Source of the DNA: Rubripirellula sp.
GTDB taxonomy: Bacteria; Planctomycetota; Planctomycetia; Pirellulales; Pirellulaceae
NCBI GenBank assembly: GCA_965216875.1
Contig: OZ244207.1
Location: forward strand, 5,664,001 to 5,728,000
Direction: 5' to 3'
Length of the DNA stretch: 64,000 nucleotides
The notes under the pieces are model-generated. The model searched no databases. It had not been told where the DNA came from and saw nothing but the letters and a program-made list of their open reading frames with translations. Below are positions 1-64,000 of this stretch, piece by piece; position 1 is the first letter of the stretch; each line of letters starts with the position of its first letter. The position numbers and the translations under genes are program-made.

Positions 1-930
1 GAAGGCTATCCGTTCGTTGGCCGCATCGACGAAGCGAGAATCTATGATCTTGAGTTGTCAGCTGGCCAAGTGCAGGAGATTTACGAACAAACGCTCGGTG
101 AAATCGCTGGGATCGCAGCGAAAGATCGATCCGGTCAGCAAAAGGAAATCTTGAGACTCGCACACACGCGAGAATTCATCGAGCCTTCGCGTACCGCAAT
201 TGTGGAAGCAAATGCAAAACGGCAATCGGCGCGATGGGACGGTTTGCCTCGCTGGTACTCAATCAAAGAGGGGCCAGCCATGGTGATCATCGCCAAAGCG
301 TGCTTGCCCGAACAGGACGATTTTCCGTATCCGTTTGCGATGAGTCGTTGTGAAATCACGGGACGACAATTCCGTGCGTTCCGGCCCAGCTTTGGGTATG
401 ACAACAACGCCTCGCCAAGCCCCGATTGCCCACTTCAACAGGTGTCTTGGAATGACGCTGCCGAGTATTGCAATTGGCTGACCGACCAGGAAGGCATGCC
501 GCACGAAAAGTGCTTTCGCAAAAACGACGACGGTCATTTCGAGTTAGTTGACGACTTCGAAACCAAACTTGGCTATCGGCTTCCGACGCTCGAGGAATGG
601 ATCTACGCCTGCCGCGCCGGAACCAAGACCGATTATGCGTGCGGCGACCTATTGAGCATCGGTGATGTCGTCAACGAATTCGCATCGAACATTTCGAACT
701 CGCGCCACACCTACGTCGCAGGATCGTTGTTGCCCAATGACTACGGCATCTTCGATATGCATGGCAACGTTTGGGAATGGACCCTTGAAGGTTCTGTTTC
801 CGGTCGAAAGCTGGTCGGAGGTGCATTCAACAGCCCTGCTCACAACGTTGATTGGATCGCAAGAACTCAAGCGAGCCAGGATTACCACTGTCCCTATTAC
901 GGGTTTCGCATCGCCCGGCGCGTGAAGTAA
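1..930 (+). CDS. 5'-truncated multidomain protein: end of a LamG-like domain followed by a formylglycine-generating-enzyme-like (FGE-sulfatase/SUMF1) domain
   Basis: Frame is open from base 1 (EGYPFVGRIDEARIYDLELS, a LamG C-terminal signature). FGE-like motifs are VSWNDAAEYCNWL, YRLPTLEEW, PNDYGIFDMHGNVWEW and GFRIA. Confidence 0.8.
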   Translation, partial: EGYPFVGRIDEARIYDLELSAGQVQEIYEQTLGEIAGIAAKDRSGQQKEILRLAHTREFIEPSRTAIVEANAKRQSARWDGLPRWYSIKEGPAMVIIAKACLPEQDDFPYPFAMSRCEITGRQFRAFRPSFGYDNNASPSPDCPLQQVSWNDAAEYCNWLTDQEGMPHEKCFRKNDDGHFELVDDFETKLGYRLPTLEEWIYACRAGTKTDYACGDLLSIGDVVNEFASNISNSRHTYVAGSLLPNDYGIFDMHGNVWEWTLEGSVSGRKLVGGAFNSPAHNVDWIARTQASQDYHCPYYGFRIARRVK

Positions 931-1029
931 GTGACTTCGCCAACCTTAGCAGCAGCTTTTCCTACTCGCCTTGGCCTAGCCTGGCGCGTAGGATGAACGC
1001 AAACAAAAGGTGGCTCAAGCAATGGCACT

Positions 1030-1989
1030 TTGGCTGTGGCAGATCGAAACAACGAAATCGCTGCGTTCACCAGCGACCAACTTCCCGACAACACCACTTA
1101 CGGTGCAACCGATGTTGGAAAAGTCCGCGCATCGAACCAGGATCAGTTCCTGATCGCGCAGCTGAACAAGTCGATGCTGGTGTCTTCGACCAGCTTGCCA
1201 TTAGAAACTCAATCACGCCTGTTCGGACGCATTCAAGGCCAAATCCTGTTGGTCGCTGACGGAATGGGCGGTCACGCTGCTGGTGAAAAGGCGAGTAGTC
1301 TTGCCGTCGACCATTTCATCAAAGAACTGCTCAACAGTGTTCACTGGTTTTTTCTCGACGAAGAAGACAACGAAGAAGAGTTTGTCGAGAACTTGAAGAA
1401 GCTTCTTCAAGATGCGCATGCTCGGATTCTTTTCGAGTCCGCGCAACACCACAGCCAACGGGGCATGGGCACGACCCTGACGATGGCGCATTTGATTTGG
1501 CCAAAGCTTTATGTCGTGCATGCCGGCGACAGTCGCTGCTATTTGGTTCGCGATGGCGAAGCCCAGCAGCTAACCACCGACCACACGTTGGCTCGCCAAC
1601 TTGTCGAAGCCGGAGGTTTGAAACCAGAGGAAGAAGCCGATAGCCGATGGAGCAATGTGCTTTGGAACGTGCTCGGCGGGCACGCCAGCGGCGAACTGAT
1701 CGCCGAAGTCCATCGTGCCGAACTCGAACCTGGTGACGCGGTCGTGCTTTGTAGCGACGGATTGCATCGCTATGTCGACAGCGAGCAACTAGGATCGGTC
1801 GTGAGCGAAAACGAGACGGCGGAACAGGCCTGTCGCCGTCTAATTGACCTTGCCAACGAAGCCGGCGGGGAGGACAACATCACTGTGATTGTCGCAAAGC
1901 CTAACAAAGACCGAACGGGTCAATCGACTTGGATCGAGGAAACCGAACGAGAAATGCTTGCCGCGGAAATCGAAACCATTGATGAGTGA
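1030..1989 (+). CDS. PP2C/PPM-family Ser/Thr protein phosphatase
   Basis: Motifs TDVGKVRASNQD, VADGMGGH, MGTTLT, HAGDSRCY, LCSDGL, GGEDNITV. Confidence 0.93.
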   Translation: MAVADRNNEIAAFTSDQLPDNTTYGATDVGKVRASNQDQFLIAQLNKSMLVSSTSLPLETQSRLFGRIQGQILLVADGMGGHAAGEKASSLAVDHFIKELLNSVHWFFLDEEDNEEEFVENLKKLLQDAHARILFESAQHHSQRGMGTTLTMAHLIWPKLYVVHAGDSRCYLVRDGEAQQLTTDHTLARQLVEAGGLKPEEEADSRWSNVLWNVLGGHASGELIAEVHRAELEPGDAVVLCSDGLHRYVDSEQLGSVVSENETAEQACRRLIDLANEAGGEDNITVIVAKPNKDRTGQSTWIEETEREMLAAEIETIDE

Positions 1990-2235
1990 CTTTCGGCCAC
2001 TGTGGCGTGTCTAACGCACGAGCAACGACCCGATCACCGTTTCGTCGCTGCCCCCCATTCGATCTTCCCTGAACCTACCTCCCCGTAACACTGTCCCCCA
2101 CTCGTGTTCCAAAACACTCAAACGGTCTGGCACTTCGGCTGGACCAGGGCCGGTCTGCCGATTCACCGTCCCGATCTGCACACAGAACAATGCGTTCTTT
2201 CGAAACTCTAAGGATTGGCTGTGACAAAGCGAGCC

Positions 2236-3279
2236 ATGTCCGAATCCATTGCCGAACTTGACCCCGCCGAATCGACGACGACGGGCGAGAGTGAATCTGC
2301 CCACATAGAGTCCGCTCGGCCGTATGCGCCGCCAGCTCCTCCGGCTGAAAGCAGCCACTCCAAGCACCAAAAGGGGCTTGTCGTTGGAGCCGTTTGCGGC
2401 GTGATCGCGGCCGCGCTTTACACAATGGCCAACATTGCTCTCCGCCAATGCGTGGGCGTCGATCCCTTCCTGGTTTCCGCCGTCAAAGCAGCGCCGACCG
2501 TGATACTTCTGGCGCCTCTATTGGCGTGGATGTCCGCAACCAACAAGACAATTGCAACCAGTTATCGGATGCTTCCGCGTTTTGTTTTCGCGAGTCTGCT
2601 CGGCCAAGTGGTTGGTAATGGCGCATTTCAAATTGCACTTGGCATCATCGGCTTAGCGGCATCGGTTCCAATCACCCTTGGTGTGTTGATCGTTGGCGGT
2701 GCGATCCTGGGACGGTTCATGCTGAAGGAACCGGTGACGGTGCGAACGATGGTTGCGATGTTCACGCTGATCGGCGCGGTCATCGTCCTTTGCTTGCCGG
2801 GGGCAACCGTAGCGCCGGTTGAATCCAACCTTCCAGTATGGGTTGGTGCACTCGCCGCAGCCGCTTCGGGCGCCGCCTACGCGTTCTTTGGCGTCTCGAT
2901 GCGTCAGACGTTGACCAGCGGTATGTCGGCAACGGTCACGATGTTCGTTAGCGGAACTGTCGGAACGATCGTCCTTTGGGGCATCACGACGCTGCGCGAT
3001 GTTTCCCTTGACCACTCGCTGGCTCAATGGGGCGTGATGGTCGCTGCGGGCGTTTTCAACTTCACCGCCTTCGCAGCTCTGTCACGATCGCTCAAATCCT
3101 TGCCAGTGGTCGCCGTGAACTTGATCAATGCGTCGCAAGTCGCGATGGCTGCGGTGGCCGGTGTCATCCTGTTCGCCGAACCGGTAACCGCACCTTTGGT
3201 GTTTGGGATTCTGCTGACGTTTGCTGGTTTGGGAATCCTTGCCAATCGGCGCAACCACCAAAAACCTGCCGAGGCCTAG
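2236..3279 (+). CDS. DMT/EamA-family transporter
   Basis: About 10 hydrophobic helices in two repeats ending LKEPVT and FAEPVT. Confidence 0.8.
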   Translation: MSESIAELDPAESTTTGESESAHIESARPYAPPAPPAESSHSKHQKGLVVGAVCGVIAAALYTMANIALRQCVGVDPFLVSAVKAAPTVILLAPLLAWMSATNKTIATSYRMLPRFVFASLLGQVVGNGAFQIALGIIGLAASVPITLGVLIVGGAILGRFMLKEPVTVRTMVAMFTLIGAVIVLCLPGATVAPVESNLPVWVGALAAAASGAAYAFFGVSMRQTLTSGMSATVTMFVSGTVGTIVLWGITTLRDVSLDHSLAQWGVMVAAGVFNFTAFAALSRSLKSLPVVAVNLINASQVAMAAVAGVILFAEPVTAPLVFGILLTFAGLGILANRRNHQKPAEA

Positions 3280-3420
3280 GTAAAAAAGTAACGCGTGGCG
3301 AAACCGCGACCGACGCTTGTTTGCGTTCGTGCTGCGCCCTGAGGCCAAGCACTTGGGTCGCCGACTTTCGCCACGCGTTAGGTCCTGTGGATCCTTGGTG
3401 GTTTGATCTTTGCAGTGCTA

Positions 3421-6282
3421 CTAGAAGAGCTGGTTGATTGCCTCGTCGGTTGCGTCCGCGTTTCCGTCGACATCAACGTTCTCGATCCCGACATCACCGG
3501 CGCCGCCGTGCAGTTGCATCACGGCGACTTGGTCGAAGCGACTGCGAGCGTTGTAGCTTGCGACGCCAATTTGTCCGTCGTCGATTGCGGCATCGAATGT
3601 GTGCGTGAGCTTTTCGTGGCCTTCGACAAGGAAGGTAAGGGTGTCGCCTTCGATCCATACCTGCAATTCATACGCAGGCCCTTCCTTGATCTCTTCATCC
3701 AACGTGACGATGTCCGAAAACTCACCGTCGATCGCTTGACCAATCGCCCAACGATCAGCACCAGCCCATGCGCCGGCATACTTGAAGTCGTCTTCAGATT
3801 GATAGTCAAAGACGATAAAGCCGTTCTTGTACAAGCCCGGCAAGGCGTCGGCTCGGACCGTCGTGTAGACTCGAGTCGCGGTCCGTTCGGGCAACAATTC
3901 GTTGTCCATCACGGCAACAGCAACGCCATCGTCGCCTGGCAACAAGTGCATTTGTCCCGCCACGAGTTCGGAGTCGCCCGCGACTGTTTCAAAGGCCCCA
4001 TCGTCTTGATGGTTGAAGTTCAGCGAATAGGCGTGGCCGCTGTCCACGACAGTCTTTTCTGTCAGAACGTTGACGACACCGCCACTGGTGCTGTTCTGCT
4101 GCAACAGTGCGTCCAACTCGCTTCGTGCGACGTCGACCGATTGGAAGGCGATCGACATTTCATGTGATCGCTGAGCCAGCGATTGCTTGGCTCGCTCGAA
4201 TCGATCCGACGCGTGTTGCTCGTCAACCTGAGTTTGGTGCAAACTTTCCCCTGCGGCACGTAGATTCTCTTTTGCATCAGCGACGTCTTCACCGGTTTGG
4301 CGGAGATTCTCTTCACCTGATCGCACGTCTTCACGTGCTGCCTCTGCAACTTGAGCGGCATCGTTGAATCGCTGCCGCGCTTCGTCAACTTTTTCCTGGG
4401 ACTGTTGAAGCTTCTCTTGAGCCTCGGCGATGTCCTCTTGAACTTTGTCGCCTTGCTCGATGGTCTTTTCCAGCTTCTCGATCGCCTTTTCGAGGTTCTT
4501 TTCGGCATGCTCGATCAGCTTCTCGGCGTTCTTGATCGCTGACTCGGCTTTGTCAGCGTTCTTTTCGGCCGTCTTGTAGTGGTCGATTGCGTCTCGAAGA
4601 TCACGTCGTGCCTGACGCCGTTGATCTCTTGGAGCATCCTCGGCAGCGTCTTCAGCACGTTCGACAGCGGCTTCGGCTTCTTCCAACTTGTTCAACGCGT
4701 TGTCATAGTCAGCCTGAGCTTGGTCCAGCTCGCTGTTCGCTTTGTCGAGTCCGCTACGAGCTGCATCAACGTTCTGGCGCAGCTTGTCCTTTTGGCGGTT
4801 GGTTTCATCAATATCCGCGGTCACTCCTCGGACAGAGCTTTCCACTTTGCGATGCTCTTTGAGAACGTCGGCCAGTTCCTTCTCTGTTTCCTGAACGTTC
4901 TCATCCGCCTCGGCGACCGCCTTCTTAGCGTCGGTCAATTGTTGTTTCGCGAGTTCGCTTGCCTTTTCAGCATCACTCAGCGATTTGTCAGCCTCTGATT
5001 GTTGGGTCATCGCATCGCGAACTGCTTGGCGAGCGTTGAGTTTGGCATCGTTGGCCGCGGTCAGTTCCTCGCCAGCGGCATTGAATTCGATCGTTGCTTG
5101 TTCGGATCGAACGATGGCTTCTTGAAGATTCTGCTCGGCGGCCGCCACGGCCGCGCCGTCTTGCCCGTCGATGCCGACTCCCGAACCGCCGTTGTCACTG
5201 GCAGTGTTTTGGAAGATGTGGAAGTTCGTGAAGTGTGTGAATGCGTATTCGTTTGCAAGTCCGACAGCACCTTGATCGAGCGGGCGATCAAAGTCGTGGG
5301 ACACTCGGAACACGCCATCTGCAGCAAGCGAGACATGAGATCCATCGACGGCAACGCGAAGGTCGTACACTTGCTGTGCTTCGACGGGCTGGTCGAGCGA
5401 GGCAAGGTCGTTAAAGTCACCATCGAAATGGCCGATCACCCATTGGTCTGCGATCGAGCGTAGACCGGCATAGATGAAGTCATCTTCGGAACGGTAGTCG
5501 ATGACCACAAAACCGTTCGCCCAAGTGTTCTCCTCGACCGTTTTTGCTTTAACACCGATTTCGTATTGCAACCCAGGTGCAACGTCCGTTTGGATCACGG
5601 TCAATCCGTTGTCGCCGCGTTCTTGTCGACTGTCACCACCAACGCCTTCCTCGTCGGCTTGCCAATCACCGTGCACCGGTCGAACGGCATCGGTCCAATC
5701 TTGATCGGGGATTTCATCCGTAACGTTGACGTCAATCAGAAAGCGGTCTTCGACGACGAATTCATTTTCGAAGTAGCGGATTGCCACCACGGCGACACGA
5801 TTGTCGATCACGTCGAGCTGCCAACCCGAATCAAATCCGGGATGAGTGATGATCTGTCCGCCGGCGTTGGCGCCTTCGAGAGGATCCGCAAAACGTCCGT
5901 CGGTGTAGTCATACGATCCGATTGCCGAAGCCCCATGTTCACGCCGAACGTAGGATTCAAAAGCAACGACGCCATGGTCGACGTTGAAATCATCGCGAGT
6001 GCCATACCGCACTCCCGTCACCTGCAACGTCTCGCCACGGGTCATATCGATCGTGACCGAAGCCTGTTCGCTGCTGAAATACTCGCGATCACCGACGGTC
6101 ACCCACAGACCCGTGATGTCAGCAAGGGGTTGGGTCGTGTCGACGGCAGGTTCGCTCTGGTCGGTCCCGATGTCAGCTGCGAGTAGCTGCCTTGACTCGA
6201 GAGACTGGAAGCGAAGTGAGCGCTGAAGCTGGCTCTTTGTGTTCGATTTACGACGACGCGTTCGCTTGGGGAACTTTCGCAT
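3421..6282 (-). CDS. Secreted planctomycete protein: LESRQLLA export motif, two homologous ConA/lectin-like beta domains, central coiled coil of about 350 aa
   Basis: Basic N-terminus followed by FQSLESRQLLAAD. Internal repeat NGFVVIDYRSEDDFIYAG / NGFIVFDYQSEDDFKYAG. A/E/K/Q-rich heptads lie between the two domains. Confidence 0.8.
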   Translation of the reverse strand: MRKFPKRTRRRKSNTKSQLQRSLRFQSLESRQLLAADIGTDQSEPAVDTTQPLADITGLWVTVGDREYFSSEQASVTIDMTRGETLQVTGVRYGTRDDFNVDHGVVAFESYVRREHGASAIGSYDYTDGRFADPLEGANAGGQIITHPGFDSGWQLDVIDNRVAVVAIRYFENEFVVEDRFLIDVNVTDEIPDQDWTDAVRPVHGDWQADEEGVGGDSRQERGDNGLTVIQTDVAPGLQYEIGVKAKTVEENTWANGFVVIDYRSEDDFIYAGLRSIADQWVIGHFDGDFNDLASLDQPVEAQQVYDLRVAVDGSHVSLAADGVFRVSHDFDRPLDQGAVGLANEYAFTHFTNFHIFQNTASDNGGSGVGIDGQDGAAVAAAEQNLQEAIVRSEQATIEFNAAGEELTAANDAKLNARQAVRDAMTQQSEADKSLSDAEKASELAKQQLTDAKKAVAEADENVQETEKELADVLKEHRKVESSVRGVTADIDETNRQKDKLRQNVDAARSGLDKANSELDQAQADYDNALNKLEEAEAAVERAEDAAEDAPRDQRRQARRDLRDAIDHYKTAEKNADKAESAIKNAEKLIEHAEKNLEKAIEKLEKTIEQGDKVQEDIAEAQEKLQQSQEKVDEARQRFNDAAQVAEAAREDVRSGEENLRQTGEDVADAKENLRAAGESLHQTQVDEQHASDRFERAKQSLAQRSHEMSIAFQSVDVARSELDALLQQNSTSGGVVNVLTEKTVVDSGHAYSLNFNHQDDGAFETVAGDSELVAGQMHLLPGDDGVAVAVMDNELLPERTATRVYTTVRADALPGLYKNGFIVFDYQSEDDFKYAGAWAGADRWAIGQAIDGEFSDIVTLDEEIKEGPAYELQVWIEGDTLTFLVEGHEKLTHTFDAAIDDGQIGVASYNARSRFDQVAVMQLHGGAGDVGIENVDVDGNADATDEAINQLF

Positions 6283-6597
6283 CAGTTCGTCACGCTTTCG
6301 TGCTGTGCCCCATCATGACGATTCTCGCATCAGCCTCGCGATTCGCTGCGAGAGACCGATGTGGGGTTCGATCGTGATGGTTGAATAAGTTGAATAGGTT
6401 TTTGAAAAGGGTTGGTGGCCTCGAGAAGAAGCCTCCACGGGAAACCTAGGTCAACTTTTGCCAAGTGCAGAATGAAATCCGGCTTTTTTGGCGATCAATC
6501 GAGAAAACCACGCCATCCGCACCCTGTTTCGTCTCCACTCACGAAAGTGGTGGCGTGATCCGAAACGTCTCTCCCCGACCAAGAAAGTCGATAACAC

Positions 6598-7302
6598 TCA
6601 GTCGATGGCGACTGGCTCGATGCAGGCAGGGTCTTCGTTTCGAGCGTTGTTGACGTGACGCGAGACAGGTGTCAATCGAAATGTGTCGTCGGCAGCGGGT
6701 CGAATCAACTCTTTCAGCGCAGCGACGTCTCGAAAACCAGGATCAAGCCAACGATCAATGTCTTGTTCACCGATCGTGACAGGCATCCGGTCGTGGATTT
6801 GCCCCGTCACCGGGTTGGCTGACGTCGTGATGACCGTGCAAGTGGTCACCGGCTCGGAAGCGGCTTTGCGATTGATTTCCCACAGCCCTGCCATCGCAAA
6901 CGGCGCGTCGTCAGGACGATGTATCAAATAAGGCTGTTTGCCGTCGACAACCTTTTGCCATTCGTAATAACCATCGGCCAAAACGAGGCACCGTCGCGAC
7001 GCAAAGGACCGCTTGAACGACGGCTTGCTGTCAACCGTTTCACCGCGAGCATTGATCATTCGACTGCCGATCGCCAGGTCATCGGACCACGAAGGGACAA
7101 GCCCCCAACGGAGTGCAGCTGGCTCTCGACTCGCCCCAACCTCGGGCTGCAGAACACAGACAACCGACTGAGTCGGTGCAATGTTGTAGCGTGGCACCGG
7201 ATCGGCCCCGATCTTGAGTGCGAGTTCACTCAAATCAAATTGGGGCAGAAACTGTTGGCACCACGCCGCAGCGTTGGTTCGCAAAGTGAATCGTCCGCAC
7301 AA
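6598..7302 (-). CDS. SOS-response-associated peptidase (SRAP; YedK/HMCES family abasic-site protector)
   Basis: N-terminal MCGRF, RYNIAPTQ, RWGLVPSW, INARGET, GYYEW, IHDRMP. Confidence 0.95.
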   Translation of the reverse strand: MCGRFTLRTNAAAWCQQFLPQFDLSELALKIGADPVPRYNIAPTQSVVCVLQPEVGASREPAALRWGLVPSWSDDLAIGSRMINARGETVDSKPSFKRSFASRRCLVLADGYYEWQKVVDGKQPYLIHRPDDAPFAMAGLWEINRKAASEPVTTCTVITTSANPVTGQIHDRMPVTIGEQDIDRWLDPGFRDVAALKELIRPAADDTFRLTPVSRHVNNARNEDPACIEPVAID

Positions 7303-7910
7303 AGTCGTGAAATCCTGACTGGATCAAAGGCTGGGCCGCAAATCCGACCCTGTGGTGATGTTGCATTTGGCAACGATTGTAGCGGGCAGAGTGCCGCAGA
7401 ATGAAACACCTTTGATCGAAGCGGCACTGCCGCTGTGAACCAGACCGGTTGTTCCGAGCACAAGAATCCCCACGAAAACTTGAAAAAATGGCGATCGACG
7501 TCGCCTCCAACGTCGACCGCCACGGATCACAACATCGCCCGTGGGGAACGGGGATCCTGGGTCCGGAAAGTCTCTGATGCAAACCGAGTGCCAGAAGTCG
7601 GATTGTCTCCCCGAACCTTTTTGCCGATGCATCGTCATGTAGTGAGAGCCACATATCGGCTCACTTCGCTTCACCCCAACGCGGGAATGTTTCCATGTTC
7701 AGCTGCCAAGGTTTGTGGTGATCCCAAGGGGATCCCATCTCGATTGAAACTGCCTGCGATCTTTCCCTGTCGTGACGCGAATCGCTCTTTCGTGAGTCAA
7801 CACAGGGATCGTGTTCCCCGCGCTTGCCGCTCCTACTGACGCCGCGCGCTTTCGGAACCGACTGAAAAACGACGCAGGCGTTGAGCATCCCACAAACCTG
7901 CGGCTCTGTT

Positions 7911-9185
7911 ATGAATCCTGCGAAGACGAAGGTCTCGCGAGAGGTCGGTGCGCGCCGATGCGTTAGCCAACTCGTGAAGGACCACACCAACTATTTCAAT
8001 TACCCAGCAAGCAACGATCGTTACCACCGACTTGTCCAAGCCGTTCATGAAAAGACGGCTTTGCTAAGCTATCGACGTCTGCGCGGAGGCGAGCAGATTC
8101 TCTCGCACGAATCGGTTCTGCGCGCATTGCACCAACTTTCTGGTTACCGGCGAGAGTGGGTCCGTTCGCCCGAGACCTTCGTTCCGAGCGGAACGTCGAG
8201 CCTGCACCTTCAATGGGCTGAGTTCCTTGGTCACATCATCGAGGCTTACCCGACGCCCCGTTTCTTCGCCTTCAATTGGCTGAATTCGGAATACTGCGAT
8301 CGTTTGAGGAAGCTGCACTTTCACATTGCGGGTGGAGGCAGTTTGCGGCATTACGTCCTGCCGGGCGGAACACTGATCGATCGGACCACGGCCAACTACC
8401 TTTCCCGAGCGCCCCACGACGCGTCCGTCGAACAGGCGTTGCGTTGGGCGCACGTCATGGCGGCCTACCATCAACTTAACCGCGATCCCGACGCGCAAAT
8501 CGCGCGGCTCATGATGAAACTCGCTCCCTTCAGCAGCCAAGTGGATCATGAGGTTTTTTGGCGGGGGACATCCCGTTTCATCGCCCGCCATGAACTGGGA
8601 TCGCAAGAAGTCGTCAACCTGGTGCTTATGGCAACAGACGTACGCTTCAAACCGGGCAACGAAACCTTTCCCAATACCGCCCTTGATCACCCGCTTGATT
8701 CAAGGCTGTGCATCGAAGGCCGAACACTTCCGGACGTTCAAAACCTCGTTCGAAACTGGAAAGAGATCTATCTCGATATCCATCGCGACAAATTAGTTCG
8801 CCGCCACCGTCGCTTTGAACCTTGGGGCAAGTTGGATATCAAGGATGGGCATTTTGGGTCGCATGAGGAGTCTGATTTTTGGGAAATCGTGCAACTGTTG
8901 ACCGCGCATGATTTGCAACTTGAGGGTCAAAACTTGAAACACTGCGTTGGTTCCTACGTTCGTAGTTGTCGCTCAGGAAACTCTTCGATCTGGTCGATGC
9001 GACGCTGGTGCAGCGGACAGATGCGTCGCTACCTGACCATCGAAGTAGACCCCAAGGAACGTGAAATCGTCGAGGCTTTAGGACAATGCAATCGTCTGCC
9101 GCGCACGCAAGAGATGGCGATGGTCCGATCCTGGGCTCAAGAGGCTCAACTCAAGGTCGCTTCTTGGGTAGGACCGGGTGATTAG
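7911..9185 (+). CDS. PcfJ-domain protein
   Basis: C-terminal DLQLEGQNLKHCVGSY...SIWSMR...LTIEV...ALGQCNR matches the PcfJ-like signature. Confidence 0.75.
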   Translation: MNPAKTKVSREVGARRCVSQLVKDHTNYFNYPASNDRYHRLVQAVHEKTALLSYRRLRGGEQILSHESVLRALHQLSGYRREWVRSPETFVPSGTSSLHLQWAEFLGHIIEAYPTPRFFAFNWLNSEYCDRLRKLHFHIAGGGSLRHYVLPGGTLIDRTTANYLSRAPHDASVEQALRWAHVMAAYHQLNRDPDAQIARLMMKLAPFSSQVDHEVFWRGTSRFIARHELGSQEVVNLVLMATDVRFKPGNETFPNTALDHPLDSRLCIEGRTLPDVQNLVRNWKEIYLDIHRDKLVRRHRRFEPWGKLDIKDGHFGSHEESDFWEIVQLLTAHDLQLEGQNLKHCVGSYVRSCRSGNSSIWSMRRWCSGQMRRYLTIEVDPKEREIVEALGQCNRLPRTQEMAMVRSWAQEAQLKVASWVGPGD

Positions 9186-9268
9186 CGTTTGTTGCCTGGA
9201 TGGTGTTCGAGTTGGGAGGTTCCAGCTACGCTGGTGGGTTTGCTACAACCTCTCGATGGCGCGACCCC

Positions 9269-10807
9269 ATGCTCCGAAAGATAATCATCGCGATCCTGGC
9301 GATCGTTTCGATTGCCAGTGTCGATGCAAACACTCGCGCGCAAGCCTTGACGCCCAACGCGCACTCATCCGTGGTTCGCGTCTTATCCATTCGCCGTTCG
9401 CATAACTTAGCGACGCCATGGGAACGCAACGCCCCTGTTGGCGTCGCGGGGGCAGGCGCGCTGATATCGCCGACTCAAGTCTTAACAAACTATCGGTTCG
9501 TTGCCGCCTCGACAAAAATTGCGATCCAGCTTGGTGACGATGCTTCTCAACTGACCGGACAGGTAACGGGCAGCGCACCGGGACTCGACCTAGCCATCGT
9601 CACTTTGGACAAGCCGATCAACTCGATCAAGCCAATTGAAATTGCGGAGGACCTACCCACCGCAGCGCTCCCTGTCGAAATCCACGGCTATTCGGGAAAC
9701 AGTAAGCAAGCGGTCGTTAGCCGAGGAACGATCGCGAGGTTGGAGTATGTGGCCTACAAGTACCGCGCAGCAGGTCTGCGACTTCAAATCCAAGCATCAA
9801 CGACGGCAAACAACACGAGTGGGCCCGTGATCGCAGACGGTAAGCTTGTCGCCCTCGGCTTGAACGACTTGACGACTCAAAGCAAAGTCGCTCTTGCGAT
9901 TCCCGCAGTGGAGATCAAGACGCTGCTAGCCGATCTCGAGGACGGAGAATATCACGGCAAGCCACGGATGTGGAACCATTTTCAAACCCTCGAATCCCCT
10001 GCAATGCGAATGTGGCTGAAAATGCCAGAGGATGCGACCGGCATCAAGTATGGTTCCAGTCAAATCCCAAGTGCGAACTCGCCGTTGAAGCCAAACGATG
10101 TTCTCACACACGTTGGCCGGTACCCGATCAACAATATGGGGATTGCCAAGATTAGCGATACGTTGCAGCTGTCGTACGACTACGTCGTCGAGAAAGAAGC
10201 GGTTGCCCCAAAGGGCCAGGGGACGGTTGATGTCAAAGTCCTTCGTGACGGCAAACCACTCGATTTGAAAGTTCCGGTTACCAGCGATCCTCACTTCTTG
10301 ATTGCCTATGGACTTGATAATCCACCGACCTACTTCGTTCACGGGCCACTTGTCTTTGGCGTCGCGGTCACCGAATACCTCGACTCGCTTGATGCCTTCA
10401 TGCGTCAAGGGGGAAAGACCACTGTCGCGATTCTGCAATTGACTCGCTTGATGGAATCCCGAGAAAACCCGTACATCGTGCGTCGTCGTGAGCGGGTTAG
10501 CGAGCCTGGCCAACAGTTGGTTGTCATCACTCAACTGCTAAAACATGAAACAACCAAAGGGATGGCAATCGCGCTCCCGAGCGTGGTGCGGTCCATCAAT
10601 GGAAATCAAGTCCAGAATATCCGTCACGCTGCGGAGTTGATTGGTTCGATCGAAGACGACCAGCTCGTCATTGAGCTCGATGATGTCGTCAACACGACGC
10701 TCGTGTTTGACCACGACGTATTGAAAGACGCGCAAGCAGACATTCTGAAATCGAACGGGATCAACGCCCCGGTGTCCGAGAATCTCGCTGACCTGTTTTC
10801 GAAATAG
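9269..10807 (+). CDS. Exported DegP2/HtrA-like trypsin-fold plus PDZ protein, probably catalytically inactive
   Basis: Signal peptide MLRKIIIAILAIVSIASVDA. Trypsin-like VLTNYRFV, GLDLAIV, NNTSGPVI. Deg2-like PDZ region PTYFVHGPLVF, VRSINGNQVQNIRH. Confidence 0.8.
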   Translation: MLRKIIIAILAIVSIASVDANTRAQALTPNAHSSVVRVLSIRRSHNLATPWERNAPVGVAGAGALISPTQVLTNYRFVAASTKIAIQLGDDASQLTGQVTGSAPGLDLAIVTLDKPINSIKPIEIAEDLPTAALPVEIHGYSGNSKQAVVSRGTIARLEYVAYKYRAAGLRLQIQASTTANNTSGPVIADGKLVALGLNDLTTQSKVALAIPAVEIKTLLADLEDGEYHGKPRMWNHFQTLESPAMRMWLKMPEDATGIKYGSSQIPSANSPLKPNDVLTHVGRYPINNMGIAKISDTLQLSYDYVVEKEAVAPKGQGTVDVKVLRDGKPLDLKVPVTSDPHFLIAYGLDNPPTYFVHGPLVFGVAVTEYLDSLDAFMRQGGKTTVAILQLTRLMESRENPYIVRRRERVSEPGQQLVVITQLLKHETTKGMAIALPSVVRSINGNQVQNIRHAAELIGSIEDDQLVIELDDVVNTTLVFDHDVLKDAQADILKSNGINAPVSENLADLFSK

Positions 10808-10858
10808 ATCAGCGTTTGAGCTCGAAACGAATCCCTCAACCATCGACTTTGCAGTTCG

Positions 10859-12463
10859 TTGAATATCCCGCTTCTACTACGTGTGCTCGGCATTGTCTGT
10901 CTGCTGATCGGCGGATCGATGAGTTTCAGTTTGCCGTTTGCGTTTCCCGCATTATCGGCGCGCACCTACCTGCCAGCCGCCGATTCGTTTGAAGCCGCCG
11001 GAGCTCGCGGTCTGCTGCTAAGCATGGCGATCAGCATGCTGGTCGGCGCCGCGCTTCTTGCGATGGGTCGGCGACATCGTGGTGGCCCGCTTTATCAAAA
11101 AGAAGCGATGGCGATCGTTGGGCTCAGCTGGGTGCTGGCAACCGTCTTGGGTGCACTTCCCTACTATCTCAGCGACACCTGTTTGCGTCCCGACCAACCG
11201 GTGACGTTCGTGGAAGCGATGTTCGAGTCCCAGTCAGGCTTTAGTACAACCGGGGCCACGATCTTGACGGACCTCGAAGACGACCATTCCGTCCCGCATT
11301 GCATTCTGTTCTGGCGTTCTTGGACCCATTTCCTTGGTGGTCTTGGAATCGTCGTTCTTTTCGTCGCCATTCTCGGACAAGGTTCCGCGGGCAAGGCGAT
11401 GATGCGCGCCGAAATGCCAGGTCCCACAAAAGACGGCAGCATGCCGCGCATGCAACACACTGCACTTGTTTTCGCCGCGATCTACGTCGGTTTGAACGTG
11501 ATCCTGGCGATCATCTACATGCTCGAAGGCATGTCGCCCTTTGACGCGTTATGCCACGCTTTCGGAACGATGGCCACGGGCGGCTTCAGTACCTACAACG
11601 CAAGTTTGGGTCGATTCGACAGCCCCGTGATCGAATACACAACCATCGTGTTCATGATCCTTGCGGGCACCAACTTCACACTTCTCTATTTGACGCTACT
11701 GGGCGGCCCCAAGAGGCTGTTTCGTGATGTCGAGTTCCGCACCTACATGTTCATCTTGGTTGGCGTGACTGTCGGCGTCATCATTCTTGGAATGCGCGCA
11801 GGCGACGATGGTTTCGATAACTTCTGGAGCAGCCTGAGGAACGGTTTTTTTCAAGTCGTGTCGGTAACCACGACGACCGGTTATGGAACAGCCGACTTTG
11901 ACAACTGGAATAATTTTGGCCGCGGGATTCTTTTGCTGCTGATGTTTGTCGGGGGCTGCGCGGGCAGCACCGGCGGCGGCATGAAGGTGATTCGCCACAT
12001 CCTCTTTTACAAGATTCTGCGATCCGAAGTCGAACGGGCCCATCGCCCGCGTGTGGTGCGCATGATTCGTATCGGGGGTGCCACCGTCGATGACCCCAAT
12101 CTTGCCCACGCGATCGTTGTCTATTTTGCGATGATCCTTTCCATTTTCGTCTTCGCTTGGCTCGCGTTGATCACGTTCGAGCCGAATCAGACTTGGAGCG
12201 GCGAAGAGGCCTCGACGATTCAACGCGTTGAATCCCCCGCGCAAGAGCGAGCTGCCGATGATGAATTGCTCGACGCCGCCAGCGCCGTGGCCGCGACCCT
12301 AAACAACATCGGCCCCGGTCTTGGTGTCGTCGGTGCGACCGAAAATTATTCGCGGTTCAGCCAGGGGGCCAAACTCCTATTTGTCTGGCTGATGATGCTT
12401 GGCCGCGTCGAAGTGTTCAGCGTGCTGGTCCTCATTTTCCCAGCATTTTGGCGACGGGTTTGA
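10859..12463 (+). CDS. trkH: TrkH-family K+ uptake membrane protein
   Basis: FESQSGFSTTGAT, TMATGGFS, TTTTGYG, GGCAGSTGGGMK, NNIGPG, MMLGRVE. Confidence 0.95.
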   Translation: MNIPLLLRVLGIVCLLIGGSMSFSLPFAFPALSARTYLPAADSFEAAGARGLLLSMAISMLVGAALLAMGRRHRGGPLYQKEAMAIVGLSWVLATVLGALPYYLSDTCLRPDQPVTFVEAMFESQSGFSTTGATILTDLEDDHSVPHCILFWRSWTHFLGGLGIVVLFVAILGQGSAGKAMMRAEMPGPTKDGSMPRMQHTALVFAAIYVGLNVILAIIYMLEGMSPFDALCHAFGTMATGGFSTYNASLGRFDSPVIEYTTIVFMILAGTNFTLLYLTLLGGPKRLFRDVEFRTYMFILVGVTVGVIILGMRAGDDGFDNFWSSLRNGFFQVVSVTTTTGYGTADFDNWNNFGRGILLLLMFVGGCAGSTGGGMKVIRHILFYKILRSEVERAHRPRVVRMIRIGGATVDDPNLAHAIVVYFAMILSIFVFAWLALITFEPNQTWSGEEASTIQRVESPAQERAADDELLDAASAVAATLNNIGPGLGVVGATENYSRFSQGAKLLFVWLMMLGRVEVFSVLVLIFPAFWRRV

Positions 12464-12597
12464 CGTTTTCTTGAGCCTAGTCATTGGTGAATCGACCGGT
12501 GCCCGTTTGGTGCCGGATCGCTGGAGCTCCCGAGAAGGCCTCCCGTTCGATTGCCGACTGCTAGAATGACTCTGGTCCCTCGCTCCTCGGAAATGTC

Positions 12598-14091
12598 ATG
12601 TTTGGCCGCACGCTCATATGCCTCATCGCCGCTGTGATCGCTTTTGGCAACGCAGCCAATACCCCCGTATTGGCGGACGATGGTCTCGCGCGACGTGCCG
12701 TCATCATCCAGTTCAACGAAGACATCAACCCGCTCAGCGGAGAACTTCTCAAACGCAAGTTCGAAGAAGCCGTCGACTCTGGCTATGACGTCATCATTCT
12801 TGACATTCACAGTCCCGGTGGTTGGACACTCGTGACACTCGAGTTGATGGACATGGTGATGGATGCCAAAGAGGTCGAGACCGTTGCGTTTATTGAAAAG
12901 GAAGCCATCTCGGGTGCGGCGTTGCTTTCGCTTGCCTGTGACCGAATCGTGATGTTGCCCGGCGCACGCATGGGTGATGCTGGCGAAATCGTGATGGGTG
13001 ACGATGGCGCGTTTCGATACACCGACGCGAAGAGCCGTAGTGCGCTGGCTCAGCGCGTTCGCGATACCGCAAACGCAACCGGTCGCCCTCTCGCTCTCGC
13101 CGAAAAGATGGTCGACAAAGACATGGTCGTCTTTGAGGCGACTCACAAATCCGACGGCACGACGCGGTACTTTTCGGACAAAGAATGGGAGTCCTTTGAA
13201 CAGGCCGACCAATGGGAGCGTGGCAAACCGGTTCGAGAAGCGGGCAAGGAAATGTTCTTCATCACCAACGGAGAACGAGCTGTCGAACTCGGCATGGCCG
13301 ACGAGATCATTGATAGTCGCAGCGACCTCGCTGAAACACTGGGCGTTGATTCGCCGATTCCCGTTCGCGAACGCACGATGATCGACACATTGATCTTCGT
13401 GCTCAACAGTTGGCCCATCACGTTCCTGCTGATCATGATTGGGTTAGTCGCCCTCGTCTTTGAACTCAGCGCGCCTGGCTTGAGCGTTGGCGGTCTGATC
13501 TCAACCTTCTGCTTCAGTCTTTTCTTCTGGAGTCGCTTCTTGGGCGGCACGGCCGGCTGGCTCGAAGTCACGTTGTTCGTGGTTGGACTCGCGTTTATTG
13601 CAGCGGAGATTTTTGTGATCCCCGGCTTTGGCGTCGCGGGAGTCGGCGGGATCGCCCTCATGATCACCTCGTTGGTCATGGCGTCGCAGCGTGTTCTCGT
13701 TCCCGAGAACACGGCCGAGCTCACCAACTTGGGCTACGACATTCTCACCGTTGTCGGAGCGTTCGTAGGGTTTCTAATTGCGGTGACGCTTTTGGCCAAC
13801 TACATCGGCGAGATTCCGGGTTTGAGTCGGTTGACGTTGAAGCCGCCGGTCGGGTTCGAAGATGAAACGGCATTAAGTGCCGAGGCACTCGCGGAAATGC
13901 CCGGCTGGCAACGTGTTGAAATCGGTGATGTCGGCGTCGCCGTTTCACCACTTCGGCCGAGCGGAAAAATGCAGGTCGAGCAATACATGGTCGATGTGGT
14001 GACCGAAGGCGACTTTGTCGAAAACGGCTCCCAAGTACAAGTTGTCAACAAGCAAGGCGCGAAAGTCACGGTACGAGCGGTCACGGTTTGA
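12598..14091 (+). CDS. Long-form NfeD-family membrane protein (ClpP-like domain, TM region, OB-fold)
   Basis: DIHSPGG, AISGAALL, EIFVIPGFGVAG, GVAVSPLRPSGK, DVVTEGDFV. Confidence 0.9.
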   Translation: MFGRTLICLIAAVIAFGNAANTPVLADDGLARRAVIIQFNEDINPLSGELLKRKFEEAVDSGYDVIILDIHSPGGWTLVTLELMDMVMDAKEVETVAFIEKEAISGAALLSLACDRIVMLPGARMGDAGEIVMGDDGAFRYTDAKSRSALAQRVRDTANATGRPLALAEKMVDKDMVVFEATHKSDGTTRYFSDKEWESFEQADQWERGKPVREAGKEMFFITNGERAVELGMADEIIDSRSDLAETLGVDSPIPVRERTMIDTLIFVLNSWPITFLLIMIGLVALVFELSAPGLSVGGLISTFCFSLFFWSRFLGGTAGWLEVTLFVVGLAFIAAEIFVIPGFGVAGVGGIALMITSLVMASQRVLVPENTAELTNLGYDILTVVGAFVGFLIAVTLLANYIGEIPGLSRLTLKPPVGFEDETALSAEALAEMPGWQRVEIGDVGVAVSPLRPSGKMQVEQYMVDVVTEGDFVENGSQVQVVNKQGAKVTVRAVTV

Positions 14092-14146
14092 CCTCTGCAA
14101 GCGGCCGAGTCAAACCTTGCCCAAGACTGCGGATCAGTTTGTTTTC

Positions 14147-15064
14147 ATGGACGCCAACGCAACGAGAACAGGCGCTTCGATGTCGAGCACGGCAAGAGTG
14201 ATCGACGGCGAGGATGATCCGCCACCTCGATTGCTCAATCTACTCTGTTCCGATCAACAACTTCAGCCGACGGTAAGCTTCGTGCTTGGCATCCTTGGGG
14301 TGTCCACGTTTGCCATCGCAACCTCTGCCGCCGCCGGCGTCTACATTGCGGCGATCAGCCAACAATCGCTGAGTGTGGCCAATGCGATGGTCGCGATTGT
14401 GCCGCTGACCGGAACCTACGTCACCGTTTTGCTGTCGATGCATTTGATTGGCGGTTGTGGTCTGCCGGTCACCGTGCGTTTGGCGCTCATCTATGGAACG
14501 CTTTATTTGAGCCTTGCTGTGCTGCTGGGCAACTTCGAACAACCGGCACGGTCTCTCTACGTGCTTTACGGTGCTTCGTTTTGCGCCGGAAGTTTCTTGC
14601 TGCGTTCCTATGGCAACTTTAGCGTCCATGGATGGAAACAGAACGATCACATCGACGGTAGAATCACGACGCGTGGTTTGTTGGACATCACTGCTGCGAT
14701 CGCGCTGACACTGTGGATGTTTCCGCCGCTTGAAGAGACCCCCTTAAGCGCTTACTTGTGCTACCTACCGGCCGCAGTCTTAAGCGGGGTGATGGGGCTT
14801 CATGTCTGGGTACGCTTGACGTCGCTTTCAACCGACTCGACCGATCATGCGAGTGGATCCGTGCTGTGGATTGCAGGCAACCTGTCACTGGTTTGTCTCT
14901 TCTGGGTTGCCCTTGCGATCGTGGTCGACGATTCCATGATGCGAGCCTTCGGCTTTTTCTCATCAGCGATCGTCGTCTTCGCTGCGCACTGGTGGACAGA
15001 GATTCCGATTCGATGGCTGAAAGCGTGTGGTTGGTCTTTGACGCGAATCCAACAGCTTCCCTAG
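14147..15064 (+). CDS. Hypothetical polytopic membrane protein
   Basis: Long ORF with about 8 hydrophobic segments; no family recognised; start uncertain. Confidence 0.6.
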   Translation: MDANATRTGASMSSTARVIDGEDDPPPRLLNLLCSDQQLQPTVSFVLGILGVSTFAIATSAAAGVYIAAISQQSLSVANAMVAIVPLTGTYVTVLLSMHLIGGCGLPVTVRLALIYGTLYLSLAVLLGNFEQPARSLYVLYGASFCAGSFLLRSYGNFSVHGWKQNDHIDGRITTRGLLDITAAIALTLWMFPPLEETPLSAYLCYLPAAVLSGVMGLHVWVRLTSLSTDSTDHASGSVLWIAGNLSLVCLFWVALAIVVDDSMMRAFGFFSSAIVVFAAHWWTEIPIRWLKACGWSLTRIQQLP

Positions 15065-15127
15065 ACCAATGACGCGTTCGCGGATCATCGCAAGCAAGCT
15101 GCCACTGCCAGCCCTCAACGACAAGCG

Positions 15128-15583
15128 TTATGTGCGACCTGCTTGCATGTTGAGTTCGTCAACCTGTTCGTTCAGCGTCAGTGTGTCGTAGATGTAACCA
15201 ATCCCGAACAGCCCACCGGTCAATAGATAGATGATGCCGGTGACGATCTTGCCCATGTACAAGCGGTGGATCCCGAAAATCCCCAGAAAGAAATGCAAAC
15301 ACCATGCAACCGTGTGATCAATCGGCCCGCGAGTCGACCGCTGGTTGGCTTGTTCGGCCATCTCGGGAATGAAGAACAAGTCGATGATCCATCCGATCAA
15401 AAACAAACCGCCGGTGAAGAACCACAGAACTCCTGTCCAAGGCTTTCCAAAGTAAAAGCGATGAGCTCCGAAGATGCCTAGCAACCAAAGCAGGTAGCCG
15501 ACGATCGCAGGATGTGTCGGTGCAGCAACGTACGTGGGGGCGTATGCATGTTGATTCATGGCGGAGGCAGCGGAGGCGTGCAT
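15128..15583 (-). CDS. Tandem TM2 (NINE) domain membrane protein
   Basis: Two copies of LGIFGxHRxYxGK...TGGLF.IG. Confidence 0.88.
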   Translation of the reverse strand: MHASAASAMNQHAYAPTYVAAPTHPAIVGYLLWLLGIFGAHRFYFGKPWTGVLWFFTGGLFLIGWIIDLFFIPEMAEQANQRSTRGPIDHTVAWCLHFFLGIFGIHRLYMGKIVTGIIYLLTGGLFGIGYIYDTLTLNEQVDELNMQAGRT

Positions 15584-15739
15584 GGAACCAAAGGTCTCGC
15601 TTTGAGCTGAGTTGTAACCGTTTTCTAGAAGCGTGTTCGCCAAGTCTGACCCATTCTTGGCAAACATCTGCTTGCCAATGGTCGATAAAGCCGATAGTGT
15701 ACAAATCACCACCATCCGCAAGCCTTCCTATCGGCCGGC

Positions 15740-18700
15740 ATGAAGTACGTCGAACTCCACTGCAAAAGCAACTTCTCGTTCCTCGAAGGCGCATCGCATC
15801 CTGATGAGCTGGTCGAGCGAGCTGCGGAGATTGGGTACCAGGGCCTCGCGTTGACCGACCGAGAATCGGTCGCAGGCGTCGTCCGTGGCTACACGCCTGC
15901 GAAAGAGCTGTGCTTGAAATACATCGTTGGCACGGAAATTCATCCCATCGACACGCCACCGATGGTGCTGTGGCCAATCAACCGGTCGGGATATGGACAA
16001 ATGTGCCGGCTGATTTCGCGCGGGCGCATGCGAGGGGAAAAAGGAACCTGCCAGCTTCACTGGAAGGATGTCGTCGAGTTCAGTGAGGGCCTGATCGCGG
16101 GTGCTCTGGTCGACGAGTGTCCCGGTCAGCTTTCACCGGATCAACTTTCATCCGATCTACTTTCACCGGCACGGTGGCTGAGGCAACCGTTTCGAGATCT
16201 GTTTGGCGACCGCGGCTACCTCATGTGCGAACTTCACCGTGGAGTCGACGATGCGTTAAAAGTCGCAAAGCTTCGTGAGCTGTCGCTCAAGACCGACGTA
16301 CCTTTGGTCGCCGCCGGCGGCGTTCACTACCACACCGCCGACCGCATGTTGATGCATGACTGCGTCACGGCGATTCGCAACGGCGCGACCATCAACGACG
16401 TCCACGGCGAGCGGTTCGTCAACAGCCAACGACACTTGCGATCGCTTGCTGAAATTGAAGACATCTATCGCGACGTTCCCGATGCCATCGCACGCACTGT
16501 CGAAATCGCCGACCGTGTCACGTTTCAATTGGATCAATTGCGTTACGAGTATCCCGAAGAGATTGCACCGCCGGGGATGACGTTGATCGAGCATCTGCGT
16601 CGATTGACTTGGGAAGGAGCCAAGCAGCGCTGGCCCGAGGGTGTTCCCGAACGCGTCTTGGAAATGCTTCGCCACGAGATCGCGATCATCGAAGATCTGC
16701 AATACGAAGCTTACTTTTTGACCGTTTGGGACTTGGTTCGTTTCGCGCGTGAACGAAACATCTTGTGCCAAGGTCGCGGATCGGCTGCCAACTCGGTCGT
16801 CTGTTACTGCCTCGGCGTCACCAACGTTGACCCGAGCCAAACCGATTTACTGTTTGAACGTTTCATCAGCCGCGAACGCGACGAAGCTCCTGACATTGAT
16901 GTCGACTTTGAGCATCAACGTCGCGAAGAAGTCCTTCAATACTTGTACGACAAATACGGGCGTGATCGTGCCGGCATGACGGCGACGGTAACAACCTATC
17001 GCAGCAAAAGCGCGATCCGCGAAGTCGGCAAATCGTTAGGGGTTTCGGCTGACGTGATCGACACCATGAGCAAGCTTGCCGGCAACGATGCAAGTTTTGA
17101 AGAGCGCTGCCGCGAAAGTGGACTCGATACCGAATCAACCGTCGGCCAGCGGTTCGTCTATCTGGTGAAAACGCTTGTCGGGTTCCCACGTCACCTGTCG
17201 CAACACGTTGGCGGGATGGTGATGACGGCAGGAAGCTTGTGTGAATTGTGCCCGATCGAGAACGCGGCAATGGAAGACCGCACAGTGATCCAATGGAACA
17301 AAGATGACCTGGACGAACTGGGCATCTTAAAAGTCGATGTGCTGGCGCTCGGGATGCTATCGGCGCTCCACCGCTGTTTCGACTTGGTCGCCAAACATCA
17401 CGACCGATCGCTTTCTTTGTCAACGATCCCGCAAGACGACGCGACGACCTATGACATGATCTGTCGTGCCGACACGATTGGCGTATTCCAAATCGAGAGC
17501 CGTGCGCAAATGAGCATGCTGCCGCGACTACGGCCGCGCTGCTATTACGACTTGGTCGTCGAAGTGGCGATCGTTCGGCCTGGTCCGATCCAAGGCAACA
17601 TGGTGCATCCCTACTTGAAGGCGCGACGAGACCCCGATTCCGTCGTTTACCCCAGTGATGCGATTCGCGGCGTGCTCGAAAAAACACTTGGTGTGCCGAT
17701 CTTTCAAGAACAGGCGATGAAGCTGGCCGTCGTCGCGGCTGGGTTCACTCCCGGCGAAGCCGATCAGTTGCGTCGTGCGATGGCGGCCTGGCGACGCCCT
17801 GGAATCATCGACCGTTTTCGAGTCAAACTTCTCGAAGGCATGAAAGCCAACGGACTTACCGGCGAGTTCGCGGAACATGTTTTTCATCAAATCCGCGGCT
17901 TTGGCGAGTATGGTTTTCCTGAGTCGCACGCTGCAAGTTTTGCACTGTTGGTCTATGCGTCGTGCTATCTCAAGTGTCACTACCCTGCTGCGTTCTGCGC
18001 GGCAGTCTTGAACAGCCAACCGATGGGCTTTTATGCGCCCGCTCAATTGGTCGACGATGCAAAGAAGCATGGTGTTCCTGTCCATCCTGTTGACGTCAAT
18101 CACAGTGATTGGGATTCGACATTGGAACCGCGCAAACGCAAGAACCGCCCGGCTCTGCGACTTGGCTTGCAGACCATTCGCGGCCTTCCCCAAGACGAGG
18201 CGCTGCGAATCGTCCAAGCGCGTGCCAATGGTGGAACGTTTCGCGACATGGGCGATCTCGTTCGCCGAACGCGACTTGGAAAACCTGTCCTGGCAAGATT
18301 GGCCGATGCGGATGCGCTTCAATCGCTCTCGGGCGATCGGCGTACCGCGGTCTGGCAGTCTCTTTCGCTCGAGGACTCACCTGGCAAACAGCCCTTGTTC
18401 GAGGACACCGACGACGATGAACAAGTTCCCGAACAGTTGATTCCGATGTCATCGCTTGAAGAGGTCTATGCCGATTACAACACGACCGGCTTGAGCCTCA
18501 AGTCGCATCCGATCGCGTTTGTTCGACATGAGTTGAACAAGCAGCGCTGTGTGACTGCGGCTCAATTGCCCAACCTGCGTGACGGGCGCCATGTTCGTGT
18601 CGCTGGGCTCGTGCTACTACGTCAACGACCTGGTACAGCCAAAGGGATTACCTTTGTCACGCTCGAAGATGAAACAGGAACGGTCAACCTGGTTCTCTTT

Positions 18701-18868
18701 GCAGCCGTCTGGAAACGCTTCTTTCGCGTGGCGCGGACCAGCAACACTTGGCTGGTCGATGGCAAACTCGAAAACCGCGAGGGAGTGATCCATGTGATCG
18801 TCGGACGAATCACCGACCTGGGCGACGAAATCGATGGCTTAGCCGTCAAGTCTCGCGACTTTCGCTAG
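15740..18868 (+). CDS. dnaE2: Error-prone DNA polymerase III alpha subunit DnaE2 (ImuC)
   Basis: YVELHCKSNFSFLEGAS, GRGSAANS, PDIDVDFE, GFPRHLSQHVGG, YGFPESHAASF, RQRPGTAKG, C-terminal SRDFR. Confidence 0.97.
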   Translation: MKYVELHCKSNFSFLEGASHPDELVERAAEIGYQGLALTDRESVAGVVRGYTPAKELCLKYIVGTEIHPIDTPPMVLWPINRSGYGQMCRLISRGRMRGEKGTCQLHWKDVVEFSEGLIAGALVDECPGQLSPDQLSSDLLSPARWLRQPFRDLFGDRGYLMCELHRGVDDALKVAKLRELSLKTDVPLVAAGGVHYHTADRMLMHDCVTAIRNGATINDVHGERFVNSQRHLRSLAEIEDIYRDVPDAIARTVEIADRVTFQLDQLRYEYPEEIAPPGMTLIEHLRRLTWEGAKQRWPEGVPERVLEMLRHEIAIIEDLQYEAYFLTVWDLVRFARERNILCQGRGSAANSVVCYCLGVTNVDPSQTDLLFERFISRERDEAPDIDVDFEHQRREEVLQYLYDKYGRDRAGMTATVTTYRSKSAIREVGKSLGVSADVIDTMSKLAGNDASFEERCRESGLDTESTVGQRFVYLVKTLVGFPRHLSQHVGGMVMTAGSLCELCPIENAAMEDRTVIQWNKDDLDELGILKVDVLALGMLSALHRCFDLVAKHHDRSLSLSTIPQDDATTYDMICRADTIGVFQIESRAQMSMLPRLRPRCYYDLVVEVAIVRPGPIQGNMVHPYLKARRDPDSVVYPSDAIRGVLEKTLGVPIFQEQAMKLAVVAAGFTPGEADQLRRAMAAWRRPGIIDRFRVKLLEGMKANGLTGEFAEHVFHQIRGFGEYGFPESHAASFALLVYASCYLKCHYPAAFCAAVLNSQPMGFYAPAQLVDDAKKHGVPVHPVDVNHSDWDSTLEPRKRKNRPALRLGLQTIRGLPQDEALRIVQARANGGTFRDMGDLVRRTRLGKPVLARLADADALQSLSGDRRTAVWQSLSLEDSPGKQPLFEDTDDDEQVPEQLIPMSSLEEVYADYNTTGLSLKSHPIAFVRHELNKQRCVTAAQLPNLRDGRHVRVAGLVLLRQRPGTAKGITFVTLEDETGTVNLVLFAAVWKRFFRVARTSNTWLVDGKLENREGVIHVIVGRITDLGDEIDGLAVKSRDFR

Positions 18869-18905
18869 CGACCCCATGCAGCTACTAGAACCCTCCGCTG
18901 CAAAG

Positions 18906-19115
18906 CTAGTGCTGCGGATTGCAATTGCGCTTCCACCAGCAGAAATCCGTGCCCAAGTTCACACAACGGAGCCGCGATCGCGTAAGCGGCCGGGCCTTAC
19001 TCGCCTTTACACTAGATGCGCGTCGGCAAGGGCCTGACGGCCAGCGGCTCACGGGCACCGCCCAAACTGCGCAAGAAGTTGCTCTCGTGGAACCAAGGTT
19101 GCAATCCGCAGCACT
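18906..19115. mobile_element. MITE-like element, copy 1, with 17-bp terminal inverted repeats and an internal REP-like doublet
   Basis: AGTGCTGCGGATTGCAA (18908-18924) is the exact reverse complement of 19099-19115. The left end begins with CTAG. The body aligns with 56943-57148. Confidence 0.7.
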
Positions 19116-19137
19116 CGAAGCCGCGGTGCAACGCGAT

Positions 19138-19884
19138 CTACAGGACTGCCGGTGCGTAGATCAACTCGCTTGGTGGCATCGCATCGGTCACATGCCATTG
19201 GCCATCGCCCGAAGAGCGTTCGATCTGGTATTCCATAATCACCTGGACCTTCGCATTACTTTCACCTGTGGGATCTTCGAAGACGAGATCGACCATCTGG
19301 AAGGTGTAGTGGGTGTAAACGCGAGGCCTGCGCTGCAGTTTCCACTCGGCGCCAGGACCACGATCACGGATTGAGTTGTTGACCGAACTGGTCACGAACT
19401 CGACCAACGAATCCTCCGCCGCTGGATTCATTTGGTAGTGAGCCTTCAAAGGCATGGTGGGCGCGAATCGGTTGACGTGATTCTTTCGCATTTCCATCGC
19501 CAATTCGTACTCACCAAGCGCGATCAGCTCGATGTAGTCGCGAGCAAACTTCTCGGCTTGGGAGCCCAAGGTTTGTTGCTTCAACGTTGGGACGGTAACT
19601 CCCAACGCACCAAACCCAAAGGCGAGCACGATCCCAACCTTGGCTGCGGTCTTCCCAACCGGCACCGCTTCACCGTGACGTCGCAGGGCAAAGAGACCGA
19701 CCAAAATGGCCACGCCCGGAATCATCACCATCGGAAACGCCAAGTAGGCGACCGGACTGAGAAGCCCGAGGATCAGGCACAGAAAGCCCGAAATCCGCAG
19801 CGGCGCGACCTCCTCCTCACCTAGGCTGTATCCCCCCTCGGCTCCCATCGAGGGAATGTATGCTTCGTTCGTTTCAGTCGACAT
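19138..19884 (-). CDS. Hypothetical membrane protein (DUF4190-like N-terminal TM region)
   Basis: LCLILGLLS...GLFALRR...GKTAAKVGIVL pattern followed by a soluble domain; start placed at MSTETNE. Confidence 0.6.
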   Translation of the reverse strand: MSTETNEAYIPSMGAEGGYSLGEEEVAPLRISGFLCLILGLLSPVAYLAFPMVMIPGVAILVGLFALRRHGEAVPVGKTAAKVGIVLAFGFGALGVTVPTLKQQTLGSQAEKFARDYIELIALGEYELAMEMRKNHVNRFAPTMPLKAHYQMNPAAEDSLVEFVTSSVNNSIRDRGPGAEWKLQRRPRVYTHYTFQMVDLVFEDPTGESNAKVQVIMEYQIERSSGDGQWHVTDAMPPSELIYAPAVL

Positions 19885-20040
19885 ATTGCGGGGAAAAAGA
19901 CGTATCGGCGGGTAGAAAATGGAGAGACAACTGGGGTCTACGCACCCAACGGGCACTTGGTTTGCGCAAAAAGGCGCCAGGGTCCATTTTTGATGATTGG
20001 ATGCGTGATTGTATGCACAAGGCACGCCCCGACCGTTTTC

Positions 20041-20153
20041 GGTGCGTGCAAGCACACCCTACGAGCTCGTGCTCAGCATTGCGGTACTCGTACTCTTATC
20101 GATCCGGCGTTTCACACACCCTGCATTTTGGTGCGTGCAAGCACACACCCTAC
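20041..20153 (-). repeat. Two GTAG-type REP-like units (GTAGGGTGTGCTTGCACGCACC on the minus strand)
   Basis: ggtgcgtgcaagcacaccctac at 20041-20062 and ggtgcgtgcaagcacacaccctac at 20130-20153. Confidence 0.7.
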
Positions 20154-20165
20154 GAAACTTCGATT

Positions 20166-21362
20166 TTAGGCGGCTCGTCGCAGGGGGGCCGGGGATTGGG
20201 CCAGCTCGGGCCGATCACAAAGCCAGGCGGCGGTTCGCTGTGAGGCACCGGGGCGGGCGTATTTCCAACGCAGCTGGTCAAGCTGATCGAGCGTCTGACG
20301 GTAGTAGTATTCGTCGCCAAGAAACGCATCGACGGTCTCGGTCAAGAAGTCGACCGCTGGCTCGGTTCGTCCCACCGAAACGAACTCGGGAAAGACTTTT
20401 CGCCCCGCCATCAAATTGGGAAGGGTGATGCTATCGAGCTTCACCACCATCCGACCGACCGTGTGCAGGAAACGACCGATGCGGTAGACGACAGCCGCAG
20501 GTGTTCGCCGCGCCGTCAGCTCCAAACTAACACTTCCACTCACCATCATCGCACAGTGTGCCGCCTCGATCACTTCACTGGTTCGCCCAACGAAAAACTC
20601 GATGGGCAACTCTGCGTCGCTGTCGTTCATTTGATCACGGCACCAAAGACATTGAGCATCTTTGTAGGACGCGACCACAAACCTTGCGTTGGGGTGTCGA
20701 ACATGCAAGCGGCGAATCGATTCAATCATCAACGGCCAATTGCGGTGCACTTCGTGAGTGCGTGATCCAGGCAAGACGGCAACGATCGGTGCATCGTCGC
20801 TCTCTTCGGTCACAAGTCGATCCATGACGCGATGATCGAGTTCGGTCTCCGAAACCGCATCGAAAAAGGGATGGCCGACGTAAGTGTTCGCAACGTTGTG
20901 TTGCGTGTAGTACTTCTCTTCGATTGGCAAGACATCCAGCACGTGATCGACGTACCGCCGGACTTTTCGAATCCGCCAACCTGCCCACGCCCAAAGCTGA
21001 GGGGGGCAATAGTAATAGACCGGAATCCCATACTTCTTGGCGCGTTTGGCGATGTGCCAGTTGAATCCTGGAAAGTCAACGAGCATCACGGCATCCACTT
21101 GACCGTCGCGAAACGCCTCTTCGGCTTGGTCCGCAAAGCGAAAGAAGTCGCGTAGCTTCGGAAGGACTTCGAGTAGACCGACCACAGCATGATTGGTCAG
21201 ATCCAAGTCGAGTCGACAACCAGCCGCCTTCATTTCAGGACCACCGAAACCGCGTACCTGTAGCGACGGATTGAGCGATCGGATTTCGCGAATCAATCGC
21301 GAAGCATGCTGATCGCCGCTCGGTTCGCCAACGGAAAAGAAAACGGTTTTGGGAGTGGTCAT
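20166..21362 (-). CDS. lpxB: Lipid-A-disaccharide synthase
   Basis: SVGEPSGDQH, VDFPGFNW, YYCPPQLWAW, YVGHPF, LPGSR, SGSVSLE, LPNL. Confidence 0.95.
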   Translation of the reverse strand: MTTPKTVFFSVGEPSGDQHASRLIREIRSLNPSLQVRGFGGPEMKAAGCRLDLDLTNHAVVGLLEVLPKLRDFFRFADQAEEAFRDGQVDAVMLVDFPGFNWHIAKRAKKYGIPVYYYCPPQLWAWAGWRIRKVRRYVDHVLDVLPIEEKYYTQHNVANTYVGHPFFDAVSETELDHRVMDRLVTEESDDAPIVAVLPGSRTHEVHRNWPLMIESIRRLHVRHPNARFVVASYKDAQCLWCRDQMNDSDAELPIEFFVGRTSEVIEAAHCAMMVSGSVSLELTARRTPAAVVYRIGRFLHTVGRMVVKLDSITLPNLMAGRKVFPEFVSVGRTEPAVDFLTETVDAFLGDEYYYRQTLDQLDQLRWKYARPGASQRTAAWLCDRPELAQSPAPLRRAA

Positions 21363-21462
21363 CAAAAGGTCGCGTGGGCCAAGGGATGGCACGAAAGGGG
21401 AATGTGTTAAATAGGAAAGATGGAAAACGGGGTCAACGCTGGTTTGCCGTTGATAGCAATGG

Positions 21463-21585
21463 CAGGCTTCAGGCTTCAGGCTTCAGGCTTCAGGCTTCAG
21501 GCTTCAGGCTTCAGGCTTCAGGCTTCAGGCTTCAGGCTTCAGACGATGGACTCTCCTGAAGCCTGAAGCCTCACTCCTGAAGCCT
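21463..21585. repeat. Heptamer tandem repeat (CAGGCTT)x11 followed by short inverted copies
   Basis: Perfect array at 21463-21539; cctgaagcctgaagcct at 21555-21571 and cctgaagcct at 21576-21585. Confidence 0.95.
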
Positions 21586-21588
21586 CAC

Positions 21589-21636
21589 AAAAAAAAACGA
21601 CCCGATAAGGATTATTCATCCCCATCGGGTCGTTTT
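21589..21636 (-). terminator. Intrinsic terminator of the Cys-rich gene (possibly bidirectional)
   Basis: 13-bp stem aaaacgacccgat/atcgggtcgtttt, with a 9-T tail on the minus strand, about 45 nt after the stop. Confidence 0.85.
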
Positions 21637-21679
21637 GGGTCACGCCTGAGAAGCGTCAGTGCGTTCGTTTGCTAAAGGT

Positions 21680-22576
21680 TTAGCGAACGAAGACAGCACT
21701 GGCTTGAATGACGCGACGCTTGGTGTTCAAGCTAGCACTTGGGTCAACGACGGGTGCTGGTGGAACGGGAGCAGCTTCCATTGCTGGAGCAGCTGCTGCA
21801 GGTGCAGGAGCCGAGCATCCGCAAGAAGGCTCGCATCCGCATGCTGGTTCTTCGCAACCGCAAGCTGGCTCGCAGCAGCTGTCACATCCGCTGTCGCAGC
21901 AGCTCTTTTTGCAGCCACCGAAGAGCTTCGACAGCAGACCGCCGCAGCTCTTCTTAGGTGCACAGCAGCTGTCGCACGATGCTTCGCAACCGCAAGCTGG
22001 CTCTTCGCATCCGCAAGCTGGTTCGCAGCAAGCCGATTCGCAACCGCAAGCTGGCTCGCAAGCCGACTCACAACCACAAGCTGGCTCTTCGCAACCGCAA
22101 GCTGGCTCGCAGCAGCTGTCGCAACCGCTATCGCAGCAGGCGCTCTTCTTGCACGAGAACAGCTTCGACAGCAGACCGCCGCAGCTCTTCTTAGGTGCAC
22201 AGCAGCTGTCGCACGATGCTTCGCAACCGCAAGCTGGCTCGCATGCCGACTCGCAGCCACAGGCTGGTTCGCAAGCCGATTCGCAACCGCAAGCTGGCTC
22301 GCAAGCCGACTCACAACCGCAGGCTGGCTCGCAAGCCGATTCGCAACCACAAGCTGGTTCGCAAGCCGATTCGCATCCGCAAGCTGGCTCGCAAGCCGAC
22401 TCACATCCGCAGGCTGGTTCGCAGCACGAAGGTGCATCACATCCCGAGTCGCAGCAGCTGCTTGCGCTGCCGCATCCCTTGATACCGAGCATTCGATCCA
22501 AGAGATCAAAACCAAAGGTTTGGCTGCAGATGCTACAGCTCAGAACCATGGCCAAAGTCATAATTGTCCGCTTCAT
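21680..22576 (-). CDS. Secreted Cys-rich repeat protein (EPACGCE repeats)
   Basis: Signal-like MKRTIMTLAMVLSCSICSQTFG. 14 EPACGCE units with synonymous codon variation. GGAGA-like RBS upstream and terminator downstream. Confidence 0.85.
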   Translation of the reverse strand: MKRTIMTLAMVLSCSICSQTFGFDLLDRMLGIKGCGSASSCCDSGCDAPSCCEPACGCESACEPACGCESACEPACGCESACEPACGCESACEPACGCESACEPACGCESACEPACGCEASCDSCCAPKKSCGGLLSKLFSCKKSACCDSGCDSCCEPACGCEEPACGCESACEPACGCESACCEPACGCEEPACGCEASCDSCCAPKKSCGGLLSKLFGGCKKSCCDSGCDSCCEPACGCEEPACGCEPSCGCSAPAPAAAAPAMEAAPVPPAPVVDPSASLNTKRRVIQASAVFVR

Positions 22577-23250
22577 TGGAGCCACGTCTCCCTTTTCGCA
22601 ATTTCGCGGTGTGTAATCGCGGTGTTCCGTTTCCTTGCCCAGCGGCGTCCCCATTGGTTTGGGGAAGTCATCCAGGTGCGGTCGTCGGACGAAGTCGCCG
22701 ACGATCACACCTCGACATCCGCAACGAACTCCTACGAACCGGGTGCGGACACCCGGCCCGCCGACTTCGTTCAGTTCGTCGCCCCCTTCATTGGCTGCTC
22801 ATCACAGGCCGGGGAACGCGACGCGAGGATTGGTTTGGAACACCAACGAGACTCGGACATCCAATGTCAGAGCCTCTGGGTCCATCATTCGGTGAAACCA
22901 CGCTGCAACGAGCAACTGGGTCCATTTCCGAGCGATTCTGTATCCGTATCGACCCGCAAAGCCTGTGCGATCAATGTTCCGGCTAATTTTCGGCCTCTTG
23001 GAAAGGTTTGACGGCTGGGGAATATTCGCCGGTTTTGCGGGCCAATCGTGATTGACCGGTTGTGAGCGTGGCACATCCCCATCGATCCGTATAAACTGCA
23101 CAACCTGGTCGGAGGCGGGCGAATCTGCCCCCCCAGAAAACGATGCCGCCGTACCTATTATCCCTGGGGATCGCGGTTTCCATCGGCAACTGGTCCTGCG
23201 CGTTCGATACCGCGTCCACCCCCATCGCAACCACCGCTGGTAGACCCCAC

Positions 23251-23290
23251 CCCCCAACGTCGGCCCCCCAACATCGGCCCCCAACATCGG
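23251..23290. repeat. Three copies of a 13-14-bp unit CCCCCAAC(A/G)TCGG
   Basis: Read directly at 23251-23263, 23264-23277 and 23278-23290. Confidence 0.8.
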
Positions 23291-23309
23291 TTCGAGCAAT
23301 CACGAGGCT

Positions 23310-23753
23310 ATGTCACAAACGGAACCAGCCAGCTGCCGCGATGCCCAATGCTCTGAAAGCAATGGCGACGTTCCGCAACAAGACACAAGCAATCCTCAAG
23401 CGGTTGCCAGCAACGCGGCGGTGATCGATTTGACCAGCCTTCCGGCGGTGGCTTGTCCCTGCGGGACGGCCCGTCGAGCCCTGGCTGACCGAGACGAATT
23501 CCCCGGCACGGTCCACCTGACTCGCATCGAGAAAGACGCTCGCACGCACTACCATAAGGACCATACCGAGGTCTACGTTGTGCTCAGCTGCGAGCCGGAC
23601 GCTACGATCGAGCTCGATGGCCAAGCTCAACCGGTTCAGCCAAAGACCGCAATCTTGATTCCTCCAGGTGTTCGACACCGAGCCTGTGGCGAGATGGAGG
23701 TGTTGATTCTGTGTACTCCGAACTTCGACCCAGCAGACGAACATTTTGACTGA
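23310..23753 (+). CDS. Cupin-domain protein
   Basis: THYHKDHTEVYVV and IPPGVRHRA cupin motifs. Confidence 0.88.
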   Translation: MSQTEPASCRDAQCSESNGDVPQQDTSNPQAVASNAAVIDLTSLPAVACPCGTARRALADRDEFPGTVHLTRIEKDARTHYHKDHTEVYVVLSCEPDATIELDGQAQPVQPKTAILIPPGVRHRACGEMEVLILCTPNFDPADEHFD

Positions 23754-23853
23754 GGCAAGTTGCCTCAGTGACGTACCGCCCAAGAGGTGGTTTCTTAAGA
23801 CTCAGCTTTCACGACGAACCTCATTGCCTCCATTTTCTTGTACGAGATTTCCG

Positions 23854-26103
23854 ATGCCTGTTCAAACTTCTCGTCTGATCCGTCGCTTCTGTGCCGGCGC
23901 CATCGCCATGATGGTGGCCTCCACGACGCTGGCGACGTACGCGGGTGATTGGCCCTATTGGCGCGGCCCCAACTTCAACGGTACGGCCGAAGCGACCGGC
24001 TTGCCCGATAACTGGGATCCCAAGGGCGGCGAAGGAAGCAACCTGCTCTGGAAACGCGATGACATCGGTGGTCCCTGCACACCGATCGTGATGGACGGCC
24101 GCCTGTACACCATCCAACGCTCCGATCCAGGTACACCTCGCGAGGGCGAACGTGTGGTTTGTTTGGATGCCAAGACCGGCGATACCCTTTGGGAGAATCG
24201 CTACAACGTTTGGCTCTCTGATGTTCCAGCCGAACGCGTCGGTTGGAGCAGTGTCGTTGGTGACCCCGAGACGGGCAACGTCTACGTCTTGGGCGCATGC
24301 GACATCTTCCAATGCATCGATGGCAAAACCGGACAGACTCTTTGGAAGATTCCACTTCATGAACAATTCGGGATGCTCAGCACCTATGGTGGGCGGACCA
24401 ACTTCCCGATCGTTCACGAAGATCTGGTGATCATCAGTGGCATCATCATCAACTGGGGCGATCGCGCGAAACCCAACCATCGCTTGATTGCGATGGACAA
24501 GCGAACCGGCAAAGTCATTTGGTTCAACGGCACCACAGACTTGCCCTTCGACACGACCTACTCGGCGCCGAGCTTGGTTACGATCGACGGCCAACGTCAA
24601 TTGATCATGGGTGCTGGCGACGGAAAGGTTTGGGGCTTTCAGCCACGAACCGGCAAGCCGCTTTGGAGCTACTCGCTTTCGCGACGTGGCATCTTCGCGA
24701 CGCCACTTGTGGTTGGCAATCAAGTCTTCGCAAGTCACAGCGAAGAAAACGTCGGCGACTTTAATAACGTTATGGGCGCCGTCGCTGGCTTAAAGATCTC
24801 GGGCACCGGCGAAGACACCCAGATGGAAGAACTTTGGAAGCAGATGGAAGTGGTTGTTGGCTACAGCGAACCCGTCCTTGTGGATGATCGCCTGTACGTC
24901 GTCGATGACCGCTGCAAGATGTGGATCTTCGATGCCAAGACGGGCGAACCGATCATCGAACGCAAAGCCTTTGCTGGCAGTCGTCAGCGATCCGCATTGC
25001 TGTACGCCGACGGCAAGATCTACGTCACCACCGAGAACGGGCGTTGGGCGATCGTCAAACCGACGCAAGACGGATTCGAAGTTTTGAGCAAAGGTCGCAT
25101 CTCGCGAACCGGTTTTGGTGGCTCGCCAATCGTCGCCGACGGACGTCTTTACTTCCCAAGCACGACCGCGCTCTATTGCGTTGGCAACGAATCGGCGACA
25201 CAAACGTCCGTCGATATCACCAAAGCGATGGGCGAAGAAACGCCGGTTGGTGACAACCCCGCGATCGCTCAAGTTCAAATCACACCAGGCGAACAATTGC
25301 TCAAACCGGGCGAATCCGTTGAGCTATCGATCAACGTGTTCAACGCCCTTGGCCAAAAGCTTGAAACACCCTCCGACGTGACCTTTGCGGTTTCGGGACC
25401 GGGTGCAATCGAAGGAAACACGTTCACCGCTTCGGCGGACGCCGCACACACCGCCGCCACCATCACTGCGAGCGTTGGCGAGGTCAGCGGTTCGACACGC
25501 GTGCGAATCGTTCCACCGCTGCCTTGGAAATTCACCTTTGACGATCTCGACGACGCGCCACTGTCTTGGGTGGGTGCCCGTTATCGACACGTGATCCGCC
25601 CAAAAGATGGGTCCAATGTTCTGACCAAAGTGAACACGATCCCCAAGGGTGCTCGTAGTCGCGCATGGATGGGACACAGCGATCTTTCGGAATACACGAT
25701 TGCCGCCGACGTTAGCGGCTCACGAATGAGCGACCAACTTCCCGACATCGGGTTGACCTCACACGGTTATGTCCTCGACTTGATGGGCGAATCGCAACAG
25801 CTTCAAATCCGGACTTGGTCGGCGCAACTTCGCATGGCATCGACCGTCGAGTTCCCGTGGCAAGAAGACACTTGGTACCGAATGAAGTTCCGGGTCGACC
25901 TCGAAAGCGATCCCCCGGCGTCGGTCGCCATCTTGCGAGGCAAAGTATGGCCTCGAGACGAACCAGAACCAAAGGAATGGACCATCACCGCGCGAGACGA
26001 ATCGCCGAACCTCAATGCGAGCCCAGGGCTTTACGGCAACGCCAAAGTTGCTGAACTGTACTTGGACAACATCGAAGTGACCGCCAACACCGAGCTTGAG
26101 TAG
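23854..26103 (+). CDS. Exported PQQ-like (BamB-like) beta-propeller protein with C-terminal Ig-like and beta-sandwich domains
   Basis: Signal peptide followed by DWPYWRGP. Repeated DAKTG..LW blades and SPIVADGRLY. Confidence 0.88.
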   Translation: MPVQTSRLIRRFCAGAIAMMVASTTLATYAGDWPYWRGPNFNGTAEATGLPDNWDPKGGEGSNLLWKRDDIGGPCTPIVMDGRLYTIQRSDPGTPREGERVVCLDAKTGDTLWENRYNVWLSDVPAERVGWSSVVGDPETGNVYVLGACDIFQCIDGKTGQTLWKIPLHEQFGMLSTYGGRTNFPIVHEDLVIISGIIINWGDRAKPNHRLIAMDKRTGKVIWFNGTTDLPFDTTYSAPSLVTIDGQRQLIMGAGDGKVWGFQPRTGKPLWSYSLSRRGIFATPLVVGNQVFASHSEENVGDFNNVMGAVAGLKISGTGEDTQMEELWKQMEVVVGYSEPVLVDDRLYVVDDRCKMWIFDAKTGEPIIERKAFAGSRQRSALLYADGKIYVTTENGRWAIVKPTQDGFEVLSKGRISRTGFGGSPIVADGRLYFPSTTALYCVGNESATQTSVDITKAMGEETPVGDNPAIAQVQITPGEQLLKPGESVELSINVFNALGQKLETPSDVTFAVSGPGAIEGNTFTASADAAHTAATITASVGEVSGSTRVRIVPPLPWKFTFDDLDDAPLSWVGARYRHVIRPKDGSNVLTKVNTIPKGARSRAWMGHSDLSEYTIAADVSGSRMSDQLPDIGLTSHGYVLDLMGESQQLQIRTWSAQLRMASTVEFPWQEDTWYRMKFRVDLESDPPASVAILRGKVWPRDEPEPKEWTITARDESPNLNASPGLYGNAKVAELYLDNIEVTANTELE

Positions 26104-26229
26104 GTCACAGCTGAATGGATTGGCATTGCGGCAACATACGACCGCCCTGCCCTGCCCCATGCGAGCCAGTCTCTGGCTCTGCATTCACCGAACAACTACA
26201 CCTCCTTTACTAGTACCTTCACAACAGCC

Positions 26230-28404
26230 ATGCGCAAGAACGAACTTTCCGCCTGGAGCCTGATGTTCGCTGCCACCGTCATGGGCAGCATCACGTCGAT
26301 CGCCCTCAGTGGTTGTAAGCCTCCGACCGAAACGAACGTTGACATTTCGACCGACGCTCTTGCCGAATCGAGCAACCAAACTGCGGTCAGCAGCAACGTC
26401 TCGACATCGGTTCCCACACCAGGCAGCAACCTCACAACGGCTGTACGCACACCGATCGAGACTCCGCTCGGCGGCGAACTCGCGCCAAGCTCGAAACCTT
26501 CCGAGCAAACATTGGTCGCAGAGTATGCGGATGTCGAAGAAGTCCAGACCTCTGGTGGCGACTGGCCTCAATGGGGCGGCACACGTGAAAAGAACAACGT
26601 GCCTGGCGCTAAGAACCTGCCACTCGAATGGAACATCGGCCGCTTTGATCGCAAGACTGGCGCGTGGGACAGCTCCAAAGCACTCAACATCCGCTGGTTC
26701 GCACCACTTGGCAGCCAAACCTACGGCAACCCCGTTGTCGCCGGCAAGCAGGTTTACGTGGGCACCAACAACGGTGCCGGACACCTCAAACGTTACCCAT
26801 CGAAAGTCGACCTCGGTTGCCTCTTGGCGTTTAGCGAAACCGACGGAACTTTCCTTTGGCAACACAGCAGCGAAAAGCTGATCACCGGCCGTGTTCACGA
26901 TTGGCCCCTGCAAGGCATCTGCTGTGCACCGCTTGTCGAAGGCGAACGGCTCTGGTTTGTCACCAGCCGCGGCGAGGTCCGCTGCTTGGACACCAAGGGC
27001 TTTCACGATGGCGAAGATGATGGCCCCGTGACCAACGAACCCGCAAAAGTTGCGGCGATCATGAACGCTGGCCCAACCGCCGAAGTTCACGCCAACGCTC
27101 TTTCCGCACTCTCCGAAGGTGTGCTGATCGATGAAGTCAAAGAGATCCTTGCTAAAGCGGGCGAGCCTGTCGAAGGTGACGTCAAAATTGAAACCGTCAC
27201 CGAAGGAAGTGCCTGGAAAGCAACGGGCAACTTCAACGGTGTCGACCGAACACTTTCAGTCAAACAACTTGGCCCTCGCTTGACCTTCTTCAAGGCACTG
27301 GGCGTTGACGACAAACGGGATGCGGATGTGATCTGGGTCTTTGACATGATGAAGACCCTTGGCATTAGCCAACACAACATGTGCTCGTGCAGCGTCACCA
27401 GCCTCGGTGACTTGTTGTTCGTCAACACGAGCAACGGATTGGATGAGTCGCACATCAACCTACCGGCCCCAAGTGCACCGACTTTCATTTGCATGGACAA
27501 GAACTCGGGCGAAGTCCTTTGGACGGACGCCTCACCCGGCGAAAACATCTTGCACGGACAATGGTCGAGCCCATCGATCTCGATCTTCGATGGCGTGCCT
27601 CAAGTTCTTTTCGCGGGCGGCGACGGGATCCTTTACAGCTTCAAAGCGGATCGCGGAAAAGATGGCAAACCCGAACTGCTTTGGAAATTTGACTGTAACC
27701 CCAAACAATCGAAGTGGATCCTTGGTGGCGAAGGCACACGCAACAACTTGATCGCAACACCCGTTGCCTACGACGGATTGGTCTACATCGCTGTTGGCCA
27801 AGACCCCGAGCACGGCGAAGGTGAAGGACACCTGTGGTGCATCGACCCAACCAAGCGCGGCGACATCTCACCACAACTGGCGATGAAGATTGAAGGCGAT
27901 GTTCGCAAACCCATCGATCACAAGCGGATCCAAGCGGTCGAACCAGAAAAGGGAGAAATTGAAGTCGACAACCCGAACTCCGGCGTTGTTTGGCACTATT
28001 CCATGGCCGACAGCAATGAAGATGGAACCATCGACTTCGAAGAAGAGATGCACCGCAGCTGTGGCACGGTCGCGATCAAAGACAACGTCCTTTACATCGC
28101 AGACTTTTCCGGATTGGTTCACTGCCTTGATGCCAAGGGAACCAAGGACGGCAAGCCCATCGTTCACTTCACCTATGACATGCTGGCTCAAAGCTGGGGA
28201 AGCCCCCTGATCGCCGACGGCCACGTTTTCATCGGTGACGAAGATGGCGATGTCTGCGTCTTTGAATTCGGTGCCGAGAACAACGAACCGATCGACGAGA
28301 TCAACATGGGCACGAGCGTCTACAGCACGCCCGTGGCAGCCAATGAAACGATCTTCATCAGCACCAAGGACAAACTGTTCGCGATTTCACTGACCGAAGA
28401 GTGA
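26230..28404 (+). CDS. PQQ-like beta-propeller lipoprotein
   Basis: Lipobox IALSGC; DWPQWGG; YGNPVVAG; WGSPLIADGHVF; YSTPVAAN. Confidence 0.88.
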   Translation: MRKNELSAWSLMFAATVMGSITSIALSGCKPPTETNVDISTDALAESSNQTAVSSNVSTSVPTPGSNLTTAVRTPIETPLGGELAPSSKPSEQTLVAEYADVEEVQTSGGDWPQWGGTREKNNVPGAKNLPLEWNIGRFDRKTGAWDSSKALNIRWFAPLGSQTYGNPVVAGKQVYVGTNNGAGHLKRYPSKVDLGCLLAFSETDGTFLWQHSSEKLITGRVHDWPLQGICCAPLVEGERLWFVTSRGEVRCLDTKGFHDGEDDGPVTNEPAKVAAIMNAGPTAEVHANALSALSEGVLIDEVKEILAKAGEPVEGDVKIETVTEGSAWKATGNFNGVDRTLSVKQLGPRLTFFKALGVDDKRDADVIWVFDMMKTLGISQHNMCSCSVTSLGDLLFVNTSNGLDESHINLPAPSAPTFICMDKNSGEVLWTDASPGENILHGQWSSPSISIFDGVPQVLFAGGDGILYSFKADRGKDGKPELLWKFDCNPKQSKWILGGEGTRNNLIATPVAYDGLVYIAVGQDPEHGEGEGHLWCIDPTKRGDISPQLAMKIEGDVRKPIDHKRIQAVEPEKGEIEVDNPNSGVVWHYSMADSNEDGTIDFEEEMHRSCGTVAIKDNVLYIADFSGLVHCLDAKGTKDGKPIVHFTYDMLAQSWGSPLIADGHVFIGDEDGDVCVFEFGAENNEPIDEINMGTSVYSTPVAANETIFISTKDKLFAISLTEE

Positions 28405-28464
28405 TTTGAGACCCACTCGAATGCAACGCCGTTCGTGTACCGCCAACAGGCGAAGACCCCGTTC

Positions 28465-28521
28465 GTAGTACCGCCCCTAAGGCGGAAGGGCGTGAAGATT
28501 CCGGCTAAAGCTCGGTACTAC
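28465..28521. repeat. GTAG-type REP doublet (REPIN-like)
   Basis: GTAGTACCGCCCCTAAGGCGGAA ... TTCCGGCTAAAGCTCGGTACTAC inverted pair; a related half unit lies at 35010-35030. Confidence 0.7.
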
Positions 28522-28634
28522 AAACCACGGCGGGCCTCCAGGCCCGTCTGTATATGTCGTACAGGCTTGTCAGCGGCGGGATTGGAAAGATACTGTGGTG
28601 CCTTCCCAATCCCTTCCCCATACAGCGAAATGTG

Positions 28635-29018
28635 ATGCCAAAGACAGTTCTCGACTGCGGCAACTGTGGTCCTGACTTCAATAGCATTCGACAAATGATC
28701 TCGTCGAACTTCGATGCATCGGTGATTCAGTCGCACGGTGCCGAAGACACTTTGGACATTTTGCGCAACCGCCAAGTCGACTTGGTGACGGTCAACCGCA
28801 AACTCGATCGTGACTATTCCGATGGCTTGGAAGTCATCAAAGCAATCAAGTCAGATCCCGATGTGGCCGCTGTTCCTGTGATGTTGGTGACCAACTATGA
28901 AGAGCACCAGCAGGCCGCGATGGACGTCGGTTCGGTGCGTGGGTTCGGCAAGCTTTCGATGAACGAGCCGGCAACACTCGAAGCGATCGCAACGGTCTTG
29001 GGCCAATCGGATGAGTGA
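28635..29018 (+). CDS. Stand-alone atypical receiver (REC) domain protein
   Basis: REC fold pattern DLVTVN...DGLEVIKAIK...VPVMLVT...GK; Asn at the phosphoacceptor position. Confidence 0.8.
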   Translation: MPKTVLDCGNCGPDFNSIRQMISSNFDASVIQSHGAEDTLDILRNRQVDLVTVNRKLDRDYSDGLEVIKAIKSDPDVAAVPVMLVTNYEEHQQAAMDVGSVRGFGKLSMNEPATLEAIATVLGQSDE

Positions 29019-29544
29019 TTCCGGTCCCGGCCTCGTCCTCTTGGCCGTGTTGGTTGGCCTGGCGGCCGGTTGTTTGCTGGCAACCCAACCGAGCATCAAC
29101 GGCCAGCTCAGTAAGCATGTTGCGCACCCGCTGCAAGCCACGCTGATTTCCTTCGGTTCGGGAACCGTGATCATTTTCTTGATCACCATCCTGTCGAGCA
29201 ATTTCCCGATCCGATTCACCTCTCCACCGAGTCAACTTCCCCTCTGGGTCTGGTTCGGCGGTGCCATTGGCGTTGTGATGGTCACCACGTCGCTGCTGCT
29301 GGTCCCCCGCGTTGGGTCGCTCACTTGGTTTGCCGCGGTGATGACCGGCCAGACTGTGACAGCGCTCCTTTTGGACCATTACGGACTCCTCGGAACACCT
29401 CGCGCAGCGGTTTCCCCACTACGGGTTCTGGGAACCTGCCTCCTCATCGCGGGGGTTCTGGTGATCGTGCAGGCAAAAAGACAAGAACATTTCGAACAGG
29501 CCACCAGAACGGGGACGACGGCCAGTGCGGCCGACTCGGACTAG
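29011..29544 (+). CDS. DMT/YdcZ-family small transporter
   Basis: QPSINGQL, ISFGSG, WVWFGGAIG, GQ...LLLDHYG. Confidence 0.88.
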   Translation: MSDSGPGLVLLAVLVGLAAGCLLATQPSINGQLSKHVAHPLQATLISFGSGTVIIFLITILSSNFPIRFTSPPSQLPLWVWFGGAIGVVMVTTSLLLVPRVGSLTWFAAVMTGQTVTALLLDHYGLLGTPRAAVSPLRVLGTCLLIAGVLVIVQAKRQEHFEQATRTGTTASAADSD

Positions 29545-29714
29545 CCTCCTTTGCTAGCGAGTGCCTCTCACAAACGCCCTAATGAGCGTCAGCGGCGAGA
29601 AAATGACCTTACCCAGCGTGGGATGAATCAAGTATCGATAGTAGCAAATCGGTCGATTTCATGGCGTGCGTCAGGCGCGAACGGCATGTGTTGGCAAGAT
29701 ACGAACAACTACGC

Positions 29715-29743
29715 TTGAGACGTTTTTTACCGGAAACTATGGT
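29715..29743 (+). promoter_or_regulatory. Candidate sigma70 promoter of the fabZ-ACP-fabZ-fabF cassette
   Basis: TTGAGA-17 bp-TATGGT about 100 nt upstream of the first gene. Confidence 0.4.
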
Positions 29744-29839
29744 AGGGCGTCCTGGCGAGCGGTCCATCGAGGTATTCCACCCCAATCCCCAGCCCAATTG
29801 GCCTCCTCAATCAACCAATGAGGAAGAACTGAATCGCTG

Positions 29840-30319
29840 ATGAAATACTGTCAAATCGATCGAATCACATCGGTCCAACCCGGCCAAAAGCTGACTGCAA
29901 CCCGGACGCTCCACGAAGATGAGGAGTACCTCAAGGATCACTTTCCTAATTTTCCTGTCATGCCTGGCGTGATGATGCTTGAAGCGCTTCATCAAGCTGC
30001 CGTTTGGCTGGTCCGCATTACAGATAACTTCCAGAGCCCGCTGGTTTTGCTGCGGGAAGTTCGGAGTGTCAAATTTGGCGACTTTTTGGCTCCAGGAGAA
30101 ACCCTCGATTTGGTCGTCGAACAAATCAAAGTCAACGGCGACAAAACGACGATCAAAGCGACTGCGATGAAAGGCGACCGAGCCACCGTCTCGGCGAGAC
30201 TCATTCTCGAGAAGTGTGGAACCGGTGATCCCGAGCGACTCGGATCCGACGAAGAGATTCGCGGTCGGTGCGAAGACCAGTTCCGCGAACTGTTCGGTGA
30301 CATCGCCGTCACCAACTAA
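29840..30319 (+). CDS. FabA/FabZ-family 3-hydroxyacyl-ACP dehydratase (catalytic motif intact)
   Basis: IDRI, YLKDHFPNFPVMPGVMMLEAL, VKF...PGE. Confidence 0.88.
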   Translation: MKYCQIDRITSVQPGQKLTATRTLHEDEEYLKDHFPNFPVMPGVMMLEALHQAAVWLVRITDNFQSPLVLLREVRSVKFGDFLAPGETLDLVVEQIKVNGDKTTIKATAMKGDRATVSARLILEKCGTGDPERLGSDEEIRGRCEDQFRELFGDIAVTN

Positions 30320-30379
30320 CCATCCAATTTATCGAACAATCCACAACTCAACACAAACAAGAACAACTGAGGATTTCCA

Positions 30380-30769
30380 ATGGCACTTGCCAAAGATGAG
30401 ATTTTTGAAAAGGTCCGCGAAGCATTGGTCGACGCATTGGGAGTCGATGATGATGAAGTGAGCGAGGACGCAACGCTTGTTGGCGACCTGGGCGCCGAAT
30501 CAATCGACTTCCTGGACATCGTCTTCAAATTGGAAAAGGCATTCGACATCACCATTCCTCGTGAAGAGTTGTCGCCTGAAGACATTTTGACCAACAGCCA
30601 ATACGTCCAAGACGGCGTGGTCACTGACGAAGGCATGGCAGAACTGAAGCGACGTATGCCTTGGGCTGACCTGACCGAATTCGAAAAGAACCCACGCGTT
30701 CAAGACTTCGGCAACCTGTTGACCGTTGGCGACTTGTGCAGCTACGTCGGCAGCAAGGTTGGCGAATAG
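30380..30769 (+). CDS. Extended acyl carrier protein (AcpXL-like)
   Basis: DLGAESIDFLDIVFKLEKAFDITIP phosphopantetheine region; 129 aa with a long insert before TVGDL. Confidence 0.9.
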   Translation: MALAKDEIFEKVREALVDALGVDDDEVSEDATLVGDLGAESIDFLDIVFKLEKAFDITIPREELSPEDILTNSQYVQDGVVTDEGMAELKRRMPWADLTEFEKNPRVQDFGNLLTVGDLCSYVGSKVGE

Positions 30770-30845
30770 GCTTACCTTTGTTCATGATTCCAAACGCGCC
30801 GTAACATCGTTCGCGTTGCCCCCATTTGATAGGTAGAGCTGGCAC

Positions 30846-31352
30846 GTGCGTTGGCTATGGGTTGATCGATTCACCGAGTTTGTCAGTGGCTTTCATGCCC
30901 ATGGCACCAAGAACATTGCGCTCGATGAAGAGGTCGTTGACCACTACATCCCCGGCTATCCTGTTCTGCCGCCAACGTTGATTATCGAGGGTATGGCACA
31001 ACTGGGCGGGATTCTTGTCGCCGAGCATTTCGGTTTCGAAAAGAACGTCGTGCTGGCCAAAGTTGGAAAGGCCAAATATCACGCCCCAGCTCGCTGTGGG
31101 GATCAGCTCAAATACGAAGTCAAGCTGGACGCCGTGCAAGATCACGGCGCCACCGTCACGGGGACAAGTCACTGTGACGGGAAACTGCAGGCCGAGATTG
31201 ACCTGATGTTTGCCTTCCTTGAAGAGGGCCGTTTCACCGACGGTCCCCTTTTCCGGCATGGCGATCTACGATCCATGCTCAGGATGATGAACTTTTTCCA
31301 CGTCGCGGTCGATCAGGACGGCAACCCCGTTCCGATCTATCAAAACATTTGA
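30846..31352 (+). CDS. Second FabZ-like hot-dog protein (catalytic His altered or shifted)
   Basis: WLWVDRF, DHYIPGYPVLPPTLIIEGMAQ. Confidence 0.85.
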   Translation: MRWLWVDRFTEFVSGFHAHGTKNIALDEEVVDHYIPGYPVLPPTLIIEGMAQLGGILVAEHFGFEKNVVLAKVGKAKYHAPARCGDQLKYEVKLDAVQDHGATVTGTSHCDGKLQAEIDLMFAFLEEGRFTDGPLFRHGDLRSMLRMMNFFHVAVDQDGNPVPIYQNI

Positions 31353-31452
31353 TTCACAGCCCTCAATTCCTTGCCAACCACTTGGACCACGCGAACGAGA
31401 GCGATTCGGTCGACCCAAGAGGCAAGTCCACCCGCCAGCCAAGGCTATTCTG

Positions 31453-32736
31453 ATGCGTCGTCGTGTTGTCGTTACTGGGATCGGCATGATCAACCCAATG
31501 GGTCATGATCCGCAGACGGTGTGGGCAGGACTGAAAGAAGGCAAGAGCGGCGTTGCCAAAACAACGCTCTTCGACGCCAGTGGTTTTCCCACCAAGATCA
31601 GTGCCGAAGTCAAAAACTGGGACATCACCGACGCGGGTGAACCGGCCGACAGGTGGAAGTCACGTGGCCGGCACACCAAGTTTGCGGCCGGTGCTGCCAA
31701 ACAAGCCATCGAAAACAGCGGCGTCCTCGATTCCGTCTCCGACCCAACTCGCTTCGGTATCTACCTCGGCAGCGGCGAAGGCAACCAGGACTTCATGACC
31801 TTTAGCCGGATGATGGCGGAAGCTCTCAAGGGTGGTGAATACGAATCGTCCAAGTTCATCGCGGCCGGGCTGCAATACCTCGACCCTGCTGCTGAACTCG
31901 AGCAAGAACCGAACATGCCAGCGGCGCACCTGGCCACCATGTTCAACGCCCAGGGCCCCAACCTGAACTGCTTGACCGCGTGTGCCGCAAGTAGCCAAGC
32001 CGTTGGTGAAGCAACCGAAATCATTCGCCGCGGCGACGCCGACGTGATGCTTGCCGGTGGCACTCACAGCATGATTCATCCCTTTGGCGTGACCGGCTTT
32101 AACCTGCTGACAGCACTGAGCGAAAGCAACGACGAACCGACCAAAGCGAGTCGCCCCTTCGACCGATTGCGAGACGGATTCGTCTTGGGTGAAGGCTCGG
32201 CGATGGTGATTCTGGAAGAACTTGAAGCAGCCAAAGCACGCGGCGCGACGATCTATGGCGAAATCGCAGGCTACGGTACAACGGCCGATGCGTACCGAAT
32301 CACCGACATCCCACCGGACGGACACGGCGGTATCGCAGCGATGCGAATGTCGATTGCCGATGCGGGCTTGAACCCTTCCGACATTCAATACGTCAACGCT
32401 CACGGAACCAGCACGACCGTTAACGACAAAGTCGAATCGAAAGCGTGCAAAGAAGTTTTTGGTGACAACGCTACCAATGTTCCCGTCAGCAGTACGAAAA
32501 GCATGATGGGACACCTGATCGCAGCCGCCGGCGTGACCGAAATGATCGTCTGTTTGATGGCCATGCGTGACTCCGTCCTGCCACCAACGATTAACTACGA
32601 AAACCCCGATCCTGAATGCGATCTCGATTACGTGCCCAACGAAGCGCGTGACGCCGAGATTCAATACGCCCTCAACAACAGCTTTGGGTTCGGTGGACAA
32701 AACGTAACGCTTTGTTTGAGCCGCTTTGCTGGGTAG
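31453..32736 (+). CDS. fabF: Beta-ketoacyl-ACP synthase II (FabF-like)
   Basis: RRVVVTGIG, TACAASSQ, SRPFD..RDGFVLGEG, NAHGTST, KSMMGHL, NSFGFGGQN (Cys-His-His triad intact). Confidence 0.93.
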   Translation: MRRRVVVTGIGMINPMGHDPQTVWAGLKEGKSGVAKTTLFDASGFPTKISAEVKNWDITDAGEPADRWKSRGRHTKFAAGAAKQAIENSGVLDSVSDPTRFGIYLGSGEGNQDFMTFSRMMAEALKGGEYESSKFIAAGLQYLDPAAELEQEPNMPAAHLATMFNAQGPNLNCLTACAASSQAVGEATEIIRRGDADVMLAGGTHSMIHPFGVTGFNLLTALSESNDEPTKASRPFDRLRDGFVLGEGSAMVILEELEAAKARGATIYGEIAGYGTTADAYRITDIPPDGHGGIAAMRMSIADAGLNPSDIQYVNAHGTSTTVNDKVESKACKEVFGDNATNVPVSSTKSMMGHLIAAAGVTEMIVCLMAMRDSVLPPTINYENPDPECDLDYVPNEARDAEIQYALNNSFGFGGQNVTLCLSRFAG

Positions 32737-32746
32737 ACCCATCGTC

Positions 32747-33151
32747 ATGAGCGAATTCACCGACGCCGAACTCGCTGCCTTTCTTGATGAAGCTCTTACA
32801 CCAGAGCGCTGCGCCGATCTCGAAAACGAGCTGCGCACCAACGACGAACTTCGTAACCGATTGATCGAAGTACGTGGTCGCGAAACCGCCGGGCTCCACA
32901 CGATCGGTGCCATTTGGCGACGCTCACGTTTGTCCTGTCCGAGCCGCGAAGAGCTCGGCCAATACTTGCTTGGCACTCTCGAAAAAGAACCGCACCAATA
33001 CATCCAATTTCACCTCGAAGAAATCGGGTGCAGGTATTGCCAGGCCAACTTGGCCGACTTGCAAGCCGCGTCCCAATCAGACGACCAACCTGCAAAGCGA
33101 CGTCGACGCTATTTTCAAACCAGCGCTGGCTATCTCAACAAAGACGAGTAA
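32747..33151 (+). CDS. Small soluble protein with anti-sigma-like (zf-HC2/ZAS-like) modules
   Basis: ELAAFLDEAL..., then CPSREELGQYL...HLEEIGCRYC. Confidence 0.65.
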   Translation: MSEFTDAELAAFLDEALTPERCADLENELRTNDELRNRLIEVRGRETAGLHTIGAIWRRSRLSCPSREELGQYLLGTLEKEPHQYIQFHLEEIGCRYCQANLADLQAASQSDDQPAKRRRRYFQTSAGYLNKDE

Positions 33152-33165
33152 TCTTCGCTTGAAGA

Positions 33166-33465
33166 TCACGCCGCACGGTACAACATCGACTCCAGTCGAT
33201 CGAGCGTGGTCACCATCTCATTCCACTGCGACATCACATCAAGTGTTGGCAGAGTCACGGCGTCGTCGCGATCGTAACCTTGCTCACTCACTCGAATGGT
33301 TCGTGACAAGACGGTTTCGTCCGCAGACGCTTCTGATTCGCAGTCATCTTCCATTGGCAGGACTTGTTGCATCGTGCGATGCACTGCCCAAACTGCCGCC
33401 TTTTGCGTCGACTCCGCTTGAACGATGCTGCGGAAGGTTCCCGATTGAACGTAGAATTTGGCCAT
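33166..33465 (-). CDS. Small hypothetical protein (MAKFYVQSG...)
   Basis: ATG preceded by an AAAGGAA RBS; the longer ORF-track N-terminus overlaps the opposite gene. Confidence 0.65.
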   Translation of the reverse strand: MAKFYVQSGTFRSIVQAESTQKAAVWAVHRTMQQVLPMEDDCESEASADETVLSRTIRVSEQGYDRDDAVTLPTLDVMSQWNEMVTTLDRLESMLYRAA

Positions 33466-33624
33466 GATGATTCCTTTCGTTTTTGCAGTGGTTGGTGAGG
33501 TTGCTCTTGCGATAGTCTTCGTATCGCAGGTGCCTGGACACGTTAGGTCCCACGCTGCAGAAATTGCCAAAAACACGCAGAATCCAATCCGCATTCCATC
33601 CTGAGATCCGTCACGGGCCACTTC

Positions 33625-34959
33625 ATGAAACTGATTCACCACGGCGCACATGAAGGGGTCACCGGTTCCTGTCATCAGTTGCGATGGGACAAAGAACACA
33701 GCTTGCTGGTCGATTGCGGGACGTTCCAAGGCGATGATGCTCGCCGAAATCCCAACCCTGAGATCAACTTTTCGCTCTCTGGCATCGAGTGCCTGTTGTT
33801 GACCCACGTGCACATCGATCACGCTGGTCGTATCCCCTATCTGCTTGCGGCCGGATTCGACAAACCGATCTATTGCAGCTATCCGACCGCGCGATTGCTT
33901 CCGCTGGTCATGGAAGACGCTTTGAAGATTGGCTTCACGCGGTCACGCCGACTGATTGAAAAGTTTCTCAAGCGGATCGGCAAACTGCTACGCCCGATCG
34001 AATATGGCACGTGGCATTCCATCGCCGACGGCGTCAAGATTCGATTGCAGACGGCGGGCCACGTTCTTGGATCGACCGTGTTTGAAGTGGAACTGCCTGA
34101 CGGAAAACGGGTCGTCTTCTCGGGTGACATCGGATCGGGCAACAACCCGTTGCTAAACAAACCGACCAGCCCGACACGTGCCGACTTGCTGGTTCTCGAA
34201 AGCACCTACGGCGATCGTTTCCATCAAACGCACCAGGACCGCCGCGACACGCTTGAACGAGTCCTTCGCAAAACGCTCGAAGACAAAGGCGTGACGATCA
34301 TTCCCGCGTTCAGCCTCGGACGTACTCAAGCACTCTTGTACGAGATGAACGGGATCTTTGAACGCGTTCAACAGACCGACGGGCGATCGCTCATGAAGCA
34401 GGTTGATGTCATCGTCGACTCGCCGTTGGCTTCAAGATTCACACAGCTCTACAAAGAACTGCAAGACTACTGGGGACTCGAGGCGCAGCATGCGGTAAGC
34501 ATGCAAGACCAGCCACTTGTCTTCGAAAACCTCACCACCGTCGGTGGCCACCGCGAACATCGAGACACATTGGATTACATCGATCGGCATCAGCTTCCGG
34601 CAATCGTGATCGCAGGAAGTGGCATGTGCACCGGTGGTCGCGTGGTCAACTATCTAAAACGGTTCATCGAAGATCCCAAAGCTGACATTGTGTTTGTTGG
34701 CTATCAGGCGGGCGGAACGCCGGGTCACTTCATCAGTCGTGGCAGCGATTGGGTCCGTTTGGACGGGCGCAAATACAACATTGCCGCAGACATTCATCGC
34801 ATCCATGGCTACTCAGCCCACGGCGACCAAGCCGACCTGATCGAATTCGCCGAATCGATGGAAAAGCCTCCCGGCGAAATCCGACTCGTCCACGGTGAAT
34901 ACCAGCCGAAACAAACCCTTGCCGAAAAGCTGACCGAGCGTGGCCACCGCGTCATCTGA
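33625..34959 (+). CDS. Metallo-beta-lactamase/beta-CASP ribonuclease (YSH1-like)
   Basis: VTGSCH, THVHIDHAG, AGHVLGS, SGDIG, ESTYG, IPAFSLGR, SGMCTGGR, YSAHGD. Confidence 0.93.
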   Translation: MKLIHHGAHEGVTGSCHQLRWDKEHSLLVDCGTFQGDDARRNPNPEINFSLSGIECLLLTHVHIDHAGRIPYLLAAGFDKPIYCSYPTARLLPLVMEDALKIGFTRSRRLIEKFLKRIGKLLRPIEYGTWHSIADGVKIRLQTAGHVLGSTVFEVELPDGKRVVFSGDIGSGNNPLLNKPTSPTRADLLVLESTYGDRFHQTHQDRRDTLERVLRKTLEDKGVTIIPAFSLGRTQALLYEMNGIFERVQQTDGRSLMKQVDVIVDSPLASRFTQLYKELQDYWGLEAQHAVSMQDQPLVFENLTTVGGHREHRDTLDYIDRHQLPAIVIAGSGMCTGGRVVNYLKRFIEDPKADIVFVGYQAGGTPGHFISRGSDWVRLDGRKYNIAADIHRIHGYSAHGDQADLIEFAESMEKPPGEIRLVHGEYQPKQTLAEKLTERGHRVI

Positions 34960-35078
34960 CCAGACACTCGCCTGACGTCGTAACCTCGCTCCGCGTAGTC
35001 ATGCCGTTTGTAGTCCAGCCTTTAAGCGGTTGATGAGCCGAACGCGTGGTCTCGCACTCTTCGCACACCGCGCTCCCC

Positions 35079-35118
35079 GTAGGCCGGATCAAGGAGCGAC
35101 AGCGACGCGGATCCGGCA
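35079..35118 (+). repeat. GTAG REP resembling the enterobacterial REP (copy 1)
   Basis: GTAGGCCGGATCAAGGAGCGACAGCGACGCGGATCCGGCA; reverse-complement copy at 59968-60006 with one mismatch. Confidence 0.85.
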
Positions 35119-35212
35119 TGTCGCCTGACCATCCGCGCAACGTCGGATCTGACCAGACGCTCGCCGAGTCGCTATAGTCCAGCAATCGAATATCGATCGA
35201 ATATGGGAGCGA

Positions 35213-36475
35213 TTGCGGGTGGCGGAAAGCGAACAACTAGATGTAGTGATCGTTGGGGCGGGACTTGCCGGCTTATCATGCGCCATCGCCCTGAGCAAAG
35301 CCGGAAAGTCGGTAGCGATTCTCGAGGCATCCGACCGTGTGGGAGGCCGTGTGCGCAGCGATGTCGTGGACGGCTTTACGCTCGATCATGGTTTTCAAGT
35401 CCTGCTCACGGCCTACCCGGCTTGCGAAGAATTGCTCGACTACGATTCCCTTCGCCTGCGGCCATTCGCACCGGGCGCACTCGTTCGAAAAAACGGGGCC
35501 TTTGCTGTGCTCGCCGACCCGTGGCGATCACCTAGTCAGACCTTTGCCACTGCATTCAACTCGGTTGGCACATGGAAAGACAAACTGCTTGTCGCCAAAC
35601 TTCGCAGCGCCGTCCAATCTGGCAGTCTCGATAGCCTCTATCAAAACGAATCTACAACCACAAAGGAATTCCTCGCCCAGTTTGGTTTCTCGGAGCCCTT
35701 TGTCGAGCAGTTTTTCCGACCCTTCATCGGCGGCGTCTATCTTGATGAATCACTTGAAACATCGAGCCGAATGCTGAAATTCGTTTTTCGCATGTTCTCG
35801 GCCGGCGATGTGGCGGTTCCAGCCGAAGGAATGGGAGCGATACCGAGGCAATTGGCGGAACGTTTGCCGCGGGGAACCATCCGGTTGCAGTCGTCTGTGA
35901 CATCGATCGACGGCAACAGACTAACGCTTGCCGACGGCACGACCCTGGCGGCCAACTCGATTGTGATCGCAACCGAAAGTGGCACTGCGGCCCGGTTGTT
36001 GAAGCAAGAATCGATCGCGACCGAATGGAATCGAGCGACAACCTTTTACTACGCCGCCGACAGCGCGCCCGATGCCCGCAAGATGTTGGTACTTCGTGGT
36101 GACGAATCGGGGATCATTCAGACGGCAACCATCCTCAGCAACGTCGCACCCGAATATGCACCCACCGGCAAAGCACTTGTCTCGGTCAGCGTCTCCGGTC
36201 AAGCCGAGGTCGATATCGACGAAGCAGACAACCAGATCCGTGGCCAATTGAAATCCTGGTACGGTGATGCCGTCACGAGCTGGAAACGCCTGCGTGTCTA
36301 TGACATCCCCTTCGGTGTTCCCAATCGCGATCTTGAGCCAGTGATGTTGCCCATCGACGGACGATCAGTTGGATCCGACGCAAACACCTATCTGTGCGGC
36401 GACCATAGAGAAACGCCCAGCATTCAAGGCGCAATGAACAGTGGCCTTCGCGTAGCCAACGCGATTCTGCGCTAG
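35213..36475 (+). CDS. FAD-dependent oxidoreductase (flavin amine oxidase/phytoene-desaturase-like family)
   Basis: VGAGLAGL, EASDRVGGR, DHGFQVLLTAYP, SIQGAMNSG. Confidence 0.88.
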   Translation: MRVAESEQLDVVIVGAGLAGLSCAIALSKAGKSVAILEASDRVGGRVRSDVVDGFTLDHGFQVLLTAYPACEELLDYDSLRLRPFAPGALVRKNGAFAVLADPWRSPSQTFATAFNSVGTWKDKLLVAKLRSAVQSGSLDSLYQNESTTTKEFLAQFGFSEPFVEQFFRPFIGGVYLDESLETSSRMLKFVFRMFSAGDVAVPAEGMGAIPRQLAERLPRGTIRLQSSVTSIDGNRLTLADGTTLAANSIVIATESGTAARLLKQESIATEWNRATTFYYAADSAPDARKMLVLRGDESGIIQTATILSNVAPEYAPTGKALVSVSVSGQAEVDIDEADNQIRGQLKSWYGDAVTSWKRLRVYDIPFGVPNRDLEPVMLPIDGRSVGSDANTYLCGDHRETPSIQGAMNSGLRVANAILR

Positions 36476-37725
36476 TTGAAACTGCTGCCAAAGTTGTAGA
36501 CACCTGTGACGGGCACGACCCCGTAGACGCCATCAGTAAAGACTTGGCGAACAAAGTTGTTGAACAACTTGATCGGCGCACTTGGCAGGACAATGACATC
36601 ACCGTCGCGTATCCAAATCTCGTCGCACGGCTGAGCCTCACGTCCCAAGATCGCGCCTCGTACATCGAGCAACGTCGAGATCAACTCGAAGTTGTCACCA
36701 CGTCGAAAGACAACCACCTGGCGTAAGTTCGCGCCCACAACGTGGCCTCCGCCCATGGCGATCGCCCCCAGCACCGTTGTGGGAGTGTCCATGTCGTAGC
36801 GGCCAGGTTGCTTGACCTCGCCGAGAATATAGAAATGGTGCGGTGCTTCTTCGGCAAGCGAAGGTTCGACTTCCAGACCGCCCACGATTTCGTCGTATCG
36901 CAGATTGATCTCTTGCTTCAGTTCTTCGAGCGTCAGGCCCTGTGCTTGCACGCTACCGATTCGCGGCAGACGAATCTCGCCCGAGGGCGTGACGCGTTGG
37001 TCGGTCTGCTGGGGATCAAAGCCACCAACACCGCTGATGGCCTCGCGAATCTGGCGAGCAGCCGTTCCCGTGTTGACCGGCGTCACATCAATCGCCGGTT
37101 CAGGATAGAACTGTTTGTAGCGTCGTTCGAGCACTTCGCGTAATTGCTGGATTGTCTGGCCTGCGGCGTGAACTTGACCAATCAAACGCAATGTGATCGT
37201 TCCGTCGGGTTGAATCTTGAGCCCCTTCTCGAGCGTCCCCCGTGTCAGTTGCTCGTCGGCTTCCGATTCGATCAGCAATTCGTCTCCAACAACAAGACGA
37301 TAGCTGCCTTCCGTTTTCAAAGCGGTCAACAAAAAGGTGAGTTCGATCGTATCGCCGGTCCGCAATCGATATTCGGGAACGCGAAACGTTCGAGAGGGCC
37401 CTGCGTATTCGCCAGGCCCAAGCTGATCGAATGGCGAGTGATAGGGACACTGCCAGCATTGACAATCGTGGGGATGGTCAATCGGCCCAATACCGAGTTT
37501 CATCCCCGTGCCGCCAATCAAACCATCCCCGCTACGATTGACGCAGGTTCGATGATGCGCAAACGAATGCCCGTCTTGAACGTACGTCGGCGCGTTTTGC
37601 TGGACAACCGTTTCGCTGGTTTGAAAGGCGACGACAGGTTCGTCGCCGCGCGTTTGTTGCGACATCGTGAACGCGGCGACCAACAGCGCGAGTGTTCGAG
37701 TCCGATTGCGAAGACTTTCCAACAT
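36472..37725 (-). CDS. Polysaccharide export (OPX/Wza-like) protein with two PES-like domains and an SLBB domain
   Basis: YRLVVGDEL...IQPDGTITLRLIGQVHAAGQT; VTPSGEIRLPRIGSVQAQGLT; ILGEVKQPGRY; IRDGDVIVLP. Confidence 0.88.
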   Translation of the reverse strand: MLESLRNRTRTLALLVAAFTMSQQTRGDEPVVAFQTSETVVQQNAPTYVQDGHSFAHHRTCVNRSGDGLIGGTGMKLGIGPIDHPHDCQCWQCPYHSPFDQLGPGEYAGPSRTFRVPEYRLRTGDTIELTFLLTALKTEGSYRLVVGDELLIESEADEQLTRGTLEKGLKIQPDGTITLRLIGQVHAAGQTIQQLREVLERRYKQFYPEPAIDVTPVNTGTAARQIREAISGVGGFDPQQTDQRVTPSGEIRLPRIGSVQAQGLTLEELKQEINLRYDEIVGGLEVEPSLAEEAPHHFYILGEVKQPGRYDMDTPTTVLGAIAMGGGHVVGANLRQVVVFRRGDNFELISTLLDVRGAILGREAQPCDEIWIRDGDVIVLPSAPIKLFNNFVRQVFTDGVYGVVPVTGVYNFGSSFN

Positions 37726-37782
37726 GATGGTACGATGTGCTTTTTGAGGGGGTGATCGATAGGTTGTCCGTTTGGCGCAGCG

Positions 37783-37830
37783 TTGGCTACCGCCCGAATG
37801 AAAGCCTTGGCTACCGCCCGAACGAAAGCC
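37783..37830. repeat. 24-bp tandem duplication spanning the stop codon of the TPR gene
   Basis: ttggctaccgcccgaa(t/c)gaaagcc x2. Confidence 0.9.
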
Positions 37831-39853
37831 ATGACTTCGCTTTGCTGATCAGCGCGTTGGGTTTCTTTTTTAGCTTCTGCTTTTCGGTGACTGGAAGCCT
37901 GGTTTGTTTCGGCTGGATCGCAGGTTTGTGAACCTTTGTGGGTTGATGCGTTTTCGCGAACTGCTCGGGCGCCATTTGGTTGACCGGAATCACCGATTCC
38001 TGCTTGAGCTTTGCCAAAGCCTCAACGCATGACTTGGCGCCTTCGATGTCGTCGATTCGCAACGAGGCATCGAGCAACTGATGATAGGCGCGAGGCGTTG
38101 GCCGAACGGTGACACTCTGCTTAAGCATCTTGATCGCCGACTCAATCAGGCCCTGATTGAGGAGCGAGCTGCCGAGTTCTTGCAGTGCGGTCGCGTTGTC
38201 CGGAGCAACTTCCACTGCAGCTCGGTGCAGCGTCAATGCGACAGCGGCGGCGTGTGCATCCGAGTCGCCTGCGATTTTTTGCTCGACCTTGCCAAGCATC
38301 ACCAAAGCGTCGCTCGCTTCGCGGCTTCCGCCCGATGCGATGACAAGGTCTTTGCGAGCCTGCGCGAGGTAAAGTTCGGTCGCTCTCAGCGGTGCGAGCT
38401 TGCTAAGGTCGACGCCTTGCAACGCATCCGTTTCGTGGACAGCGACCATCCGTTTAAGTGCGGCGTTATTCACTGGCCCGAATCGTCCAGCAAAGTCCTC
38501 CGACTCACGAATCGCATTCAGAGCGGCATCAAGTTTTTGGCCGTGAACGGAGGAACTCGAGAGGGCATCGTGCATTGCGACGATACCGCGAAGCGATTGC
38601 AACGTCATTTTGCGAGCCGAATGATAGGCGCCTCGCTGGTACCGTTGGTGGGCACTATACAGCGATTGCCTCGCGAGTTCGCGTTGTCGTGTCGCGTGAA
38701 TCGTCGCCGTGACCACATCACCAGGCTCCGTCGTCGAACCTGCCGCGGGTAGGGCGTGTCGCGTCGGCTTTGGCTTCGAAACCGGCTGAGCCTTGACCCT
38801 GTTTGCGAGTGGCAGCTCCATCGTGACCGGTTCCCGCTTGTTGACGGCTGCGGGCTTGCTTGCGAATTCGGGCATCACCAACGTCGACGTTGGTCGGCTG
38901 GTCGCGATGTCGACGTTTGGATCGGCCGCATACGTTGGAACATGACTTTGCTTGGGTGCCAGCGTTTTCTCTTGCAACGTCGGGCCAGCTTGATCGCCAG
39001 CGACGTCCTCGATCATCCCCAGATCTGCCGCAAGTGCACCACCGATGGCCTTCGGAATTCTCGGCTGTGGTGTAGCGGTGACAGGTTTCACATCGTCAAG
39101 CGGTCGGATGTCGCCTCGCTGTTGGAGCGTCAAGCGTTGCACCTTCGGCGCTGCTGACGGCGCAGCCACTTCGCTGGCGTCGTTCGACTCAAGCCATCGC
39201 CGAGACTTTTCCCAGGAGGCGTGGGTATCCTGAGCGGCACGCGTAGGCCGATCCACATTCCGCTTCATGACGTCCGCGAAGCTGTCTTCGGCGGAAACAT
39301 CGACGTTCCCGACGGCCGAAGGCAAGCGAGCAGGTTGGCTCGGCTGGTCGACGACCAACACGCGAGGAAGGCGTTTGATCGTCGTGATCTCTCGCGACGG
39401 GGTTTGCTCGATGCCTCGCGACGGTTTTTGCTCAATGTCTCGCGACGTTTTTTGCTCGATTTCTCGCGACGGGGTCTGTTCCGGTTCCGCTGCTTGGACC
39501 TTTGGAGACTCGACCACTTGAGCGTCGTCGATCGGGACGATCTCTTGAGACTCAATCACGATCGGCTCGGGAACGATCACCTCGGGCACGGCTTTTAAGA
39601 TCGAGGGTTGATCATCATGTGGCGTCAGAACGCGGACCGACCGCTTGGGAGCTAATTTGCGGTGCAGTGGTTGCAATTCGGACCGCTGCCAACCTTGCGA
39701 CAGCATCGATCGCATTGGACTCGCGTTGACTTCAACATCCTTGTCATCAGCATCCAACGCGACTTGGCCAGCACAGACAATCGTTGCGGCAAGTGCGAGG
39801 CGTTTGGCCAACCGCGGGCGACGGCGAGACTCTTCCATGAGACAGCTTTGCAT
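37811..39853 (-). CDS. Exported protein with a long disordered N-region and a C-terminal TPR/helical domain
   Basis: Signal-like LALAATIVCAGQVALDA; TPR pattern AVEVAPDNATALQELGSSLLNQGLIESAIKMLKQSV. Confidence 0.75.
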   Translation of the reverse strand: MQSCLMEESRRRPRLAKRLALAATIVCAGQVALDADDKDVEVNASPMRSMLSQGWQRSELQPLHRKLAPKRSVRVLTPHDDQPSILKAVPEVIVPEPIVIESQEIVPIDDAQVVESPKVQAAEPEQTPSREIEQKTSRDIEQKPSRGIEQTPSREITTIKRLPRVLVVDQPSQPARLPSAVGNVDVSAEDSFADVMKRNVDRPTRAAQDTHASWEKSRRWLESNDASEVAAPSAAPKVQRLTLQQRGDIRPLDDVKPVTATPQPRIPKAIGGALAADLGMIEDVAGDQAGPTLQEKTLAPKQSHVPTYAADPNVDIATSRPTSTLVMPEFASKPAAVNKREPVTMELPLANRVKAQPVSKPKPTRHALPAAGSTTEPGDVVTATIHATRQRELARQSLYSAHQRYQRGAYHSARKMTLQSLRGIVAMHDALSSSSVHGQKLDAALNAIRESEDFAGRFGPVNNAALKRMVAVHETDALQGVDLSKLAPLRATELYLAQARKDLVIASGGSREASDALVMLGKVEQKIAGDSDAHAAAVALTLHRAAVEVAPDNATALQELGSSLLNQGLIESAIKMLKQSVTVRPTPRAYHQLLDASLRIDDIEGAKSCVEALAKLKQESVIPVNQMAPEQFAKTHQPTKVHKPAIQPKQTRLPVTEKQKLKKKPNALISKAKSWLSFGR
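39386..39481. repeat. Coding 24-bp x4 repeat (EQ.xSR.I) in the TPR protein
   Basis: EQTPSREI/EQKTSRDI/EQKPSRGI/EQTPSREI. Confidence 0.85.
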
Positions 39854-40285
39854 CGAGAAGGAATGGCGCGCCGCGTCCAGCAGCGCGCAACCTGAAATAT
39901 CCTGTCTCTTCGGATCGACGATCCCCGCGCACCAAGCTCACTGATTCAGATCGGATCGCGGTCGCATCGCGCAGACCGAAGATCAAAAGTGAAAAGACCG
40001 GCGAGGTTCCCGCAGCGATTACATTCCCGACCAGCGGGGTGACGGGCACAATCGCTACAGGCCGCAACCGGCGCGCTGCGAGTGTTTCACGGATCGTCTC
40101 GATCGAACTTTGACAATTAAATGGATCATCAGGGCGGTTTGAATCACCCCCCAGTGGTGAAACGACCGGTTTTGGTTGATCGCCAAAGGCGGGTGCATAG
40201 CGGCAACCTACAGTTCTGCGGAGGAATCTGCGTCCTCTCCCCACCACCGTTCCGTTGGTTGACTGCCAACAACAAGAACTGCTTC

Positions 40286-41947
40286 ATGAGCCAATCGCAG
40301 CCATCACCCGATTTTCCATCAATCGACGCCTCAACCGGGGCGTTTGAGCCGATGGCAATGTCGAGCAGCGACCCGGTGCTGGGCTACCCCGCAACCGAAC
40401 CGGCATCGATTGATCTCGGCCCCATCCCAAGCGGCGTGGGCGCGAAGCCATCAGCAAAATCAAAACCGGCCGAAACAAAGCCAAGCCGCAGCGGATCGAA
40501 GGCACCACCGATTCGTAAACCCGAAAAGCGATCGGGACCTCCACTTCCCAAGCGTCCGAAGGGTCGTCTCTTCATCGGCACCGTCTTCCTGGCAGTGATC
40601 GGATCGATCGGCTTTACGCTGTTTGATTCATTGCTTCGCTACACCGCATACGGCGAGGTAACGGGCCGCCGCTTAGAACTGGCTGTGCCTTGGCCCGGTG
40701 TCATCCAATCGATTCACGTTCGCGAAGGCGACCATGTTGAATTCGGTCAAGTGATCGCCACGATCGACAACTTTGAACTCAAGCAAAAGATCGAAGAGAT
40801 CGACGATTCACTTCGACTACAACGTGCACAGCTTTCGAGCGAGTTGGCGATGTTGCGTTGGGAGGCCGAAAAGATTCGTGACCTTCATAAACTGGCGCAA
40901 AGCGAGTTCTATGACAAATGGAGCGAATTGCTTTGGGAACAATCGCGATTGGCCGATTTACAAACCCAACTCAAACGGATCGAACCGATCTTACGCGAGG
41001 GTGCGGCCAGCAAAGAGCAGTACGATTCCCTTCAATTCCAAGTCGCTGGCCAAGAAAAACGCGTCGAACAACTGATCGAGGCGGTTCGAGCACTGAAGAA
41101 GCGAACCGATCAGTCGCCCGTCGAACTCGACATGGAAGACCGTATCCAACCGACACTGGCTCGAATCGAAAACCTGCAAGCCGAACTGCAGCGAACGCGA
41201 GACATGATCCAGCAGGGCGATATCCGAGCACCAGCTGGCGGTCGCGTTGTGCGAACTCACCGATTCGCGGGTGAATACGCCGAACCCACCACACCGGTTG
41301 TCGAACTGCTCGTCGACGGGTCAACCGAACTCGTCCTTTACTTGCCTCAATCGCGAGCTGAAGAGTTTCCGATCGGGCGAAGCGTGACGGTGAACGTCAA
41401 TCCAGCGAACACGAACGTTGCTTGCCAAGTTCACCGTGTCGCATTGGAAATGAAAAAGGCTCCCGAAAGCCTGGCTCGCTTTTACCAGAACGATGAAACC
41501 TTGTTGCCGGTCTACCTGCGCGTGACCGATTGGGGATCGACCGAAGGGGAACTGACCCTCGGCAGCCAACTTCGTTTGCCCCGCGCCGACAACGTGTCGG
41601 TGATTGCCAAACTGAAACGCTGGTGGACAGAAACCGCGCTGCCAAGTTTCACATCCGTTGATCACGCCTCCCAGGTGTTAGAACCGGAACCTTCGGTGCA
41701 AACCGTTTCCGAGCAAGAACCTGAGCACCATCCAGCCGATACTGAACAAAGCGAAATCGATGGGCGCACTGCTGGATGGATTCGAGAGTTTCAGAAAGCC
41801 GAACAACGGCGTATGAACCCCGCCCGCCAAGCTCGTGCCATGCCCGTGACCACTTGCGTCTTATCAGCGCCCGTGATTTGTTCGACGGTTGAATATGAAT
41901 CCATCTCCCAACGGAAATCTGAATCCGGAACTGTCTCCGCCAATTGA
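40286..41947 (+). CDS. HlyD/membrane-fusion-family protein
   Basis: One TM helix, lipoyl-like halves VPWPGVIQSIHVREGDHV and IRAPAGGRVV around an alpha-hairpin; start uncertain. Confidence 0.88.
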   Translation: MSQSQPSPDFPSIDASTGAFEPMAMSSSDPVLGYPATEPASIDLGPIPSGVGAKPSAKSKPAETKPSRSGSKAPPIRKPEKRSGPPLPKRPKGRLFIGTVFLAVIGSIGFTLFDSLLRYTAYGEVTGRRLELAVPWPGVIQSIHVREGDHVEFGQVIATIDNFELKQKIEEIDDSLRLQRAQLSSELAMLRWEAEKIRDLHKLAQSEFYDKWSELLWEQSRLADLQTQLKRIEPILREGAASKEQYDSLQFQVAGQEKRVEQLIEAVRALKKRTDQSPVELDMEDRIQPTLARIENLQAELQRTRDMIQQGDIRAPAGGRVVRTHRFAGEYAEPTTPVVELLVDGSTELVLYLPQSRAEEFPIGRSVTVNVNPANTNVACQVHRVALEMKKAPESLARFYQNDETLLPVYLRVTDWGSTEGELTLGSQLRLPRADNVSVIAKLKRWWTETALPSFTSVDHASQVLEPEPSVQTVSEQEPEHHPADTEQSEIDGRTAGWIREFQKAEQRRMNPARQARAMPVTTCVLSAPVICSTVEYESISQRKSESGTVSAN

Positions 41948-42788
41948 TGGTGGTGATCCGATTCCGTTGGATGATCTGATGGATCGGCGTCAGCTGAATC
42001 GGCGCGAATCAACGCGTCCGATCGCGGTGGTCCCGGTCTTGCTTGACGGTGGTCCCGGCGAACTTCAGTGGGCCGAGGCTATCACCGAAGATGTCTCAGC
42101 GACCGGCCTCTCGCTACGGATGCAAAGTCAATCGACGCTTCCATGCCGCAATGTGGTGGTGGGCGCCGAGTCCGCCGCGGGTGGACGTGCCTTCGGCACA
42201 CTTCAAATTGTTTCGCAGACTCAATCCGACGACGGTGTCTTGCGAATCGGCGGCAAATGGGTGATCGGATCCTCTGAAGACATTCTCGTCCCCGACAAGC
42301 TCCGTCCACGCGTGGACCCCCGCACGTTGTCGTTTGTGTACGGATGGTCCGAAGAAACGCTCAAGAAATGGACGCGGCTGGGCGTGCTTCGCCAATACCT
42401 CGTCGACCGAGTGCTGCTGTGCGATCGTTGCGGATCGATTCCGTCTTGGCGAAATGGATGCCACGTTTGTGGTTCGGGCCGGATCCATCGCGACCGCCTG
42501 ATTCATCACTTCGCCTGTGCTCACGTCGATCGAGCCGCCGACTTCGAAACCGCCGATGGACTGCAATGTCCCAAATGCCGAACGAACAATTTGATCGTTG
42601 GGTCGGACTACGAGTTCATCGAAGGTCCCGTTGAATGCTACGACTGTGGCGCCCGCGGCGGGCAACCCACGATGGCGGCGATGTGCCACCGATGCCACCA
42701 CCGCTTCAGCATGGAAGAAGCAGAAGAACGCATGTTGTACGCCTACCACGTCGAGCGTCTCGACCCGGTTACCTTCTACGCATCCTAG
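41895..42788 (+). CDS. PilZ-like domain fused to a multi-zinc-ribbon (TackOD1-like) domain
   Basis: RQLNR and EDVSATG PilZ motifs; CDRC, CHVC, HHFACAH, CPKC, CYDC, CHRC. Confidence 0.75.
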   Translation: MNPSPNGNLNPELSPPIDGGDPIPLDDLMDRRQLNRRESTRPIAVVPVLLDGGPGELQWAEAITEDVSATGLSLRMQSQSTLPCRNVVVGAESAAGGRAFGTLQIVSQTQSDDGVLRIGGKWVIGSSEDILVPDKLRPRVDPRTLSFVYGWSEETLKKWTRLGVLRQYLVDRVLLCDRCGSIPSWRNGCHVCGSGRIHRDRLIHHFACAHVDRAADFETADGLQCPKCRTNNLIVGSDYEFIEGPVECYDCGARGGQPTMAAMCHRCHHRFSMEEAEERMLYAYHVERLDPVTFYAS

Positions 42789-42803
42789 CCACGAGCATCC
42801 GCC

Positions 42804-44087
42804 ATGATTTCGGATTGGCTGCGCTGGTTAACGCAGTTGCAGACCGCTGAATTGCTCTGGCTTCTGGCGCCCATTCTCTTGCTCGATGCGCCGCGGTACG
42901 CTCTGGGAACGCTCACACTTTGGTTGTGGGACTTTCTCGAAGACACCTACAAATCAATTCGCGGTGAAGACGAAGTCCGTCCCTTCAGTCACCAACCGCG
43001 TTGCTGCGCGATCGTCGCCGGATTGAACGAAGCCGATTCACTTGGCCAGACACTCGATTCGCTTGCCGGCTCCTATCCAGACCTGCAAATCGTGGTGGTC
43101 GACGATGGAAGCACCGATGGCATGTCCGAAGTTGCGTGTGAGTTCGCCAAGACGCATTCGAAGACAACGGTCGTTCGCAAACCGGCGCGCGGTGGTAAAA
43201 GCAGCGCGCTCAACGCTGCCCTTCCCTTCACCGACGCCGAGATTCTGGTCTGTGTCGACAGCGACTCGCACTTGGGCGATGGTGCCGTCTGGGAAATCGT
43301 GCAACCCTTTGTCGACCCCAACGTGGCCGCGGTCAGTGGTACGGTGCTTGTTCGCAAACCCTTTATCAATTTGCTGACTTGGATCCAGGCCCTTGAGTAT
43401 TACCGCTGCATCTTTCTCGGTCGCATGTTCACCAGCCGACTGGGAATCCTAGGGATTGTTTCGGGCGCCTTTGGTGCTTACCGTCGCGAAGCAATCTTGC
43501 AGGTGGGCGCTTGGGATGTCGGTCCGGGAGAAGATGGTGACTTGACGTTGCGGTTGCGTCGCTCGGGCTACGACGTCGTCTTCGCCCCCTATGCCCAATG
43601 CTTTACCAATCCAGTCCAACAGATGGGTCGTTTGTCCAAACAGCGGCGTCGCTGGGAATGGGCTGTCATCACGTTGGAATGTCGCAAGCACATCGAAATG
43701 GCGAACCCGTTTCGAGCCGACTTTCGCTTCAGCAATTTCGTGATGCTGGTCGACCGATGGCTTTACAGCGTCGTGCTTCAATACGCCTTCTTGGGGTACA
43801 TGTTCTGGTACCTCTTTCACATCCATGCCTTCGCCCACTATCAGCTCATGCTGTTCTATGTGGTTTACCTTGGCATGGAAATCCTGCAACTGATGATCTT
43901 GTTGTACTACTGTGACAACAAGCGACGTGTGATGATGATCGGTGCGGTCTTTCCGCTGATGCCCTTCTACTACATCTGGATGCGATTCGTGACGCTGTGG
44001 GCAATCACCGAAGAATTGCTGACGCGACGAAGCTACAAAGACAACTTTGTTCCCGAACACGTTCGCAACGTGACGTGGCACTGGTAA
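42804..44087 (+). CDS. Processive GT2 polysaccharide synthase (PgaC/IcaA/HasA-like)
   Basis: DDGSTD, GGKSSALN, DSD, SGAFGAYR, GEDGDLT, QRRRW; one N-terminal and several C-terminal TM helices. Confidence 0.9.
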   Translation: MISDWLRWLTQLQTAELLWLLAPILLLDAPRYALGTLTLWLWDFLEDTYKSIRGEDEVRPFSHQPRCCAIVAGLNEADSLGQTLDSLAGSYPDLQIVVVDDGSTDGMSEVACEFAKTHSKTTVVRKPARGGKSSALNAALPFTDAEILVCVDSDSHLGDGAVWEIVQPFVDPNVAAVSGTVLVRKPFINLLTWIQALEYYRCIFLGRMFTSRLGILGIVSGAFGAYRREAILQVGAWDVGPGEDGDLTLRLRRSGYDVVFAPYAQCFTNPVQQMGRLSKQRRRWEWAVITLECRKHIEMANPFRADFRFSNFVMLVDRWLYSVVLQYAFLGYMFWYLFHIHAFAHYQLMLFYVVYLGMEILQLMILLYYCDNKRRVMMIGAVFPLMPFYYIWMRFVTLWAITEELLTRRSYKDNFVPEHVRNVTWHW

Positions 44088-44233
44088 CAATGCGAATTGG
44101 CACGGGTAACATCGTGGCTTGGCACGGGTAACGGGGTCGACCAGGAACCTCGTGCCGAATCGGCTCTTCGCATTATCCACAGGTTTTCGCCCCGGCATTC
44201 TTCAGTCAAAATGGTTGCTTCCTCCTGGAGTGA

Positions 44234-45241
<1,008 letters not shown>

Positions 45242-45250
45242 GTTTCCATC

Positions 45251-45994
45251 GTGTCAACAACACCACCGCAACACGACATCAGTATCGACGCGGCTCAAGC
45301 ACTCACCGATGACCCAACATCCGAGCTCGGGCAAATGGCGACCTTGGCCAATGAGCGCATCGAGTGGCACTGGGAACCAACCGTGATCGCTGGGCACGTT
45401 CGGCCGCTCGCCGTTGCCACCGATCCTGATGGCATGTTGATCGAAGCCTGTGAGCGGCAAGATGCCGGCGAAGAGGGTGTGATCGATCCTTTTTGGGCGA
45501 CAACCTGGCGCGCTGCATCGGGCTTGGATCGCTACCTCGACAGGTTCGACTTGGTCGACAAACGTGTTCTTGAGCTTGGATGTGGCACGGGCCACGCGGG
45601 CCTGGCTGCCGCTCTACGTGGCGCCAAGGTGGTCCTTACCGACGGGGTCGAAGATCCGTTGCGGTTGGTGCGCATGAGCACCTGGTTTGTTCGCCAGCAC
45701 TGCGAGGTCCAGGTGCTGCGATTTGGTATCGACCGCTTGGACCAACCTTCCTACCCGATGATCCTGGGAAGCGACGTCACCTATCTGCGAACGCTTTGGC
45801 CCGAGCTCGATCAGTGCTTGAAAGAGCATCTTGCCGATGACGGAATCGTGCTTCTAAGTGACCCGTTTCGCATCATTGCCAACGAGTTTCGCGACTGGAT
45901 CCAAGAGCGCGGCTGGAAGTACAGCGAAACGAGCGTCGACCTTGAAGATGGCAACAAACATCCGATTCGCGTGATGCAACTCGAACGCGGTTAG
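45251..45994 (+). CDS. Class I SAM methyltransferase (Methyltransf_16-like)
   Basis: PFWATTW, VLELGCGTG, ILGSDVTY. Confidence 0.85.
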   Translation: MSTTPPQHDISIDAAQALTDDPTSELGQMATLANERIEWHWEPTVIAGHVRPLAVATDPDGMLIEACERQDAGEEGVIDPFWATTWRAASGLDRYLDRFDLVDKRVLELGCGTGHAGLAAALRGAKVVLTDGVEDPLRLVRMSTWFVRQHCEVQVLRFGIDRLDQPSYPMILGSDVTYLRTLWPELDQCLKEHLADDGIVLLSDPFRIIANEFRDWIQERGWKYSETSVDLEDGNKHPIRVMQLERG

Positions 45995-46000
45995 CAAGCG

Positions 46001-46456
46001 TTAGGCGGTCACCAAATCGTCGCTGGCGATGTCGAATGCATCGATGGTTGGATCGTGTCGATGCACCAAGCTCGCACCAATCTCGTAGCACTTGCTTGTG
46101 ATCCGTCTTGCTCGCACGACGTGCAATTGCACCCAGAACGTAGGCAGGACAATCCGCACACTTTCTTCGGGATAGATCTCGAAGGGTGTCAGAAAGCCGC
46201 AACCGTGCCGTGAAAAGTCGCGGGTGTAGATTCCCACCGCCTTGTCGCCGCGTGACAGAAACGGCAGGCAGTCGTCGAACCACATCACACCGTGGGTACG
46301 CACCTTCAAACGCTGGTTGTTACGTTCATCTTCGACGAACGAAGGAACTTCACCACGCTCCTCGAAATAGTCAGACCATTCGACCGGCAATTCGATGTCG
46401 AAGCCGATCGATTGGATCAGTTCGCCAAATCGCGTTGAATAATCGACTTCCAGCAT
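46001..46456 (-). CDS. Stand-alone PilZ-domain protein
   Basis: RNNQR (RxxxR) and DFSRHG (DxSxxG). Confidence 0.85.
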   Translation of the reverse strand: MLEVDYSTRFGELIQSIGFDIELPVEWSDYFEERGEVPSFVEDERNNQRLKVRTHGVMWFDDCLPFLSRGDKAVGIYTRDFSRHGCGFLTPFEIYPEESVRIVLPTFWVQLHVVRARRITSKCYEIGASLVHRHDPTIDAFDIASDDLVTA

Positions 46457-47373
46457 TGGAACATCTCCGGATCAAAAGCAGTCCCACAGTCACGTTGCTG
46501 AAGCGTCAGTGCTTTGCTTCGCGGCATCGGGGTGCGGTAAGGTCGGTGGCTTGTAAGCGCTTCGAAAACATCAACGATCGCGCAGATTTTGGCCCAAGGG
46601 TGGATATCGTCGTCAACACAACCGACGGGATAACCTTTGCCATCAAGTCGCTCGTGGTGCTGGTAGGCCATCATCAGTTGGCCTTCATTCAGGTCGACGC
46701 GATGCGCCATCTTGCGAAAGCCGAGCAAGGGATGCGTGCGAATCGTTCGGAATTCCCATTCGTCCAAACGTCCGGGTTTGCACAGGATTCTCTCGTCGAT
46801 ATCCAGCTTGCCCAAATCGTGAAGCAAGCCGCCAGTGGTGATTTGTTCGATTTCGGTGCGATCGAATCCTAAGCCGGCTCCCAACATGCCACAGTAAAAG
46901 GCGACATTGGCTGAGTGGGTAAAGGTTGCGTAATCATGATGCAACACTTGAAACAGGTCGCCGGCGGCGAATTCGTCTTTGGTGACGATATCAGCTGCGA
47001 GCAGACCCAGTTTTTCGGCAGCCGAAACCGTTTCGTCCACATCATTGTTGTGGAAGGCGGACTGCAGCACATCGCGAACAACCTCATTGAGTGCACCGGC
47101 GCGAGCGGCGAGAGGAATTGATGTGTTGTCCGTTCCAATCGCAATGCGGCGCAAGTACTTCTGATAAAGCGATCGCGACTCTTGCGAGATATAGAGGCGA
47201 TGGATTCCTCTGGAACGCAAGCGATCCAAGTCATCCAAGGTGATTGGATATTCTTCGCCTCGATAGAGAACCAACCGTTCCGAGTCAGCCTCCTGCTGAT
47301 ACAGATTCAGCCCCACTGCTTCCGTGGGAAGCAGCGTTGCGACGCTGATCGGGATGAAATCGACTCCGGACAT
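46417..47373 (-). CDS. HD-GYP c-di-GMP phosphodiesterase
   Basis: THSANVA, LLHDLGK, THPLLG, HHERLDGKGYP, DVFEAL..RPYR. Confidence 0.92.
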   Translation of the reverse strand: MSGVDFIPISVATLLPTEAVGLNLYQQEADSERLVLYRGEEYPITLDDLDRLRSRGIHRLYISQESRSLYQKYLRRIAIGTDNTSIPLAARAGALNEVVRDVLQSAFHNNDVDETVSAAEKLGLLAADIVTKDEFAAGDLFQVLHHDYATFTHSANVAFYCGMLGAGLGFDRTEIEQITTGGLLHDLGKLDIDERILCKPGRLDEWEFRTIRTHPLLGFRKMAHRVDLNEGQLMMAYQHHERLDGKGYPVGCVDDDIHPWAKICAIVDVFEALTSHRPYRTPMPRSKALTLQQRDCGTAFDPEMFQCWKSIIQRDLAN

Positions 47374-47601
47374 GGTCGTGTTAGGGCAAGTTGTTGGGCG
47401 GGGGACGTTCTTATGGGGGGCGACAATCGGATGTCCCTGGAGAAATCTAGTGCGCAGGGGAGCACGTGCCACCAAGAAATGGGTGAAACGCGCACTGTTG
47501 TGAGAGTGTGAGTGCGCAAGAGAAAGTGCTGGCCCAAATTGGCCAGCACTGTCGTTACAGCCGTTACAGATAGAAGGAAATTGCCGACGGGGTATCGTCA
47601 A

Positions 47602-48663
47602 TTACACGGCGCCGATGCCCAGTTTTTTTTCCTCGGCAGCGATCATTTGCGAGATAATGTCCTGCAAATCGACGCGAATGTCCCACTCGGGATAGTGCGA
47701 GCGGAGTTTTCCGAGATCACTGATGTAGCAGATGTGGTCGCCCTTTCGATTGTCATCCGACAGGGTGAAGTCGACCTTGTGCCCCCCGATCTCTTCGATC
47801 ATCGAAATACACTCGAGAACGCTGGCAGCATTCTGACGCCCGCCGCCAATGTTGTAGACCTCGCCGGGGCGAGGATCGCCGGCAAAGGCTTCGAACGCTT
47901 TGACCACGTCGCTACATTCGATTTGGTCGCGAACCTGCTTGCCTTTGTAGCCAAAGATCGTGTACGGCTTGCCTGCGACGGCGACATGGACCAAGTAACT
48001 CAGAAATCCATGCAATTCAACGCCGCTATGACTCGCCCCCGTCAAACAGCCGCCACGGAATACGCCTGTCTTGAGACCGAAGTACTTGCCGTACTCTTGA
48101 GCCACGATGTCGGCTGCGGTTTTTGATGCTCCGAAAAGCGAATGCATCGTCTGGTCGATGCGGCACGACTCGTCGATGCCTTCGAAATCTTCGTCACGCG
48201 AATATTCCCAACGCGTCTCCAGCTCATCCAGCGGCAGCTCATTCGGTGCGTCACCGTAAACCTTGTTCGTGCTCATGTGACAGAACACGGCGTCGGGAGC
48301 ATGCTGACGCGTCGCTTCGAGCAGATTCAGCGTGCCGTTCGCATTGACTTCGAAATCAAGGAACGGGATCGCCGCTGCCTTATCGTGCGAGGGCTGCGCG
48401 GCACAGTGAATGATCAAATCGGGCGTTTCATTCTTGAACAGATCAAAGATGCGTTCGCGGTCGCGAATATCGATGGACTCTGTACGAAAGTGATTCGTTT
48501 CCGATTCCAATCGAGACTGATTCCATTGAGTGCTTCCGTCGGGACCAAAGAAGGTGGCTCGCATATCGTTATCGATACCGATCACCTCGTCGCCCAGAGC
48601 ATCCCAATGTCGAACCGCCGCGGATCCAATCAAACCGCTGGATCCCGTAACAATCACACGCAT
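47602..48663 (-). CDS. NAD-dependent sugar epimerase/dehydratase (CDP-paratose 2-epimerase-like)
   Basis: TGSSGLIG, HCAAQPS, STNKVYG, SLFGASK, GKQVRD, YNIGGG. Confidence 0.88.
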   Translation of the reverse strand: MRVIVTGSSGLIGSAAVRHWDALGDEVIGIDNDMRATFFGPDGSTQWNQSRLESETNHFRTESIDIRDRERIFDLFKNETPDLIIHCAAQPSHDKAAAIPFLDFEVNANGTLNLLEATRQHAPDAVFCHMSTNKVYGDAPNELPLDELETRWEYSRDEDFEGIDESCRIDQTMHSLFGASKTAADIVAQEYGKYFGLKTGVFRGGCLTGASHSGVELHGFLSYLVHVAVAGKPYTIFGYKGKQVRDQIECSDVVKAFEAFAGDPRPGEVYNIGGGRQNAASVLECISMIEEIGGHKVDFTLSDDNRKGDHICYISDLGKLRSHYPEWDIRVDLQDIISQMIAAEEKKLGIGAV

Positions 48664-48724
48664 CGATTTCTATCTACCAACAAATGCCAAGTTGTCAATC
48701 AAGTTGTTCATTCAAGTGGCGAGG

Positions 48725-50059
48725 CTATGCCGTCACCGATGTATCTTCGCCGGCCCCCACGGGACGACCAATGCTGTAGTACACAAACCCCTGATCCACC
48801 ATGCGATCGGGTTCATACAAGTTGCGTCCGTCAAAGATGACGTGCCCGTTCATACGCGTACGCATCTCGCTGAAGTCGGGATTGTGATACACCTTCCATT
48901 CGGTGTTGATCGCCAAGGCATCGGCACCGTTTAGAGCGTCCATTGCCGATTCGCAATAGATCAGCTGATTCCCGTAGATTTCGCGGATATTCTCGATCGC
49001 TTCGGGGTCATGCACCTGTGGAACAGCGCCCTTTTCGAGCAAGTAGTTCAAAAGCGTCAACGCGGGTGCTTCGCGGATGTCATCCGTTCGCGGCTTGAAA
49101 GCGAGGCCCCAAATGGAGACTCGTTTCCCGGCGAGGTTCCCGTCAAAGTGTCGGTCAACCTTTTCAACCAGTACTTTCTTTTGCTCGCGGTTGACATCGT
49201 CAACGGCGTCCATGATTCGTGGCGAGAGACCCAAGTCGCGTGCCATGCTCGCCAATGCGCGAACGTCTTTGGGGAAACAGCTTCCACCGTAGCCAACACC
49301 AGGAAACAAGAAAGCGAAACCGATACGTTGGTCGTGTCCGATACCGCGACGCACATCATTGATGTCGCCGCCCATACGCTCACAAAGGTTCGCCATCTCG
49401 TTGATGAAAGAGATCTTTGTACTCAGCAACGCGTTGGCAACGTACTTGGTCAGTTCTGCTGACTGAGGGCTCATCGACAAGAACGGTTTGTCGGTTCGCA
49501 AGAAGGGACGATACAGCTCGTGTAAAACATCGGCGACTTCTTGACGCCGCACGCCGACCACCACTCGGTCGGGCTTCATGAAATCTTCGATCGCCGCGCC
49601 TTCCTTCAAGAACTCAGGATTGCTTGCGACGTCCACATCGCGATTGAGCGTTTCTCGCAGCCGATCAAAAATCCACTGATTCGTTCCAACCGGCACGGTG
49701 CTCTTGGTGACGACGATTGCATCGTCCGTCAAATGAGGTGCCATCGAATCGACAACCGCTTTGAGCGCGGTTAGGTCGGCCGATCCGTCATCCGAAGGAG
49801 GTGTGCCGACCGCCAAGTAGATGATGCGCGACGAACTCACCGCCTCGGCCAAATCGGTCGTGAAGGTCAGTTGGCCGTTTTCACTGTTGCGAAGCACCAG
49901 CTCCTTAAGACCAGGCTCGTAAATCGGAATCACACCTTGCCGCAGGCCATTGATTTTGGCTTCGTCGATATCGACACACGCAACGTCGTTACCGCTGTCA
50001 GCGAAACAGGTACCAGTCACCAGCCCAACATAGCCGGTTCCGATCATCGCGATTTTCAT
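48725..50059 (-). CDS. ugd: UDP-glucose 6-dehydrogenase
   Basis: [56 protein letters not shown]. Confidence 0.95.
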
Positions 50060-50302
50060 TTGATTCTCACCTTTGACATACCAACTGAGGTATTTGCTCT
50101 TTCGTGACCTTGATTGTAGTTCGGTAGGGGGTGAGTCATACCTTCGCTGCAGCGGATTCACCATCCTGCAGCCAACGGCGTCACCCAAGCCGTAAAACCG
50201 GAATCAATGCTATTGTCGATACGACAGTCTAGCCAGCCAGGTCATCCTGGCGGCTGGAGTTAGGGAACGCGGATTTCGCAGTCACGGCCCGCAATTCGAC
50301 GA

Positions 50303-53300
50303 TTACGGATCGACCTTGAATTCGCGTGGTAGCGTGTATTGTTTGGTTGCCGCCGCGGCTCGAGTCGTGATCAAAATCGCCTTGCCTCCCGACGCTTGCG
50401 GGTCATCAGCGACCACCCAAATCAACGCCTGCTTGGGGTCGCTGGGGCCTGTTGCCGTCTTGTCGGGATTGGCCCCCAAGACCAAGTCGGTAAGCACCGT
50501 ACGCAACGGAACATCTGATTTGGAAAAATCGCGAATCTGTTGATTCTGGGTAATGCCGCCAGCTTCAAGGTCGCCACCGACGATTCGCACCGGAGGTAAC
50601 TCCGATCCGCCGGGCAGCGATCGCTTGAATTCGTCGACCACCGTATTGATCCCAAACTCGAGCGACTCTTGGTCGAACGAAACGGACATCTTGCGATCAA
50701 GCATCTCATCCATCGTAAGCGGCTTGGCCTGGGGCGTCGCGGCCACCGTGCTTCCCGAACCTGGTTTTGTATTGAGTGCATAGAGCAGCGCAACGGAAAC
50801 TTGCGATGCCGCTCGCGATGGCAAGTAGACGTTCGCCGTTGCGGCGCCATCGGAGATTCCGAATCGAGCTTGCCGACTGACGAAGGACATCATCTGCTCC
50901 AATCGCGACCAAAGTAGTCGCCAAGACGCATCGGGAACCGAATCAAGCATGAATCCACTGGCCCAATCGGGCCACGCGTTCACGGTTTCCGACAAACGTT
51001 TCATCAAAGCAGCTTCAGAGATCCCACCGCTGGGCGCCAAACGCAGTTCCGCGAAAACGTTGTCGTCGCTGATGTCGGCGATCAAAAGTGCTGCAGCAAC
51101 ATCAGGAATCAATAACGACTTCATCGGCGCGACCAACTGGGGCGCCGATGTTGCCAACAGTTCTCGGCCATCAGCCACAAGAAAATTGGGGGTCAGCAAG
51201 ACGGCAAGATCCGACTCGATGCTCGTTGCCTTCCACAGGTTTTGCAACGAGCGAGGAAGTGGAATGGCGCCCCCTTCGTTCTCGGCGACTTCGCTCACCC
51301 TTGGAATCGAACCGACCGCAAATCGAGCCACGTTACCGGCGTCATCTTTGTCATCGGGAGCAATGTAGTAGGCATCCGTTCCCTCCTCGTCACCGGCGTA
51401 GATGGTCGCGCCTGTGCGCGTCTTTGATTCAAACGCATCCCAATCTTCGGTCAGTTGTTTGAGTGGTTTCGGGCTTACCAGTTCGATCGCAAGCGAAACA
51501 TCTGGCCAGCCGTCTTTGCCCGGATGCAAAGCGACACCACATCGCTTGATCTCGCTCGCATCAACCTTTGCTCGAGTTGCAACTTGGCTAAGCAGTTGAC
51601 CGAGCTCGGGCGAAAAGGCGTCGACCAAGGAGTCTCCAACGGGCGATTGATTGATGCTGGCGAGGTTGACCGACATGACAACACCCGGTCCAGGAGGCAG
51701 CAGTTCGAGCGATGCCGATTTGGAATCGGTGCCGTAGGGTGGCACCCAAAGCAGGCGGTCGTCTTCAATCAATTCGTAGCCAGCCACGGCGGGCATCGGA
51801 TCAACAGGATCGGATTCTTGTGCCGTCGAACGCCCCGTCACCGACGGAATCACATCGGGAATGGGTGGACGTGTGCGCGGCTTTTTCTCTTCTTCACCGC
51901 CACCACCGACGATGAGAAACATCAGCATTAAGAGAATGGGCACACACATGGCCCCTAAGATGATCGGAGCGCGGCTCTTCTTTTTCTTTCGCCGACGAAC
52001 CGTACGCGCCGGTGCAGAGGCACTGGCCGCAGAGGTACTGGCCGCAGAGGTACTGGCCGCAGAGGTACTGGCCGCAGAGGTATTGGCCGCGGGTGGACCA
52101 GTGGATTCTCCGGATGCGTCATCGGTAGTGATGGCAACGTCGCTAGCAGCGACGACAGGAGGCTCGGCGGGCGACTCGATTGGCGGAGCCGCCGCGGTTT
52201 CGCCTTCCCCGTTCGTTGTCGTTTCAGTTACCTCGGCCGCGGTCGCATCTGCGTCTCGCTCTTTTGCCGCCGACATCGATGGGGCGTCGTTCGTCTCGGC
52301 TGGTTCGGTCGGTTTTGTTGCCGCCTGAGGGTCACCCGTGGATGCTTTGGCGTTCTTGGGTTGAGAGGACGTCGACGCCTTTGTCACTGGCGGAGCCGTT
52401 GGTTTCGACTTCGACTTTTTAGACTTTGGCTGCTTCGTCGCGGGTCGCGAAGACTCGGCTTTACTGGATGGAGTCGTAGGTTGAGTTGCTTTGGGCTTTC
52501 GCTGTGATAGCGAGGGTTTTGGCGGCGCGGGTTTGGTTTTGGCTTTTTGGTTCTCGGCCTTTGGCGGAACCGCATTCTCTTCCACCGCTGGGGGCGCTGC
52601 GATCGGCGGTGGCTCTGGCGTACTCGTCTCAGTGGCTGCCACCGTTTCGGCTGCAGGTTCATCTTGAATGATCGCAGCGACGGGTGGCTCCGCTTCATCG
52701 ATCAGCGGCAGGGTCGCCTGCAAGGCTTCGCAAAACTGTTGGCTCGTGGCAAATCGTGAAGCTGGATTCTTGGCGACCGCAAAGCCCAGGACGCGAAACA
52801 ACGGGTCACCTGTTTCGCCCTTTTGAACGGCGTCTACGATTTCGGCTGGGGTTTGCTCAGCATGAGCGGCGAGCAACTCGGCTTGAGTCGAGCCCTCCGC
52901 GGGCATGCGGCCGGTTGCTAAGCAATAGATCAAACAACCGAGCGCATAGATGTCGCTGGCTTGGTCGCACGCTGCACCCTCAACCGCTAGCTCGGGTGCG
53001 CAGAAGGCGAGTGGCGACGTTGATGGATCGAGCCAACCATGTGGGTCTTGCGCGAGGGGACTTGAAGGAGGTCCCGATGGATCTCGCAAGAGAAGCGTTT
53101 CACCAGCGCTGCCAAGCCAAATCCGATCAAGACGGACCGAGCCATGAACGAGGTTGCGAGCATGCAATGCTGCAATCGCCTCGGCCACTGCGATCCCGAC
53201 TTCACAGGCACGTCGTTTTCCGAGGGCCGAAGGGGTGGCAACACATCCTTCGGGCAGCGGGGCAAAGACCGTTGTCTGTTCGCCAAGATTTTCGATCACC

Positions 53301-53692
53301 GCGGACTGAAGCGATCTGGCGACCACTTCGGCGTGAGCTGCTAGCCATTGGTCGCGGCCGCCAACTAAATGCTCGGGCGTGGCAAGGAAAAGCACACCGT
53401 TGCTGCCGTCATCCAAAGTCTTGGCGGCAAGCCAGCGGGCGAAGGGACTTGGCCCACTGTCGATGACGACATAGCGGCCAACCTTCAAGCTGCGCCCCTC
53501 CAGAATCGAGCCGGCTTGGTATTCGCTCAGCTGACCGTTCTTGATCAGAAACTTCGCCAACGAAACGGCTTCGCTTGGGGGAGTTCCGCCGTTTGCATCA
53601 CAGAACGCAGCCGCAATCTTCTTGCACCCATCGGGGTCGGTGATGCCACTTTCAACGAGACGGGTCCAAAACTCGCTAAGGGCGATCGACAT
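50303..53692 (-). CDS. Membrane-anchored Ser/Thr kinase-like protein (pseudokinase) with a large periplasmic domain
   Basis: C-lobe FCAPE and SDIYALG retained; catalytic loop reads HGSVRLDRI; TM helix after RRRKKKK. Confidence 0.8.
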   Translation of the reverse strand: MSIALSEFWTRLVESGITDPDGCKKIAAAFCDANGGTPPSEAVSLAKFLIKNGQLSEYQAGSILEGRSLKVGRYVVIDSGPSPFARWLAAKTLDDGSNGVLFLATPEHLVGGRDQWLAAHAEVVARSLQSAVIENLGEQTTVFAPLPEGCVATPSALGKRRACEVGIAVAEAIAALHARNLVHGSVRLDRIWLGSAGETLLLRDPSGPPSSPLAQDPHGWLDPSTSPLAFCAPELAVEGAACDQASDIYALGCLIYCLATGRMPAEGSTQAELLAAHAEQTPAEIVDAVQKGETGDPLFRVLGFAVAKNPASRFATSQQFCEALQATLPLIDEAEPPVAAIIQDEPAAETVAATETSTPEPPPIAAPPAVEENAVPPKAENQKAKTKPAPPKPSLSQRKPKATQPTTPSSKAESSRPATKQPKSKKSKSKPTAPPVTKASTSSQPKNAKASTGDPQAATKPTEPAETNDAPSMSAAKERDADATAAEVTETTTNGEGETAAAPPIESPAEPPVVAASDVAITTDDASGESTGPPAANTSAASTSAASTSAASTSAASASAPARTVRRRKKKKSRAPIILGAMCVPILLMLMFLIVGGGGEEEKKPRTRPPIPDVIPSVTGRSTAQESDPVDPMPAVAGYELIEDDRLLWVPPYGTDSKSASLELLPPGPGVVMSVNLASINQSPVGDSLVDAFSPELGQLLSQVATRAKVDASEIKRCGVALHPGKDGWPDVSLAIELVSPKPLKQLTEDWDAFESKTRTGATIYAGDEEGTDAYYIAPDDKDDAGNVARFAVGSIPRVSEVAENEGGAIPLPRSLQNLWKATSIESDLAVLLTPNFLVADGRELLATSAPQLVAPMKSLLIPDVAAALLIADISDDNVFAELRLAPSGGISEAALMKRLSETVNAWPDWASGFMLDSVPDASWRLLWSRLEQMMSFVSRQARFGISDGAATANVYLPSRAASQVSVALLYALNTKPGSGSTVAATPQAKPLTMDEMLDRKMSVSFDQESLEFGINTVVDEFKRSLPGGSELPPVRIVGGDLEAGGITQNQQIRDFSKSDVPLRTVLTDLVLGANPDKTATGPSDPKQALIWVVADDPQASGGKAILITTRAAAATKQYTLPREFKVDP
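52014..52088. repeat. Coding 15-bp x5 repeat (AASTS)
   Basis: gcagagg(t/c)a(c/t)tggcc x5. Confidence 0.9.
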
Positions 53693-54177
53693 ACTTGCCT
53701 TCAACAGGGTGGGATCGAGGAGGAGAATCGGCGAAATTCGGGTGCCTACGGCACCTCGCTGGTTTACCAATCACGGGCTGCTCTACCAGTCATCGGGTCG
53801 GCGGGGACTGGTCGTACGGCGAGCCTCTTTCAGGTAAAGGCTGTGGTAGCCGCCGGTCGTCCTGGGCGTGCGGTCATTTGTCGCCAGAACCGGCAAGACG
53901 GCACCACCTAATTCTAGTCTGACATCGAAGGGTTGCGGAGGCAGCGACAAATGCTGCCCGGTTCTCCCCCGTTAGAACCAGTTCGCGGCCCGAATGTCAC
54001 ACCTCAAAGATTGCCGAGACCTTAGGGCCTAACAAGGCAACGCGAAATCGAACAAAAAGAGCGTGTCACAACTCGTCCCCGAAGCCGGTTCCAATGTGGT
54101 CCTGCCCAGGCGCGATGACTAAACTCGATGCCACAATAAAGATTCGCCCCCATGATGCCCGCAGCTCGAGACCCAGC

Positions 54178-55680
54178 GTGAACGTCGTTTACCTCACCTC
54201 AGAAGCCGTTCCTTTCGCAAAGACGGGCGGTCTTGCCGACGTTTGTGGAACGTTGCCAGCTCGGGTCGCAGCGATGGGTCACCGCGCCACGATCATCATG
54301 CCCGCCTTTCGCAGCATTCGAAACGGTGGCGTGCCAGTTGAATCGACCGACATCAGTTTTGCGGTACCAATGGGAGACCAGAAACTGATTGGTTGCCGGT
54401 TGCTCAAGAGCAAGTTGCCAGAAGGCGACGTTACCGTCTGGTTCATTGATCAACCGCAATACTTCGACCGCGATTCGATCTACGGAACTTCGGCGGGAGA
54501 CTACCCCGACAACGCAGAGCGATTCGCCTTTTACTGCCGCGCGGCCATCCAAGCCATCCGCCGCATCGGATGGACGGTCGACATTGTCCATTGCAACGAT
54601 TGGCAATCGGGGCTCGTGCCCGCATTGATGGCCGCCGACCCAAGTCCACAACCGTGGATGCATCGCGCGGCCACCGTCATGACCATCCACAACCTGGCCT
54701 ATCAAGGTCAGTTCCCCAAGTCAGCGTTTGCGTGGACAGGACTTGGGTGGGAGCACTTTCGACAAGAGTCGTTCGAGTTCCACAACCAACTGAATTTCTT
54801 GAAGACCGGCATCATTAGCGCCGACGCAATCACAACGGTCAGCCCCAAGTACGCCGAAGAAATACGCACATCACAACGTGGCTGCGGACTCGAATCGGTC
54901 CTTGAATATGTCTCACACCGATTGACGGGCATCACCAACGGCATCGACAAAACGATCTGGAATCCCAAGACCGACTTGAAGCTCAGCCATCACTACGACG
55001 TCGACAACTGGCGTGAAGGCAAAGCAGGCAACAAACATTCGTTGCAAACACAATTCGGATTGGAAGTCAGCAACGATGTGCCTTTGATTGGACTTGTCGG
55101 TCGGCTCGCCCAACAGAAGGGATGGGACCTGATCGTTCCCGCGATTCGCTGGCACCTCGAACAGAATCGCCCCACCCAGTGGATCGTGCTTGGCAGCGGC
55201 GACGCTCACTACGAACAACAACTGCGCGAGCTCGCAGCCGAGTACCCACAACGATTCGCATTGCATGTTGGCTTCCATGACGCGCTTGCTCATCGGATCG
55301 AAGCTGGCTCGGATGTGTTCGTGATGCCAAGTCACTACGAACCTTGCGGGTTAAACCAACTTTACAGCCTGCGTTATGGCACTGTGCCGATTGTCACACC
55401 CACCGGCGGCTTGGCGAACACCGTTGTTGATTGCAGCGATGACACACTTGCTGACAAAACTGCAACAGGGTTTTACATCAAAGACTTCACACCCGAAGCG
55501 CTCGACGATGCGATCGGACGTGCGCTTCATTTGCGCTACCATCGTCCCGACGACTGGGCTCAGTTGGTAGAGACCGGCATGACGCAAGATTGGTCGTGGA
55601 CGAAGAGTGCGAGCGAGTACGTCCGTCTTTACGAGGAAACGCTTGCCCTTAAACGCCAGACAATGCCAAGCTCTCCGTAA
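54178..55680 (+). CDS. glgA: Glycogen synthase
   Basis: SEAVPFAKTGGLADV, HCNDWQ, TIHNLAYQG, GRLAQQKG, MPSHYEPCGL, TGGLANTV. Confidence 0.95.
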   Translation: MNVVYLTSEAVPFAKTGGLADVCGTLPARVAAMGHRATIIMPAFRSIRNGGVPVESTDISFAVPMGDQKLIGCRLLKSKLPEGDVTVWFIDQPQYFDRDSIYGTSAGDYPDNAERFAFYCRAAIQAIRRIGWTVDIVHCNDWQSGLVPALMAADPSPQPWMHRAATVMTIHNLAYQGQFPKSAFAWTGLGWEHFRQESFEFHNQLNFLKTGIISADAITTVSPKYAEEIRTSQRGCGLESVLEYVSHRLTGITNGIDKTIWNPKTDLKLSHHYDVDNWREGKAGNKHSLQTQFGLEVSNDVPLIGLVGRLAQQKGWDLIVPAIRWHLEQNRPTQWIVLGSGDAHYEQQLRELAAEYPQRFALHVGFHDALAHRIEAGSDVFVMPSHYEPCGLNQLYSLRYGTVPIVTPTGGLANTVVDCSDDTLADKTATGFYIKDFTPEALDDAIGRALHLRYHRPDDWAQLVETGMTQDWSWTKSASEYVRLYEETLALKRQTMPSSP

Positions 55681-55806
55681 TAGCGGAAAACACGAGGTTT
55701 TTTGACACTTTCAGCTCGGAAAAAACCTTAGATGCGGTACGATTGCCACGCTACGCGCAACGCAACTTGACGCGTTTGATTCCGCTTCTGGTGAGACGAG
55801 CCACCG

Positions 55807-56946
55807 ATGATTGAAGCCGCAAAACCCAAACCGGTATCGAGCCAAACGGACCAAGGTTCTATCGAGGGAAGTGCTCAATCAAGGCTTGATCCCATCACCG
55901 GTGACTGGACGATCTTTGCACCCGATCGAGGCAAACGGCCCGACGACTTCAAGGTCACCGAAACGGTCACGAGCGAGCCGGTCGCTTGCCCCTTCTGCCG
56001 CGGACACGAAAACGACACGCCACCGCCAGTATGGACCGGTAAGGTGGTCGACGATCGCCTCGAAATCAACAAGAGCGGCGGAACCCATTCACAGTCGTGG
56101 AACGTGCGTGTTGTTCCCAACAAGTTCCCAGCGGTCACGCCCGCAGACAACCTCGCTCCACCCAACGCATTCGGCGCACCGCAACCAAGCATTTTTCAAA
56201 GCCACCCGCTTGCTGGTGGACACGAGGTGATCATCGAGTCACCCGAGCACGTTCAATCGCTCACGCAACTCGATGTCGCCGAAACCAACCTGGTCTTTCA
56301 CGCGTATCGCGATCGCATTCGTTACTGGCGCGACCAACCGAACATTCAATCGATCAGCGTCTTCAAGAACGTAGGTGGACAAGCGGGCGCGTCGCTGCAG
56401 CACTCGCACAGTCAACTCATTGCACTTGACCGCATGCCCAAATCGGTTGCGGGAACGATCGAACGACTGCAACACCACCAAGCAACGACCGGCTGCTGCC
56501 TGCAATGCGATCTGATTCGTGCTGAATTGAAATCGAAACAGCGGGTGATCACACAAACCGATGACCTGATCGCCTTCTGCCCCTTTGCAAGCCGATTGCC
56601 CATGCTGATTCGCGTCACAAGCAAAGCCCACCAAGCTTGCTTTGAAGATCTCGAGAGCGAGACGATCGAATCGGTTTCCCGACTGGTCACGCGTGCCGTT
56701 TCCTGGCTCGAAAGCCTCCACCGCGGTGTTTCCTACAACCTGCTGCTTCACACTCGACCGCCAGCGGCCCCGGGCGGCAATGAACCCTACCAATGGTCGA
56801 TCGACATCTTTCCACGACTGACCCAGATCGCGGGCTTCGAGTGGAGCACCGATTGCATGATCAACCCCGTCCTGCCCGAAACCGCGGCCGCGCGATACCG
56901 AACCTGTGTCGCGGCGGAAAACCCACGGCACATCCTACGTAGCTAG
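55807..56946 (+). CDS. GalT-like HIT-family nucleotidyltransferase
   Basis: RGKRP, CPFC, VVPNKFP, GHEVIIESP, GASLQHSHSQ, CCLQC, AGFEW. Confidence 0.88.
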   Translation: MIEAAKPKPVSSQTDQGSIEGSAQSRLDPITGDWTIFAPDRGKRPDDFKVTETVTSEPVACPFCRGHENDTPPPVWTGKVVDDRLEINKSGGTHSQSWNVRVVPNKFPAVTPADNLAPPNAFGAPQPSIFQSHPLAGGHEVIIESPEHVQSLTQLDVAETNLVFHAYRDRIRYWRDQPNIQSISVFKNVGGQAGASLQHSHSQLIALDRMPKSVAGTIERLQHHQATTGCCLQCDLIRAELKSKQRVITQTDDLIAFCPFASRLPMLIRVTSKAHQACFEDLESETIESVSRLVTRAVSWLESLHRGVSYNLLLHTRPPAAPGGNEPYQWSIDIFPRLTQIAGFEWSTDCMINPVLPETAAARYRTCVAAENPRHILRS

Positions 56947-57148
56947 GACGATTCGGCAGGCGCGTCCACCAGCAGAAATCCTTGCCCAAGTTCACTCAAC
57001 TGAGCCGCGATCGCGTAAGCGGCTGGGCCTTGCTCGCCTTCACACTCGCTGCGCATCGGCAAGGGCACGAGGCCTGACGGCCGGCGGCTCACAGGCACTG
57101 CGCAAGAAGTTGCCCTGATGGCACCAAGATTGCAATCCGCAGCACTAG
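56943..57148. mobile_element. MITE-like element, copy 2, bounded by CTAG at both ends
   Basis: Body homologous to about 18930-19115. Right end ATTGCAATCCGCAGCACTAG is the perfect reverse complement of copy 1's left 20 bp. Left TIR degenerate. Confidence 0.7.
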
Positions 57149-57187
57149 CGTGTTCGGCTCACGTAAACGCGCAGCCCCAGCTTTCAA

Positions 57188-57211
57188 CCACGCCCTGGCG
57201 AGCGTAGCCAC
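57188..57211 (-). repeat. Single REP unit of the GTAGCTACGCTCGCCAGAGCG family
   Basis: Reverse complement gtggctacgctcgccagggcgtgg matches the unit at 62466. Confidence 0.7.
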
Positions 57212-57605
57212 GACCCTACGCACGCCTGTTTCCCCCGTGAAACTTGACGTGACGAAATCCGTTGGACTTTGCTGCCAACTTTGGCCGATAGAACCAAGTG
57301 CACGGTCGACTCTAAGGATTGGGTTGTCCTATTGGATCATGACGATGATCCCACAAAACCTCCCCTATTTTCGATCCTAACTGCATTCGTTCCGCTCCCG
57401 ACACCATTCGGAAAATCGCACGAACACCCTACAATCGGTCGCTCTTCGTTGACCCGCACGCACCGAAGGCTCAACAATTGCAGCAATCGGTAGGGTTCAA
57501 CGGCGACGTTCCGTGCGACTTGGCTATCTAACGATTGCCATCTCCGAATCATCGATAGCGACTCCAAACCTTTTGCGGTCACCCCCAGCGACAACCAATA
57601 GATCA

Positions 57606-59768
57606 ATGAATCACGTTCATCTGTGCCTGGTTCTGCATAACCACCAACCCATCGGCAACTTCGACGGGGTTTTCGAACAGTCGTACCAAGACAGCTACCT
57701 GCCGTTCTTGGATGTGTTCGAACCCTACGAGCATTTGCAGATCTCTTTGCACACATCGGGGCCACTGATGATGTGGTTGGCCGAGCGTCATCCCGACTAC
57801 CTTGACCGTGTGCGTGCTCTGGTCGAAATGGGTCGCATCGAAATCATCGGCGGGCCGCAATACGAACCGATCATGACCATGTTGCCTTCACGCGACCGAG
57901 TCGGCCAAATCCAAGCCTACGCCAATTGGCTCGAACGCAACCTCGGCAGTCGCCCGACCGGTATGTGGACTCCTGAACGTGTTTGGGAGTCGTCGCTAGC
58001 CAACGACGTTGTCGAAGCGGGTATCCAGTACACCGTCCTGGACGACTTCCACTTCAAAGCCGCCGGTCTCTCCGACGAACAATTGACGGGCTACTTCCTT
58101 ACCGAAGACGCCGGGCGTGTGCTGCGAATCTTCCCTGGTTCGGAACACCTGCGATACACCATTCCGTTTCGTCCCGTCAGTGAAACAATCGACTACTGTC
58201 GCAAGGTCGCCGAAGAACATCCCGGCGCTGTGTTGACCTTCGGCGACGACGGCGAAAAGTTTGGCACTTGGCCCGATACCAAAAAGCACGTTTACCAAGA
58301 CGGCTGGTTGCGTGGATTCTTTGACGGCTTGACCGAAAACGCTGATTGGTTGCACACCATCTCGCTCGCCGAAGCGACTCGCAAGACCGCACCGGCTGGC
58401 AAGGTCTACTTGCCCGATTGCAGCTATCGCGAAATGACCGAGTGGTCGCTGCCGGTCGAAGCTCAGGAAACGTTCGACGATGTTGTGCACGCGATGGATG
58501 ACCACCCGCGTTGGGGTGACTTGAAGTCGTTTGTCCGTGGCGGCTACTGGCGCAACTTCAAAAACAAGTACGAAGAAACCAACGAAATGTACGCGCGGAT
58601 GATGAACGTCAGCGCGCGATTGGCCGAGGCGGAAGCTGCTGGTGTCGATGCAGGCGAGCTTGCCGAAATCCGTGACCACCTGTATCGCGGCCAATGCAAT
58701 TGTCCGTATTGGCACGGTGCGTTTGGCGGCATCTACCTGCCACACCTGCGCAACGCGATCTTCACCCATTTGATCGAGGCTGATACCCGACTTGATCAAG
58801 CAACCGGCACCGACCCGGCCACCGTCCAAGCAACCGCTGACGATTACAACTTCGATGGCCAGCAAGAAGTTCGCATGAGCAACGATCGGCTGTGTGCTTG
58901 GATCGCACCCGGCCGCGGCGGACGCCTGTACGAACTTGACGTGCGCGGCATCAGTCACAACCTGCTCGCCACGTTGCAACGTCGTCCCGAAAGCTATCAC
59001 CGCAAAGTCCTTTCGGGACCGAGCGACAGTGGCGACGATGTCGCGAGCATTCACGATCGCGTCGTCTTTAAGCAAGCTGACCTCGACCAACGCTTGCACT
59101 ACGACCAATTCCCTCGCAAGAGCTTGATGGATCACTTCTACGACAACGAAGCGACCCTCGAATCGGTCCAGCGCGGCGAAGCTCTCGAGCGGGGCGATTT
59201 CGTCGACCTTCCGTTCGAAACGAAACTCCGGCGCGGGTCCGATCGTGTCCAAGTGCAAATGCGTCGCGACGGCAACGCCTGGGGCATTCCCATCACGTTG
59301 ACCAAAGCGGTCACGATGGTCGCCGGCAGCGAGAAGTTGTCAGTCACCTATCTGCTAGAGAACTTGCCACCAGGGCAACCGTTGCACTTTGCGATCGAGC
59401 TGAACTTCGCTGGCCTTCCCGCTGGCGCTGATGACCGTTACTTCAGTGACGGGGATGGCAACAACCTCGGACAGCTCGGCAAGCAACTCGACTTGCAGGA
59501 CGCCAAGTTCCTGAGCCTGTCCGATCGATGGCTCGGGATCGATGTTTCGCTCGAGTTCGATCGCCCAAGCGGATTGTGGGCATTTCCAATCGAAACGGTC
59601 AGCCAAAGTGAAGGCGGTTTCGAACTTGTCCACCAGAGCGTTTGCGTTCAGCCTCACTGGATCGTCACCGGCGATGCCGACGGGCGCTGGGTTGTTCAAT
59701 TCGACATGACGACCGCGTGTGAACAACAAGCCGAAACGGTTCACGAAGAACAAGCGATCCAGCTTTAA
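57606..59768 (+). CDS. GH57 alpha-amylase/4-alpha-glucanotransferase
   Basis: LHNHQPIGNF, GMWTPERVWE, FGDDGEKFG, SYREMTEW, QCNCPYWHGAFGGIYLPHLR. Confidence 0.93.
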   Translation: MNHVHLCLVLHNHQPIGNFDGVFEQSYQDSYLPFLDVFEPYEHLQISLHTSGPLMMWLAERHPDYLDRVRALVEMGRIEIIGGPQYEPIMTMLPSRDRVGQIQAYANWLERNLGSRPTGMWTPERVWESSLANDVVEAGIQYTVLDDFHFKAAGLSDEQLTGYFLTEDAGRVLRIFPGSEHLRYTIPFRPVSETIDYCRKVAEEHPGAVLTFGDDGEKFGTWPDTKKHVYQDGWLRGFFDGLTENADWLHTISLAEATRKTAPAGKVYLPDCSYREMTEWSLPVEAQETFDDVVHAMDDHPRWGDLKSFVRGGYWRNFKNKYEETNEMYARMMNVSARLAEAEAAGVDAGELAEIRDHLYRGQCNCPYWHGAFGGIYLPHLRNAIFTHLIEADTRLDQATGTDPATVQATADDYNFDGQQEVRMSNDRLCAWIAPGRGGRLYELDVRGISHNLLATLQRRPESYHRKVLSGPSDSGDDVASIHDRVVFKQADLDQRLHYDQFPRKSLMDHFYDNEATLESVQRGEALERGDFVDLPFETKLRRGSDRVQVQMRRDGNAWGIPITLTKAVTMVAGSEKLSVTYLLENLPPGQPLHFAIELNFAGLPAGADDRYFSDGDGNNLGQLGKQLDLQDAKFLSLSDRWLGIDVSLEFDRPSGLWAFPIETVSQSEGGFELVHQSVCVQPHWIVTGDADGRWVVQFDMTTACEQQAETVHEEQAIQL

Positions 59769-59780
59769 TGCTCAAGTGTT

Positions 59781-60006
59781 CCGTGATCGCGCGAGCGGCC
59801 GGGCTTAGGAAGATCGATTGAATGAGCCACCGAGAGCACGGAGTAAGAATCCCATGGTGAATTCTGCTCGTGCTCGTGCTCGACCGCAATGAACCGGCGT
59901 CTTGCTACTAAGCCGTGATCGCGTAAGCGGCCGGGCCCCCTCTGCGCGTGGCCGGGTCTTGTCGCCCGCCGGATCTGCGTCGCTGTCGCTCCTTGATCCG
60001 GCCTAC
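59781..60006. repeat. Mosaic of dispersed repeats between convergent genes
   Basis: (ag)ccgtgatcgcg..agcggccggg at 59781 and 59911 (same core as in the MITE); gctcgtgctcgtgctcga near 59866; E. coli-like REP at 59968-60006. Confidence 0.75.
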
Positions 60007-60008
60007 GC

Positions 60009-60734
60009 CTACCCCAAGCGTTTGGGCACGGGGAACTCGAGCACGAACTTCGTCCCCACTCTCAGCTCGCTTTGGACGCTGATGCGGCCACCGTGAGCTT
60101 CGATGATCTTGCGAGCGGTGGGCAATCCGAGCCCTGAGCCGCCTTCTTTGGTGCTGTAGAACGGTTCGAACATGTGCAGCACGGTGTTGTCGTCAACACC
60201 GCTGCCCGTGTCGATTAACTCGAGCGCCACTCCGGTCCGCGTCGAATACGTTCGCACCGAAAGGCGATCGTCACGCTCCATCGCTTCGAGCGCGTTTTTG
60301 ACCAAGTTCATCAGTGCCGCTTGCAGCGAATCGCTGTGCAACAAAATCGCGGGTAGGTCGGGGTCGAGCAGCCGAACGATGTCGATCCCGTCGGCGTCAG
60401 CCTGAGCCTGGTAGGCCCGAAGCACGATCTCAATCTGGTCGTTCAGATTTCCAGGCAACAAATCGATATCGCGCAAACGCGCGTAACGCAGGAAATCCCT
60501 CAGCAGGGCCTCCATCCGCTCGCACTGCCCGCGCACGATATCAACACGCTCTTGTGACCGCCGGCTGATCGGCGAATCGATCTCGCCCAGATCCTCGCTT
60601 AGCAGGTCGATGTTCATGTGAATCACCGACAGCGGGTTTTTGATCTCGTGAGCAAGCGAGCCCGCAAGTTCCGCCAGCTCCTCGTACTGCGCACGAATCG
60701 GATCGATATCGGCAGATGATTCGGAGGGAGACAT
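60009..60734 (-). CDS. Minimal cytoplasmic histidine kinase (HisKA plus HATPase)
   Basis: LAHEIKNPL, NLVKNA, DTGSG, FEPFYSTK, GSGLGL. Confidence 0.92.
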   Translation of the reverse strand: MSPSESSADIDPIRAQYEELAELAGSLAHEIKNPLSVIHMNIDLLSEDLGEIDSPISRRSQERVDIVRGQCERMEALLRDFLRYARLRDIDLLPGNLNDQIEIVLRAYQAQADADGIDIVRLLDPDLPAILLHSDSLQAALMNLVKNALEAMERDDRLSVRTYSTRTGVALELIDTGSGVDDNTVLHMFEPFYSTKEGGSGLGLPTARKIIEAHGGRISVQSELRVGTKFVLEFPVPKRLG

Positions 60735-61107
60735 GGGCAGACAATCTTTCGGGGTACCGATCACCGACGACAAACAGCAGCGGTGGGGTGGGTTGGACCA
60801 ATCGCCCGCGACAAGCAGTGGGGCTCGATCCGCCGGTGCGACCACCTAGAATTGTAGCGTCGGCGTGGGAAACCGAAATGACATGGGCGCACCCGCCCCA
60901 ACGCCGGCACGGCTGGCTAACACGGCTGGCTGGAGCCGCGACGAGCCGGCGATGGGCCGACCGCCGGGCGCGTGCCGATTTGCGGGTCTGGCGGCCACCA
61001 ACGGGACTCAAGCCCTTGCCGAGTGAACCATCGGCAAACTACCCTTCTCTGTCCAGAAAGAAACCTTCGACCGCATCCCTCGAACCCCAGCCGACGGGCC
61101 ATCCGAT

Positions 61108-62367
61108 ATGTCGACCGCGACGAACGAAAACGATACCGCCGATCCTTATTTCCAAACCCTTTTTGCCGAGCGAATCGGCGGGGCGAACTACGGCAAAGAC
61201 ACCGAGATCTATAAGTTCGCCAAGATCAAGCAGGCCAAGCGAAACGCGCTCGAGTCGCACCCCGACCGCAAGCTGCTTGACTTCGGGATTGGCGAAAACG
61301 ACGACATGGCCGACCCCGCGGTCCGCGACGTGATGGCCCAGGAGGTCAATAAGACCGAAAACCGTGGCTATGCCGACAACGGCGTGATCGAGTTCAAAGA
61401 GGCCGCCGCTCGCTACATGCAACGCAATTTTGGCGTCGCACTCGATCCGGCAACGGAAATCAACCATTGCATCGGCAGCAAGCCAGCCTACGCGATGTTG
61501 CCCGCCTGTTTCATCAATCCCGGCGACGTCACGCTGATGACCGTCCCGGGCTATCCGGTCGCGGGAACGCACACCCGTTACTACGGCGGCGAAGTCTTCA
61601 AACTGCCGCTGCTTCCCGAGAACGACTTCCTGCCCGATCTCGATTCGGTTCCCGACGACATCTACCGCCGCACCAAGCTGTTGGTGTTGAACTACCCGAA
61701 CTCGCCCACCGGCCGCACGGTCGCACCCGAGTTCTACGAAAAGGTTGTCGCGCTGGCCAAGGAAAAGGAATTTGTCGTCGTCCAAGATGCCGCGCACATC
61801 ATGTTGACCTTCGACGGAAAACCACGCAGCTTCCTGGAAACCCCCGGTGCGAAAGACGTCGGTGTCGAAGTCCACTCGATGAGTAAGGGCTACGACATGA
61901 TCGGTTGGCGAATGGGATTCGTTTGCGGTCACCCCCGAATCGTCTCGGCCTTCTCGGACGTCAAGGACAACAGCGACAGCGGCCAATTCATCGCCATCCA
62001 AAAGGCATCGGCTGCGGCTCTTGACGATGAGTCGATTCCCGAGCGAATCAACACCAAGTATCGTCGTCGCCTCGAAAAGCTCGTCACGGCGCTGCGTGAA
62101 TGCGGTTTCGATTGCGAAATGCCAGGCGGAACGTATTTCCTGTACACCAAGTCGCCAACCGGCACCAAATCAGGCGAGACCTTTGCTGCCGCCGAGGATG
62201 CAACGCGTCACTTGATCGAACAATTCGGCATTGTCACTGTGCCTTGGGACGACGCCGGATCGTACCTCCGATTCAGCGTCACCTATGTGGCCGATACCGA
62301 AGCCGAAGAAGACGCTTTGATGGAAGAGACCAAGAAGCGTCTCGGAGATGCCGGCCTGGTTTGGTAG
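61108..62367 (+). CDS. dapL: LL-diaminopimelate aminotransferase-like class I PLP aminotransferase
   Basis: YKFAKIK, DFGIGE, IGSK, PGYPV, LNYPNSPTG, HSMSKGYDMIGWRMGF. Confidence 0.8.
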   Translation: MSTATNENDTADPYFQTLFAERIGGANYGKDTEIYKFAKIKQAKRNALESHPDRKLLDFGIGENDDMADPAVRDVMAQEVNKTENRGYADNGVIEFKEAAARYMQRNFGVALDPATEINHCIGSKPAYAMLPACFINPGDVTLMTVPGYPVAGTHTRYYGGEVFKLPLLPENDFLPDLDSVPDDIYRRTKLLVLNYPNSPTGRTVAPEFYEKVVALAKEKEFVVVQDAAHIMLTFDGKPRSFLETPGAKDVGVEVHSMSKGYDMIGWRMGFVCGHPRIVSAFSDVKDNSDSGQFIAIQKASAAALDDESIPERINTKYRRRLEKLVTALRECGFDCEMPGGTYFLYTKSPTGTKSGETFAAAEDATRHLIEQFGIVTVPWDDAGSYLRFSVTYVADTEAEEDALMEETKKRLGDAGLVW

Positions 62368-62394
62368 CTCCGAAGAACTGAACTGCCTCTTACG

Positions 62395-62418
62395 AACCCT
62401 CCCGCTTGCGGGAGGGTT
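62395..62418. repeat. Palindrome AACCCTCCCGCTTGCGGGAGGGTT
   Basis: 11-bp perfect stem downstream of dapL. Confidence 0.7.
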
Positions 62419-62465
62419 GGACGCAAAGTTCGTGGAGGGAACGAACAGCGACTCACTCGGCCGCT

Positions 62466-62541
62466 GTAGCCACGCTCGCCAGAGCGTTGGGCAATCGACA
62501 GCGCCCCGTCGACAGAACCACCTTCTGGCGAAGGCAGCTAC
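62466..62541. repeat. GTAG REP doublet (REPIN-like)
   Basis: GTAGCCACGCTCGCCAGAGCGTTGG ... CCACCTTCTGGCGAAGGCAGCTAC inverted pair. Confidence 0.75.
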
Positions 62542-62562
62542 GAAGCCAGTTCAGCGCATAAC

Positions 62563-62602
62563 AAAAAAGCGAGCGGATCATTTTCCGCTCGCTTTCTTTT
62601 TT
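62563..62602. terminator. Bidirectional intrinsic terminator between dapL and rpsT
   Basis: aaaaaagcgagcgga-tcattt-tccgctcgctttctttttt. Confidence 0.88.
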
Positions 62603-62656
62603 GATCGTGGTTGAATCGCCCCGCTCAGCGGCGATCCGTTTGGTTCGTGTCAACGA

Positions 62657-62923
62657 CTAGCTTGCAGCTGACTTGACCAACTTGTTCAGACGGCTCTTGG
62701 TGCGTGCAGCAGCGTTCTTGTGGATCAAGTTCTTGCTTGCGGCACGATCGAGTCGCTTGGTTGCCAAGCGGAATTCCGATTGAGCCTTTTCCGAATCGCC
62801 AGCCTTCACGGCTTCGCGGACGCGGCGAATCTGAGTTCGCATTTGGCTCTTGAGCGCGCGGTTGTGTTGGCGGCGCTTGTCGTTTTGGCGGAGTCGCTTT
62901 TTGGCACTTGCTGTGTTAGGCAT
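62657..62923 (-). CDS. rpsT: 30S ribosomal protein S20
   Basis: MPNTASAKKRLRQ...LDRAASKNLIHKNAAARTKSRL. Confidence 0.98.
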   Translation of the reverse strand: MPNTASAKKRLRQNDKRRQHNRALKSQMRTQIRRVREAVKAGDSEKAQSEFRLATKRLDRAASKNLIHKNAAARTKSRLNKLVKSAAS

Positions 62924-63072
62924 ACTTCGTCGGGACGCCTACGGGCGTCAAAAGATGGATTTGAGTGTTTTGAGTTCTATTCTGATCGGGCTTCCGGCCC
63001 AACATGCATTCATTCGGCCCCACGTGCATTCCGGGCCGCCCCGTAGGTTTCTTCGGCCTTACCGGGCCGCGT

Positions 63073-63101
63073 AGTATGGCAATCTGTTCGTCCGCTGTCC
63101 A
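63073..63101 (-). promoter_or_regulatory. Candidate sigma70 promoter of rpsT
   Basis: TGGACA-17 bp-CATACT on the minus strand, about 150 nt upstream of the start. Confidence 0.45.
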
Positions 63102-63133
63102 GAGTCACCCTTGAAAGCGCAAAATGTCTTTCA

Positions 63134-64000
63134 ATGAATGACTCAAACAACCCCGGAATGGCTTACCTGATCGGCGCAGGCCCCGGCGCGCCAGGACTCC
63201 TGACGCTGCGCGGAGCCGAGCTGCTCGGCAAGGCCGACGTCGTCCTGTACGACGGACTCAGCAACGCCCAATTGCTCGCTCACGCCCCCCAAGCAGAACC
63301 GATTTGCGTGGGAAAACACGGGCAATCTCGCATTTGGACCCAGGACGAAATCACAGCGGAGATGATCCGCCACGCCAAGGCAGGAAAGGTGGTGGCCCGC
63401 CTGAAAGGGGGAGATCCCGCCGTTTTCGCCCGCACGGCCGAGGAGGCCGAGGCGCTCAAGGAGGCGGGGATTTCTTTCGAGATTGTTCCGGGGATCACCG
63501 CCGCCCTGGCCGCCGGATCGTACGCTGGAATCCCGGTCACCCACCGAAAACTTGCCTCCGCGGTCGCCCTGGTCACCGGTCACGAGGAACCGGGCAAGGC
63601 GGAATCGGCCCTCGACTGGGACGCACTGGCCCGATTTCCGGGCACGCTGGTCATCTACATGGGCGTCACCACCGCAGGCACCTGGACCAAGGCCCTGCTC
63701 GATGCGGGCAAGGCTCCCGAAACGCCTGCCGCTCTGATTCGCCGCTGCAGTCACCATGACCAACAGACGTTGCATTGTCGGCTCGACGAAGTCGCCGAGC
63801 GGCTCACTCCAGCAAGTAAGTTTCGACCGCCAGTGATCGTGATCCTTGGCGAAGTCACCAGCGTCGCTGAAACGATGCGATGGCTCGACCTGCGTCCGCT
63901 TCACGGTCAAACCGTACTGGTCACCCGTCCGGCATCCCAAGCCGAAGCCTTGGCGGCACCTCTTCGCGAAGCCGGTGCAAATGTGCTGGTTCAACCGGCA
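63134..64000 (+). CDS. cobA: Uroporphyrinogen-III C-methyltransferase/synthase fusion (CobA-HemD), 3'-truncated; absent from the ORF track
   Basis: Translated by hand: MNDSNNPGMAYLIGAGPGAPGLLTLRG...ADVVLYD...RLKGGDP...VPGITAA...GIPVTHR...VIYMG, then the HemD start LHGQTVLVTRP. Confidence 0.92.
   Translation, partial: MNDSNNPGMAYLIGAGPGAPGLLTLRGAELLGKADVVLYDGLSNAQLLAHAPQAEPICVGKHGQSRIWTQDEITAEMIRHAKAGKVVARLKGGDPAVFARTAEEAEALKEAGISFEIVPGITAALAAGSYAGIPVTHRKLASAVALVTGHEEPGKAESALDWDALARFPGTLVIYMGVTTAGTWTKALLDAGKAPETPAALIRRCSHHDQQTLHCRLDEVAERLTPASKFRPPVIVILGEVTSVAETMRWLDLRPLHGQTVLVTRPASQAEALAAPLREAGANVLVQPA

What the first reader, a model, noticed from the sequence alone, without database searches (positions are those of the whole stretch)
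36472..44087. Candidate undescribed c-di-GMP-gated exopolysaccharide machine: OPX and TPR divergent from HlyD, PilZ-Zn and a processive GT2
Seen: a divergent five-gene locus. The right arm is tightly coupled (HlyD/MFP overlapping PilZ-Zn ribbon, then 15 nt to a GT2 with D,D,D,QRRRW). The left arm encodes a TPR protein and a Wza-like exporter. No Wzx, Wzy, Wzc, ABC transporter or beta-barrel gene is present. Established: alginate uses GT2 Alg8, Alg44 (PilZ fused to an MFP domain), TPR AlgK and a barrel, whereas OPX proteins normally serve Wzy or ABC pathways. Inference: a hybrid synthase-dependent system with the Alg44 domains split over two genes and an OPX conduit. It could make a holdfast or biofilm polymer (PNAG-, chitin- or hyaluronan-like).
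Basis: partly seen in the sequence, partly recalled or inferred. Interest (0 to 1): 0.85.

Follow-up and report, generated by a model that had tools for sequence, protein, structure and literature searches.

The report
PilZ-switched Mxd-type polysaccharide synthase module
Three adjacent genes form a module related to the Shewanella Mxd biofilm system that likely makes and exports a surface sugar polymer when the messenger c-di-GMP binds a predicted PilZ sensor, while the two neighbouring exporter-type genes belong to a separate, widespread planctomycete gene pair.

Summary
All five genes are real, but they form two units, not one machine. The right arm (MFP, PilZ–zinc-ribbon, GT2) is conserved: near 55 relatives of the regulator, a GT2 lies in 52 loci, an MFP in 49, an OPX in 2 and the TPR partner in 1. 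The TPR–OPX pair is a separate Pirellulales module (OPX family in 43 of 61 genomes, regulator in 8 of 61). Two relatives keep the same locus without the triad.

The 'Zn ribbon' is Pfam TackOD1. Shewanella TackOD1 proteins carry MxdA's published NVDEF motif, and the GT2 falls in one clade (100/99) with their GT2. The triad is therefore likely an MxdABC-type synthase.

What is new is the input domain: PilZ replaces MxdA's degenerate GGDEF (both c-di-GMP motifs in 46 of 72 homologs; PilZ fold by structure search). Where relatives encode an outer-membrane exit nearby, it is TolC-like. Binding, activity and polymer chemistry are untested. The scan noted Mxd-like TackOD1 operons before on other DNA, without PilZ. 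Verdict: new variant of a known kind; the OPX-hybrid reading is not supported.

The parts
40286..41947 (+). Membrane-fusion protein (HlyD-type periplasmic adaptor), MxdC-like. One TM helix. The ORF is open from 40121; the start at 40286 is inferred.
   Evidence: Pfam HlyD_3 E 1.5e-9; TM helix; 25% identity, E 2e-7, to the MFP of Shewanella-type locus L137; MFP in 49 of 55 related loci
41889..42788 (+). PilZ-TackOD1 regulator, counterpart of MxdA
   Evidence: TackOD1 E 3.5e-29; model pLDDT 92; top structural hit BcsA PilZ, Z 9.8, rmsd 2.1 A, 87 aligned; 26% over 141 aa, E 1e-9, to NVDEF-bearing P0281
41988..42002 (+). PilZ RxxxR motif (RQLNR)
   Evidence: kept in 53 of 72 aligned homologs
42090..42107 (+). 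PilZ D/NxSxxG motif (DVSATG)
   Evidence: kept in 50 of 72; both motifs in 46 of 72
42348..42752 (+). TackOD1 multi-zinc-ribbon domain (five CxxC plus HHFAC)
   Evidence: 11 Cys invariant in 72 rows
42804..44087 (+). Processive-type GT2 synthase of the MxdB clade (D,D,D,QRRRW)
   Evidence: motifs; 30-row clade 100/99; model pLDDT 92.5; best TM-score to hyaluronan synthases, TMq about 0.7
37811..39853 (-). TPR protein, partner of the OPX. Neighbour, not part of the triad.
   Evidence: beside the OPX in 17 of 20 fetched OPX loci by tblastn and 20 of 20 by a profile built from these loci; in 1 of 55 triad loci
36472..37725 (-). OPX (2x Poly_export + SLBB, C-terminal amphipathic helix). Member of a widespread Pirellulales TPR-OPX pair; neighbour, not part of the triad.

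Best explanation
The genes at 40286-44087 encode an MFP, a PilZ-TackOD1 protein and a GT2 that are conserved together, and they likely form an Mxd-type synthase in which c-di-GMP bound by the predicted PilZ domain would switch on the GT2 to make a surface polysaccharide that would leave through the MFP and a TolC-type channel encoded elsewhere. Shown: the three genes stay together across Planctomycetota, Alpha- and Gammaproteobacteria and Bacteroidota. The GT2s beside TackOD1 genes form one clade. The input domain on TackOD1 varies: PilZ, REC-PilZ, REC-REC-PilZ, REC alone, or a degenerate GGDEF. Inferred: TackOD1 is the part that contacts and gates the GT2; the PilZ binds c-di-GMP; export goes through the MFP and TolC, as proposed for BgsBA; the triad moved in beside a resident TPR-OPX pair in the ancestor of G000 and G002. 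The polymer is unknown. A GlcNAc-containing chain is my weak preference (about 45%).
For: Synteny: GT2 in 52 of 55 and MFP in 49 of 55 loci. In 17 further TackOD1 places from a 301-genome phylum sample: clade GT2 12, MFP 11, TolC-like 6, OPX 0. The same triad is on alpha- and gammaproteobacterial plasmid records. Mxd link: PMC13713693 says MxdA has an NVDEF motif and acts through MxdB; 3 of 120 TackOD1 hits carry NVDEF, one of them named Shewanella; L137 has the order TackOD1 protein, GT2, MFP, small ORF, which fits the mxdABCD description in PMC3691769. Tree: 30-row clade at 100/99, all rows TackOD1-linked. PilZ: motifs and fold. A CBS-GGDEF cyclase gene sits inside the operon in PilZ-less L068. 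TolC-like genes lie in 10 of 55 loci. The own genome has 14 GGDEF matches and 19 OEP matches in about 12 genes. TolC is needed for the GT2+MFP system BgsBA (abstract of PMC13438883).
Against: No binding, activity or expression data. The MR-1 mxd sequences were not retrieved by name, so the identification rests on a motif and on gene order. Window-to-Shewanella identities are low (GT2 28%, MFP 25%, TackOD1 26%). 26 of 72 homologs lack one or both PilZ motifs. 45 of 55 loci show no TolC gene nearby, and those that do are clustered kin. The window has no mxdD-like gene, hydrolase or TolC. One locus (L037) has MFP and regulator but no GT2 within 10 kb, and haloarchaeal plasmid TackOD1 has no annotated GT2 neighbour. 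The best-scoring Foldseek rows for the GT2 are PcManGT, a mannosyltransferase that I recall is not a polymer synthase.
Confidence: 0.7

Rival explanations
1. One reading: the five genes are one machine and the OPX-TPR pair is the outer-membrane conduit of the GT2 product, at least in this lineage.
For: The adjacency is kept in two species (G000, G002). The window has no TolC or barrel gene. The OPX has a C-terminal amphipathic helix like a self-made pore. This OPX copy has no Wzc neighbour.
Against: OPX in 2 of 55 loci, one of them an unrelated short OPX, and in 0 of 17 further places. The orthologous OPX copy in G016 and G025 (both 99% complete) exists with no TackOD1 or clade GT2 found in the genome. 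G001 and G025 keep the same gene order without the triad. The OPX family is found in 5 of 8 triad genomes and 38 of 53 others.
Confidence: 0.08
2. The triad is a synthase module, but the PilZ is a relic or a protein-contact domain, and control comes from phosphorylation (REC) or zinc/redox sensing by TackOD1.
For: Many homologs carry REC domains. 26 of 72 have lost a motif. Some lack PilZ altogether (L067, L068, L070).
Against: The window protein has both motifs and no REC domain. The motifs are kept in 46 of 72 homologs, whose overall identity to the window protein runs from 28 to 88%. MxdA is reported to bind c-di-GMP (PMC7666153 passages).
Confidence: 0.12
3. The GT2 is not a polymer synthase but glycosylates a lipid or a secreted protein, and the MFP serves a type I-like secretion step.
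For: The GT2 is short (427 aa) with few TM helices. Its top PDB hit is PcManGT. No modifying or hydrolase gene lies in the window.
Against: QxxRW is invariant in 77 rows. Its whole-length fold is closest to hyaluronan synthases. No ABC transporter or cargo gene is co-conserved. mxd mutants lose biofilm structure and aggregation.
Confidence: 0.1

Closest known systems
Shewanella oneidensis MxdABCD (PMC3691769, PMC7666153, PMC13713693; passages read)
   Same: TackOD1 regulator, GT2 of the same clade, and MFP in one operon; c-di-GMP input on the regulator (reported for MxdA, predicted here).
   Different: PilZ N-terminal to TackOD1 instead of a C-terminal degenerate GGDEF (NVDEF); TackOD1 match lacks profile positions 1-51; gene order is MFP-regulator-GT2; no mxdD-like ORF; 25-28% identity.
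Rhizobial BgsBA mixed-linkage glucan system (PMC13438883, abstract read)
   Same: GT2 plus MFP, c-di-GMP-controlled, with a TolC encoded outside the operon as the required exit. This is the model for how the triad would export.
   Different: The BgsA-like GT2 groups with BcsA, outside the clade. It is 669 aa long and has no TackOD1 partner in the stretch fetched.
Alginate Alg8/Alg44/AlgK/AlgE (recalled)
   Same: GT2, PilZ and MFP functions together.
   Different: PilZ is fused to TackOD1, not to the MFP; the TPR gene is not co-conserved; no barrel, epimerase or acetylation genes in the locus.
PNAG synthases PgaC/IcaA
   Same: Similar size; nearest NCBIfam model (E 3e-39); near the clade in the tree.
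   Different: 135 bits against a cut-off of 422; separate clade; no PgaD, PgaB or PgaA-type genes co-conserved.
OPX proteins of Wzx/Wzy and ABC pathways (PMC9603273; passages read)
   Same: The left-arm protein has Poly_export and SLBB domains and a Wza-like C-terminal amphipathic helix.
   Different: Two Poly_export domains; no Cys in the first 60 residues; fixed TPR partner (fused in L116); no conserved Wzc or Wzy neighbours in 20 loci.

Membership tests
Mxd-type synthase (mxdABCD) | TackOD1-containing regulator (MxdA) | tested here: met
   MxdA identified indirectly by the NVDEF motif
Mxd-type synthase (mxdABCD) | GT2 of the MxdB clade | tested here: met
   100/99 clade including L137 and L139
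Mxd-type synthase (mxdABCD) | Adjacent membrane-fusion protein (MxdC) | tested here: met
   (E 2e-7, family level only)
Mxd-type synthase (mxdABCD) | Degenerate GGDEF (NVDEF) domain on the regulator | tested here: not met
   no GGDEF hit; PilZ instead. Hence a variant that works like Mxd, not mxdABCD itself.
Mxd-type synthase (mxdABCD) | Small fourth gene mxdD | tested here: not met
   149 nt between the GT2 and hemB; also absent from several gammaproteobacterial loci
Mxd-type synthase (mxdABCD) | Needed for biofilm structure or aggregation | not testable with these tools
   needs knockouts
PilZ c-di-GMP receptors | RxxxR and D/NxSxxG motifs | tested here: met
PilZ c-di-GMP receptors | Six-stranded PilZ barrel fold | tested here: met
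   top six rows are PilZ proteins, Z 8.0-9.8; Foldseek alone gave no E <= 0.001
PilZ c-di-GMP receptors | Binds c-di-GMP | not testable with these tools
   needs a binding assay
Alginate system | PilZ fused to MFP (Alg44) | tested here: not met
Alginate system | Co-conserved TPR scaffold and barrel (AlgK/AlgE) | tested here: not met
   TPR partner in 1 of 55 loci; no barrel family among co-conserved ORF clusters checked
Alginate system | GT2 in the Alg8 clade | not tested
   no Alg8 sequence was fetched
PgaC/IcaA PNAG synthase | TIGR03937 cut-off and clade | tested here: not met
BgsBA MLG system | BgsA-clade GT2 | tested here: not met
   the BgsA label rests on a recalled position in an unannotated record
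Class 1 OPX (Wza-like) | Poly_export + SLBB domains | tested here: met
Class 1 OPX (Wza-like) | C-terminal outer-membrane helix (Wza_C) | tested here: inconclusive
   no Pfam Wza_C hit; the highest hydrophobic moment of the protein, 0.53, is at aa 380-397, and this stretch is conserved
Class 1 OPX (Wza-like) | Partner Wzc/Wzy cluster | tested here: inconclusive
   none adjacent; three Wzc genes lie elsewhere in the genome; pairing not testable

The most novel reading that the evidence does not exclude
The triad reached this lineage without a TolC gene of its own and was kept beside the resident TPR-OPX pair because it co-opted that pair as its exit. This would be a synthase-dependent polysaccharide leaving through an OPX pore, gated by a free-standing PilZ-TackOD1 subunit.
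Probability: 0.08. Interest if true: 0.8.

Novelty: new variant of a known kind. Interest (0 to 1): 0.5.

Why it matters
The Mxd system is genetically known, but its mechanism and polymer were not described in the papers I could see, and TackOD1 is published as function-unknown (PMC5847659). Here TackOD1 travels with one GT2 clade and an MFP across several phyla while its sensor is swapped: degenerate GGDEF, REC, or PilZ. That points to TackOD1 as the gating subunit. The 299-aa PilZ-TackOD1 protein is a small version with canonical c-di-GMP motifs, so gating can be tested directly with point mutants. It also names a candidate c-di-GMP-controlled surface polymer in planctomycetes. Separately, the widespread TPR-OPX pair with no conserved sugar genes beside it is an open lead.

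Tried and rejected
Five-gene co-conservation: tested and rejected.

Flanking PilZ, HD-GYP, epimerase and Ugd genes (46001-50188) as parts of the system: rejected, because G001 keeps them at the same locus without the triad.

A TolC label for the ~700-aa neighbour in L024, L025 and L047: rejected; Pfam gives a weak CBM30 only, and the TolC there is another gene.

A scan of metagenome contigs with a published mxd promoter primer found 0 matches, so the MR-1 locus was not retrieved. The cluster-member look-up that could have named the NVDEF proteins could not be made.

The GT2-regulator complex prediction never ran because the queue was full; there is no verdict on binding.

No RNA holder listed for the locus. 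The promoter scan gave 2 sites against 1.3 expected, both inside the GT2 gene. G+C of the triad (56.4%) equals the genome's (56.3%), so there is no compositional sign of recent transfer.

A pSymB stretch fetched for ApsS held no long QxxRW ORF. No BBP2 barrel (PF10082) was found in the own genome.

Paper searches: 'TackOD1' 1 paper; 'Thaumarchaeal output domain' 0; mxd searches and planctomycete searches listed no paper whose title or abstract start links TackOD1, PilZ or planctomycetes to Mxd. The library lacks most subscription papers.
Full report
Observation. The five ORFs are as described. Pfam and NCBIfam give OPX (Poly_export twice, SLBB), a weak TPR, a HlyD-type MFP, a protein with TackOD1 (E 3.5e-29) and weak PilZ (E 0.042), and a GT2. 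The GT2 follows the regulator after 15 nt and carries DDGS, DSD, GEDGD and QRRRW. The genome is a complete 8.26-Mb planctomycete. The closest titled loci are Pirellulaceae, the nearest (L023) titled Rubripirellula sp.. The triad is single-copy in the genome.

The two arms are separate units. A GTDB scan with the regulator confirmed 55 loci out of 120 candidate stretches. Within about 10 kb, tblastn found the GT2 in 52, the MFP in 43, and the OPX and TPR in 1 each. Profile searches raised this to MFP 49, OPX 2 and TolC-like 10 of 55, with the TPR partner still 1. The second OPX is an unrelated 235-aa protein. Many contigs are short, but 35 loci have at least 4 kb upstream of the MFP, enough to see a divergent TPR gene. 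As a further test, TackOD1 passed its cut-off in 17 of 301 Planctomycetota genomes (only 10 candidates per genome were scored). I fetched all 17 places outside the own genome: clade GT2 in 12 (one cut by a contig end), MFP 11, TolC-like 6, hydrolase-like 7, OPX 0; one place matched none of my profiles.

The OPX has its own history. Among 61 relatives the regulator occurs in 8 and this OPX family in 43: 5 of 8 triad genomes and 38 of 53 others. The three triad genomes without it have other Poly_export genes, one possibly a fragment of this family. I fetched 20 of the 53 OPX places. The window's TPR protein hit the neighbouring gene in 17 of them. A profile built from these same loci hit 20 of 20, and one is a TPR-OPX fusion. 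The window's copy groups with copies in G002, G016 and G025, apart from a second paralog present in the own genome (23 rows, quick tree). G025 and G001 keep the order oxidase, OPX, TPR, ThuA-family gene, hemB with no triad; G002 has the triad between TPR and that ThuA-family gene. Neither TackOD1 nor a clade GT2 was found in G001 (84% complete), G016, G025, G012 or G030 (the same family search rang in G000). One insertion in the ancestor of G000 and G002 is the simplest reading (inference); independent losses are not excluded.

What the triad is. On plasmid records, TackOD1 genes sit directly before a GT2 of about 420-440 aa and a HlyD-type gene in Roseibium, Methylocystis (with TolC), Phyllobacterium, Palleronia, Alisedimentitalea, Photobacterium and Plesiomonas. 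A haloarchaeal TackOD1 lacks such annotated neighbours. I fetched 7 of the 14 records and 2 more. The Photobacterium regulator is TackOD1 plus a weak GGDEF. PMC13713693 (passages) states that Shewanella MxdA has an NVDEF motif, is a c-di-GMP receptor and acts through the glycosyltransferase MxdB. PMC3691769 (passages) describes MxdB as a membrane GT2, MxdC as efflux-pump-like, and mxd mutants as defective in aggregation and biofilm. PMC7666153 (passages) calls MxdA a c-di-GMP-binding protein that interacts with CheY3. Of 120 listed homologs of the Photobacterium protein, 3 carry NVDEF. Two of these are 462 aa, which matches my recollection of MxdA's length, and one is named Shewanella. Locus L137 (75% to P0284) reads TackOD1 protein, GT2, MFP, 129-aa ORF. 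The MR-1 sequence itself was not retrieved, so this identification is indirect.

GT2 phylogeny. In a 39-row tree the window's GT2 lies in a 30-row clade (100/99) with L137 and all TackOD1-linked GT2s. The one unlabelled row in it (L158) proved to have TackOD1 and HlyD neighbours. PgaC, IcaA, BcsA, an XrtG-associated GT, a BgsA-like and a NodC-like protein fall outside; the last two labels rest on recalled positions in unannotated records. Alg8 and HasA were not in the tree. The top-ranked plasmid hits of the GT2 are records that also hold TackOD1. The model (pLDDT 92.5) has its best TM-scores to hyaluronan synthases (about 0.7) and its best E-values to PcManGT.

The sensor. In 72 aligned PilZ-type homologs RxxxR is kept in 53, D/NxS/GxxG in 50 and both in 46 (one search used the wrong register and is superseded). 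The model (pLDDT 92) matches PilZ domains in the top six VIA-align rows (Z 8.0-9.8; best BcsA PilZ), with flavin-reductase barrels close behind at Z about 7. Foldseek gave no match at E <= 0.001. Among 30 of 56 regulators scanned, the architectures were PilZ-TackOD1, REC-PilZ-TackOD1, REC-REC-PilZ-TackOD1, REC-TackOD1, and TackOD1-GGDEF with or without REC. In PilZ-less L068 a CBS-GGDEF gene sits between regulator and GT2. TackOD1 is the constant part. PMC5847659 (passages; supplementary Fig. S7 and Table S5 not seen) calls its function obscure.

How it likely works. Inferred steps: c-di-GMP binds the PilZ domain; TackOD1 relays this to the GT2; the GT2 polymerises a UDP-sugar and, with help from the MFP's membrane helix, passes the chain to the periplasm; the MFP guides it to a TolC-type channel. 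TolC-like genes neighbour the triad in 10 of 55 and 6 of 17 places, often fused to a TIM-barrel domain. The own genome has about 12 OEP genes and 14 GGDEF matches. The abstract of PMC13438883 shows that TolC is required for the GT2+MFP system BgsBA. The polymer is open. The hydrolase-like neighbour (10 of 55 loci, absent from the own genome) has an FDGxxxDxEP motif, GH18-like atlas neighbours at 0.89, a lead only, and one PDB hit labelled putative GH97 (E 7.5e-10). Epimerase and UDP-glucose dehydrogenase genes follow the triad in L027 and L037.

Comparison and verdict. It works like Mxd and, for export, like BgsBA. It is not mxdABCD proper (no GGDEF domain, no mxdD), not alginate and not PNAG. 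Two earlier notes of this scan reached an Mxd reading for other TackOD1 operons. I had written that idea down before seeing them and tested it here. I found no paper on a PilZ-TackOD1 or planctomycete Mxd system in searches. Thormann 2006, Rakshe 2011 and Gambari 2019 were not read and are known to me only through citing passages; they or their supplements may already note MxdA's cysteine domain or its homologs. Verdict: new variant of a known kind, interest 0.5; OPX hybrid about 8%.

Noticed in passing
window 36472-39853; G000:C1:2083798-2086458; L108-L127: A TPR gene followed by an OPX with two Poly_export domains is widespread in Pirellulales (OPX family in 43 of 61 genomes), fused in G055 (L116), duplicated in some Pirellulaceae, and has no conserved Wzc, Wzy or GT neighbours. 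Its cargo and partner are unexplained.
   Followed up: partly
L127:9042-12156 (G001): The orthologous OPX copy matches query residues 66-185 and 261-398 only, in separate frames, so it looks broken or mis-assembled in this same-genus genome that lacks the triad.
   Followed up: no
L024:12079-14274, L025:11995-14331, L047:4622-6673, L071:6570-9629, L074:11058-14123: A GH-like TIM-barrel domain (FDGxxxDxEP) occurs beside the triad, either behind a CBM30-like domain or fused to TolC. It is the best handle on the polymer's chemistry.
   Followed up: partly
window 46001-50188: A stand-alone PilZ gene, an HD-GYP gene, an NAD-dependent epimerase and UDP-glucose dehydrogenase lie on the minus strand. 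They are also present in G001, which lacks the triad.
   Followed up: partly
L042:6645-7934 and 9560-10801: Two REC-bearing TackOD1 regulators flank one MFP-GT2 pair.
   Followed up: no
L158:5830-8421: A Sinorhizobium medicae plasmid has clade GT2, HlyD and a stand-alone 109-aa partial TackOD1, a minimal version with no sensor domain.
   Followed up: partly
P0175-P0234: TackOD1-GGDEF proteins annotated as 'diguanylate cyclase' are common in Vibrio parahaemolyticus, V. alginolyticus, V. cholerae and Aliivibrio fischeri; they are probably MxdA homologs and not active cyclases.
   Followed up: no
window 29840-32736: A FabZ-like / ACP / FabZ-like / FabF-like cluster lies upstream of the locus and is kept in G001 and G025 (labels read from the translations, not scanned).
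   Followed up: no
L037:8547-13374: MFP and PilZ-TackOD1 are followed directly by epimerase and Ugd genes, with no GT2 within 10 kb.
   Followed up: no
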